DNA from: Nitrospirota bacterium
GTDB lineage: Bacteria; Nitrospirota; UBA9217
Assembly: GCA_963751455.1 (NCBI GenBank)
Contig: CAVVUN010000015.1
Location: 1,184,001-1,248,000 of the forward strand
Reading direction: 5' to 3'
DNA length: 64,000 bases
Within the stretch, counting starts at the first letter, position 1, and each line of letters begins with the position of its first letter. The position numbers and the translations under genes were made by a program. Under the pieces are notes generated by a model. The model did not search any database. It was not told the DNA's origin and saw only the letters and a program-made list of their open reading frames with translations. Positions 1 through 64,000 of this stretch are shown here, one piece after another.

Positions 1-1009
1 GCGGTCCAAGATTCAGATGGTATTGGCGTCTGCGGAGCGGGGCGCCCAGCTCACGAGGAACCTGTTGACCTTCAGCCGGAAGCAGGTGGTGAGAATGCAG
101 GCGCAGAACCTCAACGAGATCATCCTGAGCGTCGAGCCCCTTATCTCACGTCTTATCCGGGAGGACATCCGATTTTCCGTGGACCTGGCCGCCGACAGGC
201 TGCTATGCATGGCGGACAGCACACAGATAGAGCAGGCGCTTATGAATCTTGCAGCGAATGCGAGAGATGCCATGGCGGGCGGGGGGAAATTTACGATCAC
301 TTCAGGCCGTGTGATCATGGACGGGCAGTTCAGGAGGGAGCGCGGGTTCGGGCGGGAAGGAGAATATGCGGTTATTCGAGTAGAGGATACGGGCATCGGA
401 ATGGACGAAAAAACCCGGCAGCGTATCTTCGAGCCGTTCTTTACGACCAAGGATGTTGGCAAGGGGACCGGGCTGGGGCTCGCAACGGTTTTCGGGATCG
501 TTAAGCAGCACAACGGGTATATAGAAACGAAGAGCGAGGTCGGCAAGGGGACTGTTTTTATTATTTATCTTCCATTGATTGCGGCTAGCGCAGAGAGGGC
601 CGGGGCGGCGCCGGAACAGCGTCTCAGGGGTTCGGAAACTGTTCTCGTGGCTGAAGACGAGGGGTCTGTCCGGGCCATTATTACGCAAATACTGGCGAAG
701 TCAGGATACCGGGTCATCGAAGCGCATGACGGTGAGGACGCGGAGGTCAAGTTCCATGCTCACCGCGACGAGATTGATCTTCTGATCTTCGATGTGATCA
801 TGCCGGGAAAGAACGGCAAGCAGGCATACGACAGCATCAAAAAAATCCGGCCGGACCTGAAGTGCCTGTTCCTGAGCGGTTACACAGCTGATGTCATCAG
901 TAATTCCGGAATTTCTGAAAAGGAAGGCGCCTTTCTCCAGAAGCCTGTGCCGCCCCATATCCTGCTGACAAAGGTTCGTGAGATCCTTGGGGCTTCGCTG
1001 ATACAATGA
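1..1009 (+). CDS. Hybrid sensor histidine kinase/response regulator, C-terminal part (5' end outside window)
   Basis: HATPase motifs (NLAANARDAM, DTGIGM, EPFFTTK, GTGLGLA) followed by a receiver domain (VAEDE, FDVIMP, FLQKP). The frame is open upstream of ATG 17. Confidence 0.9.
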   Translation, partial: RSKIQMVLASAERGAQLTRNLLTFSRKQVVRMQAQNLNEIILSVEPLISRLIREDIRFSVDLAADRLLCMADSTQIEQALMNLAANARDAMAGGGKFTITSGRVIMDGQFRRERGFGREGEYAVIRVEDTGIGMDEKTRQRIFEPFFTTKDVGKGTGLGLATVFGIVKQHNGYIETKSEVGKGTVFIIYLPLIAASAERAGAAPEQRLRGSETVLVAEDEGSVRAIITQILAKSGYRVIEAHDGEDAEVKFHAHRDEIDLLIFDVIMPGKNGKQAYDSIKKIRPDLKCLFLSGYTADVISNSGISEKEGAFLQKPVPPHILLTKVREILGASLIQ

Positions 1010-1210
1010 GGATACCTGAGTATCCCGGAATTTCGGACAAGATATTTTCCGAGCCCATCTCAAGGACAACCAAGCATTTCAGGTCTATACTGTTTTAATT
1101 TCCTTATTGCTTCCTCCACATAATTAGTGCGTCTTCCTTCAGTCGACGAATATCCCACGGTTACCTGTGTTCTCAATCTGTCTTCATGGTATTCGCCGGT
1201 CCAACCGCTT

Positions 1211-1226
1211 TGTGATTAAAATCACT
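1211..1226. promoter_or_regulatory. Possible CRP/FNR-family binding site
   Basis: TGTGA-ttaaaa-TCACT, a 9/10 match to TGTGA-N6-TCACA in an intergenic region. Confidence 0.35.
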
Positions 1227-1275
1227 TAATGTTCGCCGCTTTTGTGCTTTACTTGTACTGATCATAAACAATTAT

Positions 1276-1439
1276 CCTGAAAAAAGCAGTTGGACACGGA
1301 TAAAATCTGATCAACACGGATTTATAGGAAGTTACGAACAGTAATGGATTCACCCAAAAGGCGAGATGGCTTTTTGCTCTATCACATTGTTTTGATCCGC
1401 TGTTTCCGTGTTCATCCGTGTTCAAATGCCGTTTTTAGG
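1276..1439 (-). mobile_element. 164-bp MITE, copy 1
   Basis: Reverse complement of 41725-41888 and 42567-42730. Ends CCTGAAAA/TTTTTAGG, flanked by the 5-bp direct repeat ATTAT. Confidence 0.85.
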
Positions 1440-1680
1440 ATTATCCTCAATGCCCATCCTATTAAAACATCGCATTGGCAAGCAATCTGTATCCGGGAGA
1501 GAAAGGGGGTAACACACGATCGGAAACACAAGGGGTGGAATGCTCGCCACACTGTTCCCGAAGGCTACTTTTTATTAACCAGAGACGGTTATGAAACCAC
1601 CTGCCGATTTGGGCGCCAAGGTTGGTGGTGGAGCCAGTGGCGCAACCAGCCGACTTACTTTCAAGCAGTAAGGAGGCCCC

Positions 1681-1989
1681 ATGAAGCATCTGTTGCAGTT
1701 GGTCCTTTCGATCGCCGTTATGGCAGTTGTTGCTTCGAATTCAGCATTCGGTATTGCCTATGGCCAGGAGGAAAAAATCCTGAATCCATGGGAACGGAAC
1801 GAACAGACGACATCCGCGAAAAAGGGGGACAAAGCCTCGAAGAAAGCCAAAAAAACGAACAAGGAAAAAGTCAAAAAGGCTAATAACAAAAATGTCAAAC
1901 AGGCGAACAGGCAAAAAGCCGGGAAGGCGGACATCGCCAAGGTCGAGCATAAGGAAACCGGGCAAAAGAAAAAATATCTGTTCTGGTAA
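1681..1989 (+). CDS. Secreted lysine-rich hypothetical protein
   Basis: AGGAGG RBS, signal-peptide-like N-terminus, K/A-rich tail. Confidence 0.7.
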   Translation: MKHLLQLVLSIAVMAVVASNSAFGIAYGQEEKILNPWERNEQTTSAKKGDKASKKAKKTNKEKVKKANNKNVKQANRQKAGKADIAKVEHKETGQKKKYLFW

Positions 1990-2163
1990 CAACGCTGCAG
2001 AAAACAATCTGGAAGTCAACATTGGTTTGAATTTGCACATTCCAGAACATGCAGAAAATACAAAAAAGCCGGCAAAGGCCTCGTTTCTCACTTTGCCGGC
2101 TTTTGACTGCCGGGGTCTTCTCTTGCAAGCGCCGGCAGAACAACGGGTTGAGGTTCTAGTCAA

Positions 2164-2487
2164 ATGAGAAAGGATATGGACATGAAGACGTGGGTGAATG
2201 TATTGCTTGGTATCTGGCTCATCATGACCGGCATGGTGAGCCTGGGCGGCATACGGTTCTCGGGGAGCGGCATTATCCTCGCGGTTATTGCGGTTTTGAC
2301 AGGCATCCTGTTCCTGCTGGTTGACCGCTCCGAAAAGCTCTGGCCGAGGATGGGGAATGTTCTCCTGGGTGTGTGGCTGCTGGCCACAGGACTGGCGCCG
2401 CTCCTGCACATCGGCTTTTCAGGCAGCGGCGTTGTGCTTTCTGTTATAGCGATCGCTGCGGGCGCGCTGCTGCTGATACGACGCTGA
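2164..2487 (+). CDS. Small 4-TM membrane protein with an internal duplication (SPW-repeat-like)
   Basis: Two copies of NVLLG.WL..G.....I.FSGSG. Confidence 0.75.
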   Translation: MRKDMDMKTWVNVLLGIWLIMTGMVSLGGIRFSGSGIILAVIAVLTGILFLLVDRSEKLWPRMGNVLLGVWLLATGLAPLLHIGFSGSGVVLSVIAIAAGALLLIRR

Positions 2488-2488
2488 T

Positions 2489-3037
2489 TTATGCCGGGGT
2501 GCCGGTCTGTGCCGCTATTTCTATCTTCTCCCTGATGCTCATAAGCCAGGTATGAACACCCGCCCTCATCGACGCAATGATTTCATCGGCCTTCCTTGCT
2601 TTACGGGCCTGGTAATAGTCAAACCCGTAGAACGTGCGGAGCACCTGACGAAATACCTGAAAAGGGTAAGAATCGGGGCGTTCCGATTGCGGCTCGAGCA
2701 CTTCATCGGGAAGAAGGAAGTCCTCTTCATGCAGAAGGCGGGTTCCGGCTGCTGTCGGCTTGACGGAGAGCGTAACACGGAAACTTCCATCGACAGCTCT
2801 GCTCATGATTCGGTTCCCTTTGACAACCTCAACAACATCGCACTTGAAACGCTTCCCGTTTGCCTGAAGGAAAAAACGAAAGCATGCTCCTGCGGCTGCG
2901 TTCGGGCTGCTCAACTGCTCGCAGCCTATAAACGTGCACGATGGATTCAAACGCATACGCGTTTCGGCATCTCTTATCGCGGCAAAAACCTTTTCAGGCG
3001 GGCTGTCGATCTCGATGGATTCGGCAATATGATGCAT
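2489..3037 (-). CDS. SRPBCC family protein
   Basis: N-terminal ESIEIDSPPEKVF motif typical of SRPBCC proteins. Confidence 0.65.
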   Translation of the reverse strand: MHHIAESIEIDSPPEKVFAAIRDAETRMRLNPSCTFIGCEQLSSPNAAAGACFRFFLQANGKRFKCDVVEVVKGNRIMSRAVDGSFRVTLSVKPTAAGTRLLHEEDFLLPDEVLEPQSERPDSYPFQVFRQVLRTFYGFDYYQARKARKADEIIASMRAGVHTWLMSIREKIEIAAQTGTPA

Positions 3038-3168
3038 ATATCCAGTGTATCACCATGCGGCGTTTGATAAGTCGGATTGGAATAAACAATGCAAAAGCAA
3101 TCAATCGAATGGTGAAATCAGCAGCTAATCGCAGATAATGAAATTTAGTAACTACTCAGGTCATTTTT

Positions 3169-3257
3169 TTATCCGCAGATTACGCAGATTTCGCAGATAA
3201 AAACAAAACCAGAATTCCGGTTTTAGAATCTGCGTCAATCTGCGAAATCTGCGGATA
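3169..3257. repeat. REP-like palindromic element, family A (also 25402-25485, 35177-35301, 42488-42832, partial 19577-19600)
   Basis: ATCCGCAGATTACGCAGATT ... AATCTGCG(N)AATCTGCGGAT inverted arms recurring in intergenic regions. Confidence 0.8.
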
Positions 3258-3520
3258 GAAGGGCTTTTTCTTAGATTTGTCTTAATGCTGTTCTGAAAAG
3301 AAGCTGAATAGTTACGAAATTTATCGCATTTTGAAAAATGCGACACGGAGGCGGAAAGGCAACGTGGAATGAACAGACTGATACATGGCTGATACTTATG
3401 GCGTCTTGAACTTTTAGTCCTTTTTTGCAAAAAATGAAGTAGCGGAAGCGATAGGAATATCACCGGGGACGACCTGGCTGAGCTGAAAAAAGCGCTTATG
3501 GACCTGGAAAGCAGGACCGG

Positions 3521-4006
3521 CTATGGCCGTTGAGCTGATTTATGAAGATACCGAAACAACGCCCGGGACGGGGCGGGTGAAGGGTTCGTTTTTATCTGTT
3601 CATCCCTGGCCTTTGTGACGAGGTCCGTTAATTGCTCCTTTACAACAGCCGGCAGCGTACTTACTATCTCTTCGATTACTGTATCGTTTCCAGACAGCAG
3701 GTCATCCCTCCAGCGTTCCAATTGCTTATGCAGCGCAGCCTGCGTGCGATCTCCCTCTTCCAGGTTTTGTACGGCTTCCTGAATCGGTCCTGCATCGGTT
3801 TTCCGCATCAACACGCCGATATACTGCATCTGCCTGTTGAGAGCCCCATGCTTGCTGATCGATTTTGCCTGAATAACCGCGCTTAAAACCTTTTCCGGAA
3901 GCTGGATTTTCCTGAGTTGCGCCTCGGATAATTTCACCAGTTTTTCTCCCAGAGCCTGGACGGATAAGGCCTGCATTTTCTTTTGGGTCTTGCTGATATT
4001 CTCCAT
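3521..4006 (-). CDS. darP: Ribosome biogenesis factor DarP/YjgA (DUF615)
   Basis: SKTQKK..ALQ.LGE.L, RQMQYIG.LMR, LERWRD.LL, R.LFRYL. Start set to ATG 4006. Confidence 0.88.
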   Translation of the reverse strand: MENISKTQKKMQALSVQALGEKLVKLSEAQLRKIQLPEKVLSAVIQAKSISKHGALNRQMQYIGVLMRKTDAGPIQEAVQNLEEGDRTQAALHKQLERWRDDLLSGNDTVIEEIVSTLPAVVKEQLTDLVTKARDEQIKTNPSPAPSRALFRYLHKSAQRP

Positions 4007-4070
4007 AGTAACCTCGCGGAAGTATACCACGAAAGCATGCGCGATGTCTTTCTTTTGGAGATGAACGGGA

Positions 4071-4100
4071 AATAAAAAGACCGGCAAGAAATCTTGCCGG
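4071..4100 (-). terminator. Intrinsic terminator
   Basis: CCGGCAAG-loop-CTTGCCGG hairpin followed by TCTTTTTATT on the minus strand. Confidence 0.7.
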
Positions 4101-4377
4101 CCGGGACATGATAGTTAAAATTGAGGGGCGTTGCTCACCCGTATATTACTTGTCGTTAATCTCCGAATGTCCGGCGAATTCTACGATTTGCGCGTTTACC
4201 GATCTGCTTTCGCAAACCCGTTACACGTTTCGTTTTCTTCACCATGCCATCCTGCGACCAAAGCTATGCTTTCGCGTCGGGTCTTTTGCAATCTGGGGAC
4301 TGCAGGGACCTTTGGCTTACGGTCCTCAACGAGAATAATATAAGTTACACATTCAAGTGCTGGTAGGGCAGCGCCTG
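4073..4377 (-). ncRNA. Candidate structured RNA containing a 29-codon basic ORF (4156-4245)
   Basis: Extended -10 TGcTATACT (4383-4391), long closing stem between 4142-4159 and 4326-4342, several internal hairpins, downstream terminator. Confidence 0.45.
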
Positions 4378-4622
4378 GTTCCAGTATAGCACAAATAAGA
4401 TTTATTTGGTCCTGAATCCAACATGCCCCTTTTGAGCTAAGAAAAGCCTTGTTGCTTCATAATTAAATGTTACCGGACGATAGTAAGTTGGTGTGGGGCT
4501 CGGTTTTACGTTTTGAAGATCTTTTTAAGCTTAACGGGCATGCCGGAGAATATCTCTTGCCCCGCCGGGTGATTTGCGGTAATCTTCGTACTCCCGGAAC
4601 GGAATCCCGTTCCGATAACACA

Positions 4623-5168
4623 ATGGCGCTGAAAGCAACCATATTCAAAGCGGAGCTCCAGATCTCCGACATGGGCCGCGGCTACTACGCGGATCACAGT
4701 CTCACGATTGCCCGCCATCCGTCCGAGACGGACGAGCGCATGATGGTGCGCCTTCTGGCTTTTGCCCTGCATGCCGATGAGGCGCTTGTCTTTGGCGATA
4801 GTATAGGAAACGATGAAGAGCCGTCGCTATGGCAGAAGGATTTGACCGGCTCAATCGGGCTCTGGATTGACGTGGGCCAGCCGGACGAAAAACGCATACG
4901 CAGGGCATGCGGCCGCGCGGCAGAGGTCTGTATTTACAGCTACGGCGGCCACGGCGCGGACGTGTGGCTGAACCAGGTCAGGAACAATCTGGAGCGCTCC
5001 CGCAACCTGACGCTGATAAACCTTCCCGCGGACGCCCCTCCGGCCCTTGCCAGACTGGCGCAGCGCAGCATGAAGCTGCAATTCACAATCCAGGACGGCC
5101 AGGTGTGGGTCACCGATGACCGGGAAACGGTGCACCTGGAACCGGCAATCCAGCGATTTTCCGGGTGA
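4623..5168 (+). CDS. yaeQ: YaeQ family protein
   Basis: MALKATIFKA..., ARHPSETDERMMVRLLAF, WIDVGQPDEKR. Start at ATG 4623. Confidence 0.92.
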   Translation: MALKATIFKAELQISDMGRGYYADHSLTIARHPSETDERMMVRLLAFALHADEALVFGDSIGNDEEPSLWQKDLTGSIGLWIDVGQPDEKRIRRACGRAAEVCIYSYGGHGADVWLNQVRNNLERSRNLTLINLPADAPPALARLAQRSMKLQFTIQDGQVWVTDDRETVHLEPAIQRFSG

Positions 5169-5190
5169 GACTACCGTCAGTGTGCCGGGG

Positions 5191-6279
5191 CTAAAGCCCG
5201 GTGAACCTAAAAGAGTCGGCGAGTGCCTTGTTCATGATCCTGCCGTTAAAGGTGTTGAGTGCGCTCCTGATGACCGGGTCTTCATGGACCGCTTTTTCAA
5301 TTCCTTGATCAGCTATGGTCTTAATATACGGCAGCGTGGCATTTGTCAAGGCGAGCGTAGACGTCCTCGGATAGGCGCCCGGCATGTTGGCCACGCAGTA
5401 GTGAACGATGCCGTCGACTGAATACACCGGATCGTCATGGGTTGTCGGACGGGCAGTCTCCACACACCCGCCCTGGTCGATTGAAACATCCACAATGACC
5501 GATCCTTTCTTCATGATCCCGAGCATTGCTTTCGTTATGAGAAGGGGCGTTCTTCCTCCGGGTACCAGCACTGCCCCAATGATCATATCCGCATCCTGAA
5601 TCTCTTCTTCAACGGCATGCGCGCTCAATGGCATCGTCGTCGCCCGGCCGTCAAAGAGTTCGTCGATTCGCTGAAGCCCGATAAGATCCTTGCTGATTAC
5701 GACCGTTTCCATGCCGAGACCGATCGCAACGCGGGCTGCGTTTGTTCCCACAACACCGGATCCGAGGACAACCGTCTTTCCGGGTCTTACCCCGCTTACC
5801 CCCGTAGGCAGGATGCCGGACCCGCCCTTGAACTTCTGAAGGTAGAAGGAAGCCATCAGCGGGGCCATCCGGCCCGCAATCTCGCTCATGGGAGCCAGGA
5901 GCGGAAGCCTGTTGTCCAGTTCCAGAGTCTCGTACGCCAGACCGGTCACTTTTTTTTCAAGAAGCATTTTCGTGAGAGTTGGATTCGGGGCCAGGTGGAG
6001 GTAGGTAAAAAGCGCCCCGCCTTCGCGAATCAACTGAAACTCGGACTGCACGGGCTCCTTTACTTTCACGATAAGGTCGGATTTGCTAAAGACGTCATCC
6101 GTGGTGGTAACATGCGCCCCTGACGTTGCATATTCGTGATCCGTGAAACCGCTTCCTTCTCCCGCGCCGGTTTCGACGAGAACCTCGCTCCGGCCCTGCA
6201 CCAGCTCACGCACTCCGGGGGGAGTCATGCCGACACGGAACTCCTCCGTCTTGATTTCCTTTGGTACGCCGATTATCAT
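5191..6279 (-). CDS. ald: Alanine dehydrogenase
   Basis: [38 protein letters not shown]. Confidence 0.95.
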
Positions 6280-6487
6280 ATTGTCCTTTCATCAGGTACA
6301 GGTTATTGCAAAAATCCTGGTAACCCACCGGTCCCCGACTAAAATGTAGCATGTCCGCTGGCCCATTTCAATCCCGCGACTATGAATCCACCGGCTCCCG
6401 CCGGGGGAGATATGCGTCGTTACCCGCGGGAGGTCGCGTTGTTCTGGGGAGCCTCCGTCTCCTGCCGGAGGGGCTCCACTGCGGCTC

Positions 6488-6516
6488 TTGACTAAGACAA
6501 CGGTTTTCGGTAGTAT
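6488..6516 (+). promoter_or_regulatory. Sigma70-type promoter
   Basis: TTGACT-17bp-TAGTAT upstream of the gene at 6564. Confidence 0.55.
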
Positions 6517-6563
6517 ATGCGCTCAAAAAACAGAACTGAAGGGACTGCATAGAGGAGGTTTTC

Positions 6564-7103
6564 ATGGCAGAAGAAAAAAAAGAACCCTGGCTCAGCTATC
6601 TCGCGCTTACAACCGTGATCTTCGCTGTATGCGCGACACTTTCGACGCTGAAGGGCGGCGCGTACGGGTCGCGGGCCATCCTGTCCCAGGCACAGGCATC
6701 GGACTTGTGGGCCTATTACCAGGCAAAGAGCATCAAGGGATACGTTTACGAGCTTCAAAAAGAGAAGTTCGATATGGATTTCAAAACTATGAAATCCGGG
6801 GTGCCGCACGCCCTCGCGGCTGACTATAAGAACAAAATAGACGGTTATGCGGAAAAAATAAAGAAGTACGATGCGGAGAAGGATGAGATCAAGAAGAAGG
6901 CAGAGGAACTCGAAGAAAGGCGCGACGATGCCCAGAAGCATTCAGGCCCGTTCGGCCTTGCGGCCATGTTCCTGCAGATAGCGATCCTGCTCTCATCCAT
7001 CGCGGCCCTTATGAAACAGAAATATTTCTGGTTTCTCGGAATGGGGCTCGGCTGTGTCGGACTGTTGTATTTCTTTAACGGGTTCTTTCTTTTCATGGGA
7101 TAG
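6564..7103 (+). CDS. DUF4337 family membrane protein
   Basis: ASDLWAYYQAKSIK and LQIAILLSSI motifs, GGAGG RBS. Confidence 0.82.
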   Translation: MAEEKKEPWLSYLALTTVIFAVCATLSTLKGGAYGSRAILSQAQASDLWAYYQAKSIKGYVYELQKEKFDMDFKTMKSGVPHALAADYKNKIDGYAEKIKKYDAEKDEIKKKAEELEERRDDAQKHSGPFGLAAMFLQIAILLSSIAALMKQKYFWFLGMGLGCVGLLYFFNGFFLFMG

Positions 7104-7142
7104 CAGCAAGGAGGGAAAAAGCAGAAAGGAGAGTCCGGTAAT

Positions 7143-7242
7143 TGTCATTCCGGACCCTTTGTTCTATGAAACCCATTGCGAAAGGCACTTCGCTCAGGGT
7201 GAAGGACCTCCGGCAAGACCCTTCGTTTTGCTCAGGGTGACT
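7143..7242. repeat. REP-like element, family D (GTCATTCC/GTCACCC ... GAATGAC; also ~18964-19086, 41562-41640, 45562-45592, 63900-63985)
   Basis: Recurring GTCATTCCG/GGAATGAC palindromic ends in intergenic regions. Confidence 0.6.
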
Positions 7243-7265
7243 GGTTCTCAATTCTTGAGAAACAG

Positions 7266-8573
7266 TCATTTTTTAAATTCTATGGAATTGCCTTTTTCCA
7301 GGTTATTGGAGCTTCTACGCACCACAGCGGTCGATGTGTGCTCCTTCACCAGGAAAACCTGTGTTTCCGCAATCAGGGGCCTGGGAAATGCCCGCTTTTC
7401 GGGTTTGCCGTACACTAGGAACTTGTCTCCCGGCTCAACACCCTCTGCCCTGCCCTTGTCGAGATATACGACGTCCGTGGTCGCATTCAAAGTCCGGGTG
7501 TCGACCACTTCAAGAATATAGCCTGAAATGTCCTTGGTTTTCTGCTGCAGCTGGTTGTCATAAATGAGGCTCGGCTCCTGGTAGGGCGTCAGCATGCTGC
7601 CGATTCCGATGCCGTCGAAGGAGAGTGTAATCCTGCCGGTATAGACAAGGGGAGCCGGCTTGGCTTTGACATCGGATTTGGACTTAGACTTGGTTTTTGG
7701 TTTTGTCGGCGCGTCGGTCAGTTCGACAATTCCGAGCACCTTTATCAGTTTCCCGTAAGTTTTGCCGGTAACGGGATGCTTTACTTTGCCGAGCGGTGTA
7801 AAGATCAGAAACTTTTCTCCAGGGACAGCGCCTTTCCGCGAGGGAAGAGCGATGAAGGCTATATCATCATAGCTCATATATGTCTTCTCTTCTTTTGACC
7901 CGATGATCCTGTCCTTGGTTTCATCCTGGTTGATGAATCCCGCATTCAACATGGCATACTTGTCCATGAGCGGAACAGGCACTTCTTCGGGCAGAATCAA
8001 TTTACCCGTGGCCTCCTCGGCGGGCTTGGCCTCCGCCTTCTCTTCGGGCTTGACTTCGGCCGGTTTTTCCGCCGGCAGTTCTTTTAATTCCTGATCAACG
8101 GCCGGCTCCTGCATTGCCCGTTCAACAGGTGCAAGACTTGGCATGGCGAGTTCGGTGCCGGGGTAAATAAGGTCAGGGTTGACTATAGACGGGTTAGCTT
8201 TCCATATGAAGGGCCAAAGGAAAGGGTCCTTCAGAAAGGTATTTGAAATGTCCCAGAGAGTGTCGCCTTGTTTAACGATGTAGTTGCCCTTCCCAGCAGG
8301 CGATGCCTGAGCAGCGGAAGGCTCGGCTGCGCCGCCTTCAGCAGGAACGATGGCCTGCGCCGGTTGTTGCGGTTGACCCTCAGGAATTGACAGCTGTCCC
8401 GGGACCGGCGCGGTTTCCCCCGGCTTCTGGGGAGCCTTTTCAGGTGCCGGTTTTTCCTGCTGGGTGACAACCGGTTCTTGCTTTTGATCCTGTGACAGGA
8501 CTGCGGAGGGTGCTACGGTAAGGAGAAGAGTCATGATGGCGGTGCTGATGAGCGTAACTGACCGCTTGGTCAT
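7266..8573 (-). CDS. Secreted LysM peptidoglycan-binding protein (TsaP-like architecture)
   Basis: Signal peptide, YIVKQGDTLWDIS...WP.IW.ANP.I.NPDLIYPG, C-terminal VYLDKG..GV.PGD. Confidence 0.85.
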   Translation of the reverse strand: MTKRSVTLISTAIMTLLLTVAPSAVLSQDQKQEPVVTQQEKPAPEKAPQKPGETAPVPGQLSIPEGQPQQPAQAIVPAEGGAAEPSAAQASPAGKGNYIVKQGDTLWDISNTFLKDPFLWPFIWKANPSIVNPDLIYPGTELAMPSLAPVERAMQEPAVDQELKELPAEKPAEVKPEEKAEAKPAEEATGKLILPEEVPVPLMDKYAMLNAGFINQDETKDRIIGSKEEKTYMSYDDIAFIALPSRKGAVPGEKFLIFTPLGKVKHPVTGKTYGKLIKVLGIVELTDAPTKPKTKSKSKSDVKAKPAPLVYTGRITLSFDGIGIGSMLTPYQEPSLIYDNQLQQKTKDISGYILEVVDTRTLNATTDVVYLDKGRAEGVEPGDKFLVYGKPEKRAFPRPLIAETQVFLVKEHTSTAVVRRSSNNLEKGNSIEFKK

Positions 8574-8652
8574 TCGAGCCTCCTGAATTTTTTCTAAGAT
8601 AACCGAGAAACCTCTTGTTTGTCAAGAGACTTTTTGGTATTCTGGCCGTATC

Positions 8653-10821
8653 ATGATGACCGACAGGAAAGAGACGCAATCAGGGCTGCGGGGTGTGCTA
8701 TACGTCCTCGGGATCCTGGTCATCACTGCACTCGCTGTTGTCCTCCAGATCAAGTATCGTGGTTTCGAAGGTCCGTTCTCGGACAATATCCTCATCATCA
8801 TCCTGATAAACGCCAACTTCCTTCTCCTTGCAGCCGTTATTTTTATGACTGCGCGAAGCCTCTGGAAGCTGTCCATTGAACGAAAACACGGCGTCCTCGG
8901 AGCCAAATTCAGGACAAAGCTGGTGGCCGCATTCGTGAGCTTGTCCTTTATTCCGCCGATTCTCCTATTCGTGATCGGTACCGGGATGTTCACGCGGAGC
9001 ATGGAGAGATTGTTCAGTCTCAAGATCGAGAGCTCGCTGCAGGATTCCGTCGCCGTCGCGCAGGCTTATTACGATCTGCTCCGGAATCAGGCATACGGTT
9101 TCGGCAGGCAGGTAAGCAAGCAGATCACCGAGGAGCATCTTTTGTTCCGGTTTGACAAACCGGTACTGAAAGAATATCTCTCACGGAAGGCAGCCGAGTA
9201 CGGAGTCGGCTCCCTGGAGCTCTATGTCTCCGGAGACCAGACGTCGATATCGGCTGTTACGCGAAAGTTTCCTGCAAGGACATTTACGGCCACATCCGCT
9301 GACCTTGTTAAAAAGGGCTTTCAGGGGCAGGAGGCGTCTGCACTCATCGACCTCCGGAAAAAAGGCGAGATAGTGCGTATAATTGTGCCGGTGTTCGCAG
9401 CGCGTGAGGACAAGCTGGCATCGGCTGCGATAGCGGTCAGTTATTATGTGCCGCGGAGCCTTTCCGCGAAAGCAGCTGAGATCCAGGCAGGCTATGCCCA
9501 GTACCGGTCTTCGCTCAGAGGCAAGGAGCCGATAAAACTTTCACAACGACTCGGTTTCCTGACCGTCACGCTGGCGCTTCTGCTCGCGGCCATCTGGGTG
9601 GCGCTCCGCGTGGCTGACGGCATAACCGGTCCGATAAAAAAACTGGCGGAAGCAACGTCGGCCGTGGCAGCAGGCAGATTCGATTACCACATCGATGAAA
9701 CGACCAGCGACGAAGTCGGCGTACTCATCGATTCCTTCAATAAAATGACGAGAGACCTCAAACACTCGCGCGAACAACTGGAGCATGAGGTCTCCTATAA
9801 AGAGACCATCCTGGCGAACGTTGATACCGGCGTTGTGTCCCTGGACCGCTCGGGAACCATAATAACCATCAACCGGGCGGCCTCAGAGGTCCTCGGGGTG
9901 TCCGTCCAGGATGTGCTGAACAAACGGTATGATGAGGCGCTCGGGTTTATCGAGTTCAGTCCCATCCGCAATCTGTTCCGAAAACTCCAGGAAGGTAACG
10001 GCAGGGTTGAGCAGGAGCTTGACGTAAACGTACGGGGCAGGATGCTTACCCTTCGCATGAGGGTATCGGCCTTGAAGGACGGCGGAGGCACAACCATCGG
10101 GTCCGTAATCGCCTTCGACGATCTTACCGCGCTCATCAGGGCGAAGAAGGCCGAGACTTGGCAGGATGTTGCGCGCAGGATAGCGCATGAGTTCAAGAAC
10201 CCGCTTACGCCCATCAAGCTGTCGGCTGAGCGGCTGCGCAAGAAGCACGCCGAAGGAGCCGCGGATTTCGATACGGTATTCGACGAATGCAGCAGGACGA
10301 TCGTCCAGGAAGCGGACGGCCTTCGGAAGCTCGTCGATGAATTCGCCGACTTTGCCCGGATGCCGGGTTCCAATCCGGTTCCGCAACAGCTTGGTACCGT
10401 GATCGACAGCGCGGCCCAGCTCTACAGCAGTGCACACAGGGACATATCGGTAATTAAAGAAACTTCGCCGGACGGTATGCCGCCCGTAATCTACGATTAC
10501 GAACAGATAAAGCGGGTTTTAATCAACCTGTTTCAGAATGCGGTGGAAGTCATGGGGGGACAGGGCAGGATCTGGGTTGCATCGCGAATGACAGCGAACG
10601 GAATGGCCCAGATCGAGGTGGCCGACGAAGGGCCGGGGATAGCTCCCGAAGACCTGCCGAGCCTGTTCCAGCCCGATTTTTCACGAAAGAAGAAAAAGAG
10701 CGGATTGGGCCTGGCGATCGTTCTCAGAATCATTAAAGACCACGGCGGCGCGATCCGCGTGGAGCAAAATGCGCCGAAAGGCGCCCGGTTTCTGATCGAC
10801 CTGCCGGTACAGCAAGGGTAA
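8653..10821 (+). CDS. NtrY-like membrane sensor histidine kinase (HAMP, PAS, HisKA, HATPase)
   Basis: TM helices, DEVGVL..SFN.M, WQDVARRIAHEFKNPLTPI, DEGPGI, GLGLAIV. Confidence 0.9.
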   Translation: MMTDRKETQSGLRGVLYVLGILVITALAVVLQIKYRGFEGPFSDNILIIILINANFLLLAAVIFMTARSLWKLSIERKHGVLGAKFRTKLVAAFVSLSFIPPILLFVIGTGMFTRSMERLFSLKIESSLQDSVAVAQAYYDLLRNQAYGFGRQVSKQITEEHLLFRFDKPVLKEYLSRKAAEYGVGSLELYVSGDQTSISAVTRKFPARTFTATSADLVKKGFQGQEASALIDLRKKGEIVRIIVPVFAAREDKLASAAIAVSYYVPRSLSAKAAEIQAGYAQYRSSLRGKEPIKLSQRLGFLTVTLALLLAAIWVALRVADGITGPIKKLAEATSAVAAGRFDYHIDETTSDEVGVLIDSFNKMTRDLKHSREQLEHEVSYKETILANVDTGVVSLDRSGTIITINRAASEVLGVSVQDVLNKRYDEALGFIEFSPIRNLFRKLQEGNGRVEQELDVNVRGRMLTLRMRVSALKDGGGTTIGSVIAFDDLTALIRAKKAETWQDVARRIAHEFKNPLTPIKLSAERLRKKHAEGAADFDTVFDECSRTIVQEADGLRKLVDEFADFARMPGSNPVPQQLGTVIDSAAQLYSSAHRDISVIKETSPDGMPPVIYDYEQIKRVLINLFQNAVEVMGGQGRIWVASRMTANGMAQIEVADEGPGIAPEDLPSLFQPDFSRKKKKSGLGLAIVLRIIKDHGGAIRVEQNAPKGARFLIDLPVQQG

Positions 10822-10942
10822 ACCGAATTGCGAATTCTACCCTGCTCTTGCGAATGCGCGGGCATAAACGGATTGTGGATTGTGGAGTAAAAATTCAAAT
10901 CCGAAATCCGCAATCTGAAATTGAAAGGGAGGATTTAATATT

Positions 10943-11314
10943 TTGGATACTGCATCGACGATACTGTTAACCGTAATTGCCATATTCATGATCGTGAAGC
11001 TGCTCGGTTTTCTGAGCCGCCTGGGGATCAAGCAGTTGACGCCGCGGGAACTGGACCAGAAAAAAGGCATGATGCTGATAGATGTGCGGAGCACTAAAGA
11101 ATATCAGAAGGGACACATTCCGGGAGCAGTCCACGTGCCGCTGGCGGACATAGGCGACAAGATAAAGAAGGTAAAAAAAGATAAAGAGCTCGTGGTCTAT
11201 TGCAGAACCGGCAACCAGAGCATCTGGGCCATCAAACGCTTGATGGGCATGGGCTACAAGAACCTATTCAATCTGAAGGGCGGCTACAGTGCCTGGAAAA
11301 AACATCATCCTTGA
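10943..11314 (+). CDS. Rhodanese-like domain protein with N-terminal TM helix
   Basis: IDVR..EY..GHIPGA, YCRTGNQS, LKGG..AW. Confidence 0.88.
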   Translation: MDTASTILLTVIAIFMIVKLLGFLSRLGIKQLTPRELDQKKGMMLIDVRSTKEYQKGHIPGAVHVPLADIGDKIKKVKKDKELVVYCRTGNQSIWAIKRLMGMGYKNLFNLKGGYSAWKKHHP

Positions 11315-11942
11315 ACTGAAGAAGGACTATCGCCGCAAGAAACCGGCGATCACGCAGCGGCTGAGTGAATTCAAGGCGACCTATGAAAAGGGAGACCGGG
11401 CGATCTTCGAAGAACTGTGTTACTGCATCCTCACGGCCGGAAGCAGCGCGAAAATGGGAATGCGCACAGTTGAGGCGCTGAAGGACATCCTGCATTCGGG
11501 GACGGAGAAGGAACTCCGTGAGCGGGCTCAAACGAGCCGGGTAAGGTTCTGGCGGATTCGTACCTCATATATATTCGAGACCCGGGAGTATCTCAAGGAA
11601 GCATGCGGCATGAAGCTTCGTAGCTTGCTGGAGTCTTTTGACTGCCCTTTCAAGCGCCGCGATTTTTTTGCAAAAAATAAATCGATCAAGGGGCTGGGTT
11701 ACAAGGAATCAAGTCATTTTCTGCGTAATATAGGCTTTCCGGGGTATGCGATCCTGGATAAACATATCGTTAACAGCCTGCATGAAATGCGGTTGGTCAG
11801 AAGTGCAGCTCCGCCCGGGACCGGCGCCAGGTACCTCGAGATTGAAAAAAAGCTTCGAGACTTTGCCATAGAAATCGGCATCAATATGGACCACCTGGAC
11901 CTGCTGCTGTGGTCCGGGAAGACCGGAGAGATTTTGAAATAA
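11289..11942 (+). CDS. ogg: N-glycosylase/DNA lyase (OGG2-type 8-oxoguanine glycosylase)
   Basis: ELCYCILTA, KGLGYKESSHFLRNIG, AILDKH, C-terminal TGEILK. Confidence 0.88.
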   Translation: MPGKNIILELKKDYRRKKPAITQRLSEFKATYEKGDRAIFEELCYCILTAGSSAKMGMRTVEALKDILHSGTEKELRERAQTSRVRFWRIRTSYIFETREYLKEACGMKLRSLLESFDCPFKRRDFFAKNKSIKGLGYKESSHFLRNIGFPGYAILDKHIVNSLHEMRLVRSAAPPGTGARYLEIEKKLRDFAIEIGINMDHLDLLLWSGKTGEILK

Positions 11943-11962
11943 ATTTCGAATGAGGAGTGCAG

Positions 11963-12328
11963 ATGAAAAAGGCCATTGCAGTATCAGTTCTCGTTCTTTC
12001 CCTGTGTCTGCCCGGTGCAAAGACATACGCGCAGCCGCAATCTTCCACACGATCTGAAACGGAACAGCAACAGAAAAAGAACAGAGAGTTCTCGGGAAAA
12101 GTGGAAGTGTTCGTGACATCATGGTGTCCGTACTGCACCAAACTCCAAAAATTTCTGAAGGCCAAGGGAATACGCTATACCGCTTACGATATCGAGACGG
12201 ACACAAGCGCCCGTAAGCGGTATAACGAATTAGGCGTCAGGGGAGTTCCCGTAACGAGGATAGGTTCTTTGATCATACAAGGATATAATCCTGATGCAGT
12301 TCTGAAAGCAATCGAGAGCGAACAATGA
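11963..12328 (+). CDS. Exported glutaredoxin-like protein
   Basis: Signal peptide, WCPYC, GVP. Confidence 0.85.
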   Translation: MKKAIAVSVLVLSLCLPGAKTYAQPQSSTRSETEQQQKKNREFSGKVEVFVTSWCPYCTKLQKFLKAKGIRYTAYDIETDTSARKRYNELGVRGVPVTRIGSLIIQGYNPDAVLKAIESEQ

Positions 12329-12345
12329 GACACTAAGGAGAGCTT

Positions 12346-12642
12346 ATGAGTGATAGGGGTCTGAAAAAAGCAGTGATCATCGGCGCGGCGCTCGGAGCGC
12401 TCTTCACCCTCGGTACGGCCCTGTCCATGGACATCTTTTTTTCGGACACCTTTCAGGGCACATGGCGTGACGCTGCGGCCAAAGATGTGACAAAGATGTT
12501 CGGACCCGGCTGCGGCGGGAATTATTTTGCCGTTACGCTAGTCCTCGTTCTCGTGATGGGCTTCCTCGCCGGCTTCGGTGCTTTTCTCGGCGCCGCCGCA
12601 GGTATGATCATGAACCGGTTCTTTAAACTCCTGGCAAAGTGA
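12346..12642 (+). CDS. Small membrane protein
   Basis: AAGGAG RBS, two hydrophobic segments. Confidence 0.75.
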   Translation: MSDRGLKKAVIIGAALGALFTLGTALSMDIFFSDTFQGTWRDAAAKDVTKMFGPGCGGNYFAVTLVLVLVMGFLAGFGAFLGAAAGMIMNRFFKLLAK

Positions 12643-12659
12643 AGGCCGCTCGTTATAAC

Positions 12660-12766
12660 ACTCATGCTCGTGTTCGTGATGGGATTCCTAGGCAGGCTAA
12701 GGGGCCTTCTCGGAGCGGCCGCGGGTTTTTATCATGAGCCATTTTTTCAAGCTCATGACGAAATAA
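12660..12766 (+). pseudogene. Degenerate tandem duplicate of the 3' end of 12346-12642
   Basis: Aligns by eye to ~12538-12642 (ttcgtgatggg..., ttctcgg.gc.gccgc, atcatga...tt.ttt.aa.ctc.tg) with indels. Confidence 0.65.
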
Positions 12767-12823
12767 ATGTGTGCTCAATGACCTGAAGGTAGTTCCGGCT
12801 TGTCCGGGTTAGGTAAGTTGGAA

Positions 12824-13063
12824 TTATGACTGACCCTTAAGCTGCTTCACTTCTTTTGAGGTAGTAATCAGGGCGTCGGACAGAGCTTTGACCGTGACTT
12901 TGATCTCCACGATATCTGCCTTGACTTCCGAAACATCATTTTTGATATCAGTGATGTCGTCTTCAATCGAACTCACACGGCCGTCGAGCTTGTCAACGCT
13001 GCTTTTAAGCCCGCCGATATCTGACTTTATTTCGAGAAGCATGTCGATGATCTTACTTTCCAT
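12824..13063 (-). CDS. Short coiled-coil protein, paralog 1 (79 aa)
   Basis: Heptad pattern, shares N- and C-termini with paralogs 2 and 3. Confidence 0.75.
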   Translation of the reverse strand: MESKIIDMLLEIKSDIGGLKSSVDKLDGRVSSIEDDITDIKNDVSEVKADIVEIKVTVKALSDALITTSKEVKQLKGQS

Positions 13064-13103
13064 TATTGACCACTCCAGGTAATCCTGCGCTAATAGTTGG
13101 AAA

Positions 13104-13385
13104 CTATGACTGACCCTTAAGCTGCTTCACTTCTTTTGAAGTAGTAATCAGTGCGTCGGACAGGGCATTGACCGTGGTTTTTATTTGCGAAATGTCGGTC
13201 TTCATATCAGACATTTCCTGTTTCATATCCGATATTTCGATTTTCATATCTTTGATGTCGTCTTCCACACTGCAAAGACGACCATCAAGTTTGTCGACGC
13301 TGACCTTAATCTCAGTCTGGCCTTTCCTGAGTTCGCCGACATCGGACTTGATTTCGAGAAGCATGTCGATGATCTTATTTTCCAT
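13104..13385 (-). CDS. Short coiled-coil protein, paralog 2 (93 aa)
   Basis: GGAG RBS, upstream TTGACA promoter, near-identical to paralog 3. Confidence 0.75.
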   Translation of the reverse strand: MENKIIDMLLEIKSDVGELRKGQTEIKVSVDKLDGRLCSVEDDIKDMKIEISDMKQEMSDMKTDISQIKTTVNALSDALITTSKEVKQLKGQS

Positions 13386-13469
13386 GACCGGACCACTCCC
13401 TGAGAACCACTGCCGCTAAGCAAAAAGTCTATCACGTCCGTCTCTTGGCTGTCAATCACAAAAAAAGCC

Positions 13470-13534
13470 GTTCTCAGCGCCGCTTGCGAAAACGATAAGG
13501 GCACATCCTCATCGATATACACCCTTATTCTCAT
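13470..13534 (-). pseudogene. DUF5615 PIN-like toxin, N-terminal fragment
   Basis: MRIRVYIDEDVP...ALR overlapping the DUF433 stop, truncated by the paralog-2 cassette. Confidence 0.6.
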
Positions 13535-13814
13535 TTTCCGAGCAGTCCTTTTATATTTTCTTCCGACTCTTCGTCTATTACCTGATCAATTTTTTGCTGG
13601 TGCTCATAATAGTAGGAGAGGGCATCATGAATTTGAGAAAGCGTGAGGTGGGGAAACTTTCGCGCGAGCTCTTCAGGGGTAAGCCCGGGGTAAGCCCCAG
13701 CTTGTAGTAGGCGACAATGTTTGAGACCCTTGTTCTTGTCCCCGCAATTATAGGGCGGCCGCCTTCCATCTCCTGTCGAGACGATATGTACGGATGAATA
13801 ATCTCTGTAGGCAT
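13531..13814 (-). pseudogene. DUF433 antitoxin, frameshifted
   Basis: GGRPIIAGTR..V, GLTPEEL...FPHL...QIHDALSYY. An 11-bp tandem duplication GGGGTAAGCCC at 13676-13697 breaks the frame. Confidence 0.8.
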
Positions 13815-13930
13815 ACTTTCCGCCCCCAGCGACGGTCACGCTTATTTTTTCTATGATAATTGAATTATAACGATTTCCGGACCGGTTATTTGGATAGGTT
13901 GCAAACTTGGGAAGTGGCACATCCTGGAAA

Positions 13931-14212
13931 TTATGACTGACCCTTAAGCTGCTTCACTTCTTTTCAGGTAGTAATCAGGGCGTCGGACAGGGCATTGACC
14001 GTGGTTTTTATTTGCGAAATATCGCTCTTCATATCAGACATTTCCTGTTTCATATCCGATATTTCGATTTTCATATCTTTGATGTCGTCTTCCACACTGC
14101 AAAGACGACCATCAAGTTTGTCGACGCTGTCCTTAATCTCAGCCTGGCCTTTCCTGAGCTCGCCGACGTCGGACTTGATCTCGAGAAGCATGTCGATAAT
14201 TTTAGTTTCCAT
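13931..14212 (-). pseudogene. Short coiled-coil protein, paralog 3, with a premature in-frame TGA
   Basis: TCA(Ser)->TGA at 13964-13966. The remaining KEVKQLKGQS codons are intact to 13931. Confidence 0.7.
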
Positions 14213-14454
14213 GACCGGACCACTCCCTGAAGGTCACTGCCTATAACTGCAAAAGTTTATCACGTCCGTCTCTTGGCTGTCAATCACCCAAGAACAGCGA
14301 TAGAAAATGGGCAGGCCCTCTTGAAGTGTCTGCGGCCGGTTTTTTTTAAACCCGCTCGCCCTATTCAACTTCACAACAACCTCAAGAGCAGCCCTGCTTC
14401 ACTTCGTAGGGACTTTTTTGCTCAAATTTCCCAATGAGGGCGCACTGATCCTGT

Positions 14455-14544
14455 AATGCGGTGTACTTCCGCATCGGGGTGATTGCCTATAATCTTTTCA
14501 TTGGGTTCAAACGGATTCCCTGCATTGAAACCTGGGCGCGACAT
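14455..14544 (+). mobile_element. IS1380-family transposase fragment
   Basis: Translates NAVYFRIGVIAYNLFIGFKRIPCIETWARH, resembling the IS1380 transposase C-terminal NA.FFRIGV.AYNL motif. Confidence 0.6.
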
Positions 14545-14560
14545 AACGACATAAGAGAGC

Positions 14561-15292
14561 CTAATTTACATACTCGAAATGAGCTCCTCCTGTGCCCGTT
14601 TTAGTATTTACGTTTCCGCTGATGGCTAACCCGCTATCTGGAACACTGAACATCAGCCATGTCGCCCCTTTTTTGAAGTTGAAAGCATTCTGGTTTTGAG
14701 CCACCGCCGACATATCAAGTTGAAACGTTACCGCATTCTCAGAGGAATGCAACGGTGTAATTTGAATGTTTGGCGCGCAGGTAGCTGCATATGCATCCGG
14801 GCAGTACTGAACCAGCTCGGTAGCACCAAAGCCGGTAATAGTAGTCAGACCCGTAAGAGAGACAGCAACACCCACAACAGATCCCGCAACATACTCGAAA
14901 TGAGCACCCCCTGTGCCCGTTTTAGCATTTACGTTCCCGCTGATAGCTAAACTGCTCTCTGGAACACTGAATATCAGCCATGCGTCACCGTTTTTGAAGT
15001 TGAAGGCATTCTGGTTTTGAGACACCGCCGACATATCAAGTTGAAACGTTGCCACATTCTCAGAGGAATGCAACGGTGTAATTTGAATGTTTGGCGCGCA
15101 GGTAGTTGCATATGCGTCCGGGCAGTACTGAACCAGCTCGGTAGCACCAAATCCGGCAATAGTAGTCAGGCCCGTAGGAGAGACATACACAGAGATAGTT
15201 TTCACCTCACTATGGTTGTCTTTGCAGCCCATAAAAAACGTGACTGCGGTAATAAACAATACTATCGATACTATCTTTAATCTCTTTTTCAC
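14561..15292 (-). CDS. Lipoprotein with two ~108-aa tandem repeats
   Basis: Lipobox FMGC. Near-identical repeats at a 324-bp period, each with a Cys pair. Confidence 0.8.
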   Translation of the reverse strand: MKKRLKIVSIVLFITAVTFFMGCKDNHSEVKTISVYVSPTGLTTIAGFGATELVQYCPDAYATTCAPNIQITPLHSSENVATFQLDMSAVSQNQNAFNFKNGDAWLIFSVPESSLAISGNVNAKTGTGGAHFEYVAGSVVGVAVSLTGLTTITGFGATELVQYCPDAYAATCAPNIQITPLHSSENAVTFQLDMSAVAQNQNAFNFKKGATWLMFSVPDSGLAISGNVNTKTGTGGAHFEYVN

Positions 15293-15404
15293 CTTGCACC
15301 TCCCGTTTTTCGTCTCCCGATTTCAATGCGCTGTCCGGTTTTATGACACAGAACCCAGCGCTGCCCTCAAAGTACTGCGACAACAGTGCCCTGTTCTCGG
15401 CGAT

Positions 15405-15526
15405 CGCCTCCCGTTTCATGCAGTTTGTTGCCGCCCTACATACGGGATTTGGTGCTGGACCGGCGGCTACCCTTTGTCCAGACCGGACTTGCACCGGCAA
15501 GACCTGATAAGCTTTCTTGGTACAAC
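15405..15526 (-). mobile_element. Group II intron (class C-like) 5' domain I remnant
   Basis: GTTGTACCAAGAAAGC...GCCGGTGCAAGTCCGG...GGCAAC...TGAAAC resembles domain I motifs. No RT ORF or domain V nearby. Confidence 0.45.
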
Positions 15527-15594
15527 TCGCGCTGCTCTTCCCGAACCTAACGGCTGACGTTTCACCGCTGGGGTTGGAAAAACAACCGCCTTGC

Positions 15595-18500
15595 CTAAGG
15601 CGATGTGACGAATGTACCGGAAGATCCAACAACCGCAAACTGTGTGCCTGACCATGTGATGTCAAAAAGCCCATTTGTCGTGCCTGATGTGCGCACTGTC
15701 CAGGTAACGCCATCAGGTGATGTGATGATTGCCCCTGAAGTTCCAACAGCCGCAAATAGTGTACCTGACCAGAAAATGTCGTAAAGATTCTGCGCTGAAT
15801 AACGCACTGTCCATATAACGCCATCAGGCGATGTGAGGGTTTTGGAAAATCCAACAACCGTAAACTGTGTGCCTGACCAAGCGACGCCATTAAGGTTATT
15901 TGTCGTGCCTGATATGCGCACTGTCCATGAAATGCCATCAGGTGATGTGAGGATTGTGCCGGAAGATCCAACAACCGCAAACTGTGTGCCTGACCATGTA
16001 ATGTCAAAAAGCCCATTTGTCGTGCCTGATGTTCTCGCTGTCCATGTAATGCCATCGGCTGATGTGAGGATTGTGCCGGAAGATCCAACAACCGCAAACT
16101 GTGTGCCTGACCAGACGATGCTAGAAAGCAAAGGTGTCGTGCCCGATCCGTGGTTCCATGTAATGCCGTCAGGCGATGTGAGAATTATGCCGGAATTTCC
16201 CACAGCCACAAATTGTGTGCCTGACCAAGCGACGCCATTAAGGTTATTTGTCGTGCCTGATATGCGGTCTGTCCATGTAATGCCGTCAGGCGAAGTGAGG
16301 ATTGTACCGGAATCTCCCACAGCCGCGAATATTGTACCAGTCCAAGCGACGCCGTTAAGGTTATTTGTTGCGCCGGATCTGCGGTTCCAGGTAATACCGT
16401 CAGGCGATGTGAGAATTATGCCGGAATTTCCCACAGCCACAAATTGTGTGCCTGACCAAGCGACGTCATTAAGGTTATTTGTCGTGCCTGATATACGGTC
16501 TGTCCATGTAATGCCGTCAGGCGAAGTGAGGATTGTACCGGAATCTCCCACAGCCGCAAACTGTGTGCCTGACCAGGCGATGCCAGTGAGCCCATCAGTC
16601 GTTCCTGACGCATGATCTATGGTCCATGTAATGCCGTCAGAGGACGTGATGATGTCGCCGTAATCATAAAGAGCCACAAACTGCGTGCCTGACCAGATGA
16701 TGCCAGCAAAGTAACCACCCATCCATGACTCTCGTATCGTCCATGTAATGCCGTCTGGGGATGTATGAATTGTGTAGTCATATCCGACAGCCGCAAACAA
16801 TGTGCCTGACCAAGCGACGCCATTAAGGTTTTTTGTTGTGCCTGATATGCGGACTGTCCATGTAATGCCATCAGGGGATGTGCGAATTGTGCCGCTCCCT
16901 CCCACAACTACAAACTGTGTGCCTGACCAGGTGATGCCAGAAAGGGTATTTGTCGTGCCTGATGAGCGGGCTGTCCATGTAATACCATCAGCCGATGTGA
17001 GGATTGTGCCGCTCCCTCCCACAGCTACAAACTGTGTGCCTGACCAGGTGATGCCATAAAGGGTATTTGTCGTACCTGATGAGCGGGCTATCCATGTAAT
17101 ACCATCAACCGATGTGAGGATTGTGCCATTCCCTCCCACAGCAGCAAACCGAGTGCCCGACCAGGCAATGCCAATAATCCAATTAGTGTTGGAGGGCGAA
17201 GCGAGCCAGTTTAAACCTGCAGTTGGTAGTGTAGTTGTTACAGTCAATGACGTACTATTTACTATCGTGCCAGATGTTGCGGTAATCGTAGCAATGCCTG
17301 CTGCAACACCTGTTGCAAGGCCACTTGCATTCACTGTTGCAATTCCTGCATTGGACGAAGTCCATGTTACAGAGGCTGTAATATCGTTCGATATCCCGTC
17401 GGAGTACGTGCCTGTGGCCGTGAACTGTTTGAGAGCGGTTGTAGCAATGCCAGGGTTAGCAGGTGTCACTGCAATGGAAACTAATGTTGAGGTCTGTGTT
17501 GTTATCGTCAGTGAGGCTGATCCCGATATGCTTCCCGACGACGCTGTGATCGTTGTCGAGCCAGCTGCTACGCCGGTTGCCAAACCAGCATTTGAGATTG
17601 TTGCCTTGCTCAGATTAGACGAGCTCCAAGTGACTGATCCAGTAATGTTTTGCGCAGTGCTGTCGGAATAGGTTCCTGTAGCTATAAATTGCTGACTCGC
17701 GCCTGTTGCAATGCTCGGATTAGTAGGCGTCACCGCGATGGAAACCAATGTCGCGGTCTGAGTTGTTATAGTCAGTGAAGATGATCCCGATATGCTTCCC
17801 AACGACGCTGTGATCGTTGTCGAGCCAGCTGCTACGCCGGTTGCCAAACCAGCATTTGAGATTGTTGCCTTGCTCAGATTAGACGAGCTCCAAGTGACTG
17901 ATCCAGTAATGTTTTGCGCTGTGCTGTCGGAATATGTTCCTGTCGCCGTAAATTGCTGACTCGCGCCTATTACGATGCTTGGATTAGCAGGTGTCACCGC
18001 AATGGTGACCAACGTTGCGGTCTGTGTTGTTATAGTTAGTGACGCTGATCCAGATATGATCCCCGACGACGCTGTGATCGTTGTCGAGCCCGCTGCGACG
18101 CCGGTTGCCAGCCCCGTATTTGAGATAGTTGCTTTGCTCGTATTCGACGAACTCCAAGTTACCGAGCCCGTAATATTTTGCGTTGTGTTGTCTGAATATG
18201 TTCCCGTTGCCGTAAACTGCTGCGTCGCGCCGGGTGCAATACTCGGATTAGCCGGGATCACTGCAATTGAAACCAACGTTGCGTTCTGCGCGGTTATAGT
18301 TAATGTCGCTGTTTTCTCTACACTCCCGGACATCGCCTTGATCGTTGTCGTTCCGGCAGCAATGGCAGTTGCCAGGCCAGCATTTGAAATATTTGCTTTG
18401 CTTGTATCAGAAGACGTCCAAGTAACTGATGCAGTGATATTTTGTGTTGAATTATCCGAGTAAGTTCCGATAGCTGTGAATTGCTGACTCGCGCCGGTTG

Positions 18501-18642
18501 CAATCGAAGGGCTGGCAGGCGTGACCGCGATAGATGTCAGCGTAGCGCCGCTGTTATTCGTTATAGCTGAACTACCACAGCCTGTTACAACCATGAGTGA
18601 TATCACGAGAACCGCAACTAAGAAACCGATTTTCCCCCTCAT
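15595..18642 (-). CDS. Surface lipoprotein: five Big_2 Ig-like domains plus ~13 WSGTQF.AVG..G.ILTS.DGITW beta-propeller repeats
   Basis: Lipobox VTGC, SIAVTP...QFTATGTYSD...WSSS repeats, C-terminal ~40-aa repeats. Confidence 0.88.
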   Translation of the reverse strand: MRGKIGFLVAVLVISLMVVTGCGSSAITNNSGATLTSIAVTPASPSIATGASQQFTAIGTYSDNSTQNITASVTWTSSDTSKANISNAGLATAIAAGTTTIKAMSGSVEKTATLTITAQNATLVSIAVIPANPSIAPGATQQFTATGTYSDNTTQNITGSVTWSSSNTSKATISNTGLATGVAAGSTTITASSGIISGSASLTITTQTATLVTIAVTPANPSIVIGASQQFTATGTYSDSTAQNITGSVTWSSSNLSKATISNAGLATGVAAGSTTITASLGSISGSSSLTITTQTATLVSIAVTPTNPSIATGASQQFIATGTYSDSTAQNITGSVTWSSSNLSKATISNAGLATGVAAGSTTITASSGSISGSASLTITTQTSTLVSIAVTPANPGIATTALKQFTATGTYSDGISNDITASVTWTSSNAGIATVNASGLATGVAAGIATITATSGTIVNSTSLTVTTTLPTAGLNWLASPSNTNWIIGIAWSGTRFAAVGGNGTILTSVDGITWIARSSGTTNTLYGITWSGTQFVAVGGSGTILTSADGITWTARSSGTTNTLSGITWSGTQFVVVGGSGTIRTSPDGITWTVRISGTTKNLNGVAWSGTLFAAVGYDYTIHTSPDGITWTIRESWMGGYFAGIIWSGTQFVALYDYGDIITSSDGITWTIDHASGTTDGLTGIAWSGTQFAAVGDSGTILTSPDGITWTDRISGTTNNLNDVAWSGTQFVAVGNSGIILTSPDGITWNRRSGATNNLNGVAWTGTIFAAVGDSGTILTSPDGITWTDRISGTTNNLNGVAWSGTQFVAVGNSGIILTSPDGITWNHGSGTTPLLSSIVWSGTQFAVVGSSGTILTSADGITWTARTSGTTNGLFDITWSGTQFAVVGSSGTILTSPDGISWTVRISGTTNNLNGVAWSGTQFTVVGFSKTLTSPDGVIWTVRYSAQNLYDIFWSGTLFAAVGTSGAIITSPDGVTWTVRTSGTTNGLFDITWSGTQFAVVGSSGTFVTSP

Positions 18643-18771
18643 AATTATCTCCCTTTGTCGAAATTGAGATAGGACTTACTATGCGCACAGCCCCAAAATA
18701 TAAGCGAATGGTTACATCGTATACTATGAATTCATTGTATTGTCAACGCAAATGGTTATATATTCGTTTTC

Positions 18772-18939
18772 ATGAAAAAAGAGGTCATCATTACCGCCAG
18801 GGTTACGCCCGAGACCAAAGACATTATCCAATCTCTTGCCGACAAGGATGAGCGCACCCTTGCCTGGATGGTCCGCAAGCTGCTGCTTGAGGCGCTGGAA
18901 GCGCGCGGGCTCGTCAAAAAACAGAAGCGGGAAAAGTGA
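18772..18939 (+). CDS. Ribbon-helix-helix (Arc/CopG-like) regulator, 55 aa, below the ORF-track cutoff
   Basis: MKKEVIITARVTPETKDIIQSLADKDERTLAWMVRKLLLEALEARGLVKKQKREK. Confidence 0.75.
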   Translation: MKKEVIITARVTPETKDIIQSLADKDERTLAWMVRKLLLEALEARGLVKKQKREK

Positions 18940-19172
18940 CGTATTCGTAACAATTAAGAATGCGTCACCCTGATCCTTCTATTTGTTCCGAATAAAAGCG
19001 CAGCAAAGTGAAGAATCCGGCTCAGGACAGGTTCGGTCTTTCAACGTGTTTGAAAACCAAGATTTCTCACTTCGTTCGAAATGACAAAACAAGTAATTTG
19101 CCCTCGCGTCGTCCGTTCCTTTTTGACTTTACCCTCTCCTTGTGATATTTTGTAACCATATCCGGAGGAGCC

Positions 19173-19367
19173 ATGGCTATGGAAAAAGTCCTGATTAAGA
19201 CCGATGAGTTCAATGGCCGCTATGTGGCGATGAAAAGCTTTGACGATCCCACCGTCGTGGGCGCCGGCGACGATCCTGCAGCCGCTCTGCTCGACGCCTT
19301 ATCTAAGGGATTCAGCGACCCTGTCCTTCTCTACATTCCCGAAAAAGAAACCGTTCTCATATACTGA
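19173..19367 (+). CDS. DUF5678-like small protein
   Basis: GGAGG RBS, F.GRYVA......VVG.G.D....A...G..DP. Confidence 0.7.
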   Translation: MAMEKVLIKTDEFNGRYVAMKSFDDPTVVGAGDDPAAALLDALSKGFSDPVLLYIPEKETVLIY

Positions 19368-19495
19368 TGCCTCCATTTGACTTTATGCCGAATCTCTTCA
19401 CTCCGCTCCTGGGCGTAAGAAACTTTCTCAACAATTTTATTCTGACCATCGATTATCCGAACAAAACATTTTCTCTGAGATTTACAAACTCGTAG
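19367..19495 (+). pseudogene. Internally deleted retropepsin-like protease remnant
   Basis: TGATG coupling, then MPPFDFMPNLFTPLLGVRNFLNNFILTIDYPNKTFSLR. The LLG..FL..F...IDY C-terminus is present and the catalytic DTG is absent. Confidence 0.55.
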
Positions 19496-19887
19496 AAGCC
19501 GCATTAATGCCGTTTCTGTTTCCTGCCAGTCTTTGATCTTCCATGCTCTTAGCGATGATTAATCACAAAAATCACAGAAATCTGCGCAATCTGCGGATAA
19601 AGCATTTCAAAGGGTCAATCGCCTGAACCTAGTTTCCAAAAGCTGAAAGCCGTAAAGGTTGATGAAGAATAGAAGGGAAAACAGATTTATTGTGCATCGA
19701 GCAATTAAATTGGTATCATAATTTGAAAAAATTCGCAAGCGAATAATTTCGCTCCGTTTTCTCCTGATTTCGATAGCTCGAATACGACGGTGTGGGTAAA
19801 TAATGTTACTGGTTGCCGCAGGAAGGTTCTTTAAACAGATGGTGAGAAGAAACAAAAAGCAGTACAGGTTGTTTAGGGAAAGTCCTT

Positions 19888-21626
19888 CTACTTGCCAAAG
19901 AGCGAACGGCAGGGGCCATGTCCCGGAGGGGACAGCAACAGGCGTACCAGGTTGGGCAGCTTCAATTTCCATCCTTTAATAGGCCAGTCGAGCTCATGCT
20001 TGTCGCAGACCTGGTCCAGCGTGTTCAGGCCCATGATTTCTTCTCTCAATTCCTCATCGACGTGCGAAGCATCTTTGATCTTTTCGCTTAACGCGATTGC
20101 GCGGGAGAGATGATCGCGCACGTTCCTCGCTTTCGAAGCCCCGATTGCCCCGTATCGTTCTTTCAGGTCCAGAAGCTTCAATGCGGAGTCGTACGTCGCC
20201 CTGACGATTTCATCCCGCGTCATCTTGTCCGTTTCGTAATTCAAAGTGAATTTCCAGCTCGGCATCAGCATGGCTTCCCGGTGCTCCTTGAGCGTCCGGT
20301 AGAAAAGCGGTAGCCGTACTTCCCGGGATCCTCGAAGATGCTGCTGCCCGGATCTATGAACGGAGCGAGGGGGGCGATCAGCGGCAGTATCCTGCCGGTT
20401 TTCCGGTTGTTTCCGTAGCGTGAGAGAAGTTCGCCGCAATAGTCGACCGTGTCCATGACGGATTGGTAGTCCTGGTGAGGCAGGCCGACCATGAAAAACA
20501 AATCGATTCTTTTGCAGCCGACGTCGATGAGCGTTTCAATCATGTGCTCGAGCTCTGCGTTTGAATAGCTTTTGCCGAAGGTTTTTCGAATTGCGGCGTC
20601 ATGCGATTCGGGCGAGATCTCAACGTTAAAAGCATACAGCGAATCGGCAACGTGGCGGAGAAAATCATTAGAAGGCGGACTGAAGAACTCGATGCAGAGC
20701 TCGTTCCTTATACGGGCCTTCTTGACTGCAGCCAGAAACCGTTCGGCATACTCCTTCCCTGCCTGCAAAAGGTCGCCGAGGACCATGACGGGGGCGCCGG
20801 TGTACTTCGCGATGCGGCGGATATCCTCGGCCACTCGCTCCGGCGACCGAAAACTGGCCTGCTGCCGCAGGCAGACTTTCTTGAAAGCCGAAACAGAGCC
20901 TCCGCAGGTGCCGCAGTTATGGTTGCAGCCCCTGACCGAAAAGACGGCCGTAACCGGGTAGCTCATCCAGTACTTGAACGGAGTGTACCCCGTGGGATCC
21001 AGGTATTTTATGGCCATCTTGATAAGATGAGAATAATCGAAATCGATATAGTCGAGGTTGTCCGGCTTGAATGAGCGCTCGTTTACGGTTATGCGTCCCG
21101 CCTTGTCTCTCCAAACCAGGTTGGGCACCTCGTCATACCCGCCTTCCGCTTCAATCGCTTTCATAAGGAGGCGGAGCGGTTCCTCCGTAGACTCGCCGCA
21201 TACGATAAAATCGACAAACGGATAATCCCGCATGATTTCTTCATGAAAATACGTTGCGCTGAGACCGCCCATTATGACGGGTGTTTCGGGATGGAGCTTT
21301 TTCACGAGCTCTGCCACGCTCAGGCTGCCGTCCACGTGCGGCAGCCAATGGAGATCGATCCCGAAGGCGACCGGGGATTTGAGCCCGGCAAGATATTCTT
21401 CTGGATCGAATGTTCTGCTGCGCAGCATCTTCATCGCCAGATTGATGATCCTGACCGATATCCCATAGCGGTTGAGATAATCTGATATTGTGAGAAAGCC
21501 GATGGGGTAGATTTCAAATATGGAGGACGAAGGCACAACATCGCTCACCGGCCCGAAGAACAAAGGCAGTTCCCGGAATTTCATGACGCTGGGAGGATGA
21601 AGGAGGACGAGGTCGGCGTCAGGCAT
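19888..21626 (-). CDS. B12-binding domain radical SAM protein (TIGR04190-like), single-base frameshift near 20305
   Basis: DLHWLPH, RGCNHNCGTCGGS, PLAPFIDPGS. The C-terminus (FYRTL.EHR.A...PSWK..LNYET) continues in the 19888-20439 frame. Confidence 0.8.
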
Positions 21627-22257
21627 GGATAATCTCTCCGTAAATCTTTTGAGTATAGATCACGGCCAGCTCTTCCGCGGCTTGTTCCATTGCACGACAG
21701 AGCGCTTCGAGATGGGCTTGGAGCGCCCGATGAAACGGAGAACGGATGTTTTCACCGAGCATCCGTGTTTCGAGAATGTAAAGCTGCAGTATGTCCAGGA
21801 TGATGCTCTTGAAGGTATTTTCGTTGAACGCCTTCTTTACCGTATCGGTGAAGGGCGCTCCGTCAGGCCACTTTCCGAGCAGTGCGTACACGATTTTCGA
21901 TATGCGCCATATCCTCCTGATCCGGATATCGGCAATGTCGCTGTACGGTATGGATATGGTAAAGGACGCGATGCTCACATTCCGCAGAAACTCCTTGTCG
22001 ATCTTTTTGGTTTTCTCGAAGATTGCCTCCAGGTCGAGTTCGCAAAGCGGCTTCCCGGTCGCGAAGGCATCAGCCGCTTCTTCTATAATAAGCCGGTCTT
22101 TCTTGATTTCCTTGGTTACGTTGCCCTCCATGTACCGCGAAAAAAAAGAATGCAGCAGCGTCATCACGGAACCGCCTCTTAGACGGTCGAAACTTTTCCG
22201 TGAAAACTCCTGCATCAGAACGGTGTCTTTGTCGCAGAGAATCTCGGTCTTTTCCAT
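21619..22257 (-). CDS. Hypothetical protein in operon with the radical SAM gene
   Basis: Overlaps the downstream start, coherent 212-aa ORF. Confidence 0.7.
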   Translation of the reverse strand: MEKTEILCDKDTVLMQEFSRKSFDRLRGGSVMTLLHSFFSRYMEGNVTKEIKKDRLIIEEAADAFATGKPLCELDLEAIFEKTKKIDKEFLRNVSIASFTISIPYSDIADIRIRRIWRISKIVYALLGKWPDGAPFTDTVKKAFNENTFKSIILDILQLYILETRMLGENIRSPFHRALQAHLEALCRAMEQAAEELAVIYTQKIYGEIIHA

Positions 22258-22330
22258 AAGAACCTTGATTAAATTGAAGAGTGAAAAATGGAAATTGGAA
22301 AATGGAAAATTAATTCAGAATCAAAAGCGA

Positions 22331-22426
22331 TCTCGCGCTAAGCACGCAAAGGACGCAAAGGAAATCTTTAATTCCGTTTGTAAAGTCAAATAGTCTTTCT
22401 TTGCGACCTTTGCGCCTTTGCGAGAA
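22331..22426. repeat. REP-like element, family B (also 23260-23370, 31281-31366, 41421-41512)
   Basis: CGCAAAG.(C)GC.AAG ... CTTTGCG.C.TT.GCG.CTTTGCG inverted arms. Confidence 0.8.
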
Positions 22427-22457
22427 AATTGATTTAGATCCAATCTTCAACTAATAT

Positions 22458-23165
22458 TCACTTTAGTCTTGTCGCCCGGTAAATCGTGGCGATTCCCATG
22501 CTCAGAGATTCGATGCTGACCTTGGAATAGCCGCATTCCGTAATGACCCTCCTGAATTCTTCAGGCGGATAAAATGCATTGATCGAGCGCGGGAGGTACA
22601 GGTATGGCGCTGCCGTCTTGACGATAACCTGTGCGATCGAGGGCATGACGTTGAAAACGTAAAATCGATACAGCGAGCTGAACCATTTTACATGCGGCTT
22701 GGTCAGTTCGAGACAGACGAAATTCCCCCCGGGCTTCAGCACCCGCTTGATCTCGTTAAGGGCCAGGATGGTATCAGGGATATTCCGCATTCCAAAAGCA
22801 ACCGTTACCGCATCGAAAGATTTATCGGGAAAGGGGAGGCGCTTGGCATCCGAAAGTACAAAGGAAACGTTGGCCTGCTTCCTGGTTTTCTTCTTGCGCG
22901 CGCGCACCAGCATTTCCTCGCAGAAGTCTGCGCCTGTAACCGAACCGCTTTTCCCTACTTTGGGCGACAGCAGGAAGGCCATCTCGCCGGTTCCTGTGCA
23001 GACATCAAGCACGCGGTCGCCCTGGTGAACATTCAAGAGGGCAACGGCTTTGATCCTCCAGAGGTGGTCCAACCCGAGGCTGAAGCCGCTGCTCAGTAAA
23101 TCGAGATACGGAGCCATCGTTGAAAAAATATGCTGGATAAAAAGGTCTCTCTGTTGTAACGTCAT
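22458..23165 (-). CDS. UbiE/MenG family quinone C-methyltransferase
   Basis: LDVCTGTG, DA..LPFPD.SFDAVTVAFGMRN, RVLKPGG, YLYLP.SI..F. Confidence 0.88.
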   Translation of the reverse strand: MTLQQRDLFIQHIFSTMAPYLDLLSSGFSLGLDHLWRIKAVALLNVHQGDRVLDVCTGTGEMAFLLSPKVGKSGSVTGADFCEEMLVRARKKKTRKQANVSFVLSDAKRLPFPDKSFDAVTVAFGMRNIPDTILALNEIKRVLKPGGNFVCLELTKPHVKWFSSLYRFYVFNVMPSIAQVIVKTAAPYLYLPRSINAFYPPEEFRRVITECGYSKVSIESLSMGIATIYRATRLK

Positions 23166-23465
23166 TGTCTATACCGTATTGTCAATAAATGGTAACTGCT
23201 CAAATCTATCTCAGTCAATGCCTCAGACCGGTGAAGCATGAAACCAAAATCAAAAGCGGTCTCGCGCAAAGACGCCAAGGCGCAAAGAAAAAACTTAAAA
23301 TCCTGATCTTGATTTAAAAAATAATAAAGACAGTTAGACTTTCTTTGCGACTTTGCGGCTTTGCGCGAAAATCGGCTTTGGTCTTTTCAATAAAAGTTGA
23401 CTCAAAATTCAGGATATAAGTCTTTAGAGTACTTTAATACTCAAGGTAAGCTTTCTCTTGGGCGG

Positions 23466-24281
23466 TTAATAATAAAACTGCCCGAGCAGGACCAAAACAA
23501 GCAAAAAGAGCCCTATCACGACAATCGCAAAGCCGAAGAAGATGCCGAGATCGGTGAGCCAGCCCGGCTGCGGACCGATTGCAGACTCTTCGAGTCTCCT
23601 GTCACTGACCATCCTCTCAAACTCGAGCGGACGCTCCAGCCGGAACTCATGCATGGGCACCCTGCCGGTGAAGATAACGGGGTCCATCGGGAACTTTTCC
23701 GGCCTCAGGTGCGTATTGAAGAAATGGATCGTAAAGATGAAACCGGCGGCAAGAAGCGCTTCATCGCTATGGATGATCGTCGCAATGTTGAAAGCCCACC
23801 CCGGGAAGAACCGGCCGAAGAATTCCGGAAACCAGAGGAAGAGGCCGGAAACGCCGATCATGCCGACGCCCCAGAATACCGCCCAGTAATCGAATTTTTC
23901 CCAATAGGTAAAACGGTCGAATCTCGGCTTCGGTCCTTTCCCCAGAAACCACCGGAAATTAGAGTACAGGTCTTCGATGTCCTTTACCCAGGGGACCATG
24001 GATTCCGGTCCAAACGGGTTGAACGTAAATTTTTTCCTAAAGCCGATATCGTGCATCACAAACCCGATATGGGCCGCAAAATATCCGAATGTCACGACCG
24101 CACAGGTCCTGTGGACCAACCCTGCCGAGTGGTACCCGCCGAGCAATTTCATCAGCCACGCGGCCCAGGGAGCTTCCGAATATTTGAGCGGCATGCCGGA
24201 AGCAACCAGGCCGATGAAGCTGACTGCCATAACCACGTGCAGTACGCGGTGATAGGCGTTGAAGCGTTTGATCCACTGCAT
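23466..24281 (-). CDS. Cytochrome b (FdnI/CbcL b-domain-like)
   Basis: HRVLH, HR..A, YWEKFDYWAVFWG, IHSDEALLA.GFIFTIHFFN.H.RP. Confidence 0.88.
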   Translation of the reverse strand: MQWIKRFNAYHRVLHVVMAVSFIGLVASGMPLKYSEAPWAAWLMKLLGGYHSAGLVHRTCAVVTFGYFAAHIGFVMHDIGFRKKFTFNPFGPESMVPWVKDIEDLYSNFRWFLGKGPKPRFDRFTYWEKFDYWAVFWGVGMIGVSGLFLWFPEFFGRFFPGWAFNIATIIHSDEALLAAGFIFTIHFFNTHLRPEKFPMDPVIFTGRVPMHEFRLERPLEFERMVSDRRLEESAIGPQPGWLTDLGIFFGFAIVVIGLFLLVLVLLGQFYY

Positions 24282-25250
24282 TTACTCGCCCTCCCGCCGT
24301 GACGTCCGCTCCTTCAACGACCGGTACGCCCAGAGGACCGTGTGCAGTAAGAAGAAGCTGAAGACCCCGATCAGGAGCGCAGTCATGAACAGGTAGACAT
24401 AATAAAGCTCCGGATATCCGGCCCTGTCGTGCTCTTCGGCATGGGCATAGTATTTTGTAAAGCGCGATGTCGCACGCGGGTGGCACGTGCGGCAGGTGTT
24501 TACGATGTTATTCTGAGAAAGCGTGGAGGCCGGATCGGACGGCGGCAAAATAGTGTGCGCTCCGTGGCAATCCTGGCATTTTGCGGTACCGGTATAACCC
24601 AGCTTGGACACCTTTCCGTGAAACGTTTTGCGGTACGAGTTCATCTGCTCCGCATGGCAATTTCCGCATTTTTCGATCAGTCTCAGTTTCCAGGCGTCTT
24701 CAGTGGTACGCGGAGTCCGGTGTTCCAGATGGCAGTCAAAACAGGTCGCGGCGCCGGTATTTTCCCGTACGAGCAACTCTCTGCCATGAATACTTGTACT
24801 GTACAACTCGAATTCATGGGCATGGCACGAAGAACAGAGAGACGGTATGTTGGCCCTGTTGGTTCCTGAACGGGGGTCGGCGGCAGGATAGATATAATGG
24901 GACCCGTGGCAGGTCTGACACCTGGGCGCGCTATTGTTGCCGGCTGCAATCGCCTGTCCGTGCACACTCAGCTTATAATGCTGCGCCTGTTCCGCGGGAG
25001 CACCTTCCCTCCCCAGGAAGTGACAGATGCCGCAGTTTACTTTTTTTACAGAACCATGAGGATAGTCACTGAGGCCGATATGGCACCCAGCGCATGTGAT
25101 CTGCCCATGAACGGATTGCTGGAAGGCCGAACGGTCGACATACCCTGCCATGCCTTTTCGGCCATGACAGGAATAACAGTCCTCTTTGGCATATATACCC
25201 GCTGGTAGCGCAAGGCACACGGCTATAAGTGCCAGGACTGTTCGTAACAT
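24282..25250 (-). CDS. Nonaheme cytochrome c with C-terminal TM anchor (CbcL c-domain-like)
   Basis: Signal peptide, nine CxxCH motifs, C-terminal TM helix. Confidence 0.9.
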   Translation of the reverse strand: MLRTVLALIAVCLALPAGIYAKEDCYSCHGRKGMAGYVDRSAFQQSVHGQITCAGCHIGLSDYPHGSVKKVNCGICHFLGREGAPAEQAQHYKLSVHGQAIAAGNNSAPRCQTCHGSHYIYPAADPRSGTNRANIPSLCSSCHAHEFELYSTSIHGRELLVRENTGAATCFDCHLEHRTPRTTEDAWKLRLIEKCGNCHAEQMNSYRKTFHGKVSKLGYTGTAKCQDCHGAHTILPPSDPASTLSQNNIVNTCRTCHPRATSRFTKYYAHAEEHDRAGYPELYYVYLFMTALLIGVFSFFLLHTVLWAYRSLKERTSRREGE

Positions 25251-25553
25251 GGTTTGATTGTATCAAAGATTTGGCCACTGTCAAGGCAGCAGCGGACAGG
25301 AGCTACGGCAAAATATCGGTAAATCATCGGTAAAAGCATCAAATATCGTTGATGCCGGGCTCCGGGATAAGATATAATAGTTTGGGGTTATACTCTTTCA
25401 ATCCGCAGATTACGCAGATTCGACAGATCACATAAAAATGAATTCTGGTTTAAAATCTGCGTTTCTCTGCGTAATCTGCGGATAAAAAAGATGACCTGAG
25501 CAGTTGGCATAAGTGCCATGCGCTATGCCCTGCAGCGCGAGGGAGGCCTCCTG

Positions 25554-25886
25554 ATGCGTAAAAAGCCGAAAGAAGAAACTGTGCCGCAAGAACGGCAGGA
25601 CACCATTCGACGACAAATGCGGACAGTCCTTGAGCAGTGCCCTTGTTCCGCAAAAGATCTGTCTGCGGATATCAGAATATCCGAAAAGGAAGTCTACGCG
25701 CATCTCGAACATATTGAAAAGAGTTTGAGCAAATCCTCCCGGCCGCTCATAGTCACTCCCGCTGTATGTAAAAAGTGCTCTTTCGTTTTTTCGAAGCGGG
25801 ACCGGCTCAAAAAACCCGGCAAATGCCCGGTATGCAGGGGAGAGTCGATTCAGGAGCCCCTGTTTTCCCTTGAACCTCCGCAATGA
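25554..25886 (+). CDS. HTH plus Zn-ribbon transcriptional regulator (COG3357-like)
   Basis: EKEVYAHLEHI.KS, C..C.F.F..R..KP.KCP.C. Confidence 0.82.
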   Translation: MRKKPKEETVPQERQDTIRRQMRTVLEQCPCSAKDLSADIRISEKEVYAHLEHIEKSLSKSSRPLIVTPAVCKKCSFVFSKRDRLKKPGKCPVCRGESIQEPLFSLEPPQ

Positions 25887-27077
25887 GAAAAAAGAGGTGT
25901 CCTCTGGCTGCCGGGGAGGTGTAAACGTGCGGCCGTTATGACGCTTGACAGCAGATAGAAGGGTATGCGCGGGATAAGCCACTTGAAGAAACGGCGATAA
26001 TCGGATCTGCCCGTGGCGATCTCGAGGTACTTCCCGATCGGTTTTTTATTATCGATAAAAACGCTGACAACCAGCCGCGGAAACCGGTCAACAAACTGCG
26101 CGATCCGCAGCGCCACCTCAAGTTGCCGCCTGATATCCCGTTCGCATTCCCGGGAATAAACAGCAGCTGCATGCCAGGGCCGCCTTCCGGGCTCGAGGCT
26201 TTCAAGGACGGCATGCGCCGCGCATCGGCCCGACTGGATGGCGTGTACAATCCCTTCGCCGTTGCAGGGGATCCGCGAAACCGGCGGCGTCACCGGCAAG
26301 TAAAATACGATTTGCGGCAATCCGTCTCGGTATTCCACCCAGGGGTATAAAATGACCGCGCACCTTGTCAATTTCTACCTGGAGAGACCGTGCATACGCT
26401 GCGAGCGTTTTTCGGGGTTCAACGAATTCCGATGCAACACCGGCTGCGCCGACCGAGTAATTTCCGCGGTGTGGAAAGAGCCACCCATACCCGGTTGGAG
26501 CGATTCCGAAGCGTAAAATTATTGTTTTATCGAGACGGGCGTCGACTTCTTCATCAATGGCCGGGACCTGACAGACAGCGGCAAGCGCCAGTTCATCTTT
26601 TTTAAAAGGCGGACGAACGAGACCGGCGACGCGGCTATGAACTCCGTCCGCCCCGATAAGGTAGCGCGCCTCGTATGTTTTCGTTTCCGTTGAAACAATT
26701 ACACTGTGGTTCGTCTCAACAACGTCAATGACCTTTTGCCCTTGCAAAAAGAGGGCGCCTTTTTCAGCGGCTTTTTCCGCAAGGACCCTGTCGAAATCGT
26801 CCCGATTCACCAGCACGGCAATCAGCTCGTCTTTCCGGATCTCAACTGACCTGTCTTCAAATTCGATTCTCACCCCATAACATTCTTTCTCGATTACCGC
26901 ATCAGGAAGGACAAAATCAAGAAGGCTGAGCGCCCGCACGGATACCGCCCCTGCGCAAGGCTTGTGTCTTGGGAAGTATTCTTTATCGAGAAGGACCGTT
27001 TTAAGTCCTTTACCCGAACATATTCTTGCGCAGGTAGAGCCTGCGGGTCCCGCTCCAACTATGACTACATCATACAT
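25850..27077 (-). CDS. Geranylgeranyl reductase-family FAD oxidoreductase, frameshift near 26268
   Basis: GAGPAG, PR.KPC.G, LAGDAAGFADP. GEGI..AI.SG continues in the other frame after a CCCC run. Confidence 0.8.
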
Positions 27078-27272
27078 AAGACCCCTCTCGTCAGGCGATA
27101 CTTTTGTATTTCGGATTTTGTTCCATCAAAAGAATTCTTTTTAAGAATACCTCATCTCAGTGCGTACTGCTCGTGGCATGATAAAACTTATACGGACTTA
27201 TTCATTTACTGGCAACATGATGCGAAAATCAAATAGAACACTACAACTATTTATTTTTGTTAGAATTGAGAC

Positions 27273-27590
27273 ATGGAACAGGACATGCTGAGTGAAGTAA
27301 TAGAGGCTGAAAAAGAGATCCAGAAATGTCTGGAGCTGGAAAAGATAAAGGTTCGCGAATGGCTTGAGACCGTAAAGAAAGAATCTGAAGAGCAATTTAG
27401 CCGGGAGGAGAACAAGATCAGGAACCTGCATGCTGAATCACTGGAAGAGGCGGCCCGGGCGGCAGAGGCGGAGGCCTTACGTACAGTCAGCCGGGCAGCA
27501 GCTCTATCGGAACGGCTCCGACAACTGCCTGCCGGGACGCTGTCTAGGTTTGTAGAAGAAAAGATACTCAAAATTCTGCCCAACATATAA
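27273..27590 (+). CDS. A/V-type ATPase subunit H/G
   Basis: Charged helical protein at the head of the operon. Confidence 0.65.
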   Translation: MEQDMLSEVIEAEKEIQKCLELEKIKVREWLETVKKESEEQFSREENKIRNLHAESLEEAARAAEAEALRTVSRAAALSERLRQLPAGTLSRFVEEKILKILPNI

Positions 27591-27609
27591 TGCCCCCAAA
27601 GAGGGTGCG

Positions 27610-29487
27610 ATGATAGTCAGGATGTCAAAAGTCGAGATCGTGGGACAGAAGGAGCTGCTTCAGGATACCCTGTCCCTTCTTCGGGACCTTGGCATTTTTC
27701 AGATCGAACCCGCCGTCATCGGCTTTATCGACAAAGCCCGGGAAGAAGACATCCGGTCATTTATACCCGATGAAAAGGAGGTGTTCGAACGGCTTTTTCT
27801 TGAAAATCTGAGACAAAAAATCAATCAACTCTTTTTCTTTCTGCCGAGGCAACCCATACGGACGAGCTATCTCGACCCCCATTCTATCCTTGATACCGTC
27901 GATAAAACAGTCGAACGGCATATTGCCGTTTCGAGGGAGCTGTCCGAAAAAAGGGACGCGCTGCAAAAGGAACGCCTCGATCTTGACCGGTATGCAATCT
28001 TTCTTGAGAGGCTGGCTGCACTGGTCGAAAGCGCTGTAGAAACTCCCGACCTGGATTTCATCGGTCTGACGATACGGGAACCGGGTATGGTTGAGCATCT
28101 TCGCGATGCAATATCCCGTATAACCGACTGGAAATTCGATCTCGTCACCAGCACGGCTGATGACGGCACGCTTGTAGGTCTTATCACGATAGAGAAAGAC
28201 CTCTCTGAAAAGGTAAAGAAAGCTCTGAGCGACCAGCATGTGCCGGAACTCTCGTTTCCTCCGTCGTTCGACGCCCTGACGTTTCGCGAGAAGGTGGCAT
28301 ACGTTGCAAAGAGGAGTTCTGAAGCGACCCGGGAAATCGAAGCAATAAATCTGGAATTGTCCAGACTGTCCCATCGATGGGTGCCCATCTATGAAGCGGT
28401 TAAGACATGGATAGACGACAGGCTCTCGCTCCTGTCGGCGTCCGCATGGAGTTTTGAGACACGGCTTTGTTTTTTTATAAACGGCTGGATGCCGAGCGGC
28501 AATGTTCAAATGCTCAGGACGAAGATGTGGGAAGCATTCGGCGCCAACGTCATACTGATTGAGAAAGAAATCCGGGAAGACGACCTGGAAAAGGTGCCGA
28601 TTGTCTTAAAAAATCGTTCATATTTCAAGCCGTTTGAACTTTTTACCAGCCTGCTTCCGCTGCCTGCATACACTTCATACGACCCGACGCCCTTCATGGG
28701 AATCTTCTTCCCGATATTTTTCGGTATGATTCTGGGCGACGCCGGGTATGGTCTCGTGCTGGGTATTACAGCCTTTATACTGAAGAAGAAATTCAGAGGC
28801 CAGGCCCTCATCAAGGACGGGGCTTCAATTCTGCTGATCGCATCTCTTTATTCCGCATTCTTCGGGGTGCTGTTCGGGGAGTTCTTCGGAGATTTGCCCG
28901 AGCGATTATTTCAGCTCAAACCGATCTGCGTAGAACGACGGGATGCCGTGATCCCCATGCTTTTCTTCACACTTGCGGTCGGCGTTGCGCACATCGTTTT
29001 CGGCCTGTTTCTGGGCGTCCTGACGGGGTTCAAAAAAAAAGAAAAAAAAGAGGCTATCTACAAACTGTTGAACATCGTAATTATCCTGTGCCTGATCACT
29101 GTGCTGGCTTCGTTATTCGGCGTTTTCCCCGGGGTCCTGGCGAGGCCGATCGTCATCGCCATCCTGTTCATGACGCCGCTTCTTTTTTTTACAGGCGGTC
29201 TGCTTGCGCCCCTTGAACTTCTGAAGAGTATCGGAAACATCATTTCCTATGTCCGGATAATGGCCATCGGACTTACGTCGGTATTGTTGGCGTTTGCAGC
29301 GAATAATCTCGGAGGCTTGACCGGCGATGTGCTGACGGGCACTGTCGTGGCCGGGCTGCTCCATTTGCTTAATTTGATTCTCGGCGTATTTTCGCCCACG
29401 ATCCACTCGCTGCGTCTGCATTACGTGGAGTTTTTCAGTAAATTCATGGAGCACGGCGGGAGACGGTTCCAGCCGTTGAAGAAATGA
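27610..29487 (+). CDS. ntpI: A/V-type ATPase subunit I
   Basis: DPTP...FFG.ILGDAGYG, SYVRIMA, RLHYVEFF.KF. Confidence 0.95.
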   Translation: MIVRMSKVEIVGQKELLQDTLSLLRDLGIFQIEPAVIGFIDKAREEDIRSFIPDEKEVFERLFLENLRQKINQLFFFLPRQPIRTSYLDPHSILDTVDKTVERHIAVSRELSEKRDALQKERLDLDRYAIFLERLAALVESAVETPDLDFIGLTIREPGMVEHLRDAISRITDWKFDLVTSTADDGTLVGLITIEKDLSEKVKKALSDQHVPELSFPPSFDALTFREKVAYVAKRSSEATREIEAINLELSRLSHRWVPIYEAVKTWIDDRLSLLSASAWSFETRLCFFINGWMPSGNVQMLRTKMWEAFGANVILIEKEIREDDLEKVPIVLKNRSYFKPFELFTSLLPLPAYTSYDPTPFMGIFFPIFFGMILGDAGYGLVLGITAFILKKKFRGQALIKDGASILLIASLYSAFFGVLFGEFFGDLPERLFQLKPICVERRDAVIPMLFFTLAVGVAHIVFGLFLGVLTGFKKKEKKEAIYKLLNIVIILCLITVLASLFGVFPGVLARPIVIAILFMTPLLFFTGGLLAPLELLKSIGNIISYVRIMAIGLTSVLLAFAANNLGGLTGDVLTGTVVAGLLHLLNLILGVFSPTIHSLRLHYVEFFSKFMEHGGRRFQPLKK

Positions 29488-29512
29488 GGATTTTTAACAA
29501 AAGGAGGTTTTT

Positions 29513-29737
29513 ATGAGCCTGGAAAAGGTTTTTATCGCATTCTGCGCCGCGCTGGCCATCGGTATCCCTGCTCTTGCCACTGCCTGGGCACAGTCAAAAA
29601 TCGGGGCGGCAGGAGCGGGTGCACTGGCCGAGAAACCCGAACTTACCGGCACTATCGTTATCCTGGTCGCGATACCGGAAACCATGGTTATTTTGGGGTT
29701 CGTTGTGTCTACGATGATACTTTTCACGGTGAAATGA
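29513..29737 (+). CDS. ntpK: A/V-type ATPase proteolipid subunit K (single hairpin)
   Basis: AQS.IGAA..GA.AEKPE, PET carboxylate. Confidence 0.93.
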   Translation: MSLEKVFIAFCAALAIGIPALATAWAQSKIGAAGAGALAEKPELTGTIVILVAIPETMVILGFVVSTMILFTVK

Positions 29738-29738
29738 A

Positions 29739-30326
29739 ATGAGCTGCACAGAGCTTATTGAATCTCTCAAAAAATCCGCGGACGGGAAAAAAAATCTGCT
29801 CTGGCAGGAGGCGGAAGCCACGGCAGCGGCAACCAAATCGCAAGCGGAGAACGCGTTGAAGAAGCTGCGTGAAGACGCAGAACGGCAGCGGGTTGCGGCC
29901 GTCCGGGACAAGACTGCTCACGCGATTGCCGATGCCCGGAGCCAGGCGCGTATGTTAAGACTGGCGGCTGAAAAAGAGCTTGCCGGGCGACTGTATACAG
30001 CTGCCCTTTCTTCCCTGAAGTCGCTGAGGGACCTTGATTACAAAGCCGTTTTCCATTCACTGGTCGGAGAGTTACCGCTTGTCTCCTGGCAGACCGTTCG
30101 CGTGAACCCGGAGGACACTGCTCTTGCCGCGAGATATTTTCCGGCTGCCGAAATAGTGCCTGATGATACCATTATCGGAGGAGTGGAGGCATCGGCAGGG
30201 GAAGGAGCCATACGGATTATCAATACCCTGGAGAAGAGGCTGGAACGTGCGTGGAGCGATTTTCTGCCCGAACTGATCAGGGCCGTGTATCAGGAGGTTT
30301 CCGTTGAAGCTCCTTCAGCATTTTGA
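29739..30326 (+). CDS. ntpE: A/V-type ATPase subunit E
   Basis: V.VNP.D, IGGV, NTLE.RL, operon position. Confidence 0.88.
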   Translation: MSCTELIESLKKSADGKKNLLWQEAEATAAATKSQAENALKKLREDAERQRVAAVRDKTAHAIADARSQARMLRLAAEKELAGRLYTAALSSLKSLRDLDYKAVFHSLVGELPLVSWQTVRVNPEDTALAARYFPAAEIVPDDTIIGGVEASAGEGAIRIINTLEKRLERAWSDFLPELIRAVYQEVSVEAPSAF

Positions 30327-31272
30327 AAACCCGGGGTACCCGGCTGAATATCTGGTTTCGAGGATCAGCGGACGGCGGTCCCGCTTTATCACGGACTGGA
30401 AACAGCTTGTTTTCAATGCCGCGCCCGCGGAATACCTGTCCTCCTCCCGCTATCAGGGGTTTGTGAAGGAGCATACGCCGGATGCAATATGGAGTTGTCT
30501 TATAAAAGAAAACCGGTGGTTATATGCGCAGATGAATGAAGACCTTCGGAGAATGTTCAACCCATATTTTTTGTATACGGAACTTCGGACCATCTTTATC
30601 TGGTTACGACATAGCATGCAGGGCCAAAAGACGGGCAGGACAACGGACCTCCTCAAGAGCAGTCTGCTCTCCGACGAAATAAAGAAACTGTTTGCATCGA
30701 ATCCGGATGTGGGCTTTGCCGTAACAAGTCTCGAACGCATATTCTTATCCCTGTCTGAAAAATTTGCAGGGCTGTCCGTGAAGTTCGAAACCGAAGGCTT
30801 AAGGGGGCTGGAGCAGCACATTACCAATACCTATCTGTCAGTGACGACGGAGAGCCGTCTGCACCCTGTTTTGAAGAAATATTTTCAGCAATTGATCGAT
30901 GCGCGAAACGTCATGAGCATGTATAAATATATCAGGCTGGAGCAGAAAATTGAGCCGCCCGTCATTCCGGGCGGGAGAATTCCGGAATCCCGCCTCCGGG
31001 CTGTTGTTGTCAGCGGCGACAGCTTTGGCTTGAGCCCTCTTATCAGGAAATTTTTCGGCATCACGATCGAAACACCGGACCCCACCAAGGTGGAAATTGC
31101 CCTCTATTCCGGGATAACACGATTTTTGAAAAAGGAAAGGCGTGAACAGCCGCTTGTCGGCGTCATCCTGGATTACCTTTGGAACTGCTCGCTTCAAGTT
31201 ATGAACTTGAGCGTGGTGCTGGCGGGCAAGGACCTGGAGCGGGAGGTCGTCATCGGTGAGCTCGTGCAGTAG
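30304..31272 (+). CDS. ntpC: A/V-type ATPase subunit C (divergent)
   Basis: Y...RI.GRRS, ID.RN, position between E and F. Confidence 0.7.
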   Translation: MKLLQHFENPGYPAEYLVSRISGRRSRFITDWKQLVFNAAPAEYLSSSRYQGFVKEHTPDAIWSCLIKENRWLYAQMNEDLRRMFNPYFLYTELRTIFIWLRHSMQGQKTGRTTDLLKSSLLSDEIKKLFASNPDVGFAVTSLERIFLSLSEKFAGLSVKFETEGLRGLEQHITNTYLSVTTESRLHPVLKKYFQQLIDARNVMSMYKYIRLEQKIEPPVIPGGRIPESRLRAVVVSGDSFGLSPLIRKFFGITIETPDPTKVEIALYSGITRFLKKERREQPLVGVILDYLWNCSLQVMNLSVVLAGKDLEREVVIGELVQ

Positions 31273-31576
31273 AGAATATTTCACCGCGAAGACGCAAAGA
31301 GCGCAAAGGTTTTTAAAACTTTAAACCTGAATTTAAGAAGTCAAAGATTTTCTTCGCGTCCCTCGCTTGCACCCAGCGTTTTTGAGGCCCCTGATTCCCG
31401 TCTCTGCGGTCCTTGATTCCCGTCGCACGCTTCTCAGTGCGATGGTCGATAAAGGGTCTAAGCCTTACTCAGCGAGATGGTACTCAATGAGTCTCAGTAT
31501 TGTGGAACCGCGAGTGCAGAGTGTGTTCATCCGTAACAGGAATATTTTTTTCCGGCTTGCTCCGGGTTGGGTTGAA

Positions 31577-31915
31577 ATGAAAAAGATCGCGTTCATAACT
31601 CTTCCTGACGCAAAATACGGATTCAGGTTGGGCGGCGTTCCACACTATGCCGTGGAGCCGTCCGAGCTTCAAAATACACTGGCGAAAGTCATTGGTGACC
31701 CCGAGAACGGACTGGCCGTTGTTGATGAACGGTTTGTCGCCGGAAACCGGGAAGCAGAAGGGCTATCGGAAGACCGGCTCCGTGAGATTGAACAGGGCTG
31801 GCAGGGGATACTGCTGGTCCTCCCCTCGCCGCGAAAACCGATTGCAGAAGATGAGGATTACGCGGCCCGTCTCATTCGGAGAGCAATCGGTTATCATGTG
31901 AGGCTCAAATTATAA
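31577..31915 (+). CDS. ntpF: A/V-type ATPase subunit F
   Basis: GFRLGGV, LIRRAIG. Start at ATG 31577. Confidence 0.88.
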   Translation: MKKIAFITLPDAKYGFRLGGVPHYAVEPSELQNTLAKVIGDPENGLAVVDERFVAGNREAEGLSEDRLREIEQGWQGILLVLPSPRKPIAEDEDYAARLIRRAIGYHVRLKL

Positions 31916-32040
31916 TGCAGGATGCAGATTCAGGTACAGGATGCAAGATACAGGATACAAAATTAGATCTCGATTAATCATTTTCATCATGTATCGTGAA
32001 TCCTGAATCGTGCATCTTTTCTTCATGCATCGTGTATCAG
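31915..32040. repeat. Heptamer tandem/inverted repeat tract (CAGGATR type; related tracts ~10870-10925, 22270-22312, 33690-33760, 56057-56092)
   Basis: caggatg/caagata/caggata with complementary tracts downstream. Confidence 0.6.
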
Positions 32041-32051
32041 AGGGTAAAGCC

Positions 32052-33674
32052 ATGAACGGCCGTATACAGGCAATATCGGGACCTACGGTGACCGTAGATC
32101 TTAAAGGACTACAGTTGTACGAGCGCGTTTATGTAGGAAACGGGATGCTGACCGGAGAAGTAGTGCGGCTTGAGAAGGACAGGTCTGTCGTTCAGGTGTA
32201 TGAGGATACACGAGGCCTTGCGAAGGGAGAACCTGTCAAGGGAGTAGGCATGCCGCTTACGGTGCGGCTCGGCCCCGGGCTTCTCGGGGGCATGTTCGAC
32301 GGGCTGCAGCGTCCGCTCGAGCGGCTGAGAGAGGATATGGGGCCGTTCATCACCAGGGGAAGGGAGATATATGCGCTCGATTACATGAAGCGCTGGAAAT
32401 TCTCGCCCCTGATGAAGGCAGGCGATCAGACAACAGCCGGTTCGATTATCGGCTTCGTTGACGAAGGCGCTTTCAAGCATTTCATCATGACGGGACATGA
32501 CGAGGAGGGAACGATCTTGAGCATTGCAGAGGGTGAAATCAGCCTGAACGAGCCTCTCGGAGAGTATGCCGACGGGAAGGAGATTCCGGGTTGTCATGAA
32601 TGGCCGGTGCGGCTGGCAAGGCCATACCGGAAAAAAATTGCTCCTGCGGAGCCGCTCATAACCGGTCAGCGGAGCATCGATTTCCTGTTTCCCCTTGTCA
32701 GGGGCGGGACAGCAATCTTCCCCGGCGGATTCGGGACCGGAAAGACGATACTCGAGCAGTCAGTTGCAAAATTCGCGGATGTGGACATCGTGGTCTATGC
32801 GGGATGCGGCGAGCGGGGAAACGAGATGGCTGATATGATAGCCGAGTTCGGGGACCTGAAGGACCCCTGGACCAGGCGGCCGCTCCGGGAGCGCACCATC
32901 CTGGTGGTCAATACTTCGAACATGCCGGTAGCGGCAAGAGAAGCCTCCATCTATACCGCTGTCACGATGGCGGAATATTACCGCGATATGGGATATAACG
33001 TGCTTTTTCTTGCCGACAGTCTGTCGCGCTGGGCCGAAGCGCTCCGGGAGATATCGGCATCCCTCGAGGAAATGCCGGGAGAGGAGGGATATCCCACATA
33101 CCTGGCGTCGCGTCTTTCTTCTTTTCTGGAAAGGGCCGGCGTTGTCGAAACGATGAATGGGAGGATCGGTTCGCTCAGCATGATACTTTCCGTGTCGCCT
33201 CCGGGTGGTGATTTTACGGAACCCGTTACACAGGCATGTCTTCGGACAACCGGAGCGTTTCTCATGCTCGATACCTCTCTAGCCCACCGCAGACACTTCC
33301 CTGCCATAAACTGGTTCCAAAGCTACTCGCTGTACGCCGGTGAAGCGTCTGGATATTACCGTCAGAAGATCTCTCCGGAATGGGATGGTATGCTGAGGCG
33401 CTGCCGCGAGATCCTGCAGCAGGAGGAATCCCTCAGAGAAGTGGCGGAGATCGTGGGCGCCGAAGGACTGCAGGACAGGGATCGCCTGCTTATGCGCACT
33501 GCCGAAACGGTGCGAAATGATTTTTTGCAGCAGAATGCATACAGCGACGATGCTTTCTCACCGCCGGAAAAGACACTTGGCATTATCAAGCGCATCATGA
33601 GCAACCATGACCGTGCGGAGGAGAAGTTGAAAAAGGGGATGACACTGGAGGAGGCTGTGAAGATCGAGGGATAA
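32052..33674 (+). CDS. ntpA: A/V-type ATPase subunit A
   Basis: Walker A GGFGTGKT, GCGERGNE, NTSNMPVAARE, PGEEGYP. Confidence 0.96.
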   Translation: MNGRIQAISGPTVTVDLKGLQLYERVYVGNGMLTGEVVRLEKDRSVVQVYEDTRGLAKGEPVKGVGMPLTVRLGPGLLGGMFDGLQRPLERLREDMGPFITRGREIYALDYMKRWKFSPLMKAGDQTTAGSIIGFVDEGAFKHFIMTGHDEEGTILSIAEGEISLNEPLGEYADGKEIPGCHEWPVRLARPYRKKIAPAEPLITGQRSIDFLFPLVRGGTAIFPGGFGTGKTILEQSVAKFADVDIVVYAGCGERGNEMADMIAEFGDLKDPWTRRPLRERTILVVNTSNMPVAAREASIYTAVTMAEYYRDMGYNVLFLADSLSRWAEALREISASLEEMPGEEGYPTYLASRLSSFLERAGVVETMNGRIGSLSMILSVSPPGGDFTEPVTQACLRTTGAFLMLDTSLAHRRHFPAINWFQSYSLYAGEASGYYRQKISPEWDGMLRRCREILQQEESLREVAEIVGAEGLQDRDRLLMRTAETVRNDFLQQNAYSDDAFSPPEKTLGIIKRIMSNHDRAEEKLKKGMTLEEAVKIEG

Positions 33675-33780
33675 GAACCATGCTTCATTTCAAATTGCAA
33701 AATGGAAAATCAGGAAATACGGCCTTCGGCCATACCAAATTTTCAGTTTTAAATTTTCAATGGCGGCCGGAGGCTGCATT

Positions 33781-35166
33781 ATGAGATTATCAGAGCATAT
33801 CTATCGTACGATTTCGTCGCTGGCAGGACCACTCCTGTTTGTCCAGGATGTGTTCAGCGCCCGAATAGGAGAGATCGTAACGGTCCATGTTGCCGACGGC
33901 AGGCACCTGGAGGCAGAGGTTCTGGAAATAGAGGGGGACACCGTGCTCGTGGAAGTGTACGGAGGAACGCAGGGTATAGAAATACAGCGAACAACCGTAT
34001 CCTTCTCCGATGCCATAAAAAAAGTGCCCCTGTCCGCAGATATCGTGGGACGGGTATTTAACGGCTCGTTCCAGCCGAAAGACGGCGCTCCCATGTTCAT
34101 CCCGGAGAAGTGGAAACCGATCATTGGCGCGCCTATAAACCCGGCTGCACGCGCCCGGCCCGAAGACTTCATCGAGACCGGCTTCTCTCCGATCGATGGC
34201 CTTAATACTCTGGTCCGGGGCCAGAAGCTGCCGGTGTTCTCTGCGGCCGGCCTGCCCTCAAAGGAAGTGGTAGCTTCGATCCTAAAGAACTCACGGCTCG
34301 CGCGAAATCCCTCCGGCGATTTGAACAAGAATGGAAACGGAGATCTAACAAAGAACAAAAGCGCAGCGGAGGGATATACCGTTGTGTTCGCAGCCCTGGG
34401 TCTTACCTTTTACGAATATTCTTTTTATATGAAAGTGCTTGAGGAGATGAGGACCGGCTTTGTCGCATTTGTGAATATGGCGGATGAACCGGTTATGGAG
34501 CGCCTGCTCGCGCCGCGGTTCGCACTGACGGTCGCGGAATACCTTGCCTTCGAAAAGGGCATGGACGTTCTCGTAATTATCACGGATATGACGAACTACT
34601 GCGACGCGCTCCGTGAAATATCAACAGCACGTGAGGAACTTCCCGGCAGACGCGGCTATCCCGGTTATATGTATTCGGACCTTGCGTCCCTGTACGAGCG
34701 GGCCGGAAGAATCCATGGGGTCCAGGGGTCCGTCACCATGCTTCCGGTTGTGACAATGCCGGAGGATGACATAACGCACCCGATCCCCGACCTTACGGGT
34801 TACATTACCGAAGGACAGATTGTACTTTCCCGCGAACTGCATCAGAAGGGCATCTTTCCGCCCATCGACGTTTTGCCGAGTCTTTCGCGTCTGATGCAGA
34901 AGGGCATCGGCGAAGGACATACCCGGGCGGACCACCGCATGGTATCAAACCACCTCTATAAATATTATGCCAAGGGCCGCGACCTCCGTCGGCTCGAAGC
35001 CATCGTGGGCAGGGACGGCATGACCAAGGCCGACATCGTGATGCTCGATTTTGCAGATGCGTTCGAAAAGGACTTTGTCGGGCAGGGCATGACGAGACGA
35101 ACAGTCCAGGAGACGCTCGATACGGGTCTGGAGCTTATGAAGAAGTTCTCGCTGGAACTGAAGTGA
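33781..35166 (+). CDS. ntpB: A/V-type ATPase subunit B
   Basis: PGRRGYPGYMYSDL, THPIPDLTGYITEGQ, LPSLSRLM. Confidence 0.96.
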   Translation: MRLSEHIYRTISSLAGPLLFVQDVFSARIGEIVTVHVADGRHLEAEVLEIEGDTVLVEVYGGTQGIEIQRTTVSFSDAIKKVPLSADIVGRVFNGSFQPKDGAPMFIPEKWKPIIGAPINPAARARPEDFIETGFSPIDGLNTLVRGQKLPVFSAAGLPSKEVVASILKNSRLARNPSGDLNKNGNGDLTKNKSAAEGYTVVFAALGLTFYEYSFYMKVLEEMRTGFVAFVNMADEPVMERLLAPRFALTVAEYLAFEKGMDVLVIITDMTNYCDALREISTAREELPGRRGYPGYMYSDLASLYERAGRIHGVQGSVTMLPVVTMPEDDITHPIPDLTGYITEGQIVLSRELHQKGIFPPIDVLPSLSRLMQKGIGEGHTRADHRMVSNHLYKYYAKGRDLRRLEAIVGRDGMTKADIVMLDFADAFEKDFVGQGMTRRTVQETLDTGLELMKKFSLELK

Positions 35167-35319
35167 GTTAGAATTTTATCCGCAGATTACGCAGATTTCA
35201 CCGATTAAAAACCAGTCCCGATTTATGTTCTTTCTAAAAATCTGCGTAAATCTGCTTGTGCCCGCGTTTTGGCAACAGCAGGGTAAGAAATCTGCGGATA
35301 ATCATTTAAGAAGGTTCCT

Positions 35320-36012
35320 ATGATTCACCCGACTCGCACAAACTTATTATTGCTCAAGGAAAAGGCCAGGTCGGTCGTAAACAGCATCGGCATCCTGAAA
35401 GCACGAAAGCAGGCGCTGATAAAGGAGTTTCTGGCAGCGACGCTGCCGTTTCTGAGATCCCGCGAGGACATACGCAACTCGTACGGCAAAGCACTTCGCG
35501 AGCTTGCGATATCACTCGGACACGAAGGGGTTGATGCCGTAGAGTCAATAGCGGTCGCCAGTGAAAGGGATTTCAAGATAAACGTGGTTGAGAGGAGCAT
35601 CTGGGGTCTTAAATACAAGGACATTCTTGTCCATGACGCGCCCGTGCGAGATCCGGATAAAAGAGGATATGATGAGTACGGTACATCGCCGCATCTTGAG
35701 GACGCATCGTTTCTTTTTGAAAAGCTGCTGGAATCCATGCTCCAGATTGCGAAGTATGAAAGCAAACTCAAACGGCTCGGTGACGAGATCACCCGCACAA
35801 CGAGAAGGATAAAGGTCCTGGAAGAGACCGTACTCCCCGGGATCAAATCACAAATAAAAACCATTGCACAGTATATCAGCGAGCGGGAACGGGAGTCGTT
35901 TTATCGGTTAAAGCGGGTCAAAAGCATTCTAACGACCAGGGAGAATAATCCGCACGCAAAACCGTCGGACTTTACGCTGCAAGCGCAGAAGCCCGAGCGA
36001 AATGCAGTATGA
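35320..36012 (+). CDS. ntpD: A/V-type ATPase subunit D
   Basis: PTR..L..LK, EI..T.RR...LE, ERERE.F.RLK. Confidence 0.93.
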   Translation: MIHPTRTNLLLLKEKARSVVNSIGILKARKQALIKEFLAATLPFLRSREDIRNSYGKALRELAISLGHEGVDAVESIAVASERDFKINVVERSIWGLKYKDILVHDAPVRDPDKRGYDEYGTSPHLEDASFLFEKLLESMLQIAKYESKLKRLGDEITRTTRRIKVLEETVLPGIKSQIKTIAQYISERERESFYRLKRVKSILTTRENNPHAKPSDFTLQAQKPERNAV

Positions 36013-36205
36013 GAGAACGCAGAAATAGCGATGAATACGAAAATTGTTTTAGGAGAAGCGTTACATCGAATAGATCAAAAACGAGTCCTTTTCCCAATTC
36101 TTTTGCGAGGAAATGGTAAAATCAAAGCAGGTCACACCGGACAATAAACTACAATGAGCCGGGGCAAATGGCCGCCACCAACCATCATTAGGTGAGGACT
36201 GCAAC

Positions 36206-37645
36206 ATGAAGAAGAAACCCGGTCCGGACTTTACCGTTGTAATTGCAGTTATGTTTTCGATTTTGCTGCATGGCTGCGGCCCGGACAGGATAGATGTTGT
36301 GTCGGCGCCTATGCTGCTCTCCATTGCGATCAGTCCCTCCGAGCCGAGTATGGCTCCGGGAACGACGCTGCAACTTCAGGCGCGGGGCACATTCTCCAAC
36401 ATCACGAGGAATCTGAGCCCGCAGGAACTAACGTGGACGTCCTCGGACACCAACGTCGCGACAGTGAACGATCAAGGTCTGGTTACAGCATCGTCGCTCG
36501 TAAGTTCCGGTTCTACGACAATTACGGCCGCTTCCGGAACAAATGCTGCTTCCACCCTGATTACGGTTTCCCCCCTCTCGACGGTTGCCGTTACCCCCAG
36601 CCAGCCGACGATCGCCCCGGGCACTACGCTGCAGCTTACGGCTACGGGCACGCTGCAGAATTCCGCAACGCAGAATATAACCGATGTCGTAACCTGGAGC
36701 TCATCGGATGCCGGCATTGCATCAGTGAACGATAACGGCCTGGTCTCCGCAACATCCGGTTCAACCGGCACGACCACGATATCGGCGGTTTTCGATACTG
36801 CTATGGGAACTACGGCAATCACGACGGCTGCAGTTACCGCTATCAGTGTAACCCCTGTTAACCCCGAACTGATCGCCGGTACCGCCCGGCAGTTTACCGC
36901 AACCGGCACTCTTTCCGGGAATGCGACACAGAATTTAACAAACTTCGCAGCATGGACCGCAGCTCCCGCAGGAATCATTACTGTGAACGGCAGCGGGTCG
37001 GTGACAGCGGCAGCTGAAGGCTTGGCGATTGTTACGGCGACATTTGGAGGGATATCCGGAGCAACGTCAGTGACCGTAACAGCTCCTGATCTTGTCTCGA
37101 TATCGATATCACCGACCGGCGTGACTATCGCCAGCGGCGCAACGCAACAGTTCACTGTCACCGGAACGTTTTCCGATGGGACCAGGCAGAATATAACGTC
37201 GAACGCTACATGGACTTCTTCCAATAGCCGGGTTGCGACGATAAGCAATTCGGCCGGGACGCAGGGACTGGCAACAGCTGCGGGTGCGGGCACGACGACG
37301 ATTACGGCCACGTTCTCCGGGATAACCTCCAACCAGGCAACAGTGACGGTGCCTGCCGGCGCTCCGGTGCTGTCGTCGATTACCATCACACCATCGAATC
37401 CTACGCTTGTCTTCGGATCGAATACGCTGATTCAATTTTCAGCGACGGGGGTATTTTCAGACGGTACGACAATCAACCTGACGGGGAGCTCGACCTGGAC
37501 TTCCTCGAACCCGGGGGTTGCAACCATATCGAATGCGCCGGTGTTCATCGGTCAAGCTACTGCAACCGGCGTGGGAACCGCTGCAATAACCGCGAGGTCC
37601 GGAAATATCACCGGCAGCACGACGCTGACCGTAAATTCTTTTTAG
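36206..37645 (+). CDS. Lipoprotein with five Big_2 Ig-like domains
   Basis: Lipobox LHGC, SI.I.P...QFTATG..WTSS..VAT repeats. Confidence 0.85.
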   Translation: MKKKPGPDFTVVIAVMFSILLHGCGPDRIDVVSAPMLLSIAISPSEPSMAPGTTLQLQARGTFSNITRNLSPQELTWTSSDTNVATVNDQGLVTASSLVSSGSTTITAASGTNAASTLITVSPLSTVAVTPSQPTIAPGTTLQLTATGTLQNSATQNITDVVTWSSSDAGIASVNDNGLVSATSGSTGTTTISAVFDTAMGTTAITTAAVTAISVTPVNPELIAGTARQFTATGTLSGNATQNLTNFAAWTAAPAGIITVNGSGSVTAAAEGLAIVTATFGGISGATSVTVTAPDLVSISISPTGVTIASGATQQFTVTGTFSDGTRQNITSNATWTSSNSRVATISNSAGTQGLATAAGAGTTTITATFSGITSNQATVTVPAGAPVLSSITITPSNPTLVFGSNTLIQFSATGVFSDGTTINLTGSSTWTSSNPGVATISNAPVFIGQATATGVGTAAITARSGNITGSTTLTVNSF

Positions 37646-37675
37646 GCCGATCCTGATTTAAGGCTTTGCCCGGCG

Positions 37676-38080
37676 GTGAGCATTATAATGCAAGAGCATG
37701 AAATGAAGGCCGTGCTGATAGAGTACATGGCCAGGGGATTTCTCAACAATATAATAGGGTTATTCAAACAGGACAAGCGGCTCTACCGGTTTATTCCCGA
37801 CATGCTGGGAGAGAAGAATTTCAGGGTGAGGCTCGGTACGGTCGCCCTCGTAGAAGAACTGGTATCGGAACACCGGAACGAACTCAAGGCCGCGGTCCCC
37901 GGTTTGATCGCGCTTTTAAACCACCCGAACCCGACGATCCGGGGGGATGCCGCATCGGTACTCGGCACAATAGGAGACCAGTCAGCCAGGGAGGCATTGA
38001 GCGCAAGTTTACTTGACACTTATCCGGTGGTGTGTGAAGCGGCAAGGGACGCTTTACTGAAGATAAAGAAGGATGTTTGA
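37676..38080 (+). CDS. HEAT-repeat protein
   Basis: AVPGLIALL.HP...IRGDAA.VLG.IG. Confidence 0.8.
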   Translation: MSIIMQEHEMKAVLIEYMARGFLNNIIGLFKQDKRLYRFIPDMLGEKNFRVRLGTVALVEELVSEHRNELKAAVPGLIALLNHPNPTIRGDAASVLGTIGDQSAREALSASLLDTYPVVCEAARDALLKIKKDV

Positions 38081-38089
38081 AAGGGGAAC

Positions 38090-38131
38090 GAGCACAAAAG
38101 GCGCGCCCGGAGGGGCGCGCCTTTTGTGCTC
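38090..38131. terminator. Bidirectional terminator
   Basis: Perfect inverted repeat GAGCACAAAAGGCGCGCCC/GGGCGCGCCTTTTGTGCTC between convergent genes. Confidence 0.85.
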
Positions 38132-38140
38132 AGAACCGGA

Positions 38141-39325
38141 TTACCACCCGATGTTCAGGGTAAGCAGTTGACGTTTGTCCTCGTCCTGGCCGGCGTAGGC
38201 GCCGACTTCTTCGGTATACATTGCGTACGAGAACGTTAAGAAGAGCAGCCTCAAGTCAGCGCCGAAAGTCGGATTTCCCTGATACATCCCGGCGCGCAGC
38301 GCCATTTCGATCGGCAGCTTGTCGAAGAGCTGAAGTTCGGCTCCGTACCGGATCCGTTTCGCTACATCCTTGTCCTGGGTGAAATTATTCGTTATATCGA
38401 TATAGTCCGCGGCTACGGTCAACGACCTGAACCAGGTGATCTCCGGATTGACTGCAATGCCCGCGTTAACGGTCATCGGGAGGAGGCCAGCCTCCTGGAA
38501 GTCAAGATCTCCGATATTGAGCGCTGAAACGCCCAGAGAAGGCCTCCACCAGGAATCGGGTGCGAGATTCCAGACGAGACCCGCATCGAATCCGACCCCC
38601 TTGCCGTTTTTCTTGAGGTCATCCATGACGTAGTCGTCAAGATTGTCCTGATGCTCCACCAGTTCCCGGGCGGTAAATTTATGAATAATAGAATCCCTCG
38701 TCAACACTTTTGCCCCGATGCCCAGAAATAAATTCTCGGTCATCCCCATGCTGAAGCCCAGGATCCCGCCGTAGGTTACATCGGAGTTCAGTTCCAGGAA
38801 ACCGTCGGAGCTGAAGCCCTGGTGAGCCACTGCGTCAAACCGTGCGCTTCCCAGTCCGCCGATGCCGAACGCAAACCTGTCCCAGCTTCTTCCCATCGCA
38901 GTAAAATCCGCGACCCGGATATGCAGGTTTTCCCCGCGATATTGCGCGAGCACGTCATTGACCGCCCGCTGTTCGTCATCGTCAGAGCTGCCGTCTCCGT
39001 TCACGTCGCCGACATCCATGGATTTGTCCAGATCATCGAAGAAATCGAGAGAATTCTTGCCCGCTTCTGCCGTGACATTTATAAGGTTCACGTCCCAGCC
39101 CTTGTCCTTTGGGATGCCGCTCAAACCGGCCGGGTTATAGAAAAGGGAGTCCACTCTTCCCCCAACCGCGGTATAGGCGCCCCCCATGCCCATTGCCCTG
39201 GGCGATTTATAGAGATAGGGGTATTCCTGCGATGTCGGGCCCTGCGCCGTGGAAATCGACGGGAGCAGACAGAACGCGGCTAAAAGAAAAAATCCGTATA
39301 AAAATGTTGTCTTTCTATAAGACAT
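38141..39325 (-). CDS. TraF_2-like/FadL-like outer-membrane beta-barrel protein
   Basis: Signal peptide, RAMGMGGA.TA.......FYNPAGL, G.G.DAG, C-terminal W. Confidence 0.75.
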   Translation of the reverse strand: MSYRKTTFLYGFFLLAAFCLLPSISTAQGPTSQEYPYLYKSPRAMGMGGAYTAVGGRVDSLFYNPAGLSGIPKDKGWDVNLINVTAEAGKNSLDFFDDLDKSMDVGDVNGDGSSDDDEQRAVNDVLAQYRGENLHIRVADFTAMGRSWDRFAFGIGGLGSARFDAVAHQGFSSDGFLELNSDVTYGGILGFSMGMTENLFLGIGAKVLTRDSIIHKFTARELVEHQDNLDDYVMDDLKKNGKGVGFDAGLVWNLAPDSWWRPSLGVSALNIGDLDFQEAGLLPMTVNAGIAVNPEITWFRSLTVAADYIDITNNFTQDKDVAKRIRYGAELQLFDKLPIEMALRAGMYQGNPTFGADLRLLFLTFSYAMYTEEVGAYAGQDEDKRQLLTLNIGW

Positions 39326-39347
39326 GTCCGTATCCTCCGGTAAGATC

Positions 39348-40466
39348 TTAGTGTAAGTTATTTTGTATGTAGTTTGAGATGTCGGTTGATGAACAGTACG
39401 TGGTAGCACCGGACAGACAAGATGCCGGACAAGCCCCCGGGCATACACTGGAGCAAGGCGAGGTGCAGGCGTCTTTCTGAATATCGGTTATTGATGTTTT
39501 CACGTCTGAATTGGTGGCGGTGACGGCGGAGCTCATAGAACTGACCGCGCTGTAGATGCTGGCGTCTATTGAAGTTGTCAGATCGAGATTGGCTCCGAGG
39601 ACCGGGCACGGCCATTGCTGCCCGTCCGAACCGCTGCACAGGCCGGTTGTCGTAGCAGCGAACCATTTGTTCGTAGCGGCGTCTTTGTACAGGAGCCTTT
39701 TATACTGCGTAGCTCCGACAGGAATGCAGCCGGTGGTCACGGGGCTCGTGCCTGTAGCCATCGAGATGGTCAACCCGCTGTAGGTCCCGGTGACCGGGCT
39801 GCCCGCAGAGTCGGTGAGGGTAATGGCAGCGGGCGTGAGCGGGGAATAGGAGGCGGCCTTGCAGGCGATTGTCCCCGTCGGGCTGCTGTTTATGTTCACG
39901 GATGCTATTAGCTCGCAGGCAGTTGCGTCTGCTTCATCAGGAACGTTATTCCCGTTGTTGTCGCAAGTCTTGTTCAGGGTTCCGTCAGCATTTACAATAT
40001 TCGGAATGACGATCTTGATAAGGGAGAGGCTTTTTACCGCATCGACGATGCTCAAGTAAAACCTGGCGTCCAGATAACCGCTCTCTTCCGGCAGAACTTT
40101 GTCGTATCCCTCAGATCTTGCGTTATCCAGATACGTCAACGTAGTGCCTGTCACATTCCCGGTAAGAGACGTCATGTAGATGTTGAGATCGGTTTTTTGG
40201 GTCGATGACGACGAAGAAGATCCGTTGGCGTCAACGAACCTGTTCAGCACGTTCGTTATGTCATAGCCGGCCTTGCCGAACCATGCCGCCCCTATCTGCA
40301 TCTCTTCCGCGCAGGTTGATGCCAGAACCGCGTCGTAATTACCCTTGTCAAGATCCATTGTTGTTTGGTGAAGACATGCTTCCGGCGTGTTCTTGTCGCC
40401 GCTGCAACCGGCCAGGACCAGCACCGATATGGCGGATGTAACTACGAGCATGACCAACTTCCTCAT
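39348..40466 (-). CDS. Cys-rich lipoprotein
   Basis: Lipobox LAGC, many Cys, immediately upstream of the barrel gene. Confidence 0.78.
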   Translation of the reverse strand: MRKLVMLVVTSAISVLVLAGCSGDKNTPEACLHQTTMDLDKGNYDAVLASTCAEEMQIGAAWFGKAGYDITNVLNRFVDANGSSSSSSTQKTDLNIYMTSLTGNVTGTTLTYLDNARSEGYDKVLPEESGYLDARFYLSIVDAVKSLSLIKIVIPNIVNADGTLNKTCDNNGNNVPDEADATACELIASVNINSSPTGTIACKAASYSPLTPAAITLTDSAGSPVTGTYSGLTISMATGTSPVTTGCIPVGATQYKRLLYKDAATNKWFAATTTGLCSGSDGQQWPCPVLGANLDLTTSIDASIYSAVSSMSSAVTATNSDVKTSITDIQKDACTSPCSSVCPGACPASCLSGATTYCSSTDISNYIQNNLH

Positions 40467-40596
40467 AAGTCCTCCTTGAGCTGAGACCATTTGTTCAAAG
40501 TAATGGGAAAAACCGATATAACTTAAGTAGTATTATGATACTCGCAGATGATATTTTTTGTCAAGTCTAAAAATAAAAAAATTGAAATACCTGAAA

Positions 40597-40800
40597 TTAA
40601 TGGGAAGAAGGAAAAGCGGTATGCCGGAAGAAGTCGGCAATGAGAACGCCAAACAGGAACAGCGTGCCTGTTATGCCGATAGCCGTAAAGAGGAAATAAG
40701 CCATTTTTTTCAGAAAAGAGTAGTCTGTCTTCCTGATTGAGCGGAAATAGACCAGGAAACTGAAGCCCAGGCCGACGAGGAAGGAGAACGTTTCTATCAT
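40597..40800 (-). CDS. Small 2-TM membrane protein
   Basis: Two hydrophobic helices, promoter-like TTGACA upstream. Confidence 0.55.
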   Translation of the reverse strand: MIETFSFLVGLGFSFLVYFRSIRKTDYSFLKKMAYFLFTAIGITGTLFLFGVLIADFFRHTAFPSSH

Positions 40801-41003
40801 AGGGCCATGATATACTGCAGGCTGAGTGCTGTCAATCCCCGCTGTTCAGGAGCGCACCAATCCCTTCCTATGCAATACCCCCCCCGGACGTGTCCTGCCG
40901 TGTTCGCTGATTGCCGGTTCTATCAGGTTTTTTTATTTGACAGCGCTCGGGCTCTCAATTAATATCGATGCAAGTTGCGAAACTGCAAGAAGAGGCATTT
41001 TTC

Positions 41004-41387
41004 ATGATTACGCTTGTTGTTATCCTGGTTGTGCTGATTGCTGCTGCGGTGCTGGTTACTGTATTTGGCGGCCCCGCTGATTCCGGACAAAAAGACGCAG
41101 CGGACAACGGAGAATGGGAATACGGGGACGTCTGGAAAGAAGGGTCCGGTGATTTAAAGCCCAATCAGGACGTCGAATATATGGAGATTCTGCGCGGCGA
41201 CACCGGGAGCGGCTTTGACGATTCATATATGATGGACCTGATAGGGTATCTTGGATCGAGGGGGGTTCGCGCTACGTACGATTCTTACTCCGTCGCCCTG
41301 GAAGCGGGCGCCATTAAGACCTATGTGCTCAAGGTAGAAGCCGGAAAAGAAAATGAAGCAATCGGTTATTTGAAGGAAAAACGGTAA
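41004..41387 (+). CDS. Hypothetical protein with N-terminal TM anchor
   Basis: GAGG RBS, hydrophobic N-terminus. Confidence 0.65.
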   Translation: MITLVVILVVLIAAAVLVTVFGGPADSGQKDAADNGEWEYGDVWKEGSGDLKPNQDVEYMEILRGDTGSGFDDSYMMDLIGYLGSRGVRATYDSYSVALEAGAIKTYVLKVEAGKENEAIGYLKEKR

Positions 41388-41543
41388 CTCCTCAGGCTCA
41401 AAACAGGACACAAAATCATCTTCTCGCAAAGCCGCAAAGAAAGGCAGGTTTGGTTTAAAGTCAAAATCCTTTAAAGATTGACTTCTTTGCGCCCTTGGCG
41501 CCTTTGCGAGAGACGCCCTGCTTTTCAGTGTGAGAGAATCTAT

Positions 41544-41675
41544 GATTAACTCGTAAAAAGTCGTCATTCCCGCTTGTCGGGAATCGTATCGCCACGCAAC
41601 ACACTGAAAAAGAAGGATTCCGGACAAGCCGGAATGACGGTTATTCGATGATTTTTGACTTTTTACGAAACCATC
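41544..41675. mobile_element. 132-bp MITE enclosing a family D palindrome
   Basis: TIRs GAT....TCGTAAAAAGTC / GACTTTTTACGA....ATC, flanked by the 7-bp direct repeat AATCTAT. Confidence 0.75.
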
Positions 41676-41724
41676 AATCTATAAGTCATTGAAAATAAGA
41701 AAACAGGATATTAATTTAGTTATT

Positions 41725-41888
41725 CCTAAAAACGGCATTTGAACACGGATGAACACGGAAACAGCGGATCAAAACAATGTGATAGAGCAAAAAGCCATCT
41801 CGCCTTTTGGGTGAATCCATTACTGTTCGTAACTTCCTATAAATCCGTGTTGATCAGATTTTATCCGTGTCCAACTGCTTTTTTCAGG
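41725..41888 (+). mobile_element. 164-bp MITE, copy 2
   Basis: Same sequence as copies 1 and 3. Flanks GTTATT/GTTATC give an imperfect or offset duplication. Confidence 0.85.
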
Positions 41889-41986
41889 GTTATCAGTGTT
41901 ATCCGTGTTAATCAGCGGCGAAAACGAGTTGTTTTGATCCCGGCTTGTCCGGGAAGCAGTGAATAATTCTATAGAAGGAGCGATAC

Positions 41987-42460
41987 ATGTCGGAAGAGAT
42001 TGAAATCAAGGACCTGGATCAAACGCTGGACGGGTACAAGTCGAAGATCGTACAGGTTAACAAGGCCACGCTTACCTGGGACAAAGAGCTCATCTTCATA
42101 GGACGCACCAACCGTGGATACGAAGTGGAATACGATGCTCAACAGCAATGGGGCTGCTCACCAACGGAAACGCTTCTTCTGAGCGTTGCCGGCTGCATGG
42201 GAATCGACATGGTGGCGTTCCTCAAAAAGATGAAATGCGAGATACAATCATATAAAATGGATATTGTGGGGGAACGAAATCCGACGCCTCCTCAGTATTA
42301 CACGTCCATGGAAATGATCATTTCGGTAAAGGGAGCGCAGCTGACGGCAAAGAAAATCGAGCGGGCCATTTCCCTATCGCACGATAAATACTGTTCGGTG
42401 TATCATTCCCTCCGGAAAGACATGAAAGTCAAGGTGGATTATACGTTTGAGAATGTGTAG
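41987..42460 (+). CDS. OsmC/YhfA family protein
   Basis: SP.E.LL.S.AGC, LS..KYCSV..SL. Confidence 0.88.
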   Translation: MSEEIEIKDLDQTLDGYKSKIVQVNKATLTWDKELIFIGRTNRGYEVEYDAQQQWGCSPTETLLLSVAGCMGIDMVAFLKKMKCEIQSYKMDIVGERNPTPPQYYTSMEMIISVKGAQLTAKKIERAISLSHDKYCSVYHSLRKDMKVKVDYTFENV

Positions 42461-42566
42461 CATTCACTAAAACCAATCTCGAAGCTTTATCCGCAGATTG
42501 CGCAGATTTCATGGATTAAGCAGAATCTGAATTCTTCTTGAGTTTAGTAAAAAGTAAATGCTTGAT

Positions 42567-42730
42567 CCTAAAAACGGCATTTGAACACGGATGAACACGG
42601 AAACAGCGGATCAAAACAATGTGATAGAGCAAAAAGCCATCTCGCCTTTTGGGTGAATCCATTACTGTTCGTAACTTCCTATAAATCCGTGTTGATCAGA
42701 TTTTATCCGTGTCCAACTGCTTTTTTCAGG
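42567..42730 (+). mobile_element. 164-bp MITE, copy 3, nested in a family A REP
   Basis: Same sequence as copies 1 and 2, flanked by the 5-bp direct repeat TTGAT. Confidence 0.85.
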
Positions 42731-42855
42731 TTGATTTGGTGTTCTGGATATTTCGGAGTCATTTTTTTTTAAATCTGCGTACATCTGCTTGTGCCCGCGT
42801 TTTGGCAACAGCAGGGTACGTAATCTGCGAATAAGATTATAACAGGCATTTCTTT

Positions 42856-43986
42856 ATGACTACCATCCGGCTGTTAAAAAACGGCGGGGAAGCGTTCCCT
42901 GCCATGTTCGATGCAATCGACGGCGCGGTATCCTCGATCGCCCTTGAAATGTACATAGTTGCGGATGACGAGACCGGGCGCGAGTATCGTTCGCATCTCG
43001 TTGCCGCAGCGAAGCGGGGTGTGCGAGTGATGGTAATCGTGGATGCCTGGGGCTCCTGGGACCTGCATGACTCGTTCTGGGAAGAACTCAGGATGGCCGG
43101 CGGCCTGTTCCGATGGTTCCGGCCGCTGTCGCGCGGCCTGTTCCCTTTTCGCAACCATCGGAAACTTCTGCTCGTAGACGACCGGAAAGCGTTTATCGGC
43201 GGCATGAATATCGCCGATGAATATTACCGGGGGACGAACGGCGAGGAAAGCTGGAGGGACAATGCTCTGGAAATATCAGGGCCTGAAGCCGGGCAGCTTC
43301 GAGGGTCGTTCATGCGCATGTGGTCGAGGGCGAATTCGCCCTTTCGCAGGCTCCTTCTGGGTCTTCGCCGGGAACAGGGACTGCGCGGGAGCATGGATTA
43401 TGGAACGGTCCGTTTTCTTGAAAGCGGACCTGAAGATCCGATGAGGCCGGTGCGCGCCGCTTACTTGAAGGTTGTCAAGGAAGCGGCAAGGAGCATCGAC
43501 CTTGCCATGGGTTATTTCTATCCCCATGGACGAATGATGCGGGCATTGAAGCGCGCGGTAAAACGCGGAGTGCCGGTCCGGTTGCTGTTCCCGCAGAAGA
43601 CCGATGTCCCGATGGCGCGGTGGGCTGCACGCGGTCTTTACGGAAGGCTGCTTCGGGCCGGCGTTGAGGTCTGGGAATACCTGCCTTCCATGATGCATGC
43701 TAAACTGACGATAGCCGACGATACGGTGGTCGCCGGGTCGGCCAACATGGACATCAGGAGCGGCAGAATCAATTACGAACTGGTTGCGGTAGTGAGAGAG
43801 CGGGGTCTTGCCTCCCGCGCCCGTGCTGATTTTGAAGCGGACCTTGCAAGGGCCGTTCTCATCCGGCTCGAGGACTGGAGAAGACGGCCGCTCATCCAGA
43901 AAATCAAGGAGCGCTTCAGTTATTGCCTGCTCGCTCGTCTCGATATTCTGTTTGCCAGTACCGGATTTGAAAAGAGAACACGGTAG
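42856..43986 (+). CDS. Cardiolipin synthase (ClsB-like phospholipase D family)
   Basis: Two HKD motifs: NHRKLLLVD...GGMN and HAKLTIAD...GSAN. Confidence 0.88.
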   Translation: MTTIRLLKNGGEAFPAMFDAIDGAVSSIALEMYIVADDETGREYRSHLVAAAKRGVRVMVIVDAWGSWDLHDSFWEELRMAGGLFRWFRPLSRGLFPFRNHRKLLLVDDRKAFIGGMNIADEYYRGTNGEESWRDNALEISGPEAGQLRGSFMRMWSRANSPFRRLLLGLRREQGLRGSMDYGTVRFLESGPEDPMRPVRAAYLKVVKEAARSIDLAMGYFYPHGRMMRALKRAVKRGVPVRLLFPQKTDVPMARWAARGLYGRLLRAGVEVWEYLPSMMHAKLTIADDTVVAGSANMDIRSGRINYELVAVVRERGLASRARADFEADLARAVLIRLEDWRRRPLIQKIKERFSYCLLARLDILFASTGFEKRTR

Positions 43987-44157
43987 CATCTCGTCGTTCG
44001 GCTATGGTAACGAGGCCTGTTTCGGTGAACGGGAATGTCGTTAAGACGAACAACGTCGCCGAACGACGAAACGGGCATCGCGACCCTTCGACAACAAAAA
44101 AGCAATATAGCCGATACGGGCCTCATTGCCGACGCACGATTAATATCAGGAGGGACC

Positions 44158-44730
44158 ATGAATCTGAAAGGCAGTAAGACCGAGCAAAACCTGCTTGCCG
44201 CTTTTGCCGGAGAATCCCAGGCACGAAACCGCTATACCTATTTCGCGAGCGCGGCCAGGAAAGAAGGGTACGAGCAGATAGCGGCTTTTTTCCTGGAGAC
44301 CGCTGAAAATGAGAAAGAACACGCAAAAAGGTTTTTCAAGTTTCTGGAAGGCGGTATGTCCGAATTCACCGCCTCCTTTCCCGCCGGGATGATCGGCACC
44401 ACGGCGCAGAACCTGCTTTCAGCGGCTTCCGGAGAAAATGAGGAGTGGGCGAAGCTTTACCCGGGGTTCGCCAGGATTGCCGAGGAAGAGGGCTTTGGGG
44501 CCGTTGCACAGACGTTCCGGCTGATCGCAAGCGTTGAGGTGCAGCACGAAAAGCGGTATCGGAGGCTGCTGGATAATATCGAGAAGGGAAGGGTGTTCAG
44601 GAAGGATTCAACCGCGGTCTGGAAGTGCCGGAACTGCGGGTATCATCATGAAGGAACGGAAGCTCCCGAGGTCTGTCCGGCGTGCCTGCACCCGAGGAAT
44701 TTCTTTGAACTGCTTGCAGAGAACTACTAG
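44158..44730 (+). CDS. rbr: Rubrerythrin
   Basis: [25 protein letters not shown]-terminal CRNCG...CPAC. Confidence 0.95.
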
Positions 44731-44934
44731 TGTAGTGTCTCACAAACGACTGGTGTTATCATAGCGCAGCAGTAGGCCGCAGCCAAACTTGTAGGGCAAG
44801 GCTTTAGCCTTGCTGAAAGAGCCGGAACAGCAGCAACCCTAAAGGGTCGCCCTACAAATTCATCAGCAAATATTTATGCGAAGATAAGTTTTCGATGAAA
44901 TCATCATAACACCGTCCATTTAAGAGACACTACA
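44731..44934. mobile_element. 204-bp MITE inserted at CTAG, carrying a GTAG-type REP doublet
   Basis: CTAG|TGTAGTGTCTC ... GAGACACTACA|CTAG, with internal GTAGGGCAAGGCTTTAGCCTTGC ... GCAACCCTAAAGGGTCGCCCTAC. Confidence 0.75.
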
Positions 44935-45001
44935 CTAGTTAAATTTGTTTCAAAGCGGGCAAGAGAGTTGAGAGTTGAAGGATTGTCGATGAGATGAGAA
45001 T

Positions 45002-45256
45002 TTAAGCCGCTTCGTAATGAATAACCGACATCTCTGATTGTAGTGCCTCAAGACGGTCAAGAAGTGATTCAATCTTGTCGACAACGCTGCTTTTCATATA
45101 GGCTTCGCCGCAATCGGAGCAGATTTCAGCGGGCACGTTCTTAATAACGGTCACTCGCTCCCCGGATAAAAAGGGAATAGTTGTGGTCCCGTCTTTCATC
45201 TCACCGCCGCACAGCGGACAGCGCTTAATTTTTCGTTTTTCTGCGCTTCCAGTCAT
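45002..45256 (-). CDS. YgiT-type/MqsA-like zinc-finger antitoxin (no intact toxin seen)
   Basis: CPLCGG, IKNVPAEIC..CGE. Confidence 0.8.
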   Translation of the reverse strand: MTGSAEKRKIKRCPLCGGEMKDGTTTIPFLSGERVTVIKNVPAEICSDCGEAYMKSSVVDKIESLLDRLEALQSEMSVIHYEAA

Positions 45257-46223
45257 CTTCCCACCAAAGTATTTTCTCATTTGCAGGGATACTGTGTTCG
45301 TTGGATTTCTTGTGTATGAACCGCTGCTTTCCTTCCGGAGTCATCCTCGCTCCGTTGTTTTTCTCTCCAATTCAAAACGGTGCCTACTTATGTGTGAATT
45401 ATATAGTACAAAAGCTCAAAAGACAATAGGCAGGCCTGCTAATTGGGGTGTTGCCACTCCCAAAAAATTCTTGACAAATTTTCGGTCAAATTTACACTCG
45501 ATCCGCGTAAAAAGCCATCTCTGGAACTGCGGTCATCGATCTCACCCTGATACGTAAAGCCGTCATTCCCGAACGTTTTAATCGGGAATCCAGAGGTTCA
45601 AAAAAGACACACCCCGCACTCGCGCTGTCGCAATACTTAGACACAGTTGTCGTACCATCTCAATAGATAAACTCCCCTCACCCCTGCCTGTCATTCGGCG
45701 AAGCGAGAAATCTTGATTTTGACGTTCGGAATCTTGCCTTTAGCGTTGGAGTAAAGAACCGGCGCACAGAGACTCATTTCTGGGGCCGTCTGCTGACAAA
45801 ATTTGTCACAAAAAAATAGCAAGAAATGCCGAATGTTTTAGCAAAAAAAGCCGAGACAAAATTTTTAAAGTAGTATACAGTAATTGCGTTTTTATTCATC
45901 TTTAAACTCATCACGGATTTGCCCATCCTCGATCTTCTTTAAGATAAGCAAATTGACAAACTGAGAGATTTCCGAAATCTCAGTCTTGTTTCACTGAATG
46001 GTCCTACCCTCCGCTTCAAACATTTTGTTTTAGCAATAATTTATTTCTACAAAACTATAAAATTTGACGCGCTTGTAAGGTTGTGAAACCGGAATCTAAT
46101 CAAGTCAAACATCATTTTATATAGATTCGTTATAGTTTTGCACCTTGCCTTTGAACCCTCTCTCCAAAGGGGAGAGGTTGGGTGAGGGGGGCACTTTCCA
46201 GTACTCGCCAGGAGGGACAAAGC

Positions 46224-49200
46224 ATGCACCACAATTTCTTCTATAGAAAATTTGTCATGCTGGGCATTTTGATTTTATTCTTTATCGTCATGATAACTAC
46301 CCTTGCCCATGCCTCTTCCGAACTTGATGATACGTTAAAAGCTATCAAGGAGAAGAAAGGCAAATGGATTGCTGCAGACACGGCGATATCGAAGTTATCA
46401 CAAGACGAAAGAAAAAATCGGCTGGGTGCTCTTCTGCCGTCTGCAACCGGAAGAGAAAAGAAATTATTAATTCCTTCTGCTTCTTTGCCAATCTATCTTG
46501 ATTGGAGGAATTATGCCGGGAACAATTATGTAACTCCGATCAAGGACCAGGGAACATGCGGAATATGCTGGGCCTTTGCTACCACTGCGGCGCTTGAGTC
46601 GAATGTACTGATATCCCAAAATACGCCGAGTGTCATTCTGGATCTTTCTGAGCAGGTTTTGACTTCCTGCGCGAATGTGGGCACTTGCTCCGGCGGATTG
46701 ATAGATGCAGCTTCTGATTTTATCCGTGACAACGGGCTCCCACAAGAAAGCTGTTATCCGTATATTGCCTCGGACGGCATCTGTTCAAATGCGTGCTCAA
46801 ACTGGTTGACTGATTCCTATAAGATAACGGATTGGTACCTGGTTGATCCTACTGTCAATGCAATAAAATACGCGGTCTATAATCTCGGACCTGTTGTCAC
46901 GCTCATGGCCGCACATACAGATTTCTTCTATTACAGCTCGGGTATATATTCCCACGTATGGGGAGGATTCCAAGGATATCATGCTGCCACCATTATAGGT
47001 TATGATGACGCTGAACAGTACTTTATCGTAAAGAGCAGCTGGGGAACAGACTGGGGCGAAACCGGATATTTCAGGGTCGGTTACAGTGAAATAAGCGCAG
47101 ATACAATTTTCGGGGTCTGGTCGATTGTATATCAAAGCTCTATCCCGGCTGATTTTCCAACCATTGAAGGAATAACAAGAACTTTGAATAAACAGAATGC
47201 GGAGGACCAAAACAACGACAACAACCAGGCGAATGGAACCGAGAACCAACCATCTGGCGGCTCTGCATATGGCCATAGCAATTCACAGGCAGGCAACTCT
47301 TCAAGCAGTACAACCGCAAAAAAGCATCGTCAAATAGCTGGCCCGGGCTGGGTCATGGTAAAGTCGAGACCTATTACCCATGAACAAAATGAAGCCGATA
47401 TTATCGCGGACAGAAAAAATAGACAGACAAACACTACAAAAACACCAATGCTGGCTGCTCTAGCAACCTCTATAACTCCCGAAATCAAAGAACTTGCACG
47501 TGCGTTACACTATGATTTAAATAATATAAATTCCTACATGAAATTCAACATAGACTTTGTTCCCTATTTTGGCTCCCGTAAAGGCGCAACACAGACTCTT
47601 CTAGATGGCAGCGGGAATGATTTCGATCAGGCGGCGTTAATGGTTGCGCTTTTGAGAGAGAGCGGCTACTTAGCCCAATTTTATTTTGTAAAAGTGAGAT
47701 ACTCTTTTGAAGTGCTTGCCAATTTGCTGGGCGTGCAAGAAACCTGGGAAGCAATTTCCGGTGCCTTGTGGTCCGGTGGCATTCCGTGCAGCCGCTATGG
47801 TGACGAACAGGCCGACGTAGATCGTATGTGGGTTCTTGTAACAATCAACGGTGCTTATTTTGCCTATGATCCAGCTATTAAATTATATTCTTACAAGAAT
47901 AAAATCGATATTGCTGGCTCAATGGTTTACAGCCGAAACGAATTGGTAGCTGCAGCTACAGTGGGGGCTACGTTCAACAGTATATATACACAAAATGTAA
48001 ACGAAATGTCTATCAGGGATAAACTAGCGGCCTACTCATCACAACTAGTAAGCGTTATTAGAAATATGTATCCCAATAGTGATGTCAACGAGATATTGGG
48101 AGGAAGAACCATTTTGTCAGATGTAGGGTCAACTTCTATAGGTTATTACTGGTTGAAAGACGAGATACCGCCTGATCTTACATCCAAACTAATTTTGCGG
48201 CATGGTGACCTTGATTATGCGAAGGATTTCTGTAGAATCGATAATCCTGTCTTTTCTTCGGTAGATATTGATGCTGAATATGATATTCCGGATATATCGG
48301 GCAAGAGTCTGACCCTGATGCATCGAAGTGGTAGGCCGATCATCATGAAAGATGAATTTCTGAGTGCTGGGGGACAAGCGGCCACTACGGATAAAGCGCT
48401 TTGCATAATCGTTGATCATCCCGGGACGTTTGCCGATCAATGGGCCACCTACACGATTAAAAACAACGGCTCCTATGCGATAGTCTCTAACTTTAATGGT
48501 GTATCAGACGCGTTACTTCGTAAAAGACAGCAGCGCCTTGATATTTACGTTGCAGCGGGCGCGTCTGAGTATGTGCTCGGTGAAACGCTCAACATTATGG
48601 GTTTAACCTGGATGAAAGAAACTCAGGAAGCTCAAAAACTTTTATCCAGCATTTCGGGCGTTGTGTATGCGACGTACCATCGAGTAGGTCTGATGGCCCA
48701 GGAAGCTGGTTACTATATTGATGTAAAAAATTCTTTGGATTTCACTTCATATAACGACAGCGATAGCGATAAAAAATCATTCCAAAAAGCTCTCACGCTC
48801 ATTCAAAGCTCCTTTGAACATGGAATGCTGGAACAATTAATGGGTTCAGAGAGTTTGCCTAAGCCCGCCGTCTCCACGATGAAACTGTTTCAGCTTGCCA
48901 ATGCATCTGGAAGAAAAGTATTTACCACAAGCAAAAGTAATTTCGAGAGCTCCATTCAACAACAGTTGATAAACTATTCAACAACAGATATCGCCAATAT
49001 TCAGGAGCGCATAAACCGGGGATATACAGTGATTCTTCCTGATAATGGAAAACTGACCTTGAATAACTGGACAGGGGCAGGATATATTTCTCATTTAATG
49101 ACAGGTTCTACCTCTACTTATTATATAGAAGCGTCTATTAGCCCGGGCTACAATGGCGGGTATAGCTCGACGGACGGAACCGTAGACACATCAATGGTCA

Positions 49201-52200
49201 GTGATCGAAACCAAACAAATCAACAGTGCATGCCTAATTCAGATAATATTAACTTAATGATATCGCCTGTTGACACGCCATTGTCTCTTGAGCCGGTAGA
49301 TATGGCGAGTGGCGCGTATGTTTATAATCACACTGATTTAAACCTCGGCAGCAGCGCTCCGATGGGCCTCTCGTTTACAAGGTCATATAACAGCGGCTTG
49401 AACCGGATCAAACGGACGCTGGGCTACGGGTGGACGCACAACTACGACATTTACCTAACCCAAACCAGCCACGGCGATCCCGGTCTCGGCCGACGGCAGC
49501 CCGTGGACGCCGCGTCCTTTATCGCGGCCCTTTATGTAATATACGATATCTTAAAATCTGAAGACAACATCAGAGGATGGATGATTGGGTCGTTGATCAG
49601 TAAATGGGCCATAGATCAGTTGATCGATAACGCCGTTACAGTCCATATAGGAAGCAAGGTCGCGGAATTCATAAAGCTCGCCGATGGTACGTATGCCTCG
49701 CCGCCGGGTGTGACTACAAAATTGGTAAGAAACAGCGACGGAATATTCGATCTTCACGAGCGGTTTGGAACGAGCATGTATTTTAATACAAGCCATCGTA
49801 TCCGCGAAATTGTAGATGCAGATCGCAATACGATGGCGTTTTTCTATAATGGAGGCAACCTGGTTGCTGTGAGAGACGCCTTTGGGCGAATACTTTCATT
49901 CGGATACGATCCTTCAAACGAACAGATAAGCAGTGTGTGGGATACAACCGGTAGAATTGTTGACTATTATTACAGGTCGAATGGTGACCTGTCACAATAC
50001 AAAGATCCTGAACAAAAGATCTGGAGCTATGATTATGACACAGAGCACCGAATGAAGAGCCTTATAAATCCATTCGGGATTGATACGGCAAGAAATTATT
50101 ATGATACGATTGGACGGGTCGAGAAGCAGATCGTGCCTCGTCAGGGTGGGACGACTGCGGAGTATAATTTCTATTTTACCGGATACGAAAATTCAGAAGA
50201 AGATCCGGCAGGAAACAGGATTACCTATTATTTTGATGATAAGGGCAGAAATATTGGTGAGCAGGACGCACTCAAGAATAAATGGACCAAAAAATACGAT
50301 GGACAGGACCATGTAATAGAATTCAATGACCCTAAATTAAACAAAACATCGTATTTATATGATGGAAATCACAATGTCACGAGCATCATTAGCGCATTAT
50401 CCTATACAACGACTTTTCAGTATTACCCGGACACGTTCCTGTTGTCTGATATAATCGATCCGCTCCTTCACACAACCCATTTTGAATACAATTCCAGCAA
50501 TCATCTTAAGCTGACGCGGGACAATGAAGGCAACCAGTTTACAGCGGACTACTATCCAAATGGCCTCAAGCGGACTGCAACTGACGGACGAGGAACCACA
50601 TCGACGTTCGTCTATAACGCTTTAGGCGATCCGTACACATCTCAAACTGGCATACATTCGCTCATTACATATGCCTATGATCCCTTCGGCAGGATGACCG
50701 GGTTGACTGACCAGGCGAACGCTCAGACGACCTTTGAATATGACAAAAGAGGACTACTTAAAAAGATTATTGACCCAAGCCGGACTATATCAACCGATTT
50801 GGTATATTACGATGACGGAAATCTCTGGACTAAAACCGATCGTAACGGTCATACTGTAACCTACTCGTATACTCCCACAGGGAAAATCGAAACGATCACT
50901 TACCCTGATTTTTCTACAGTTACCTTCCTGTACAATCAACTAGATCAACTTTACGAAATGTGGGATTCAATCGGGACCACTTCGTATACCTATTTTGAGA
51001 ATGGCCGACTGAAGTCTATTACAGACCCTCGCGGCTTTACTGTTGGTTATAAGTACGACGCGGCCGGCAATGTATCAGAGCTTACATATCCTGACGGCAA
51101 AAAGTTGATTTACACATATGACAAATTAAATCGGATCAAGACGGTCAAAATCGATTGGCTGACAAAAACTGCCACTTATAACTATAAGGTCAAGGAACTT
51201 TATCTTGAAAATCTTGTCGGTTTTAACGGGCTTGTGACCGGTTACACTTATGACACTGCCCACAGGTTAACGGGAATCAGCAGTACCATAGCAAGCTATG
51301 CTTTTTCAGAACTTGATGGCAACGGCAATAGAAAAACCATCGTGCAGAACGAGCCGCTTGCGCCGAGTTTTGTTATGTCGGATGCAACTTACACTTATAA
51401 TGATACGAAAAACCGCTTATTATCTGCCGGAAATACCTCTTTTATTTATGACATTGAAGGTCAGCTTTTGGCAGGTGACGGTGTTACTAATGAATTTGAC
51501 TATGAGCACCGCCTGAGGAGGAGCGGAAGTAATTATTATTACTACGATAGCAGTGGGAGAAGACTGGAAGCAAATAGAAACGGCGTCACAACCCGCTATA
51601 TATATGATGCTGCTGGGAATGTCATTGCTGAAGCTGATAGCTCCAATACTATTACGCGGTATTACATCTACGGCGCAGGACTCTTGGCCATGGTTACGCC
51701 AGAGGGCGAGGTTTATAGCTATCACTACAATGCAACGGGCAGCACAACAGCGATGACTAACCAGAGCAAGACCATCGTGAATAAATACGCATATGATGCT
51801 TTCGGAGCGGTATTAAACCAGGTGGAGGCCGTATTGCAGCCCTTCAAATATATAGGCCAATTCGGCGTGATAGCCGAACCGAACGGATTCTATTACATGC
51901 GTGCAAGATACTATGACCCAAATGTGGGGAGATTTATTTCTGAAGACCCATTAGGTTTTGGCGGAGGGGATGTGAATCTGTACGCGTATGTGGGGAATAA
52001 TCCGGTGAACTTAATTGATCCGAATGGTAATGTTCCTCAGGCACTTGTAGGGGCTGCAATTGGTGGCGTAACAGGCGGAGTATTAGCTTACGTAAACGAC
52101 CAGCCTGTATTGCCGGGCATAGCGATGGGCGTAGGAACTGGTGCATTAGCAACAGTTACATTTGGAGCTTCTTGGCAACAAATTTTGCCAGTTCTGCTGC

Positions 52201-52423
52201 AATAGGGCTTGTATCTGCCGGTGGCACAAATCTTTTAGGACAACTTTATTCTGGAAACGAAATTAGCTGGAGTTCAGTAGCTTTCTCTGCTGCACTTGGC
52301 GCTAGTACAGGAGTGGCTGGCACTGCCATGGCTGGGAATACAGGCGTTATGGGAAGCGGTTTACTACAGGGTTTGGGTGAAATAGCATTTGGATTGCCTG
52401 CAATGCAAAGGTCATGTCCATAA
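46224..52423 (+). CDS. Secreted RHS protein: signal peptide, C1A papain-like peptidase, transglutaminase-like domain, DUF6531-like region, YD repeats, RHS core, Gly/Ala-rich C-terminal domain (frameshift near 52172)
   Basis: DQG.CG.CWAF, LSEQ, H...IIGY, SWG..WGE.GY; GNDFDQA.L.VALLR; EPVD..SG...R.YNS...G.GW; RARYYDP..GRF.SEDP...N.YAY..NNPV..IDPNG. Confidence 0.88.
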
Positions 52424-52446
52424 AACAAGAAGTGCCAAATATCTAA

Positions 52447-52926
52447 ATGGAGAATTATAGTATGCAGAATAGCAACAGCAATACGTACAAATATCCATGG
52501 ACGTACAAATTGAACTTCTTGCCTGGCGTATTATTCGTAAGCTTTTTTCTTTATTTAGTTTCGCAATCGAGATCGGAGGACAAGATTTATGGCTATATAA
52601 TTTTTGGAGTAATTCTAGCTTTTTTCATTTTATTGGTTTTTCTTGATAAAAGAAAAATTGCAGGAGAAATTCACACTACAGATGAAGCGATTATTGCGAA
52701 ACGAAAATATAAAAATGATAATTTAATAGAATGGCAACAGATTGAATCTTTAAAAAAAGAAGGTTCTAGCTATTCGATATCTACGAAAAAAAAAGACATA
52801 AAAATGTATGCCATAGTTATCGCAAAGAACAATAAAAGAATCGTTATCAGAAGAGAAATTAATAATTACAATCATCTTTTAAGCGTCATTGAAACAAAGA
52901 CTGGGAAACGGTTTGAAGATTTCTGA
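52447..52926 (+). CDS. Probable RHS immunity protein (2 TM plus basic domain)
   Basis: Directly downstream of the RHS C-terminus, markedly AT-rich. Confidence 0.6.
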   Translation: MENYSMQNSNSNTYKYPWTYKLNFLPGVLFVSFFLYLVSQSRSEDKIYGYIIFGVILAFFILLVFLDKRKIAGEIHTTDEAIIAKRKYKNDNLIEWQQIESLKKEGSSYSISTKKKDIKMYAIVIAKNNKRIVIRREINNYNHLLSVIETKTGKRFEDF

Positions 52927-53052
52927 TTAGACTTCAGTGAGGGAACGCTGGTAGGTCGGGTTAGCGAAGCGAACCCAAAATAATCGGCAAGAGCTTGAGG
53001 ATGTCTTCACTACGCGACGAATCCAGGTTTAATCGTGAGGGGAACATTTCTT

Positions 53053-54483
53053 ATGGCAAAAATTATTCGGATACTCTTGATGGCTTTGCTGCCGCTAATC
53101 TGTTTGAATGCATGCACGGATGATGGCGGTGGCACTAATCCGACTACCGTGAATGACAGTGGATATGACGGGGGAAGTGTTGAAACTACACTCGTGACAG
53201 TTACAACTCCACCAGCTGCCACACTGCCCGTTACGCCTTACCCTATGGAAGTCCCGATCGCGACAACGTCGGGCAATGAGCTCAGTATCAGCGCTGCATA
53301 TGACGGGACAAATATCTTGGTAGGGATTCGCGGCGATCAGGATTCCCCTGCCAATATTACTGCACAACTCGTGTCGTCAATGACAGGGAGCCTGGTAGGC
53401 CCGCGCGTCTCCGTAGGTCGGACCGGAGGAGCGCCTTCTGTGGCCTTTGACGGGTCTAATTATTTGATGGTCTGGCCTGATGATGCCACGTTTCCGAACA
53501 AGTTGTACGGCCAGCGAATAAGCACATCAGGGCAATTGGTCGGCGCGCCTTTTCCCATTGCCGTGACTGGTGATGAAGGCGGGCCGGTTATCTTTGATAG
53601 TGAGAATTATTTTGTCGCCTGGGAAATCAGGAGCAGTCCAAGCGTGACTGATACAGCCGATATATACGGACAGTTTATTTCCCCCTCGGGCGCTTTAATG
53701 GGATCAATAATTTCTGTTAGCACTGCCACCCATGGACAGAGAATGCCTGCCTTGGCCTTCGACGGAACGAACATTCTGGTGGTATGGGTCGACGGTCGCA
53801 ACCAGAGCGCGTGTTATACGGACCCGGCCACGCAACAGAACACATGCAAGGAATCGGATGTCTACGGACAATTTATAACAAAATCCTCGCCCGGAGAAGC
53901 CGGCGCCCTGAATGGCGACAATTTCCTGATAAACGAATCATCACTGCCGAACGAGAACCCGGCTATTTCCTTTAACGATACGAACTATCTTGTGGTAATG
54001 AATGAAGAATCAACACTCCCGAACGCCTGTCCCTCGGAAGGATGTCAATGGAGAATATACGGCCGGATTGTTACAACGGCGGGCATTCCCGGCGACTCAA
54101 GAGTCATCTTGAGCGATACGACCGCGGCTCGAAGGTCTCCGAAGACGGGCCGTTGCGGATCATATCATCTGGTAACCTGGACCGAAAATTTCGGAAGGCC
54201 GACGAGCAGGATAAAGGGTTGCTATTACGACGCTTCAGGTACATCCTATGGGGAGTTTACTATAGCTTCACCCACCGAGGACGGAAGACTCCCGTGGTCA
54301 GCGACACCCGCTTCACTTAAGATGATTGTGAACATAGGAAAGCCGGGTGCAGACCCCCTGAACACGGATTCTTATACAGAACAAGATGTCCTTGGAAAGA
54401 TGTTGCCGGTAATCTCAGAGATTGCCGTATCGCCGCTGGCAACAGTACAAGAACCGGACACGGGAGCGAATTCATCTTATTGA
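53053..54483 (+). CDS. Lipoprotein with FDG.NYLVVW...IYGQ beta-propeller-like repeats
   Basis: Lipobox LNAC, about six repeats. Confidence 0.78.
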   Translation: MAKIIRILLMALLPLICLNACTDDGGGTNPTTVNDSGYDGGSVETTLVTVTTPPAATLPVTPYPMEVPIATTSGNELSISAAYDGTNILVGIRGDQDSPANITAQLVSSMTGSLVGPRVSVGRTGGAPSVAFDGSNYLMVWPDDATFPNKLYGQRISTSGQLVGAPFPIAVTGDEGGPVIFDSENYFVAWEIRSSPSVTDTADIYGQFISPSGALMGSIISVSTATHGQRMPALAFDGTNILVVWVDGRNQSACYTDPATQQNTCKESDVYGQFITKSSPGEAGALNGDNFLINESSLPNENPAISFNDTNYLVVMNEESTLPNACPSEGCQWRIYGRIVTTAGIPGDSRVILSDTTAARRSPKTGRCGSYHLVTWTENFGRPTSRIKGCYYDASGTSYGEFTIASPTEDGRLPWSATPASLKMIVNIGKPGADPLNTDSYTEQDVLGKMLPVISEIAVSPLATVQEPDTGANSSY

Positions 54484-54581
54484 GGACTCTGACCCGATGG
54501 GGACCGAGAAAATTCAATTTTTAATCATACTTCAGCTTAGGCAGTCACTTTCGCGAAATTTTATGTCAGCGGGGAGGGACG

Positions 54582-56054
54582 ATGAAACATAAATTGAGTC
54601 TTGAGAGATTGCTGCTCTTTGTTTCAGCACTCGGGTTCATCTTTATCCCCGCTTTCGATTCCCATACCGCTACGGTGACACATACCTACGACGATCTTAA
54701 CAGGATAGAGCGGTCTGAGTATTCAGACGGCACTGTAATTATCTATAAGTATGACGAAGTCGGCAACCGTGAACGAAAGAGAGTCTTATACAAACCTCAC
54801 CTATTGACACTTCAAGTGAACGGTGGAGATTATGGTTCAGTTACAAGTGCACCAGCAGGCATTAGCTGCGGTACCAAATGCGAGGAGTTGTTCTCTGAGG
54901 GCACAGCAATTACGCTCACTGCCTCACCAAACACCTGCATGACGTTTACTGGCTGGAGCGGCGGCGGGTGCTCAGGAACAGGTACATGCTCTGTCACAAT
55001 AAGCGATGCAGCAACAGTTACAGCTACATTCACCCCCAATCCTCCTGTTACTCTTGCAGCATCGCCGCTATCGGGGAATTCGCCACTGATAGTTTCATTC
55101 ACCGACAACTCTATGTGTGCAACAGCATGGAACTGGAATTTCGGCGACACCGAAAATAATACGAGTACACTAAAAAGCCCTACTCACACCTATAATAAGT
55201 CTGGAATATATACTATTACTCTTACTGCCGACAGTTCGAGCGGATCAACAACAATCACGAAGTCAAATCTCATAAACATCGCAGGATTGCTGACCGTAGT
55301 AAAAGCAGGTCATGGCACAGGCAAGATTACGAGCAACACTGGGGGCATTGATTGTGGCGGTTCCTGTTCCGCTACATACGCAAAAGACACCACGGTTACT
55401 CTTACTGCAATGCCCGATCCCTGCATGAAATTAGCCGCATGGACCGGAGCATGCTCGGGAGCAGCAGCGTCATGTTCAGTTGCGATGACTGAATCAAAGA
55501 ATGTAACAGCAACGTTCAGTTATATTCAGCCAACCGCAAATTTCACCCCGGTGTCACAACAAACCGGAACCGCACCTTTCCAGGTTGCGTTTACTGATGC
55601 GTCAACGTGTGCAACGTCCTGGAGCTGGAACTTCGGAGACAGCGACCCGAATAATACGAACACCAGCACTGCGCAAAATCCGACTCCTCATACATACAGA
55701 AAGCCGGGCACCTATACGGTCGCACTGGTAGCTTCGAACCCGGACGGTTCATCGACAAATACCCAAACCGGTTTGATCTTCGCAAGCCCATGTTATAACT
55801 TTCCCGCGAAGATAGGAGACACGTACTACGGGTCTTTGACCGAGGCAATCACTGCAGCAGCAAGCGGTGCAACCATTAAGGCCCTGGCCGTAGATTTGAA
55901 CGGATCTGTAAGCGTAAATAAATCGCTGATCTTGAACGGGGGGTACGACTGCTACTATTCGAGCACGACCACAGGACCGACAGCTATAGGGGGCAATGTA
56001 GCGATTGAAAACGGAACGTTTAATGTCACGATGGACGGAATTAAAGTTAATTAA
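54582..56054 (+). CDS. Secreted protein: single YD/RHS unit, InlB-B-like repeats, two PKD domains, C-terminal domain
   Basis: YDDLNR....Y.DG....Y.YD.VGNR; G.VTS.P.GI.CG..C...LTA.P...F.GW.G.C; FTD.S...W.W.FGD...P.HTY..G.Y. Confidence 0.82.
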   Translation: MKHKLSLERLLLFVSALGFIFIPAFDSHTATVTHTYDDLNRIERSEYSDGTVIIYKYDEVGNRERKRVLYKPHLLTLQVNGGDYGSVTSAPAGISCGTKCEELFSEGTAITLTASPNTCMTFTGWSGGGCSGTGTCSVTISDAATVTATFTPNPPVTLAASPLSGNSPLIVSFTDNSMCATAWNWNFGDTENNTSTLKSPTHTYNKSGIYTITLTADSSSGSTTITKSNLINIAGLLTVVKAGHGTGKITSNTGGIDCGGSCSATYAKDTTVTLTAMPDPCMKLAAWTGACSGAAASCSVAMTESKNVTATFSYIQPTANFTPVSQQTGTAPFQVAFTDASTCATSWSWNFGDSDPNNTNTSTAQNPTPHTYRKPGTYTVALVASNPDGSSTNTQTGLIFASPCYNFPAKIGDTYYGSLTEAITAAASGATIKALAVDLNGSVSVNKSLILNGGYDCYYSSTTTGPTAIGGNVAIENGTFNVTMDGIKVN

Positions 56055-56181
56055 TCAAGTTCATAGTTCTAAGTTCAACAGTTCAAAGTTGGGAAGCGAT
56101 TAAAATAATAGATTTGATATTTGCCACAAAAATGCGCAGAAAGCACAAGGAAAACGTATTCTGAATAATCTCGGGGGGAAC

Positions 56182-58062
56182 ATGAAGAGAATCGTGGGTC
56201 TATCGATTTTTATCATCCTTATTGGTTTAAATCTATACGCAGGAGATCTGACTGTCGTTGGCACCGTCAATTTCGGTGCTCGTCAGAACGGTGGCCCCCA
56301 ACCTGGTTATTTAGGAAATACATGGACTCCTGCAGAAGGATACAAATTTTCTTATATCGGATCCACGTATTTTGACGGCACTAATTGGATAACTAATGCA
56401 AATGCTGGTTTTGGCTCAAATAATGTAGCAGAAATTGGTCTTGATGCGTCGGGCATCAAGTTTTATGCGCAAAGAGCCGCCACTGGCAATACCCAACGTA
56501 CCGATTCTACCGCCATTTTCGAAACGTATGAGCGTATGCGGATAGATAAGGATGGCAACGTCGGCATCGGGACAACCACACCTGGGCAAAAGCTTGATGT
56601 CCAGGGAGGCTATGTTAGGGCCTCTAACTCTGTTGCAGGTCCAGCAGCTTTTATGGAAGGCGGTGCTTCTGTAGCATATTTTGGAGCTCTCGATGGAAGA
56701 CGCGCATCTTTCGGCAATAGCGAAAATTGGGAAACTTTAACCGTTGATAACGGCAATGTCGGCATCGGGACGACAAATCCAAAACAGGTTTTGCAGGTAA
56801 ATACTAGTTTTGGTTTAGGATCAGGTGGTGGAGTGATATGGCCTGTTTTTGATCGAGATGCGAGTGATGGCGGTTTGTTTATACGATCTTACAATGACAC
56901 CAATCAAACATACTCGAATTTAGTAAAAATAAATGCGAATGGCAATGTCGGTATCGGGAAGAATCCGGAAGTGAAGTTGGATGTGAATGGCAATATAAAG
57001 ATAAGTGGCTCTATAAATCCGTATCTGCAAATAAATGACGGTACTTATAACGGGTATATCGAAGCAACAGGTGGGAGTCTACGTTCATATTGGAACGGAA
57101 GAGTCGGCTGGGTGCAAACCGCAGACGGCGATGTCGGCATTGGGAAAACGCCGGCGCCGGGAGTGAAGTTGGATGTTAATGGTACAACCTATGTGGAAAA
57201 GCTTCTGACTACAGGGAACAACTCCTACAACCCTGCTGATCCCAAGGCCGCTGATATTGTAGTCGGCAGCGATGCAGGGGCGCGACATGATTCCAGCGTG
57301 ATGTTCTGGTCCTCTGCGAGCGCCTCCAGGTTGTTTAATCAGAACGATGTGTTCTACATGAGCCCGTGGCATATGGATGCCGTTACAGGAGCCAATGTTG
57401 CGTTAGCAGCCGGTACTGGAAATAGCTATATCAAGAACGGCAGCGTCGGCATCGGGACAACTGATCCTACCCTGGGAGCATCTGTATCTAATCCAAAACT
57501 TAGTATCGCCGGTCCAACCGGCGATAATGCCAGATTAGGCATGAAGAGCGCCAAAAGCGGCGCATATACTTGGTGGCTTTATGCTGCTGATGATGCTTTT
57601 GGTCTGGGCGGCGGTACTGACGGCAAAGTAGGCAAAATTCAGGTGGCAAATAACGGCAATGTCGGTATCGGAGACTCGACCCCGGATTACAAATTAGTCG
57701 TTAAAGGCGGCATAATCTGTGAGGATCCAGACGGAGATGATACTTGTAATGCACCCGTACAGTCGGATATCAGGCTAAAAACAAATATCAGGAACATAAC
57801 CCATGCGCTAGACAAGGTGGAGCAGTTGCAGGGGGTAGAGTTCAATTATACGAAAGCAACCCTGCCCAAAGGAAATCAGATTGGCTTTATTGCGCAGCAC
57901 CTGGAAAAAGTATACCCGGAGCTTATCTATGAAGACATGGATGGCTATAAAATGATTGATTATCAGAAACTAACTGCCGTGCTGACAGAAGCAATCAAAG
58001 AGCAGCAAAAGCAGATCAATGAGCTTAAAGCTGATATTACACTTTTAAAAAAGACGAGATGA
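56182..58062 (+). CDS. Secreted tail-fibre-like protein 1 (6 GNVGIG units, C-terminal peptidase S74 chaperone)
   Basis: Signal peptide ...LNLYA|GDL, SDIRLKTNI, GFIAQ....YPEL, DY.KL...L..AIKEQQ. Confidence 0.85.
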   Translation: MKRIVGLSIFIILIGLNLYAGDLTVVGTVNFGARQNGGPQPGYLGNTWTPAEGYKFSYIGSTYFDGTNWITNANAGFGSNNVAEIGLDASGIKFYAQRAATGNTQRTDSTAIFETYERMRIDKDGNVGIGTTTPGQKLDVQGGYVRASNSVAGPAAFMEGGASVAYFGALDGRRASFGNSENWETLTVDNGNVGIGTTNPKQVLQVNTSFGLGSGGGVIWPVFDRDASDGGLFIRSYNDTNQTYSNLVKINANGNVGIGKNPEVKLDVNGNIKISGSINPYLQINDGTYNGYIEATGGSLRSYWNGRVGWVQTADGDVGIGKTPAPGVKLDVNGTTYVEKLLTTGNNSYNPADPKAADIVVGSDAGARHDSSVMFWSSASASRLFNQNDVFYMSPWHMDAVTGANVALAAGTGNSYIKNGSVGIGTTDPTLGASVSNPKLSIAGPTGDNARLGMKSAKSGAYTWWLYAADDAFGLGGGTDGKVGKIQVANNGNVGIGDSTPDYKLVVKGGIICEDPDGDDTCNAPVQSDIRLKTNIRNITHALDKVEQLQGVEFNYTKATLPKGNQIGFIAQHLEKVYPELIYEDMDGYKMIDYQKLTAVLTEAIKEQQKQINELKADITLLKKTR

Positions 58063-61000
58063 CAGTCTCAATCGTCATGTTTGACTTCTGACAGAACAGG
58101 GTTGTCTTGGTCCAGAGATAATTGATACGCGAAGTATGATGCGGGGGGGGATTATGAAGAGAGCAGCTGTATGTGTTTCGATTGTTATTGTCTTTATCGC
58201 TTTAAATCTATATGCAGGAGATCTGACTGTTACGGGAAAGCTTGGCGTCGGAGCTGATCCGCAACAGGAAAGGCTGTTTGTCAATGGAAATATTGGATCA
58301 AATAATCCTGGAAATAGGATTTATTTAAGAAGCAATGCGAACGATGCAAGCAGAAATACAAATTTTAATCCGAAACTTTTTTATGAAGGAATTATTTCAG
58401 GAAATGGAGATGGTTCGGGAGGAACATTGGAATGGGGTCTCCATCTTAACGCTCTTCCATGGAGTTGGGGGCAGGATAAAATTTATTATCACGGCGCCGA
58501 TCATATCTTTTACACGACAGAAGGGGCAGGTTCGGAGTCGGAAAAAGTTCGAATAATGCAAAACGGCAATCTAGGCATCGGCACAACGAGCCCGGTGACA
58601 CGGTTCGAGGTCGCTCCTCCGTATCCTTCAGCAGGCAATGTCGCAGCAGGAGTTTTTAGATTGAACGGCAACCAGTCATGGGGGCATGCGGTTACACTCG
58701 CCACCGATAATCCAACGGGTGATGACGCACGACTTCTCTTGAGCTACCGTAATAAAGCGAAGCAATGGGCTCTTGGTGGATTTTATAATAGCACCCGGTT
58801 TGGTATTTGGGAAGATGCGGGAGACGGAGTCTATGGTTCTGGCTGGGGTACCGAACGGTTCACGATTTCCGCAGGTGGCAACGTTGGCATCGGCAAGGCC
58901 GATCCAGGAGCGAAACTAGATGTAGTGGGGGACATTTGGTCAAACAGTAATAGGCCGATTAAAGTAAGCGGGATCCAGGGAAAAATTACTATTCAGGGGG
59001 ATACAGGTGGTTGGGCTAACTATCTTCACTTTTTGGGATCCAGCGGAACTGACAGAGGAGGCTTTGGTGCTCTTGGGGGTGCAGACGCCCTTGCATATCT
59101 TTATGCTGGTGATTCTTATTCTAATCCGACGACGGTTTGGAGAAGCGGCAACGTCGGCATCGGGACGACGGAGCCAGCTTCAAAACTTCACATTATCTCA
59201 GAAGAAATAGGCACTGGAGCAAATAAAGGATTTAGAATATCAAACTATAACAACAGCCAAAGTTATAGCTTAAGAACCGGTATTACGAATGTAACTAATA
59301 ATTCTCTTTCTGTCTATGATGAGAATGCAGGGGCAAATAGACTGGTAGTAGATACAAGCGGCAACGTCGGCATAGGGACGACAACGCCAAACTCAAAATT
59401 AAGCGTTGGCGGCGATGGCTATTCTGCCGCGGCGATCTATGGCTATGGTTCGTATGGTATCTCTGGCTGGGGCACGAATACAGGTGTTGAAGGTGGAAGT
59501 ACAGTCCCCGGCGGTAAGGGAGTCGTGGGCTTGGGTGACTTGGATGGTGTTGAAGGCTATTCCACACGCACCACAGCAGGCGGTCGCGGCGTGTTTGGGT
59601 TCGCATATAACGGATATGATTTCTATGCCGGTGGACCAGGCATCAATTACGGTCCGTTTACGGGCGGTCACGAGGTCAAGCTGTCGGATGATACCCCGAA
59701 GAACTTAAAGGCGGGTATGATTTTTTCCGTTACAGGCGAGTTGGAAGCCAGATCAGATGACAAGGGAAATATCAGCATATCATCAACGCTGCCGACGGTA
59801 GCGTTATCCAACATTGCAAACGACAAGGCGGTTTTCGGAGTATTAGTTATGGAAGCCGATGTGCCTGAGAAGCACTGGCATAAGAAAAAAGAAGGCGAGC
59901 GGTTTGCCGCCGTCAATGCTTTAGGCGAGGGCCGGGTGTTGGTGACCAATATCAACGGGGACATCGACGTGGGTGATTACATCACGACTTCGCCGGTTCC
60001 CGGGTACGGGCAAAAGCAGAACGACGATTTGCTTCATTCCTATACCCTGGGCAAAGCGATTGAAAAAGTGGATTGGTCCAAGGTGACGGAAACCGCAGTA
60101 TTTAATGGCAAGAAATATAAAGTATATCTGATCGGCGTAGTCTATACCAGTGGCTAATTCCTGCTTCAATGCCACATAAGCATTCATCGTGATGATGCTG
60201 TTGTAAGTCAGGGTTCCATTGATCTCAAAAAATACCGCGAATTATAATCGGGGGGATTATGAAGAGAGGTCTATGTATATCAATTGTTATTGTCCTTATA
60301 GCTTTAAATCTATACGCAGGAGACCTGAACGTCACGGGCAAACTGGGAGTTGGGCGGGACCCCGATCCTAACACAAAGATCAACCTGAATTACGGAGAGA
60401 TTGGTATAGGACAGCAAAATGATTTTACGCCGTATCTGCGTATCGGCATGGATTCATCTTGGGACCAATATATCGCCAATAATGCTTATTGGACGGGCTC
60501 AGGATATAACTATGTCAGCACAGGCGGTTATGGCGGACTTGCAAGTCGCATCCATCAGGTTTCAGGGACGATCCAGTTCGATACGGCTTCGGGCGGCGCT
60601 AATCCTATATCTTGGGCCAACCGTCTGTATATTGCAAATAACGGCAACGTCGGCATCGGGACGACCCCGGATTCACCTTTGACAATAAATTCGGGAAGTT
60701 ATTTAGTTAGGATCGGAACAACAGCTACTTCTTGGGCTGGGAACTCAACCTACCCCACAATATTCAGTTCAACTTCTGACCAATGGGTCATGTTCACGAA
60801 TCCTCATATTTCTTATACCCAAAATGGAATAAATGGTTTTAGTGGAAGTATGACAGGGGCGACTTTAAGAATGGCAGGAGACCCAACGGCCGCAAGTTAT
60901 TGGGACGCAGGTCCCGGGACTTCGGGTGCTGGAGCGGACAAATTTTCAATCGGTCGGAATTCCTCATCGTATTTTATAGTAGATAATTCCGGTAACGTCG

Positions 61001-61476
61001 GCATCGGGACGACAAGTCCGGGAGCCCAATACAAAATAGAAGTTAGCGGAGGAGATATAACTAACTATCCGAGCTACACCCATCCAAATTGCGCATTATC
61101 TTGGACCTGTATAAGCACTCATGTTTTTACTTCTCATCATTACTATGGCATCAATGAAACAGCGCCGATCTATCTCGGAGAATCGAATCCTATTATTATC
61201 CGCGGCAACGTCGGCATCGGGACGAATGTGCCGGGAACAAACAAGCTTCAGATTGGGTCTGGATCAGATGTCTTAGGCAATAATGCACTGTCGGTTGTTG
61301 GCGGTGATGTAACAATTGACGGGGCTGGAACTGCAAGAGATCCTTCAATGTATTTTAGATACACAAGTTCAACAGCAAATATTAAGAGCGATGGCCATCT
61401 TTCATTTTTGACGGGTGCGAGCCCATCGGAAAAGATGAGGGTTTCAACAAGCGGCGACGTCGGCATCGGGACGACG
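56554..61476 (+). repeat. 14 dispersed in-frame copies of the ~21-24 nt repeat GGCAACGTCGGCATCGGGACG
   Basis: Starts at 56554, 56752, 56941, 57127, 57439, 57655, 58565, 58877, 59147, 59360, 60643, 60991, 61204, 61453. Confidence 0.9.
58154..60157 (+). CDS. Secreted tail-fibre-like protein 2 (4 GNVGIG units, C-terminal peptidase G2-like chaperone)
   Basis: Same signal peptide, FTGGH, NALGEG.V.V....G.I..GDYITTS..PGYG.KQ.DD.LH.YT.GKA. Confidence 0.8.
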   Translation: MKRAAVCVSIVIVFIALNLYAGDLTVTGKLGVGADPQQERLFVNGNIGSNNPGNRIYLRSNANDASRNTNFNPKLFYEGIISGNGDGSGGTLEWGLHLNALPWSWGQDKIYYHGADHIFYTTEGAGSESEKVRIMQNGNLGIGTTSPVTRFEVAPPYPSAGNVAAGVFRLNGNQSWGHAVTLATDNPTGDDARLLLSYRNKAKQWALGGFYNSTRFGIWEDAGDGVYGSGWGTERFTISAGGNVGIGKADPGAKLDVVGDIWSNSNRPIKVSGIQGKITIQGDTGGWANYLHFLGSSGTDRGGFGALGGADALAYLYAGDSYSNPTTVWRSGNVGIGTTEPASKLHIISEEIGTGANKGFRISNYNNSQSYSLRTGITNVTNNSLSVYDENAGANRLVVDTSGNVGIGTTTPNSKLSVGGDGYSAAAIYGYGSYGISGWGTNTGVEGGSTVPGGKGVVGLGDLDGVEGYSTRTTAGGRGVFGFAYNGYDFYAGGPGINYGPFTGGHEVKLSDDTPKNLKAGMIFSVTGELEARSDDKGNISISSTLPTVALSNIANDKAVFGVLVMEADVPEKHWHKKKEGERFAAVNALGEGRVLVTNINGDIDVGDYITTSPVPGYGQKQNDDLLHSYTLGKAIEKVDWSKVTETAVFNGKKYKVYLIGVVYTSG

Positions 61477-62136
61477 AGTCCCAATACTTATCTCCAGGTT
61501 GGTGACGCCGACGGAAAACCGGTTACAGCATTAACTGGCTACATATATTATCCGAACATTTATAACAAAAACACTAAAATATATGAGAATGGCAGCGGCA
61601 ACAATTTTCCTGCTGCCGTTATGGGAGAATCTTCTACAGGCAGAGGAATTGTGGGCGTAACACAAAGCGGCGCTGGTGTTTATGGCACTGCCGTAAACGG
61701 TACGGGTAAGGGCGTTTATGGCATGGGTGGGACCTACAGCGTGGTTGGCTATAACGAAAACGTTAACGGTTACGCTATTTATTGTGACAGTGTCACCAAT
61801 GTCAACGGCTGCGGCGGCAACAGGTACTGGTATTATTCTTCAGATGAGAGAAAAAAAGAAAATATCACGACCGTAAACGAGGCTTTGCTCAAGATTATGC
61901 AGCTGCGAGGAGTAGGCTTTAACTGGAAAAACGATCCTGATAAGAAACATCAGATCGGCCTGATCGCCCAGGAGGTCATGACCATCGTGCCGGAAGCTGT
62001 CGGTCAGGATCCCGAGGGAAATTACACCATGGCGGACGGTCCCCTCGTGGCGCTTTTAACCTCAGCAATAAAAGAACAACAGAAGCAAATTGAGGAATTG
62101 AAGAAGCGGATAACGGATATTGAAAGGACAAAATAA
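60259..62136 (+). CDS. Secreted tail-fibre-like protein 3 (4 GNVGIG units, C-terminal peptidase S74 chaperone)
   Basis: Same signal peptide, SDERKKENI, GLIAQEV...PEAV, AIKEQQ.QIE.LK. Confidence 0.85.
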   Translation: MKRGLCISIVIVLIALNLYAGDLNVTGKLGVGRDPDPNTKINLNYGEIGIGQQNDFTPYLRIGMDSSWDQYIANNAYWTGSGYNYVSTGGYGGLASRIHQVSGTIQFDTASGGANPISWANRLYIANNGNVGIGTTPDSPLTINSGSYLVRIGTTATSWAGNSTYPTIFSSTSDQWVMFTNPHISYTQNGINGFSGSMTGATLRMAGDPTAASYWDAGPGTSGAGADKFSIGRNSSSYFIVDNSGNVGIGTTSPGAQYKIEVSGGDITNYPSYTHPNCALSWTCISTHVFTSHHYYGINETAPIYLGESNPIIIRGNVGIGTNVPGTNKLQIGSGSDVLGNNALSVVGGDVTIDGAGTARDPSMYFRYTSSTANIKSDGHLSFLTGASPSEKMRVSTSGDVGIGTTSPNTYLQVGDADGKPVTALTGYIYYPNIYNKNTKIYENGSGNNFPAAVMGESSTGRGIVGVTQSGAGVYGTAVNGTGKGVYGMGGTYSVVGYNENVNGYAIYCDSVTNVNGCGGNRYWYYSSDERKKENITTVNEALLKIMQLRGVGFNWKNDPDKKHQIGLIAQEVMTIVPEAVGQDPEGNYTMADGPLVALLTSAIKEQQKQIEELKKRITDIERTK

Positions 62137-62574
62137 AAGGTCACGGTTTTTTAAAAGAACCATCATCTGGGCAAAGGTAAGGGCCTCAACCTATTAAAAA
62201 CGCACGATTGTTGAGAAGTCTATCTTGGTGAGAAATGCGACGTTCTTCATTTTCTGAGCCATATAACAGGATTTCTCGCTTCACTCGAAATGACAGCGTG
62301 AGGTTTTTAATGACCGAGAAGGACCAAAAATGAAAAAGATGTGATTATGCCCTTTTTTTTCACTTCTTGGTGTCTTCGAGTCTTCGTGGTAAATTTGGGT
62401 TCTTTTAGGTAAATTTCTGTTCCGGTTTACACCAGTAATGTAACCGGTATAAAGTTGAGATCGACCTGACTCCGAGGTCGAGGTAACGGCCCTTTTCCGG
62501 TTGAAAATTCAACCGGGATTCTGATATAGTAGTTCGACGGATGGTGCTCTGCATCCGGCAAATGGGAGACCGAC

Positions 62575-62877
62575 ATGGAAATAAATGAAAATAAACTGAA
62601 GGAAATATTGAATGAACAGCGCCGGGAATTCCAGCATTTTATGGGCATTATGAAAGAAGACGGTGACTCGAAGATGCAATTGCTCGGCGAACAGTTTCAG
62701 GAAATCAAGTCGACACTCGACCATCACTCAAAAATTCTGGAATCGCACACGGATACCCTATCGTCCCATACACAAATGATAGGCGCTCTCATGGAAGATG
62801 TCCATATCATCAAATCCGACATCCACTTCATGAAGGCAGACCTTAAGAAAAAGGTCGACTACGATGAATTCGAATAG
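62575..62877 (+). CDS. Short coiled-coil hypothetical protein
   Basis: GGAG RBS, heptads with a repeated L.SH motif. Confidence 0.65.
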   Translation: MEINENKLKEILNEQRREFQHFMGIMKEDGDSKMQLLGEQFQEIKSTLDHHSKILESHTDTLSSHTQMIGALMEDVHIIKSDIHFMKADLKKKVDYDEFE

Positions 62878-63124
62878 CGTGGGTCTGGCCGCGTTTATCG
62901 ATGCGACATCAGTAATCGGTTTTTCGTTCTTGCACTTCCTTTTTATGGCCTTCCAGTCGTCACACCTCGGCTCATCCGCCTTGATGATATCGCCAGCAGT
63001 TACGTCAAGAACGATAATTTAGAGTTTGTCTATATCGTGGTAGAAAAATGATCTTTGCTCCTGAAACTGGTCAGCCGTCGTAAGCTGATCTACATCACAA
63101 AGTCTTTTATCGAAGGAGGCATTT

Positions 63125-63829
63125 ATGCGCATAGGCAAAATTGTAACCGTTTTGTTAACCATCGCAACTCTGACCGCATGCAATGATAATAAGAGGACGG
63201 CCGGAACAGGAAATGCGGTAAAGATCTCCGCATCCCAAATAATTTTCAAAAGCAGCGGGGTTGCGCTTGCAAGCACTACTGGCGTGGAAGTTGACCCGAA
63301 TATAAAGGTGCTTGCACAGAACGTCTCGATCGACACCGGATCAAACGCACTCAAGTCAGACAATCTTCAGGACGCGCTCGACAAAGAACTGGCTGTGGAT
63401 CTCGGGAAGACTCTGCTCGGCAAGACATGGAAAGTTACCAATAAAACAGCCGATCCGACCTATACTGGTACCACCGGCCAGATAAAGTTTAATGAGGACG
63501 GTACTATTAATCTCATGAGCGGTTACTTCGCTGCAATAGGCAAAGTCCATAGCAGCGAAATCAGTTTCTGCCATATACCGATCATAATCAACTATGAAAT
63601 TATAAGTGATGGCGTCATGTATGTAAGCGCCCAGGTCAAGCAGAGGGATGTAAACTCCTTACCAATCTTGCCTGGATATAAAAGCAGAGCGGCGGATAGC
63701 ACATATACAACCGATGAAGACAGCGTTGTGAAAGTAGTATCCCGAACCACTGACAAGATCGTTGTAACAGGCAGCGGCGGCTGCGGTTCGGTGGGGAGTG
63801 AGCGGATATCCATTCTAACGCCCCAATAA
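63125..63829 (+). CDS. Hypothetical lipoprotein
   Basis: AGGAGG RBS, lipobox LTAC. Confidence 0.78.
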   Translation: MRIGKIVTVLLTIATLTACNDNKRTAGTGNAVKISASQIIFKSSGVALASTTGVEVDPNIKVLAQNVSIDTGSNALKSDNLQDALDKELAVDLGKTLLGKTWKVTNKTADPTYTGTTGQIKFNEDGTINLMSGYFAAIGKVHSSEISFCHIPIIINYEIISDGVMYVSAQVKQRDVNSLPILPGYKSRAADSTYTTDEDSVVKVVSRTTDKIVVTGSGGCGSVGSERISILTPQ

Positions 63830-64000
63830 AAGAGGGTAATTTTTATTTAAATATTTTATGCCTAGTACTCCGTAAACTTAGTTGTTAATGGTTCAACGCC
63901 GTCATTCCGGCACGTTTTAAGCCGGAATCCAGGGAAATTTCGATTCAAACCTCTGGACCCCGGCTAAAGTCATGCCGGGGTGACGGAAAAAGAGGCGCAA

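What the first reader, a model, noticed from the sequence alone, without database searches (positions are those of the whole stretch)
56554..61476. Fibre genes built as arrays of variable modules joined by a DNA-conserved 21-nt repeat: candidate module-shuffling system
Seen: 14 in-frame junctions encode G(N/D/S)VGIG(T/K) with position-specific codons: first Gly GGC 13/14, Val GTC 12/13, second Gly GGC 12/14, Ile ATC 12/14, third Gly GGG 11/14. The intervening modules (186-348 bp, all multiples of 3) look unrelated to each other, are more AT-rich and commonly use GGT/GGA. Protein selection cannot explain GGC at two Gly positions and GGG at the third. The consensus core also has dyad arms (CGTC-GGCATCGG-GACG). 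Inference: the repeat is a recombination or integration site through which coding cassettes are acquired or exchanged, a repeat-spacer array inside ORFs that diversifies adhesive fibres. No recombinase is visible in this window.
Basis: partly seen in the sequence, partly recalled or inferred. Interest (0 to 1): 0.88.

Follow-up and report, generated by a model that had tools for sequence, protein, structure and literature searches.

The report
Fibre genes shuffled at DNA word
Three neighbouring genes for predicted surface fibres are mosaics of modules joined at a 21-letter DNA word that recurs letter for letter in distant bacteria, archaea and phages and marks where modules change partners, likely through a nuclease that sits beside such arrays elsewhere but was not found in this genome, which would be an undescribed way of diversifying proteins.

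Summary
Observation confirmed: 14 in-frame G-x-V-G-I-G junctions in three S74/MAT-like fibre genes, with four of five codon biases significant even against context-matched genome usage. The word (perfect copy at window 59147-59167) is kept across Patescibacteria, DPANN archaea, other phyla and phages. Window modules recur in 56 of 320 fetched proteins, with the window's neighbouring module in 0 of 100 tests. In other genomes, near-identical module copies sit between different neighbours and identity breaks at the word's first base (19 of 19 pairs). A Zn-ribbon/HTH/RecB-type nuclease gene lies downstream of such arrays: loci picked by that protein alone carry the word upstream (8 of 8 with 5 kb or more), and 72 of 100 junctions there are perfect against 0.06 expected. 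That nuclease was not found in this genome or 63 relatives, only 3 of 14 window copies are perfect, and many repeat-rich genomes and all viral loci lack it. The window is therefore most likely an orphan product of the system. Enzyme activity is inferred from linkage only. This scan noted the same word and nuclease before on other DNA (e1-7095501, e1-9768950); ten paper searches found no description.

The parts
56182..58062 (+). Gene A, 626 aa: signal-peptide-like leader, 6 junctions, 5 internal modules, C-terminal Peptidase_S74 chaperone
   Evidence: S74 aa 528-582, E 8e-17
58136..60157 (+). Gene B, 673 aa (likely start 58154): leader, 4 junctions plus a degenerate one near 58235, non-S74 C-terminal cap
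   Evidence: no Pfam family
60259..62136 (+). Gene C, 625 aa: leader, 4 junctions plus a degenerate one near 60337, C-terminal Peptidase_S74
   Evidence: S74 aa 528-581, E 1e-16; tail-fibre chains 8jov, 6f45
56171..56263 (+). Leader of gene A, homologous to those of B (58146-58238, 67%) and C (60248-60340, 77%): the three genes are paralogs at the 5' end only
   Evidence: family D2
56554..56574 (+). junction word, 1 mismatch
56752..56772 (+). junction word, 1 mismatch
56941..56961 (+). junction word, 3 mismatches
57127..57147 (+). junction word, 5 mismatches
57439..57459 (+). junction word, 2 mismatches
57655..57675 (+). junction word, 6 mismatches
58565..58585 (+). junction word, 5 mismatches
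58877..58897 (+). junction word, 3 mismatches
59147..59167 (+). junction word, perfect copy (reference used throughout this report)
59360..59380 (+). junction word, 1 mismatch
60643..60663 (+). junction word, perfect copy
60991..61011 (+). junction word, 1 mismatch
61204..61224 (+). junction word, perfect copy
61453..61473 (+). junction word, 1 mismatch
58898..59146 (+). module B3, found in 13 other proteins at 46-69% identity, never with its window neighbours
59168..59359 (+). module B4, found in 9 other proteins at 44-65%
60358..60642 (+). module C1, found in 12 other proteins at 52-78% (twice in P0122)
60664..60990 (+). module C2, found in 9 other proteins at 46-73%
59612..60156 (+). C-terminal cap of gene B, 73% DNA identity to a same-family genome's gene (L385) that has a similar leader but different middle modules
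57763..57927 (+). Peptidase_S74 domain of gene A
61840..62001 (+). Peptidase_S74 domain of gene C

Best explanation
The three genes are mosaics of 55-110-residue fibre modules joined at a DNA-conserved 21-nt word that marks where modules change neighbours, and a Zn-ribbon/helix-turn-helix/RecB-type nuclease encoded beside such arrays in other genomes likely binds that word and would cut or nick there so that repair copies in another word-flanked module; this genome's arrays are likely orphans, because no such nuclease was found in it. The word encodes the capping loop of a trimeric beta-helix fibre (motif from PMC10769870), so every exchange keeps the frame and is predicted to keep the fold. 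Shown: DNA-level conservation, breakpoints at the word, module reuse, linkage to the nuclease gene, absence of a hit in this genome. Inferred: binding, cleavage, copy-in repair, fibre adhesion, orphan status. Step odds: exchange happens at the word 0.9; the nuclease is the dedicated agent 0.6.
For: (1) Codon bias in the window exceeds both backgrounds at four of five positions. (2) The exact word (one position left open) occurs in about 2000 GTDB stretches; the 156 shown include Patescibacteria, Nanoarchaeota/Woesearchaeota/Aenigmarchaeota, Omnitrophota, Elusimicrobiota, Bdellovibrionota, Planctomycetota, Acidobacteriota and Bacteroidota. (3) In viral contigs sampled with a synonymous-blind pattern, Gly1 GGC 0.49 vs 0.21, Val GTC 0.33 vs 0.14, Gly3 GGG 0.29 vs 0.11 and Thr ACG 0.41 vs 0.13 expected from the same ORF (221 junctions); the same dipeptides outside the motif show no such bias. 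(4) Window modules occur in 56 of 320 fetched proteins; the window's neighbouring module was present in 0 of 100 tests; 50 of 57 matches end at the next motif. (5) All 19 pairs of modules at least 88% identical among 696 module contexts have a different left flank, and 18 of 19 a different right flank; identity jumps from about 0.25 to 1.0 at the first base of the word; L191 and L471 each hold one module four times among different neighbours. (6) Family relative L385 shares the leader type and B's cap but not the middle. (7) The nuclease gene lies downstream on the same strand in 8 of 63 long-flank contigs. In the reverse test, 79 loci picked by the protein alone have the motif upstream in 8/8 with 5 kb or more, 14/19 with 3 kb, 20/26 with 2 kb and 29/42 with 1 kb; motifs number 115 upstream, 6 downstream and 2 on the other strand. 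(8) 72 of 100 GNVGIGT junctions in those loci are perfect 21-mers, 0.056 expected. (9) Patescibacteria sample of 200: nuclease 6, perfect word 11, both 3, each on the same contig (Fisher p 0.002; kin are not independent). (10) The model (pLDDT 89) has a transposase-like Zn/HTH N-terminus and a RecB/AddA/Cas4-like C-terminus with invariant acidic and DYK residues. (11) Arrays lie within 500 nt of a contig end in 28 of 83 contigs of 10 kb or more, 3.1 expected.
Against: No nuclease hit in this genome (tblastn; best E 0.89; 48-sequence HMM best E 1.8) or in 63 class relatives. 8 of 11 Patescibacteria genomes with the perfect word had no nuclease, and 5 re-searched at E 0.1 still had none; one of them (G124, L524) holds a 100% identical module pair, a recent event without a detected nuclease. 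No viral locus held carries the nuclease. 5 of 19 nuclease loci with 3 kb or more upstream lack the motif by the pattern used. The 79 loci are the best 80 of 499 by similarity to one query and include near-duplicates. The 19 pairs come from 7 module families in 6 arrays, all within single contigs; none links two genomes. The window's own modules have no near-identical copy anywhere held, and their matches are 43-78% at protein level, so the exchanges are old. 394 of 397 exact copies lie in open reading frames, so the word is not a free-standing element. Structure matches are middling (best Z 8.3; no Foldseek E at or below 0.001). No reaction was observed.
Confidence: 0.6

Rival explanations
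1. Passive homology hub: the capping-loop codons are the only shared sequence between modules, so ordinary homologous or single-strand-annealing recombination crosses over there and homogenises the word across a shared gene pool. The nuclease is a selfish, homing-type passenger that targets or hitchhikes on this hotspot and is not needed.
For: Arrays with perfect words and recent duplications exist where no nuclease was found; viral arrays lack it; synonymous letters are more alike within than between 16 viral arrays at all 7 codons; the nuclease sits inside split inteins in about 4 of 61 loci, as homing endonucleases of fractured genes do (PMC2677866 abstract); PeSL repeats shuffle T4-type genomes by recombination between short repeats (PMC2839356 abstract).
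Against: One identical word in bacteria and archaea of different GC content is hard to keep by drift and conversion alone (inference). Fidelity is highest beside the nuclease: 72/100 there against 3/221 in viral loci, and 19/25 against 107/247 among pattern-picked genome loci. A homing nuclease should select for loss of its site in its own locus, not perfection (general knowledge). Word-like arms bound small inverted elements near the nuclease.
Confidence: 0.3
2. RNA- or reverse-transcriptase-mediated cassette acquisition (DGR-like or CRISPR-RT-like), with the four-helix-bundle neighbour acting like Avd.
For: A 23S_rRNA_IVP-like four-helix gene follows the nuclease in 30 of 45 loci with enough sequence; the likeness to Avd is recalled.
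Against: No RT family came up among the recurring neighbours of the genome loci (45 clusters read by eye, 10 proteins scanned). One DGR-like RT-type ORF was seen upstream in one locus (L352, by eye), which lacks the word. Variation is whole-module, not adenine-specific.
Confidence: 0.04
3. Protein selection plus host codon-context bias, with ordinary domain shuffling surviving only at structural borders.
For: The peptide is a structural motif (PMC10769870); the host prefers ATC and GTC before G; the Ile bias is not significant; breakpoints at protein level would fall at structural borders anyway.
Against: Position-specific GGC versus GGG persists in AT-rich phage ORFs, and matched dipeptide controls are flat; 72 perfect words against 0.056 expected; polar linkage to one nuclease family.
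Confidence: 0.03
4. Assembly chimeras at the repeat create the apparent mosaics.
For: Contigs break near arrays far more often than expected; most sources are short-read metagenome assemblies.
Against: Repeated modules differ by 1-9% between copies; reading frames stay open over thousands of codons (641 of 654 spacings are multiples of 3); genes A-C are also recorded from a second assembly source; arrays occur on contigs of 0.6-1.7 Mb.
Confidence: 0.03

Closest known systems
Bdellovibrio MAT (mosaic adhesive trimer) fibres, S74 and non-S74 (PMC10769870, passages read)
   Same: Secreted mosaic fibres with a conserved N-terminus, S74 or other C-terminal caps, and a repeated capping-loop motif that matches the junction peptide and the following P-x-x-x-L
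   Different: In the passages read, the paper describes tip swapping at protein level only: no DNA word, no internal module exchange, no enzyme
Integrons (recalled)
   Same: Array of cassettes bounded by a recurring site, with an adjacent enzyme gene; toxin-antitoxin genes nearby
   Different: Cassettes here are parts of one ORF; the site is a 21-nt direct repeat with 4-bp arms, not a long attC hairpin; no tyrosine integrase catalytic domain was found
R64-type shufflon, Rci/sfx in pilV (recalled)
   Same: Short in-frame repeats diversify an adhesin
   Different: Shufflons invert C-terminal segments between inverted repeats with a tyrosine recombinase; here repeats are direct, internal modules are all expressed in one chain and are duplicated
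PeSL cassettes of T4-type phages (PMC2839356, abstract)
   Same: Short conserved DNA repeats mediate modular shuffling
   Different: PeSLs are intergenic promoter/stem-loops in one phage group; this word is coding and shared across domains of life, with a linked nuclease
Fractured genes: split intein with free-standing endonuclease (PMC2677866, abstract)
   Same: About 4 of 61 nuclease loci show the nuclease between intein halves of a fibre gene
   Different: A minority arrangement here; the host gene is a fibre, not a DNA enzyme; the nuclease is RecB/Cas4-like with an IS1-type Zn/HTH; not present in the window

Membership tests
MAT/S74 fibres | C-terminal Peptidase_S74 chaperone | tested here: met
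   genes A and C; B has another cap
MAT/S74 fibres | capping-loop motif V-G-x-G/N-x-x-x-P-x-x-x-L | tested here: met
   peptides against the motif quoted in PMC10769870; Supplementary Fig. 18 not seen
MAT/S74 fibres | trimeric beta-helix structure, surface display, adhesion | not tested
   no fold of the window proteins was run; sequence hits to tail-fibre chains only
MAT/S74 fibres | Bdellovibrio MAT N-terminal domain | not tested
   the leaders here are about 20-30 aa, lineage-specific
Integron | adjacent tyrosine integrase IntI | tested here: not met
   none among 42 window ORFs scanned; the recurring neighbour elsewhere is a PD-(D/E)XK protein; L524/L525 carry only SAM-like domains
Integron | attC-type imperfect palindrome of about 55-140 nt | tested here: not met
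   conservation is confined to about 21-29 nt; fold about -2.5 kcal/mol
Shufflon | inverted repeats and silent inverted segments | tested here: not met
   all window copies are on the + strand and in frame; 2 opposite-strand motifs against 121 same-strand in nuclease loci
Shufflon | Rci tyrosine recombinase adjacent | tested here: not met
Diversity-generating retroelement | RT plus TR/VR pair with adenine-specific changes | tested here: not met
   no RT in the window ORFs scanned; no TR/VR-length repeat in 50000-64000
CRISPR-like repeat-spacer array | non-coding repeats with 20-70 nt spacers and Cas1 | tested here: not met
   spacers 165-327 nt, coding; 394 of 397 exact copies in open frames
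IS1/IS1595 transposase (for the linked nuclease) | N-terminal Zn ribbon and HTH | tested here: met
   NF050000 near or above cutoff, weak NF033558 N-terminal match; model
IS1/IS1595 transposase (for the linked nuclease) | DDE catalytic domain | tested here: not met
   the C-terminus is PDDEXK_1 / RecB-Cas4-like
Homing endonuclease of fractured genes (for the linked nuclease) | sits between split-intein halves | tested here: inconclusive
   about 4 of 61 loci by motif scan, confirmed by Pfam in L330, L342, L183, L167
Any site-specific recombination system | enzyme-dependent exchange at the site | not testable with these tools
   needs an assay

The most novel reading that the evidence does not exclude
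A cross-domain, in-frame cassette system: a transposase-type DNA-binding head fused to a RecB/Cas4-type nuclease recognises a 21-nt word that doubles as a structural loop, and copies protein modules between fibre genes of Patescibacteria, DPANN archaea, their phages and free-living bacteria, building adhesins from one shared global module pool without a tyrosine, serine or DDE recombinase or an RT.
Probability: 0.5. Interest if true: 0.93.

Novelty: categorically new. Interest (0 to 1): 0.8.

Why it matters
If the nuclease is the agent, this is a kind of programmed protein diversification with a catalytic fold not known for recombination, working inside reading frames and shared by bacteria, archaea and phages. 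It would explain how the very large mosaic surface fibres of host-attached microbes are built and renewed, why their assemblies break at these genes, and it gives a two-part system (one gene, one 21-nt site) that can be tested in a laboratory strain. Even under the passive rival, one DNA word held constant across domains as an exchange point would be a new observation. The window itself shows the product in a free-living lineage rather than the engine.

Tried and rejected
Sequencing runs for the locus: none was listed, so no read test for rearranged alleles or circles could be run. Complex prediction of the nuclease with the four-helix protein gave no answer. The first nuclease model from 7 sequences was low-confidence (pLDDT 55) and was replaced; neither model had a Foldseek match at E 0.001, and the PDB sequence search gave only zinc-finger hits. 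NCBIfam names none of the three window proteins. DNA search of the window arrays against all held loci found only B's cap and short stretches around the word. Local BLAST first suggested that P0016 and P0025 share two adjacent B modules; reading the sequences and trimming the motif showed only one shared module. The integrase-like start of the L524/L525 fibres was considered as the recombinase and rejected: SAM-like domains only, no catalytic domain by Pfam. A hairpin (attC-like) model was rejected as too weak; the arms-conserved, spacer-free pattern appears in viral junctions (Gly2 0.21 observed vs 0.21 expected) but not beside the nuclease, where all positions are 0.86-0.95. Earlier-note look-ups by nuclease sequence and by this genome returned nothing. 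Paper searches that found no description of the word or the nuclease link; the library lacks most subscription papers, and no supplement was read. Rows left out: of 38 nuclease stretches, 32 went into alignment A4 with 3 archaeal ones; own-genome loci were left out of the cross-locus counts.
Full report
OBSERVATION. The region holds three tandem + strand ORFs: A 56182-58062, B 58136-60157 and C 60259-62136. They share a signal-peptide-like leader (67-77% DNA identity). A and C end in Peptidase_S74; B has another cap. Against the same genes all five biases are significant (p 1e-4 to 1e-8). Against genome-wide context-matched usage four remain (p 8e-5, 0.006, 0.0013, 0.00025) and Ile does not (p 0.2). 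Spacings are 186-348 nt, all in frame; the modules are unrelated to each other apart from one weak pair, and have GC 0.36-0.54. Three of 14 copies are perfect (reference 59147-59167); the rest have 1-6 mismatches. The rest of the genome has only a few further copies, in two other fibre-like genes on C9 and C2. No recombinase or RT was found among 42 window ORFs scanned.

THE PEPTIDE IS KNOWN, THE DNA WORD IS NOT. The junction peptide and the P-x-x-x-L after it match the capping-loop consensus of Bdellovibrio MAT fibres (PMC10769870; I read passages from two term searches, not the supplements). That explains the amino acids. It does not explain the synonymous letters. A synonymous-blind scan of viral contigs (140 stretches shown, about 22000 estimated) gave 221 GNVGIGT junctions. 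Five of seven codons were enriched well above the ORF's own usage (for example Gly1 GGC 0.49 vs 0.21, Gly3 GGG 0.29 vs 0.11, Thr ACG 0.41 vs 0.13), Ile less so, and Gly2 not at all; the same dipeptides outside the motif showed no such bias; 89 of 130 loci were above expectation. The exact word, one position left open, is in about 2000 GTDB stretches; the 156 shown span Patescibacteria, DPANN archaea, Omnitrophota, Elusimicrobiota, Bdellovibrionota, Planctomycetota, Acidobacteriota, Bacteroidota and others. Conservation starts sharply at the first G and fades after about 21-29 nt. 394 of 397 exact copies lie in open frames.

MODULES CHANGE NEIGHBOURS AT THE WORD. Three protein searches (best 120 listed each) gave 320 distinct proteins other than the window's own. 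With the motif trimmed off, internal window modules were found in 56 of them at 43-78% identity (B3 13, C1 12, B4 9, C2 9, A1 3, A4 3, B1 2, B2 2, A3 2, C3 1; none for A2, A5, C4). The window's neighbouring module was present in 0 of 100 tests, and 50 of 57 matches ended at the next motif. In a same-family genome, L385 has the same leader type and B's cap (73% DNA identity over window 59612-60156) but different middle modules, one of which resembles a module of P0025. At DNA level, among 696 module contexts held, 19 pairs were at least 88% identical; all 19 had a different left flank and 18 a different right flank, with identity rising from about 0.25 to 1.0 at the first base of the word. L191 has one 96-nt module four times among different neighbours, and L471 has a 174-nt module four times. 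These pairs come from 7 module families in 6 arrays, each within one contig, so they show copying within arrays, not transfer between genomes. Arrays lie within 500 nt of a contig end in 28 of 83 contigs of at least 10 kb (3.1 expected), as expected of variable or repeated sequence.

A LINKED NUCLEASE. Clustering the neighbours of the genome loci showed one family downstream on the same strand in 8 of 63 long-flank contigs, bacterial and archaeal. It has an IS1/IS1595-type Zn ribbon, an HTH and a PD-(D/E)XK domain. The reverse test used the protein alignment alone on metagenomes (499 relatives, best 80 kept, 79 loci). The motif lay upstream in 33 of 79 overall, many contigs being short: 8/8 with at least 5 kb upstream, 14/19 with 3 kb, 20/26 with 2 kb and 29/42 with 1 kb. 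Motifs numbered 115 upstream, 6 downstream and 2 on the opposite strand. There, 72 of 100 junctions are perfect against 0.056 expected. The set includes near-duplicates and favours close relatives of the query. In 200 Patescibacteria genomes the nuclease was in 6, the perfect word in 11 and both in 3, each time on one contig (Fisher p 0.002, overstated by kinship). A four-helix-bundle gene follows in 30 of 45 loci with enough sequence, and split-intein halves flank the pair in about 4 of 61. A model from 35 sequences (pLDDT 89, pTM 0.86) aligns its C-terminal half with RecB/AddA/Cas4/MGME1 nuclease domains (Z 5.7-8.3) and residues 43-98 with transposase-type HTHs (Z 5-7); these are middling scores, and Foldseek had no match at E 0.001. 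Putative catalytic residues are invariant. The family has 429 representatives at E 1e-30.

RESULTS AGAINST. The nuclease was not found in this genome (completeness 100, contamination 5.4) or in 63 class relatives, of which 4 carry the word with at most one mismatch. Eight of 11 Patescibacteria genomes with the perfect word had no hit, and five re-searched at E 0.1 still had none; one of them holds a 100% identical module pair. None of the viral loci held (140 and 124, of which about 75 have 8-kb flanks) carries it. So the enzyme is neither present at most arrays nor shown to be required. No reads could be laid on this locus.

MECHANISM. Most likely the nuclease binds the word through its Zn/HTH head and nicks or cuts there, and repair copies in another word-flanked module (inferred from non-adjacent near-identical copies). 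Because the word encodes a capping loop, products stay in frame and are predicted to fold. Modules with a perfect word are copied more often, which would keep the word constant across a shared pool. The window's genes share leaders but not modules, so they were assembled after the leader duplicated in this lineage; today they are likely orphans with decaying sites, served earlier or in trans. Confidence 0.6. The main rival (0.3) is a passive homology hub with the nuclease as a selfish passenger.

COMPARISON. It works like an integron or shufflon placed inside a reading frame, but fails membership of both, and of DGRs and CRISPR arrays, on the features tested (their definitions are recalled). 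The proteins are MAT-like fibres. PeSL shuffling (PMC2839356, abstract only) and fractured genes (PMC2677866, abstract only) are partial analogues. Ten searches found no description; subscription papers and supplements were not covered. Two earlier notes of this scan on other genomes report the same word, one of them with the nuclease pair and hairpin elements. I had found the nuclease link before reading them. The leads on hairpin elements and on the fractured-genes paper came from e1-7095501; the hairpin lead was partly confirmed.

VERDICT. Real feature; DNA-level conservation and module exchange at the word are well supported; the dedicated-enzyme step is a strong linkage without an assay, and the enzyme was not found here. 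Interest 0.8; categorically new if the enzyme step holds.

Noticed in passing
G000:C9:222329-225818 (L384): A fourth paralog with the same leader type is interrupted by a transposase gene (222787-224610), with a 269-nt stretch repeated at 93% on both sides and a tandem module copy at 95%.
   Followed up: partly
G000:C2:169724-170593 (L009): A short fibre-like gene with one degenerate junction, next to sulfur-activation and ABC transporter genes.
   Followed up: no
L359:4853-4962, L340:6361-6504: Small inverted elements whose two arms each match the word at 17-18 of 21 letters, near nuclease genes; this lead came from e1-7095501.
   Followed up: partly
L524:9672-17381, L525:5799-13172: Giant fibre ORFs begin with two integrase SAM-like domains and a membrane helix, and are followed by a four-helix-bundle gene; no nuclease was found in these genomes.
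   Followed up: partly
L173:3042-4824: Toxin-antitoxin-like pairs lie between three copies of the nuclease 3' end, and a non-coding perfect word abuts one copy.
   Followed up: partly
L330, L342, L183, L167, L355: The nuclease and four-helix genes lie between intein halves of a fibre gene, or the nuclease is fused in frame to the fibre; one intein carries a NYN domain.
   Followed up: partly
window 46182-56054: Upstream island of secreted-looking genes: papain/transglutaminase/RHS protein (2007 aa), DUF6585 gene, PKD/InlB-repeat protein; a similar RHS-adhesin-fibre order is seen in relative L527.
   Followed up: no
P0047 versus P0019: Near-identical fibres that differ by a roughly 10-residue deletion ending at a junction motif.
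   Followed up: no
window 62575-62877: 100-aa coiled-coil ORF; a similar-looking one lies near the array in L524:2154-2447 (by eye).
   Followed up: no
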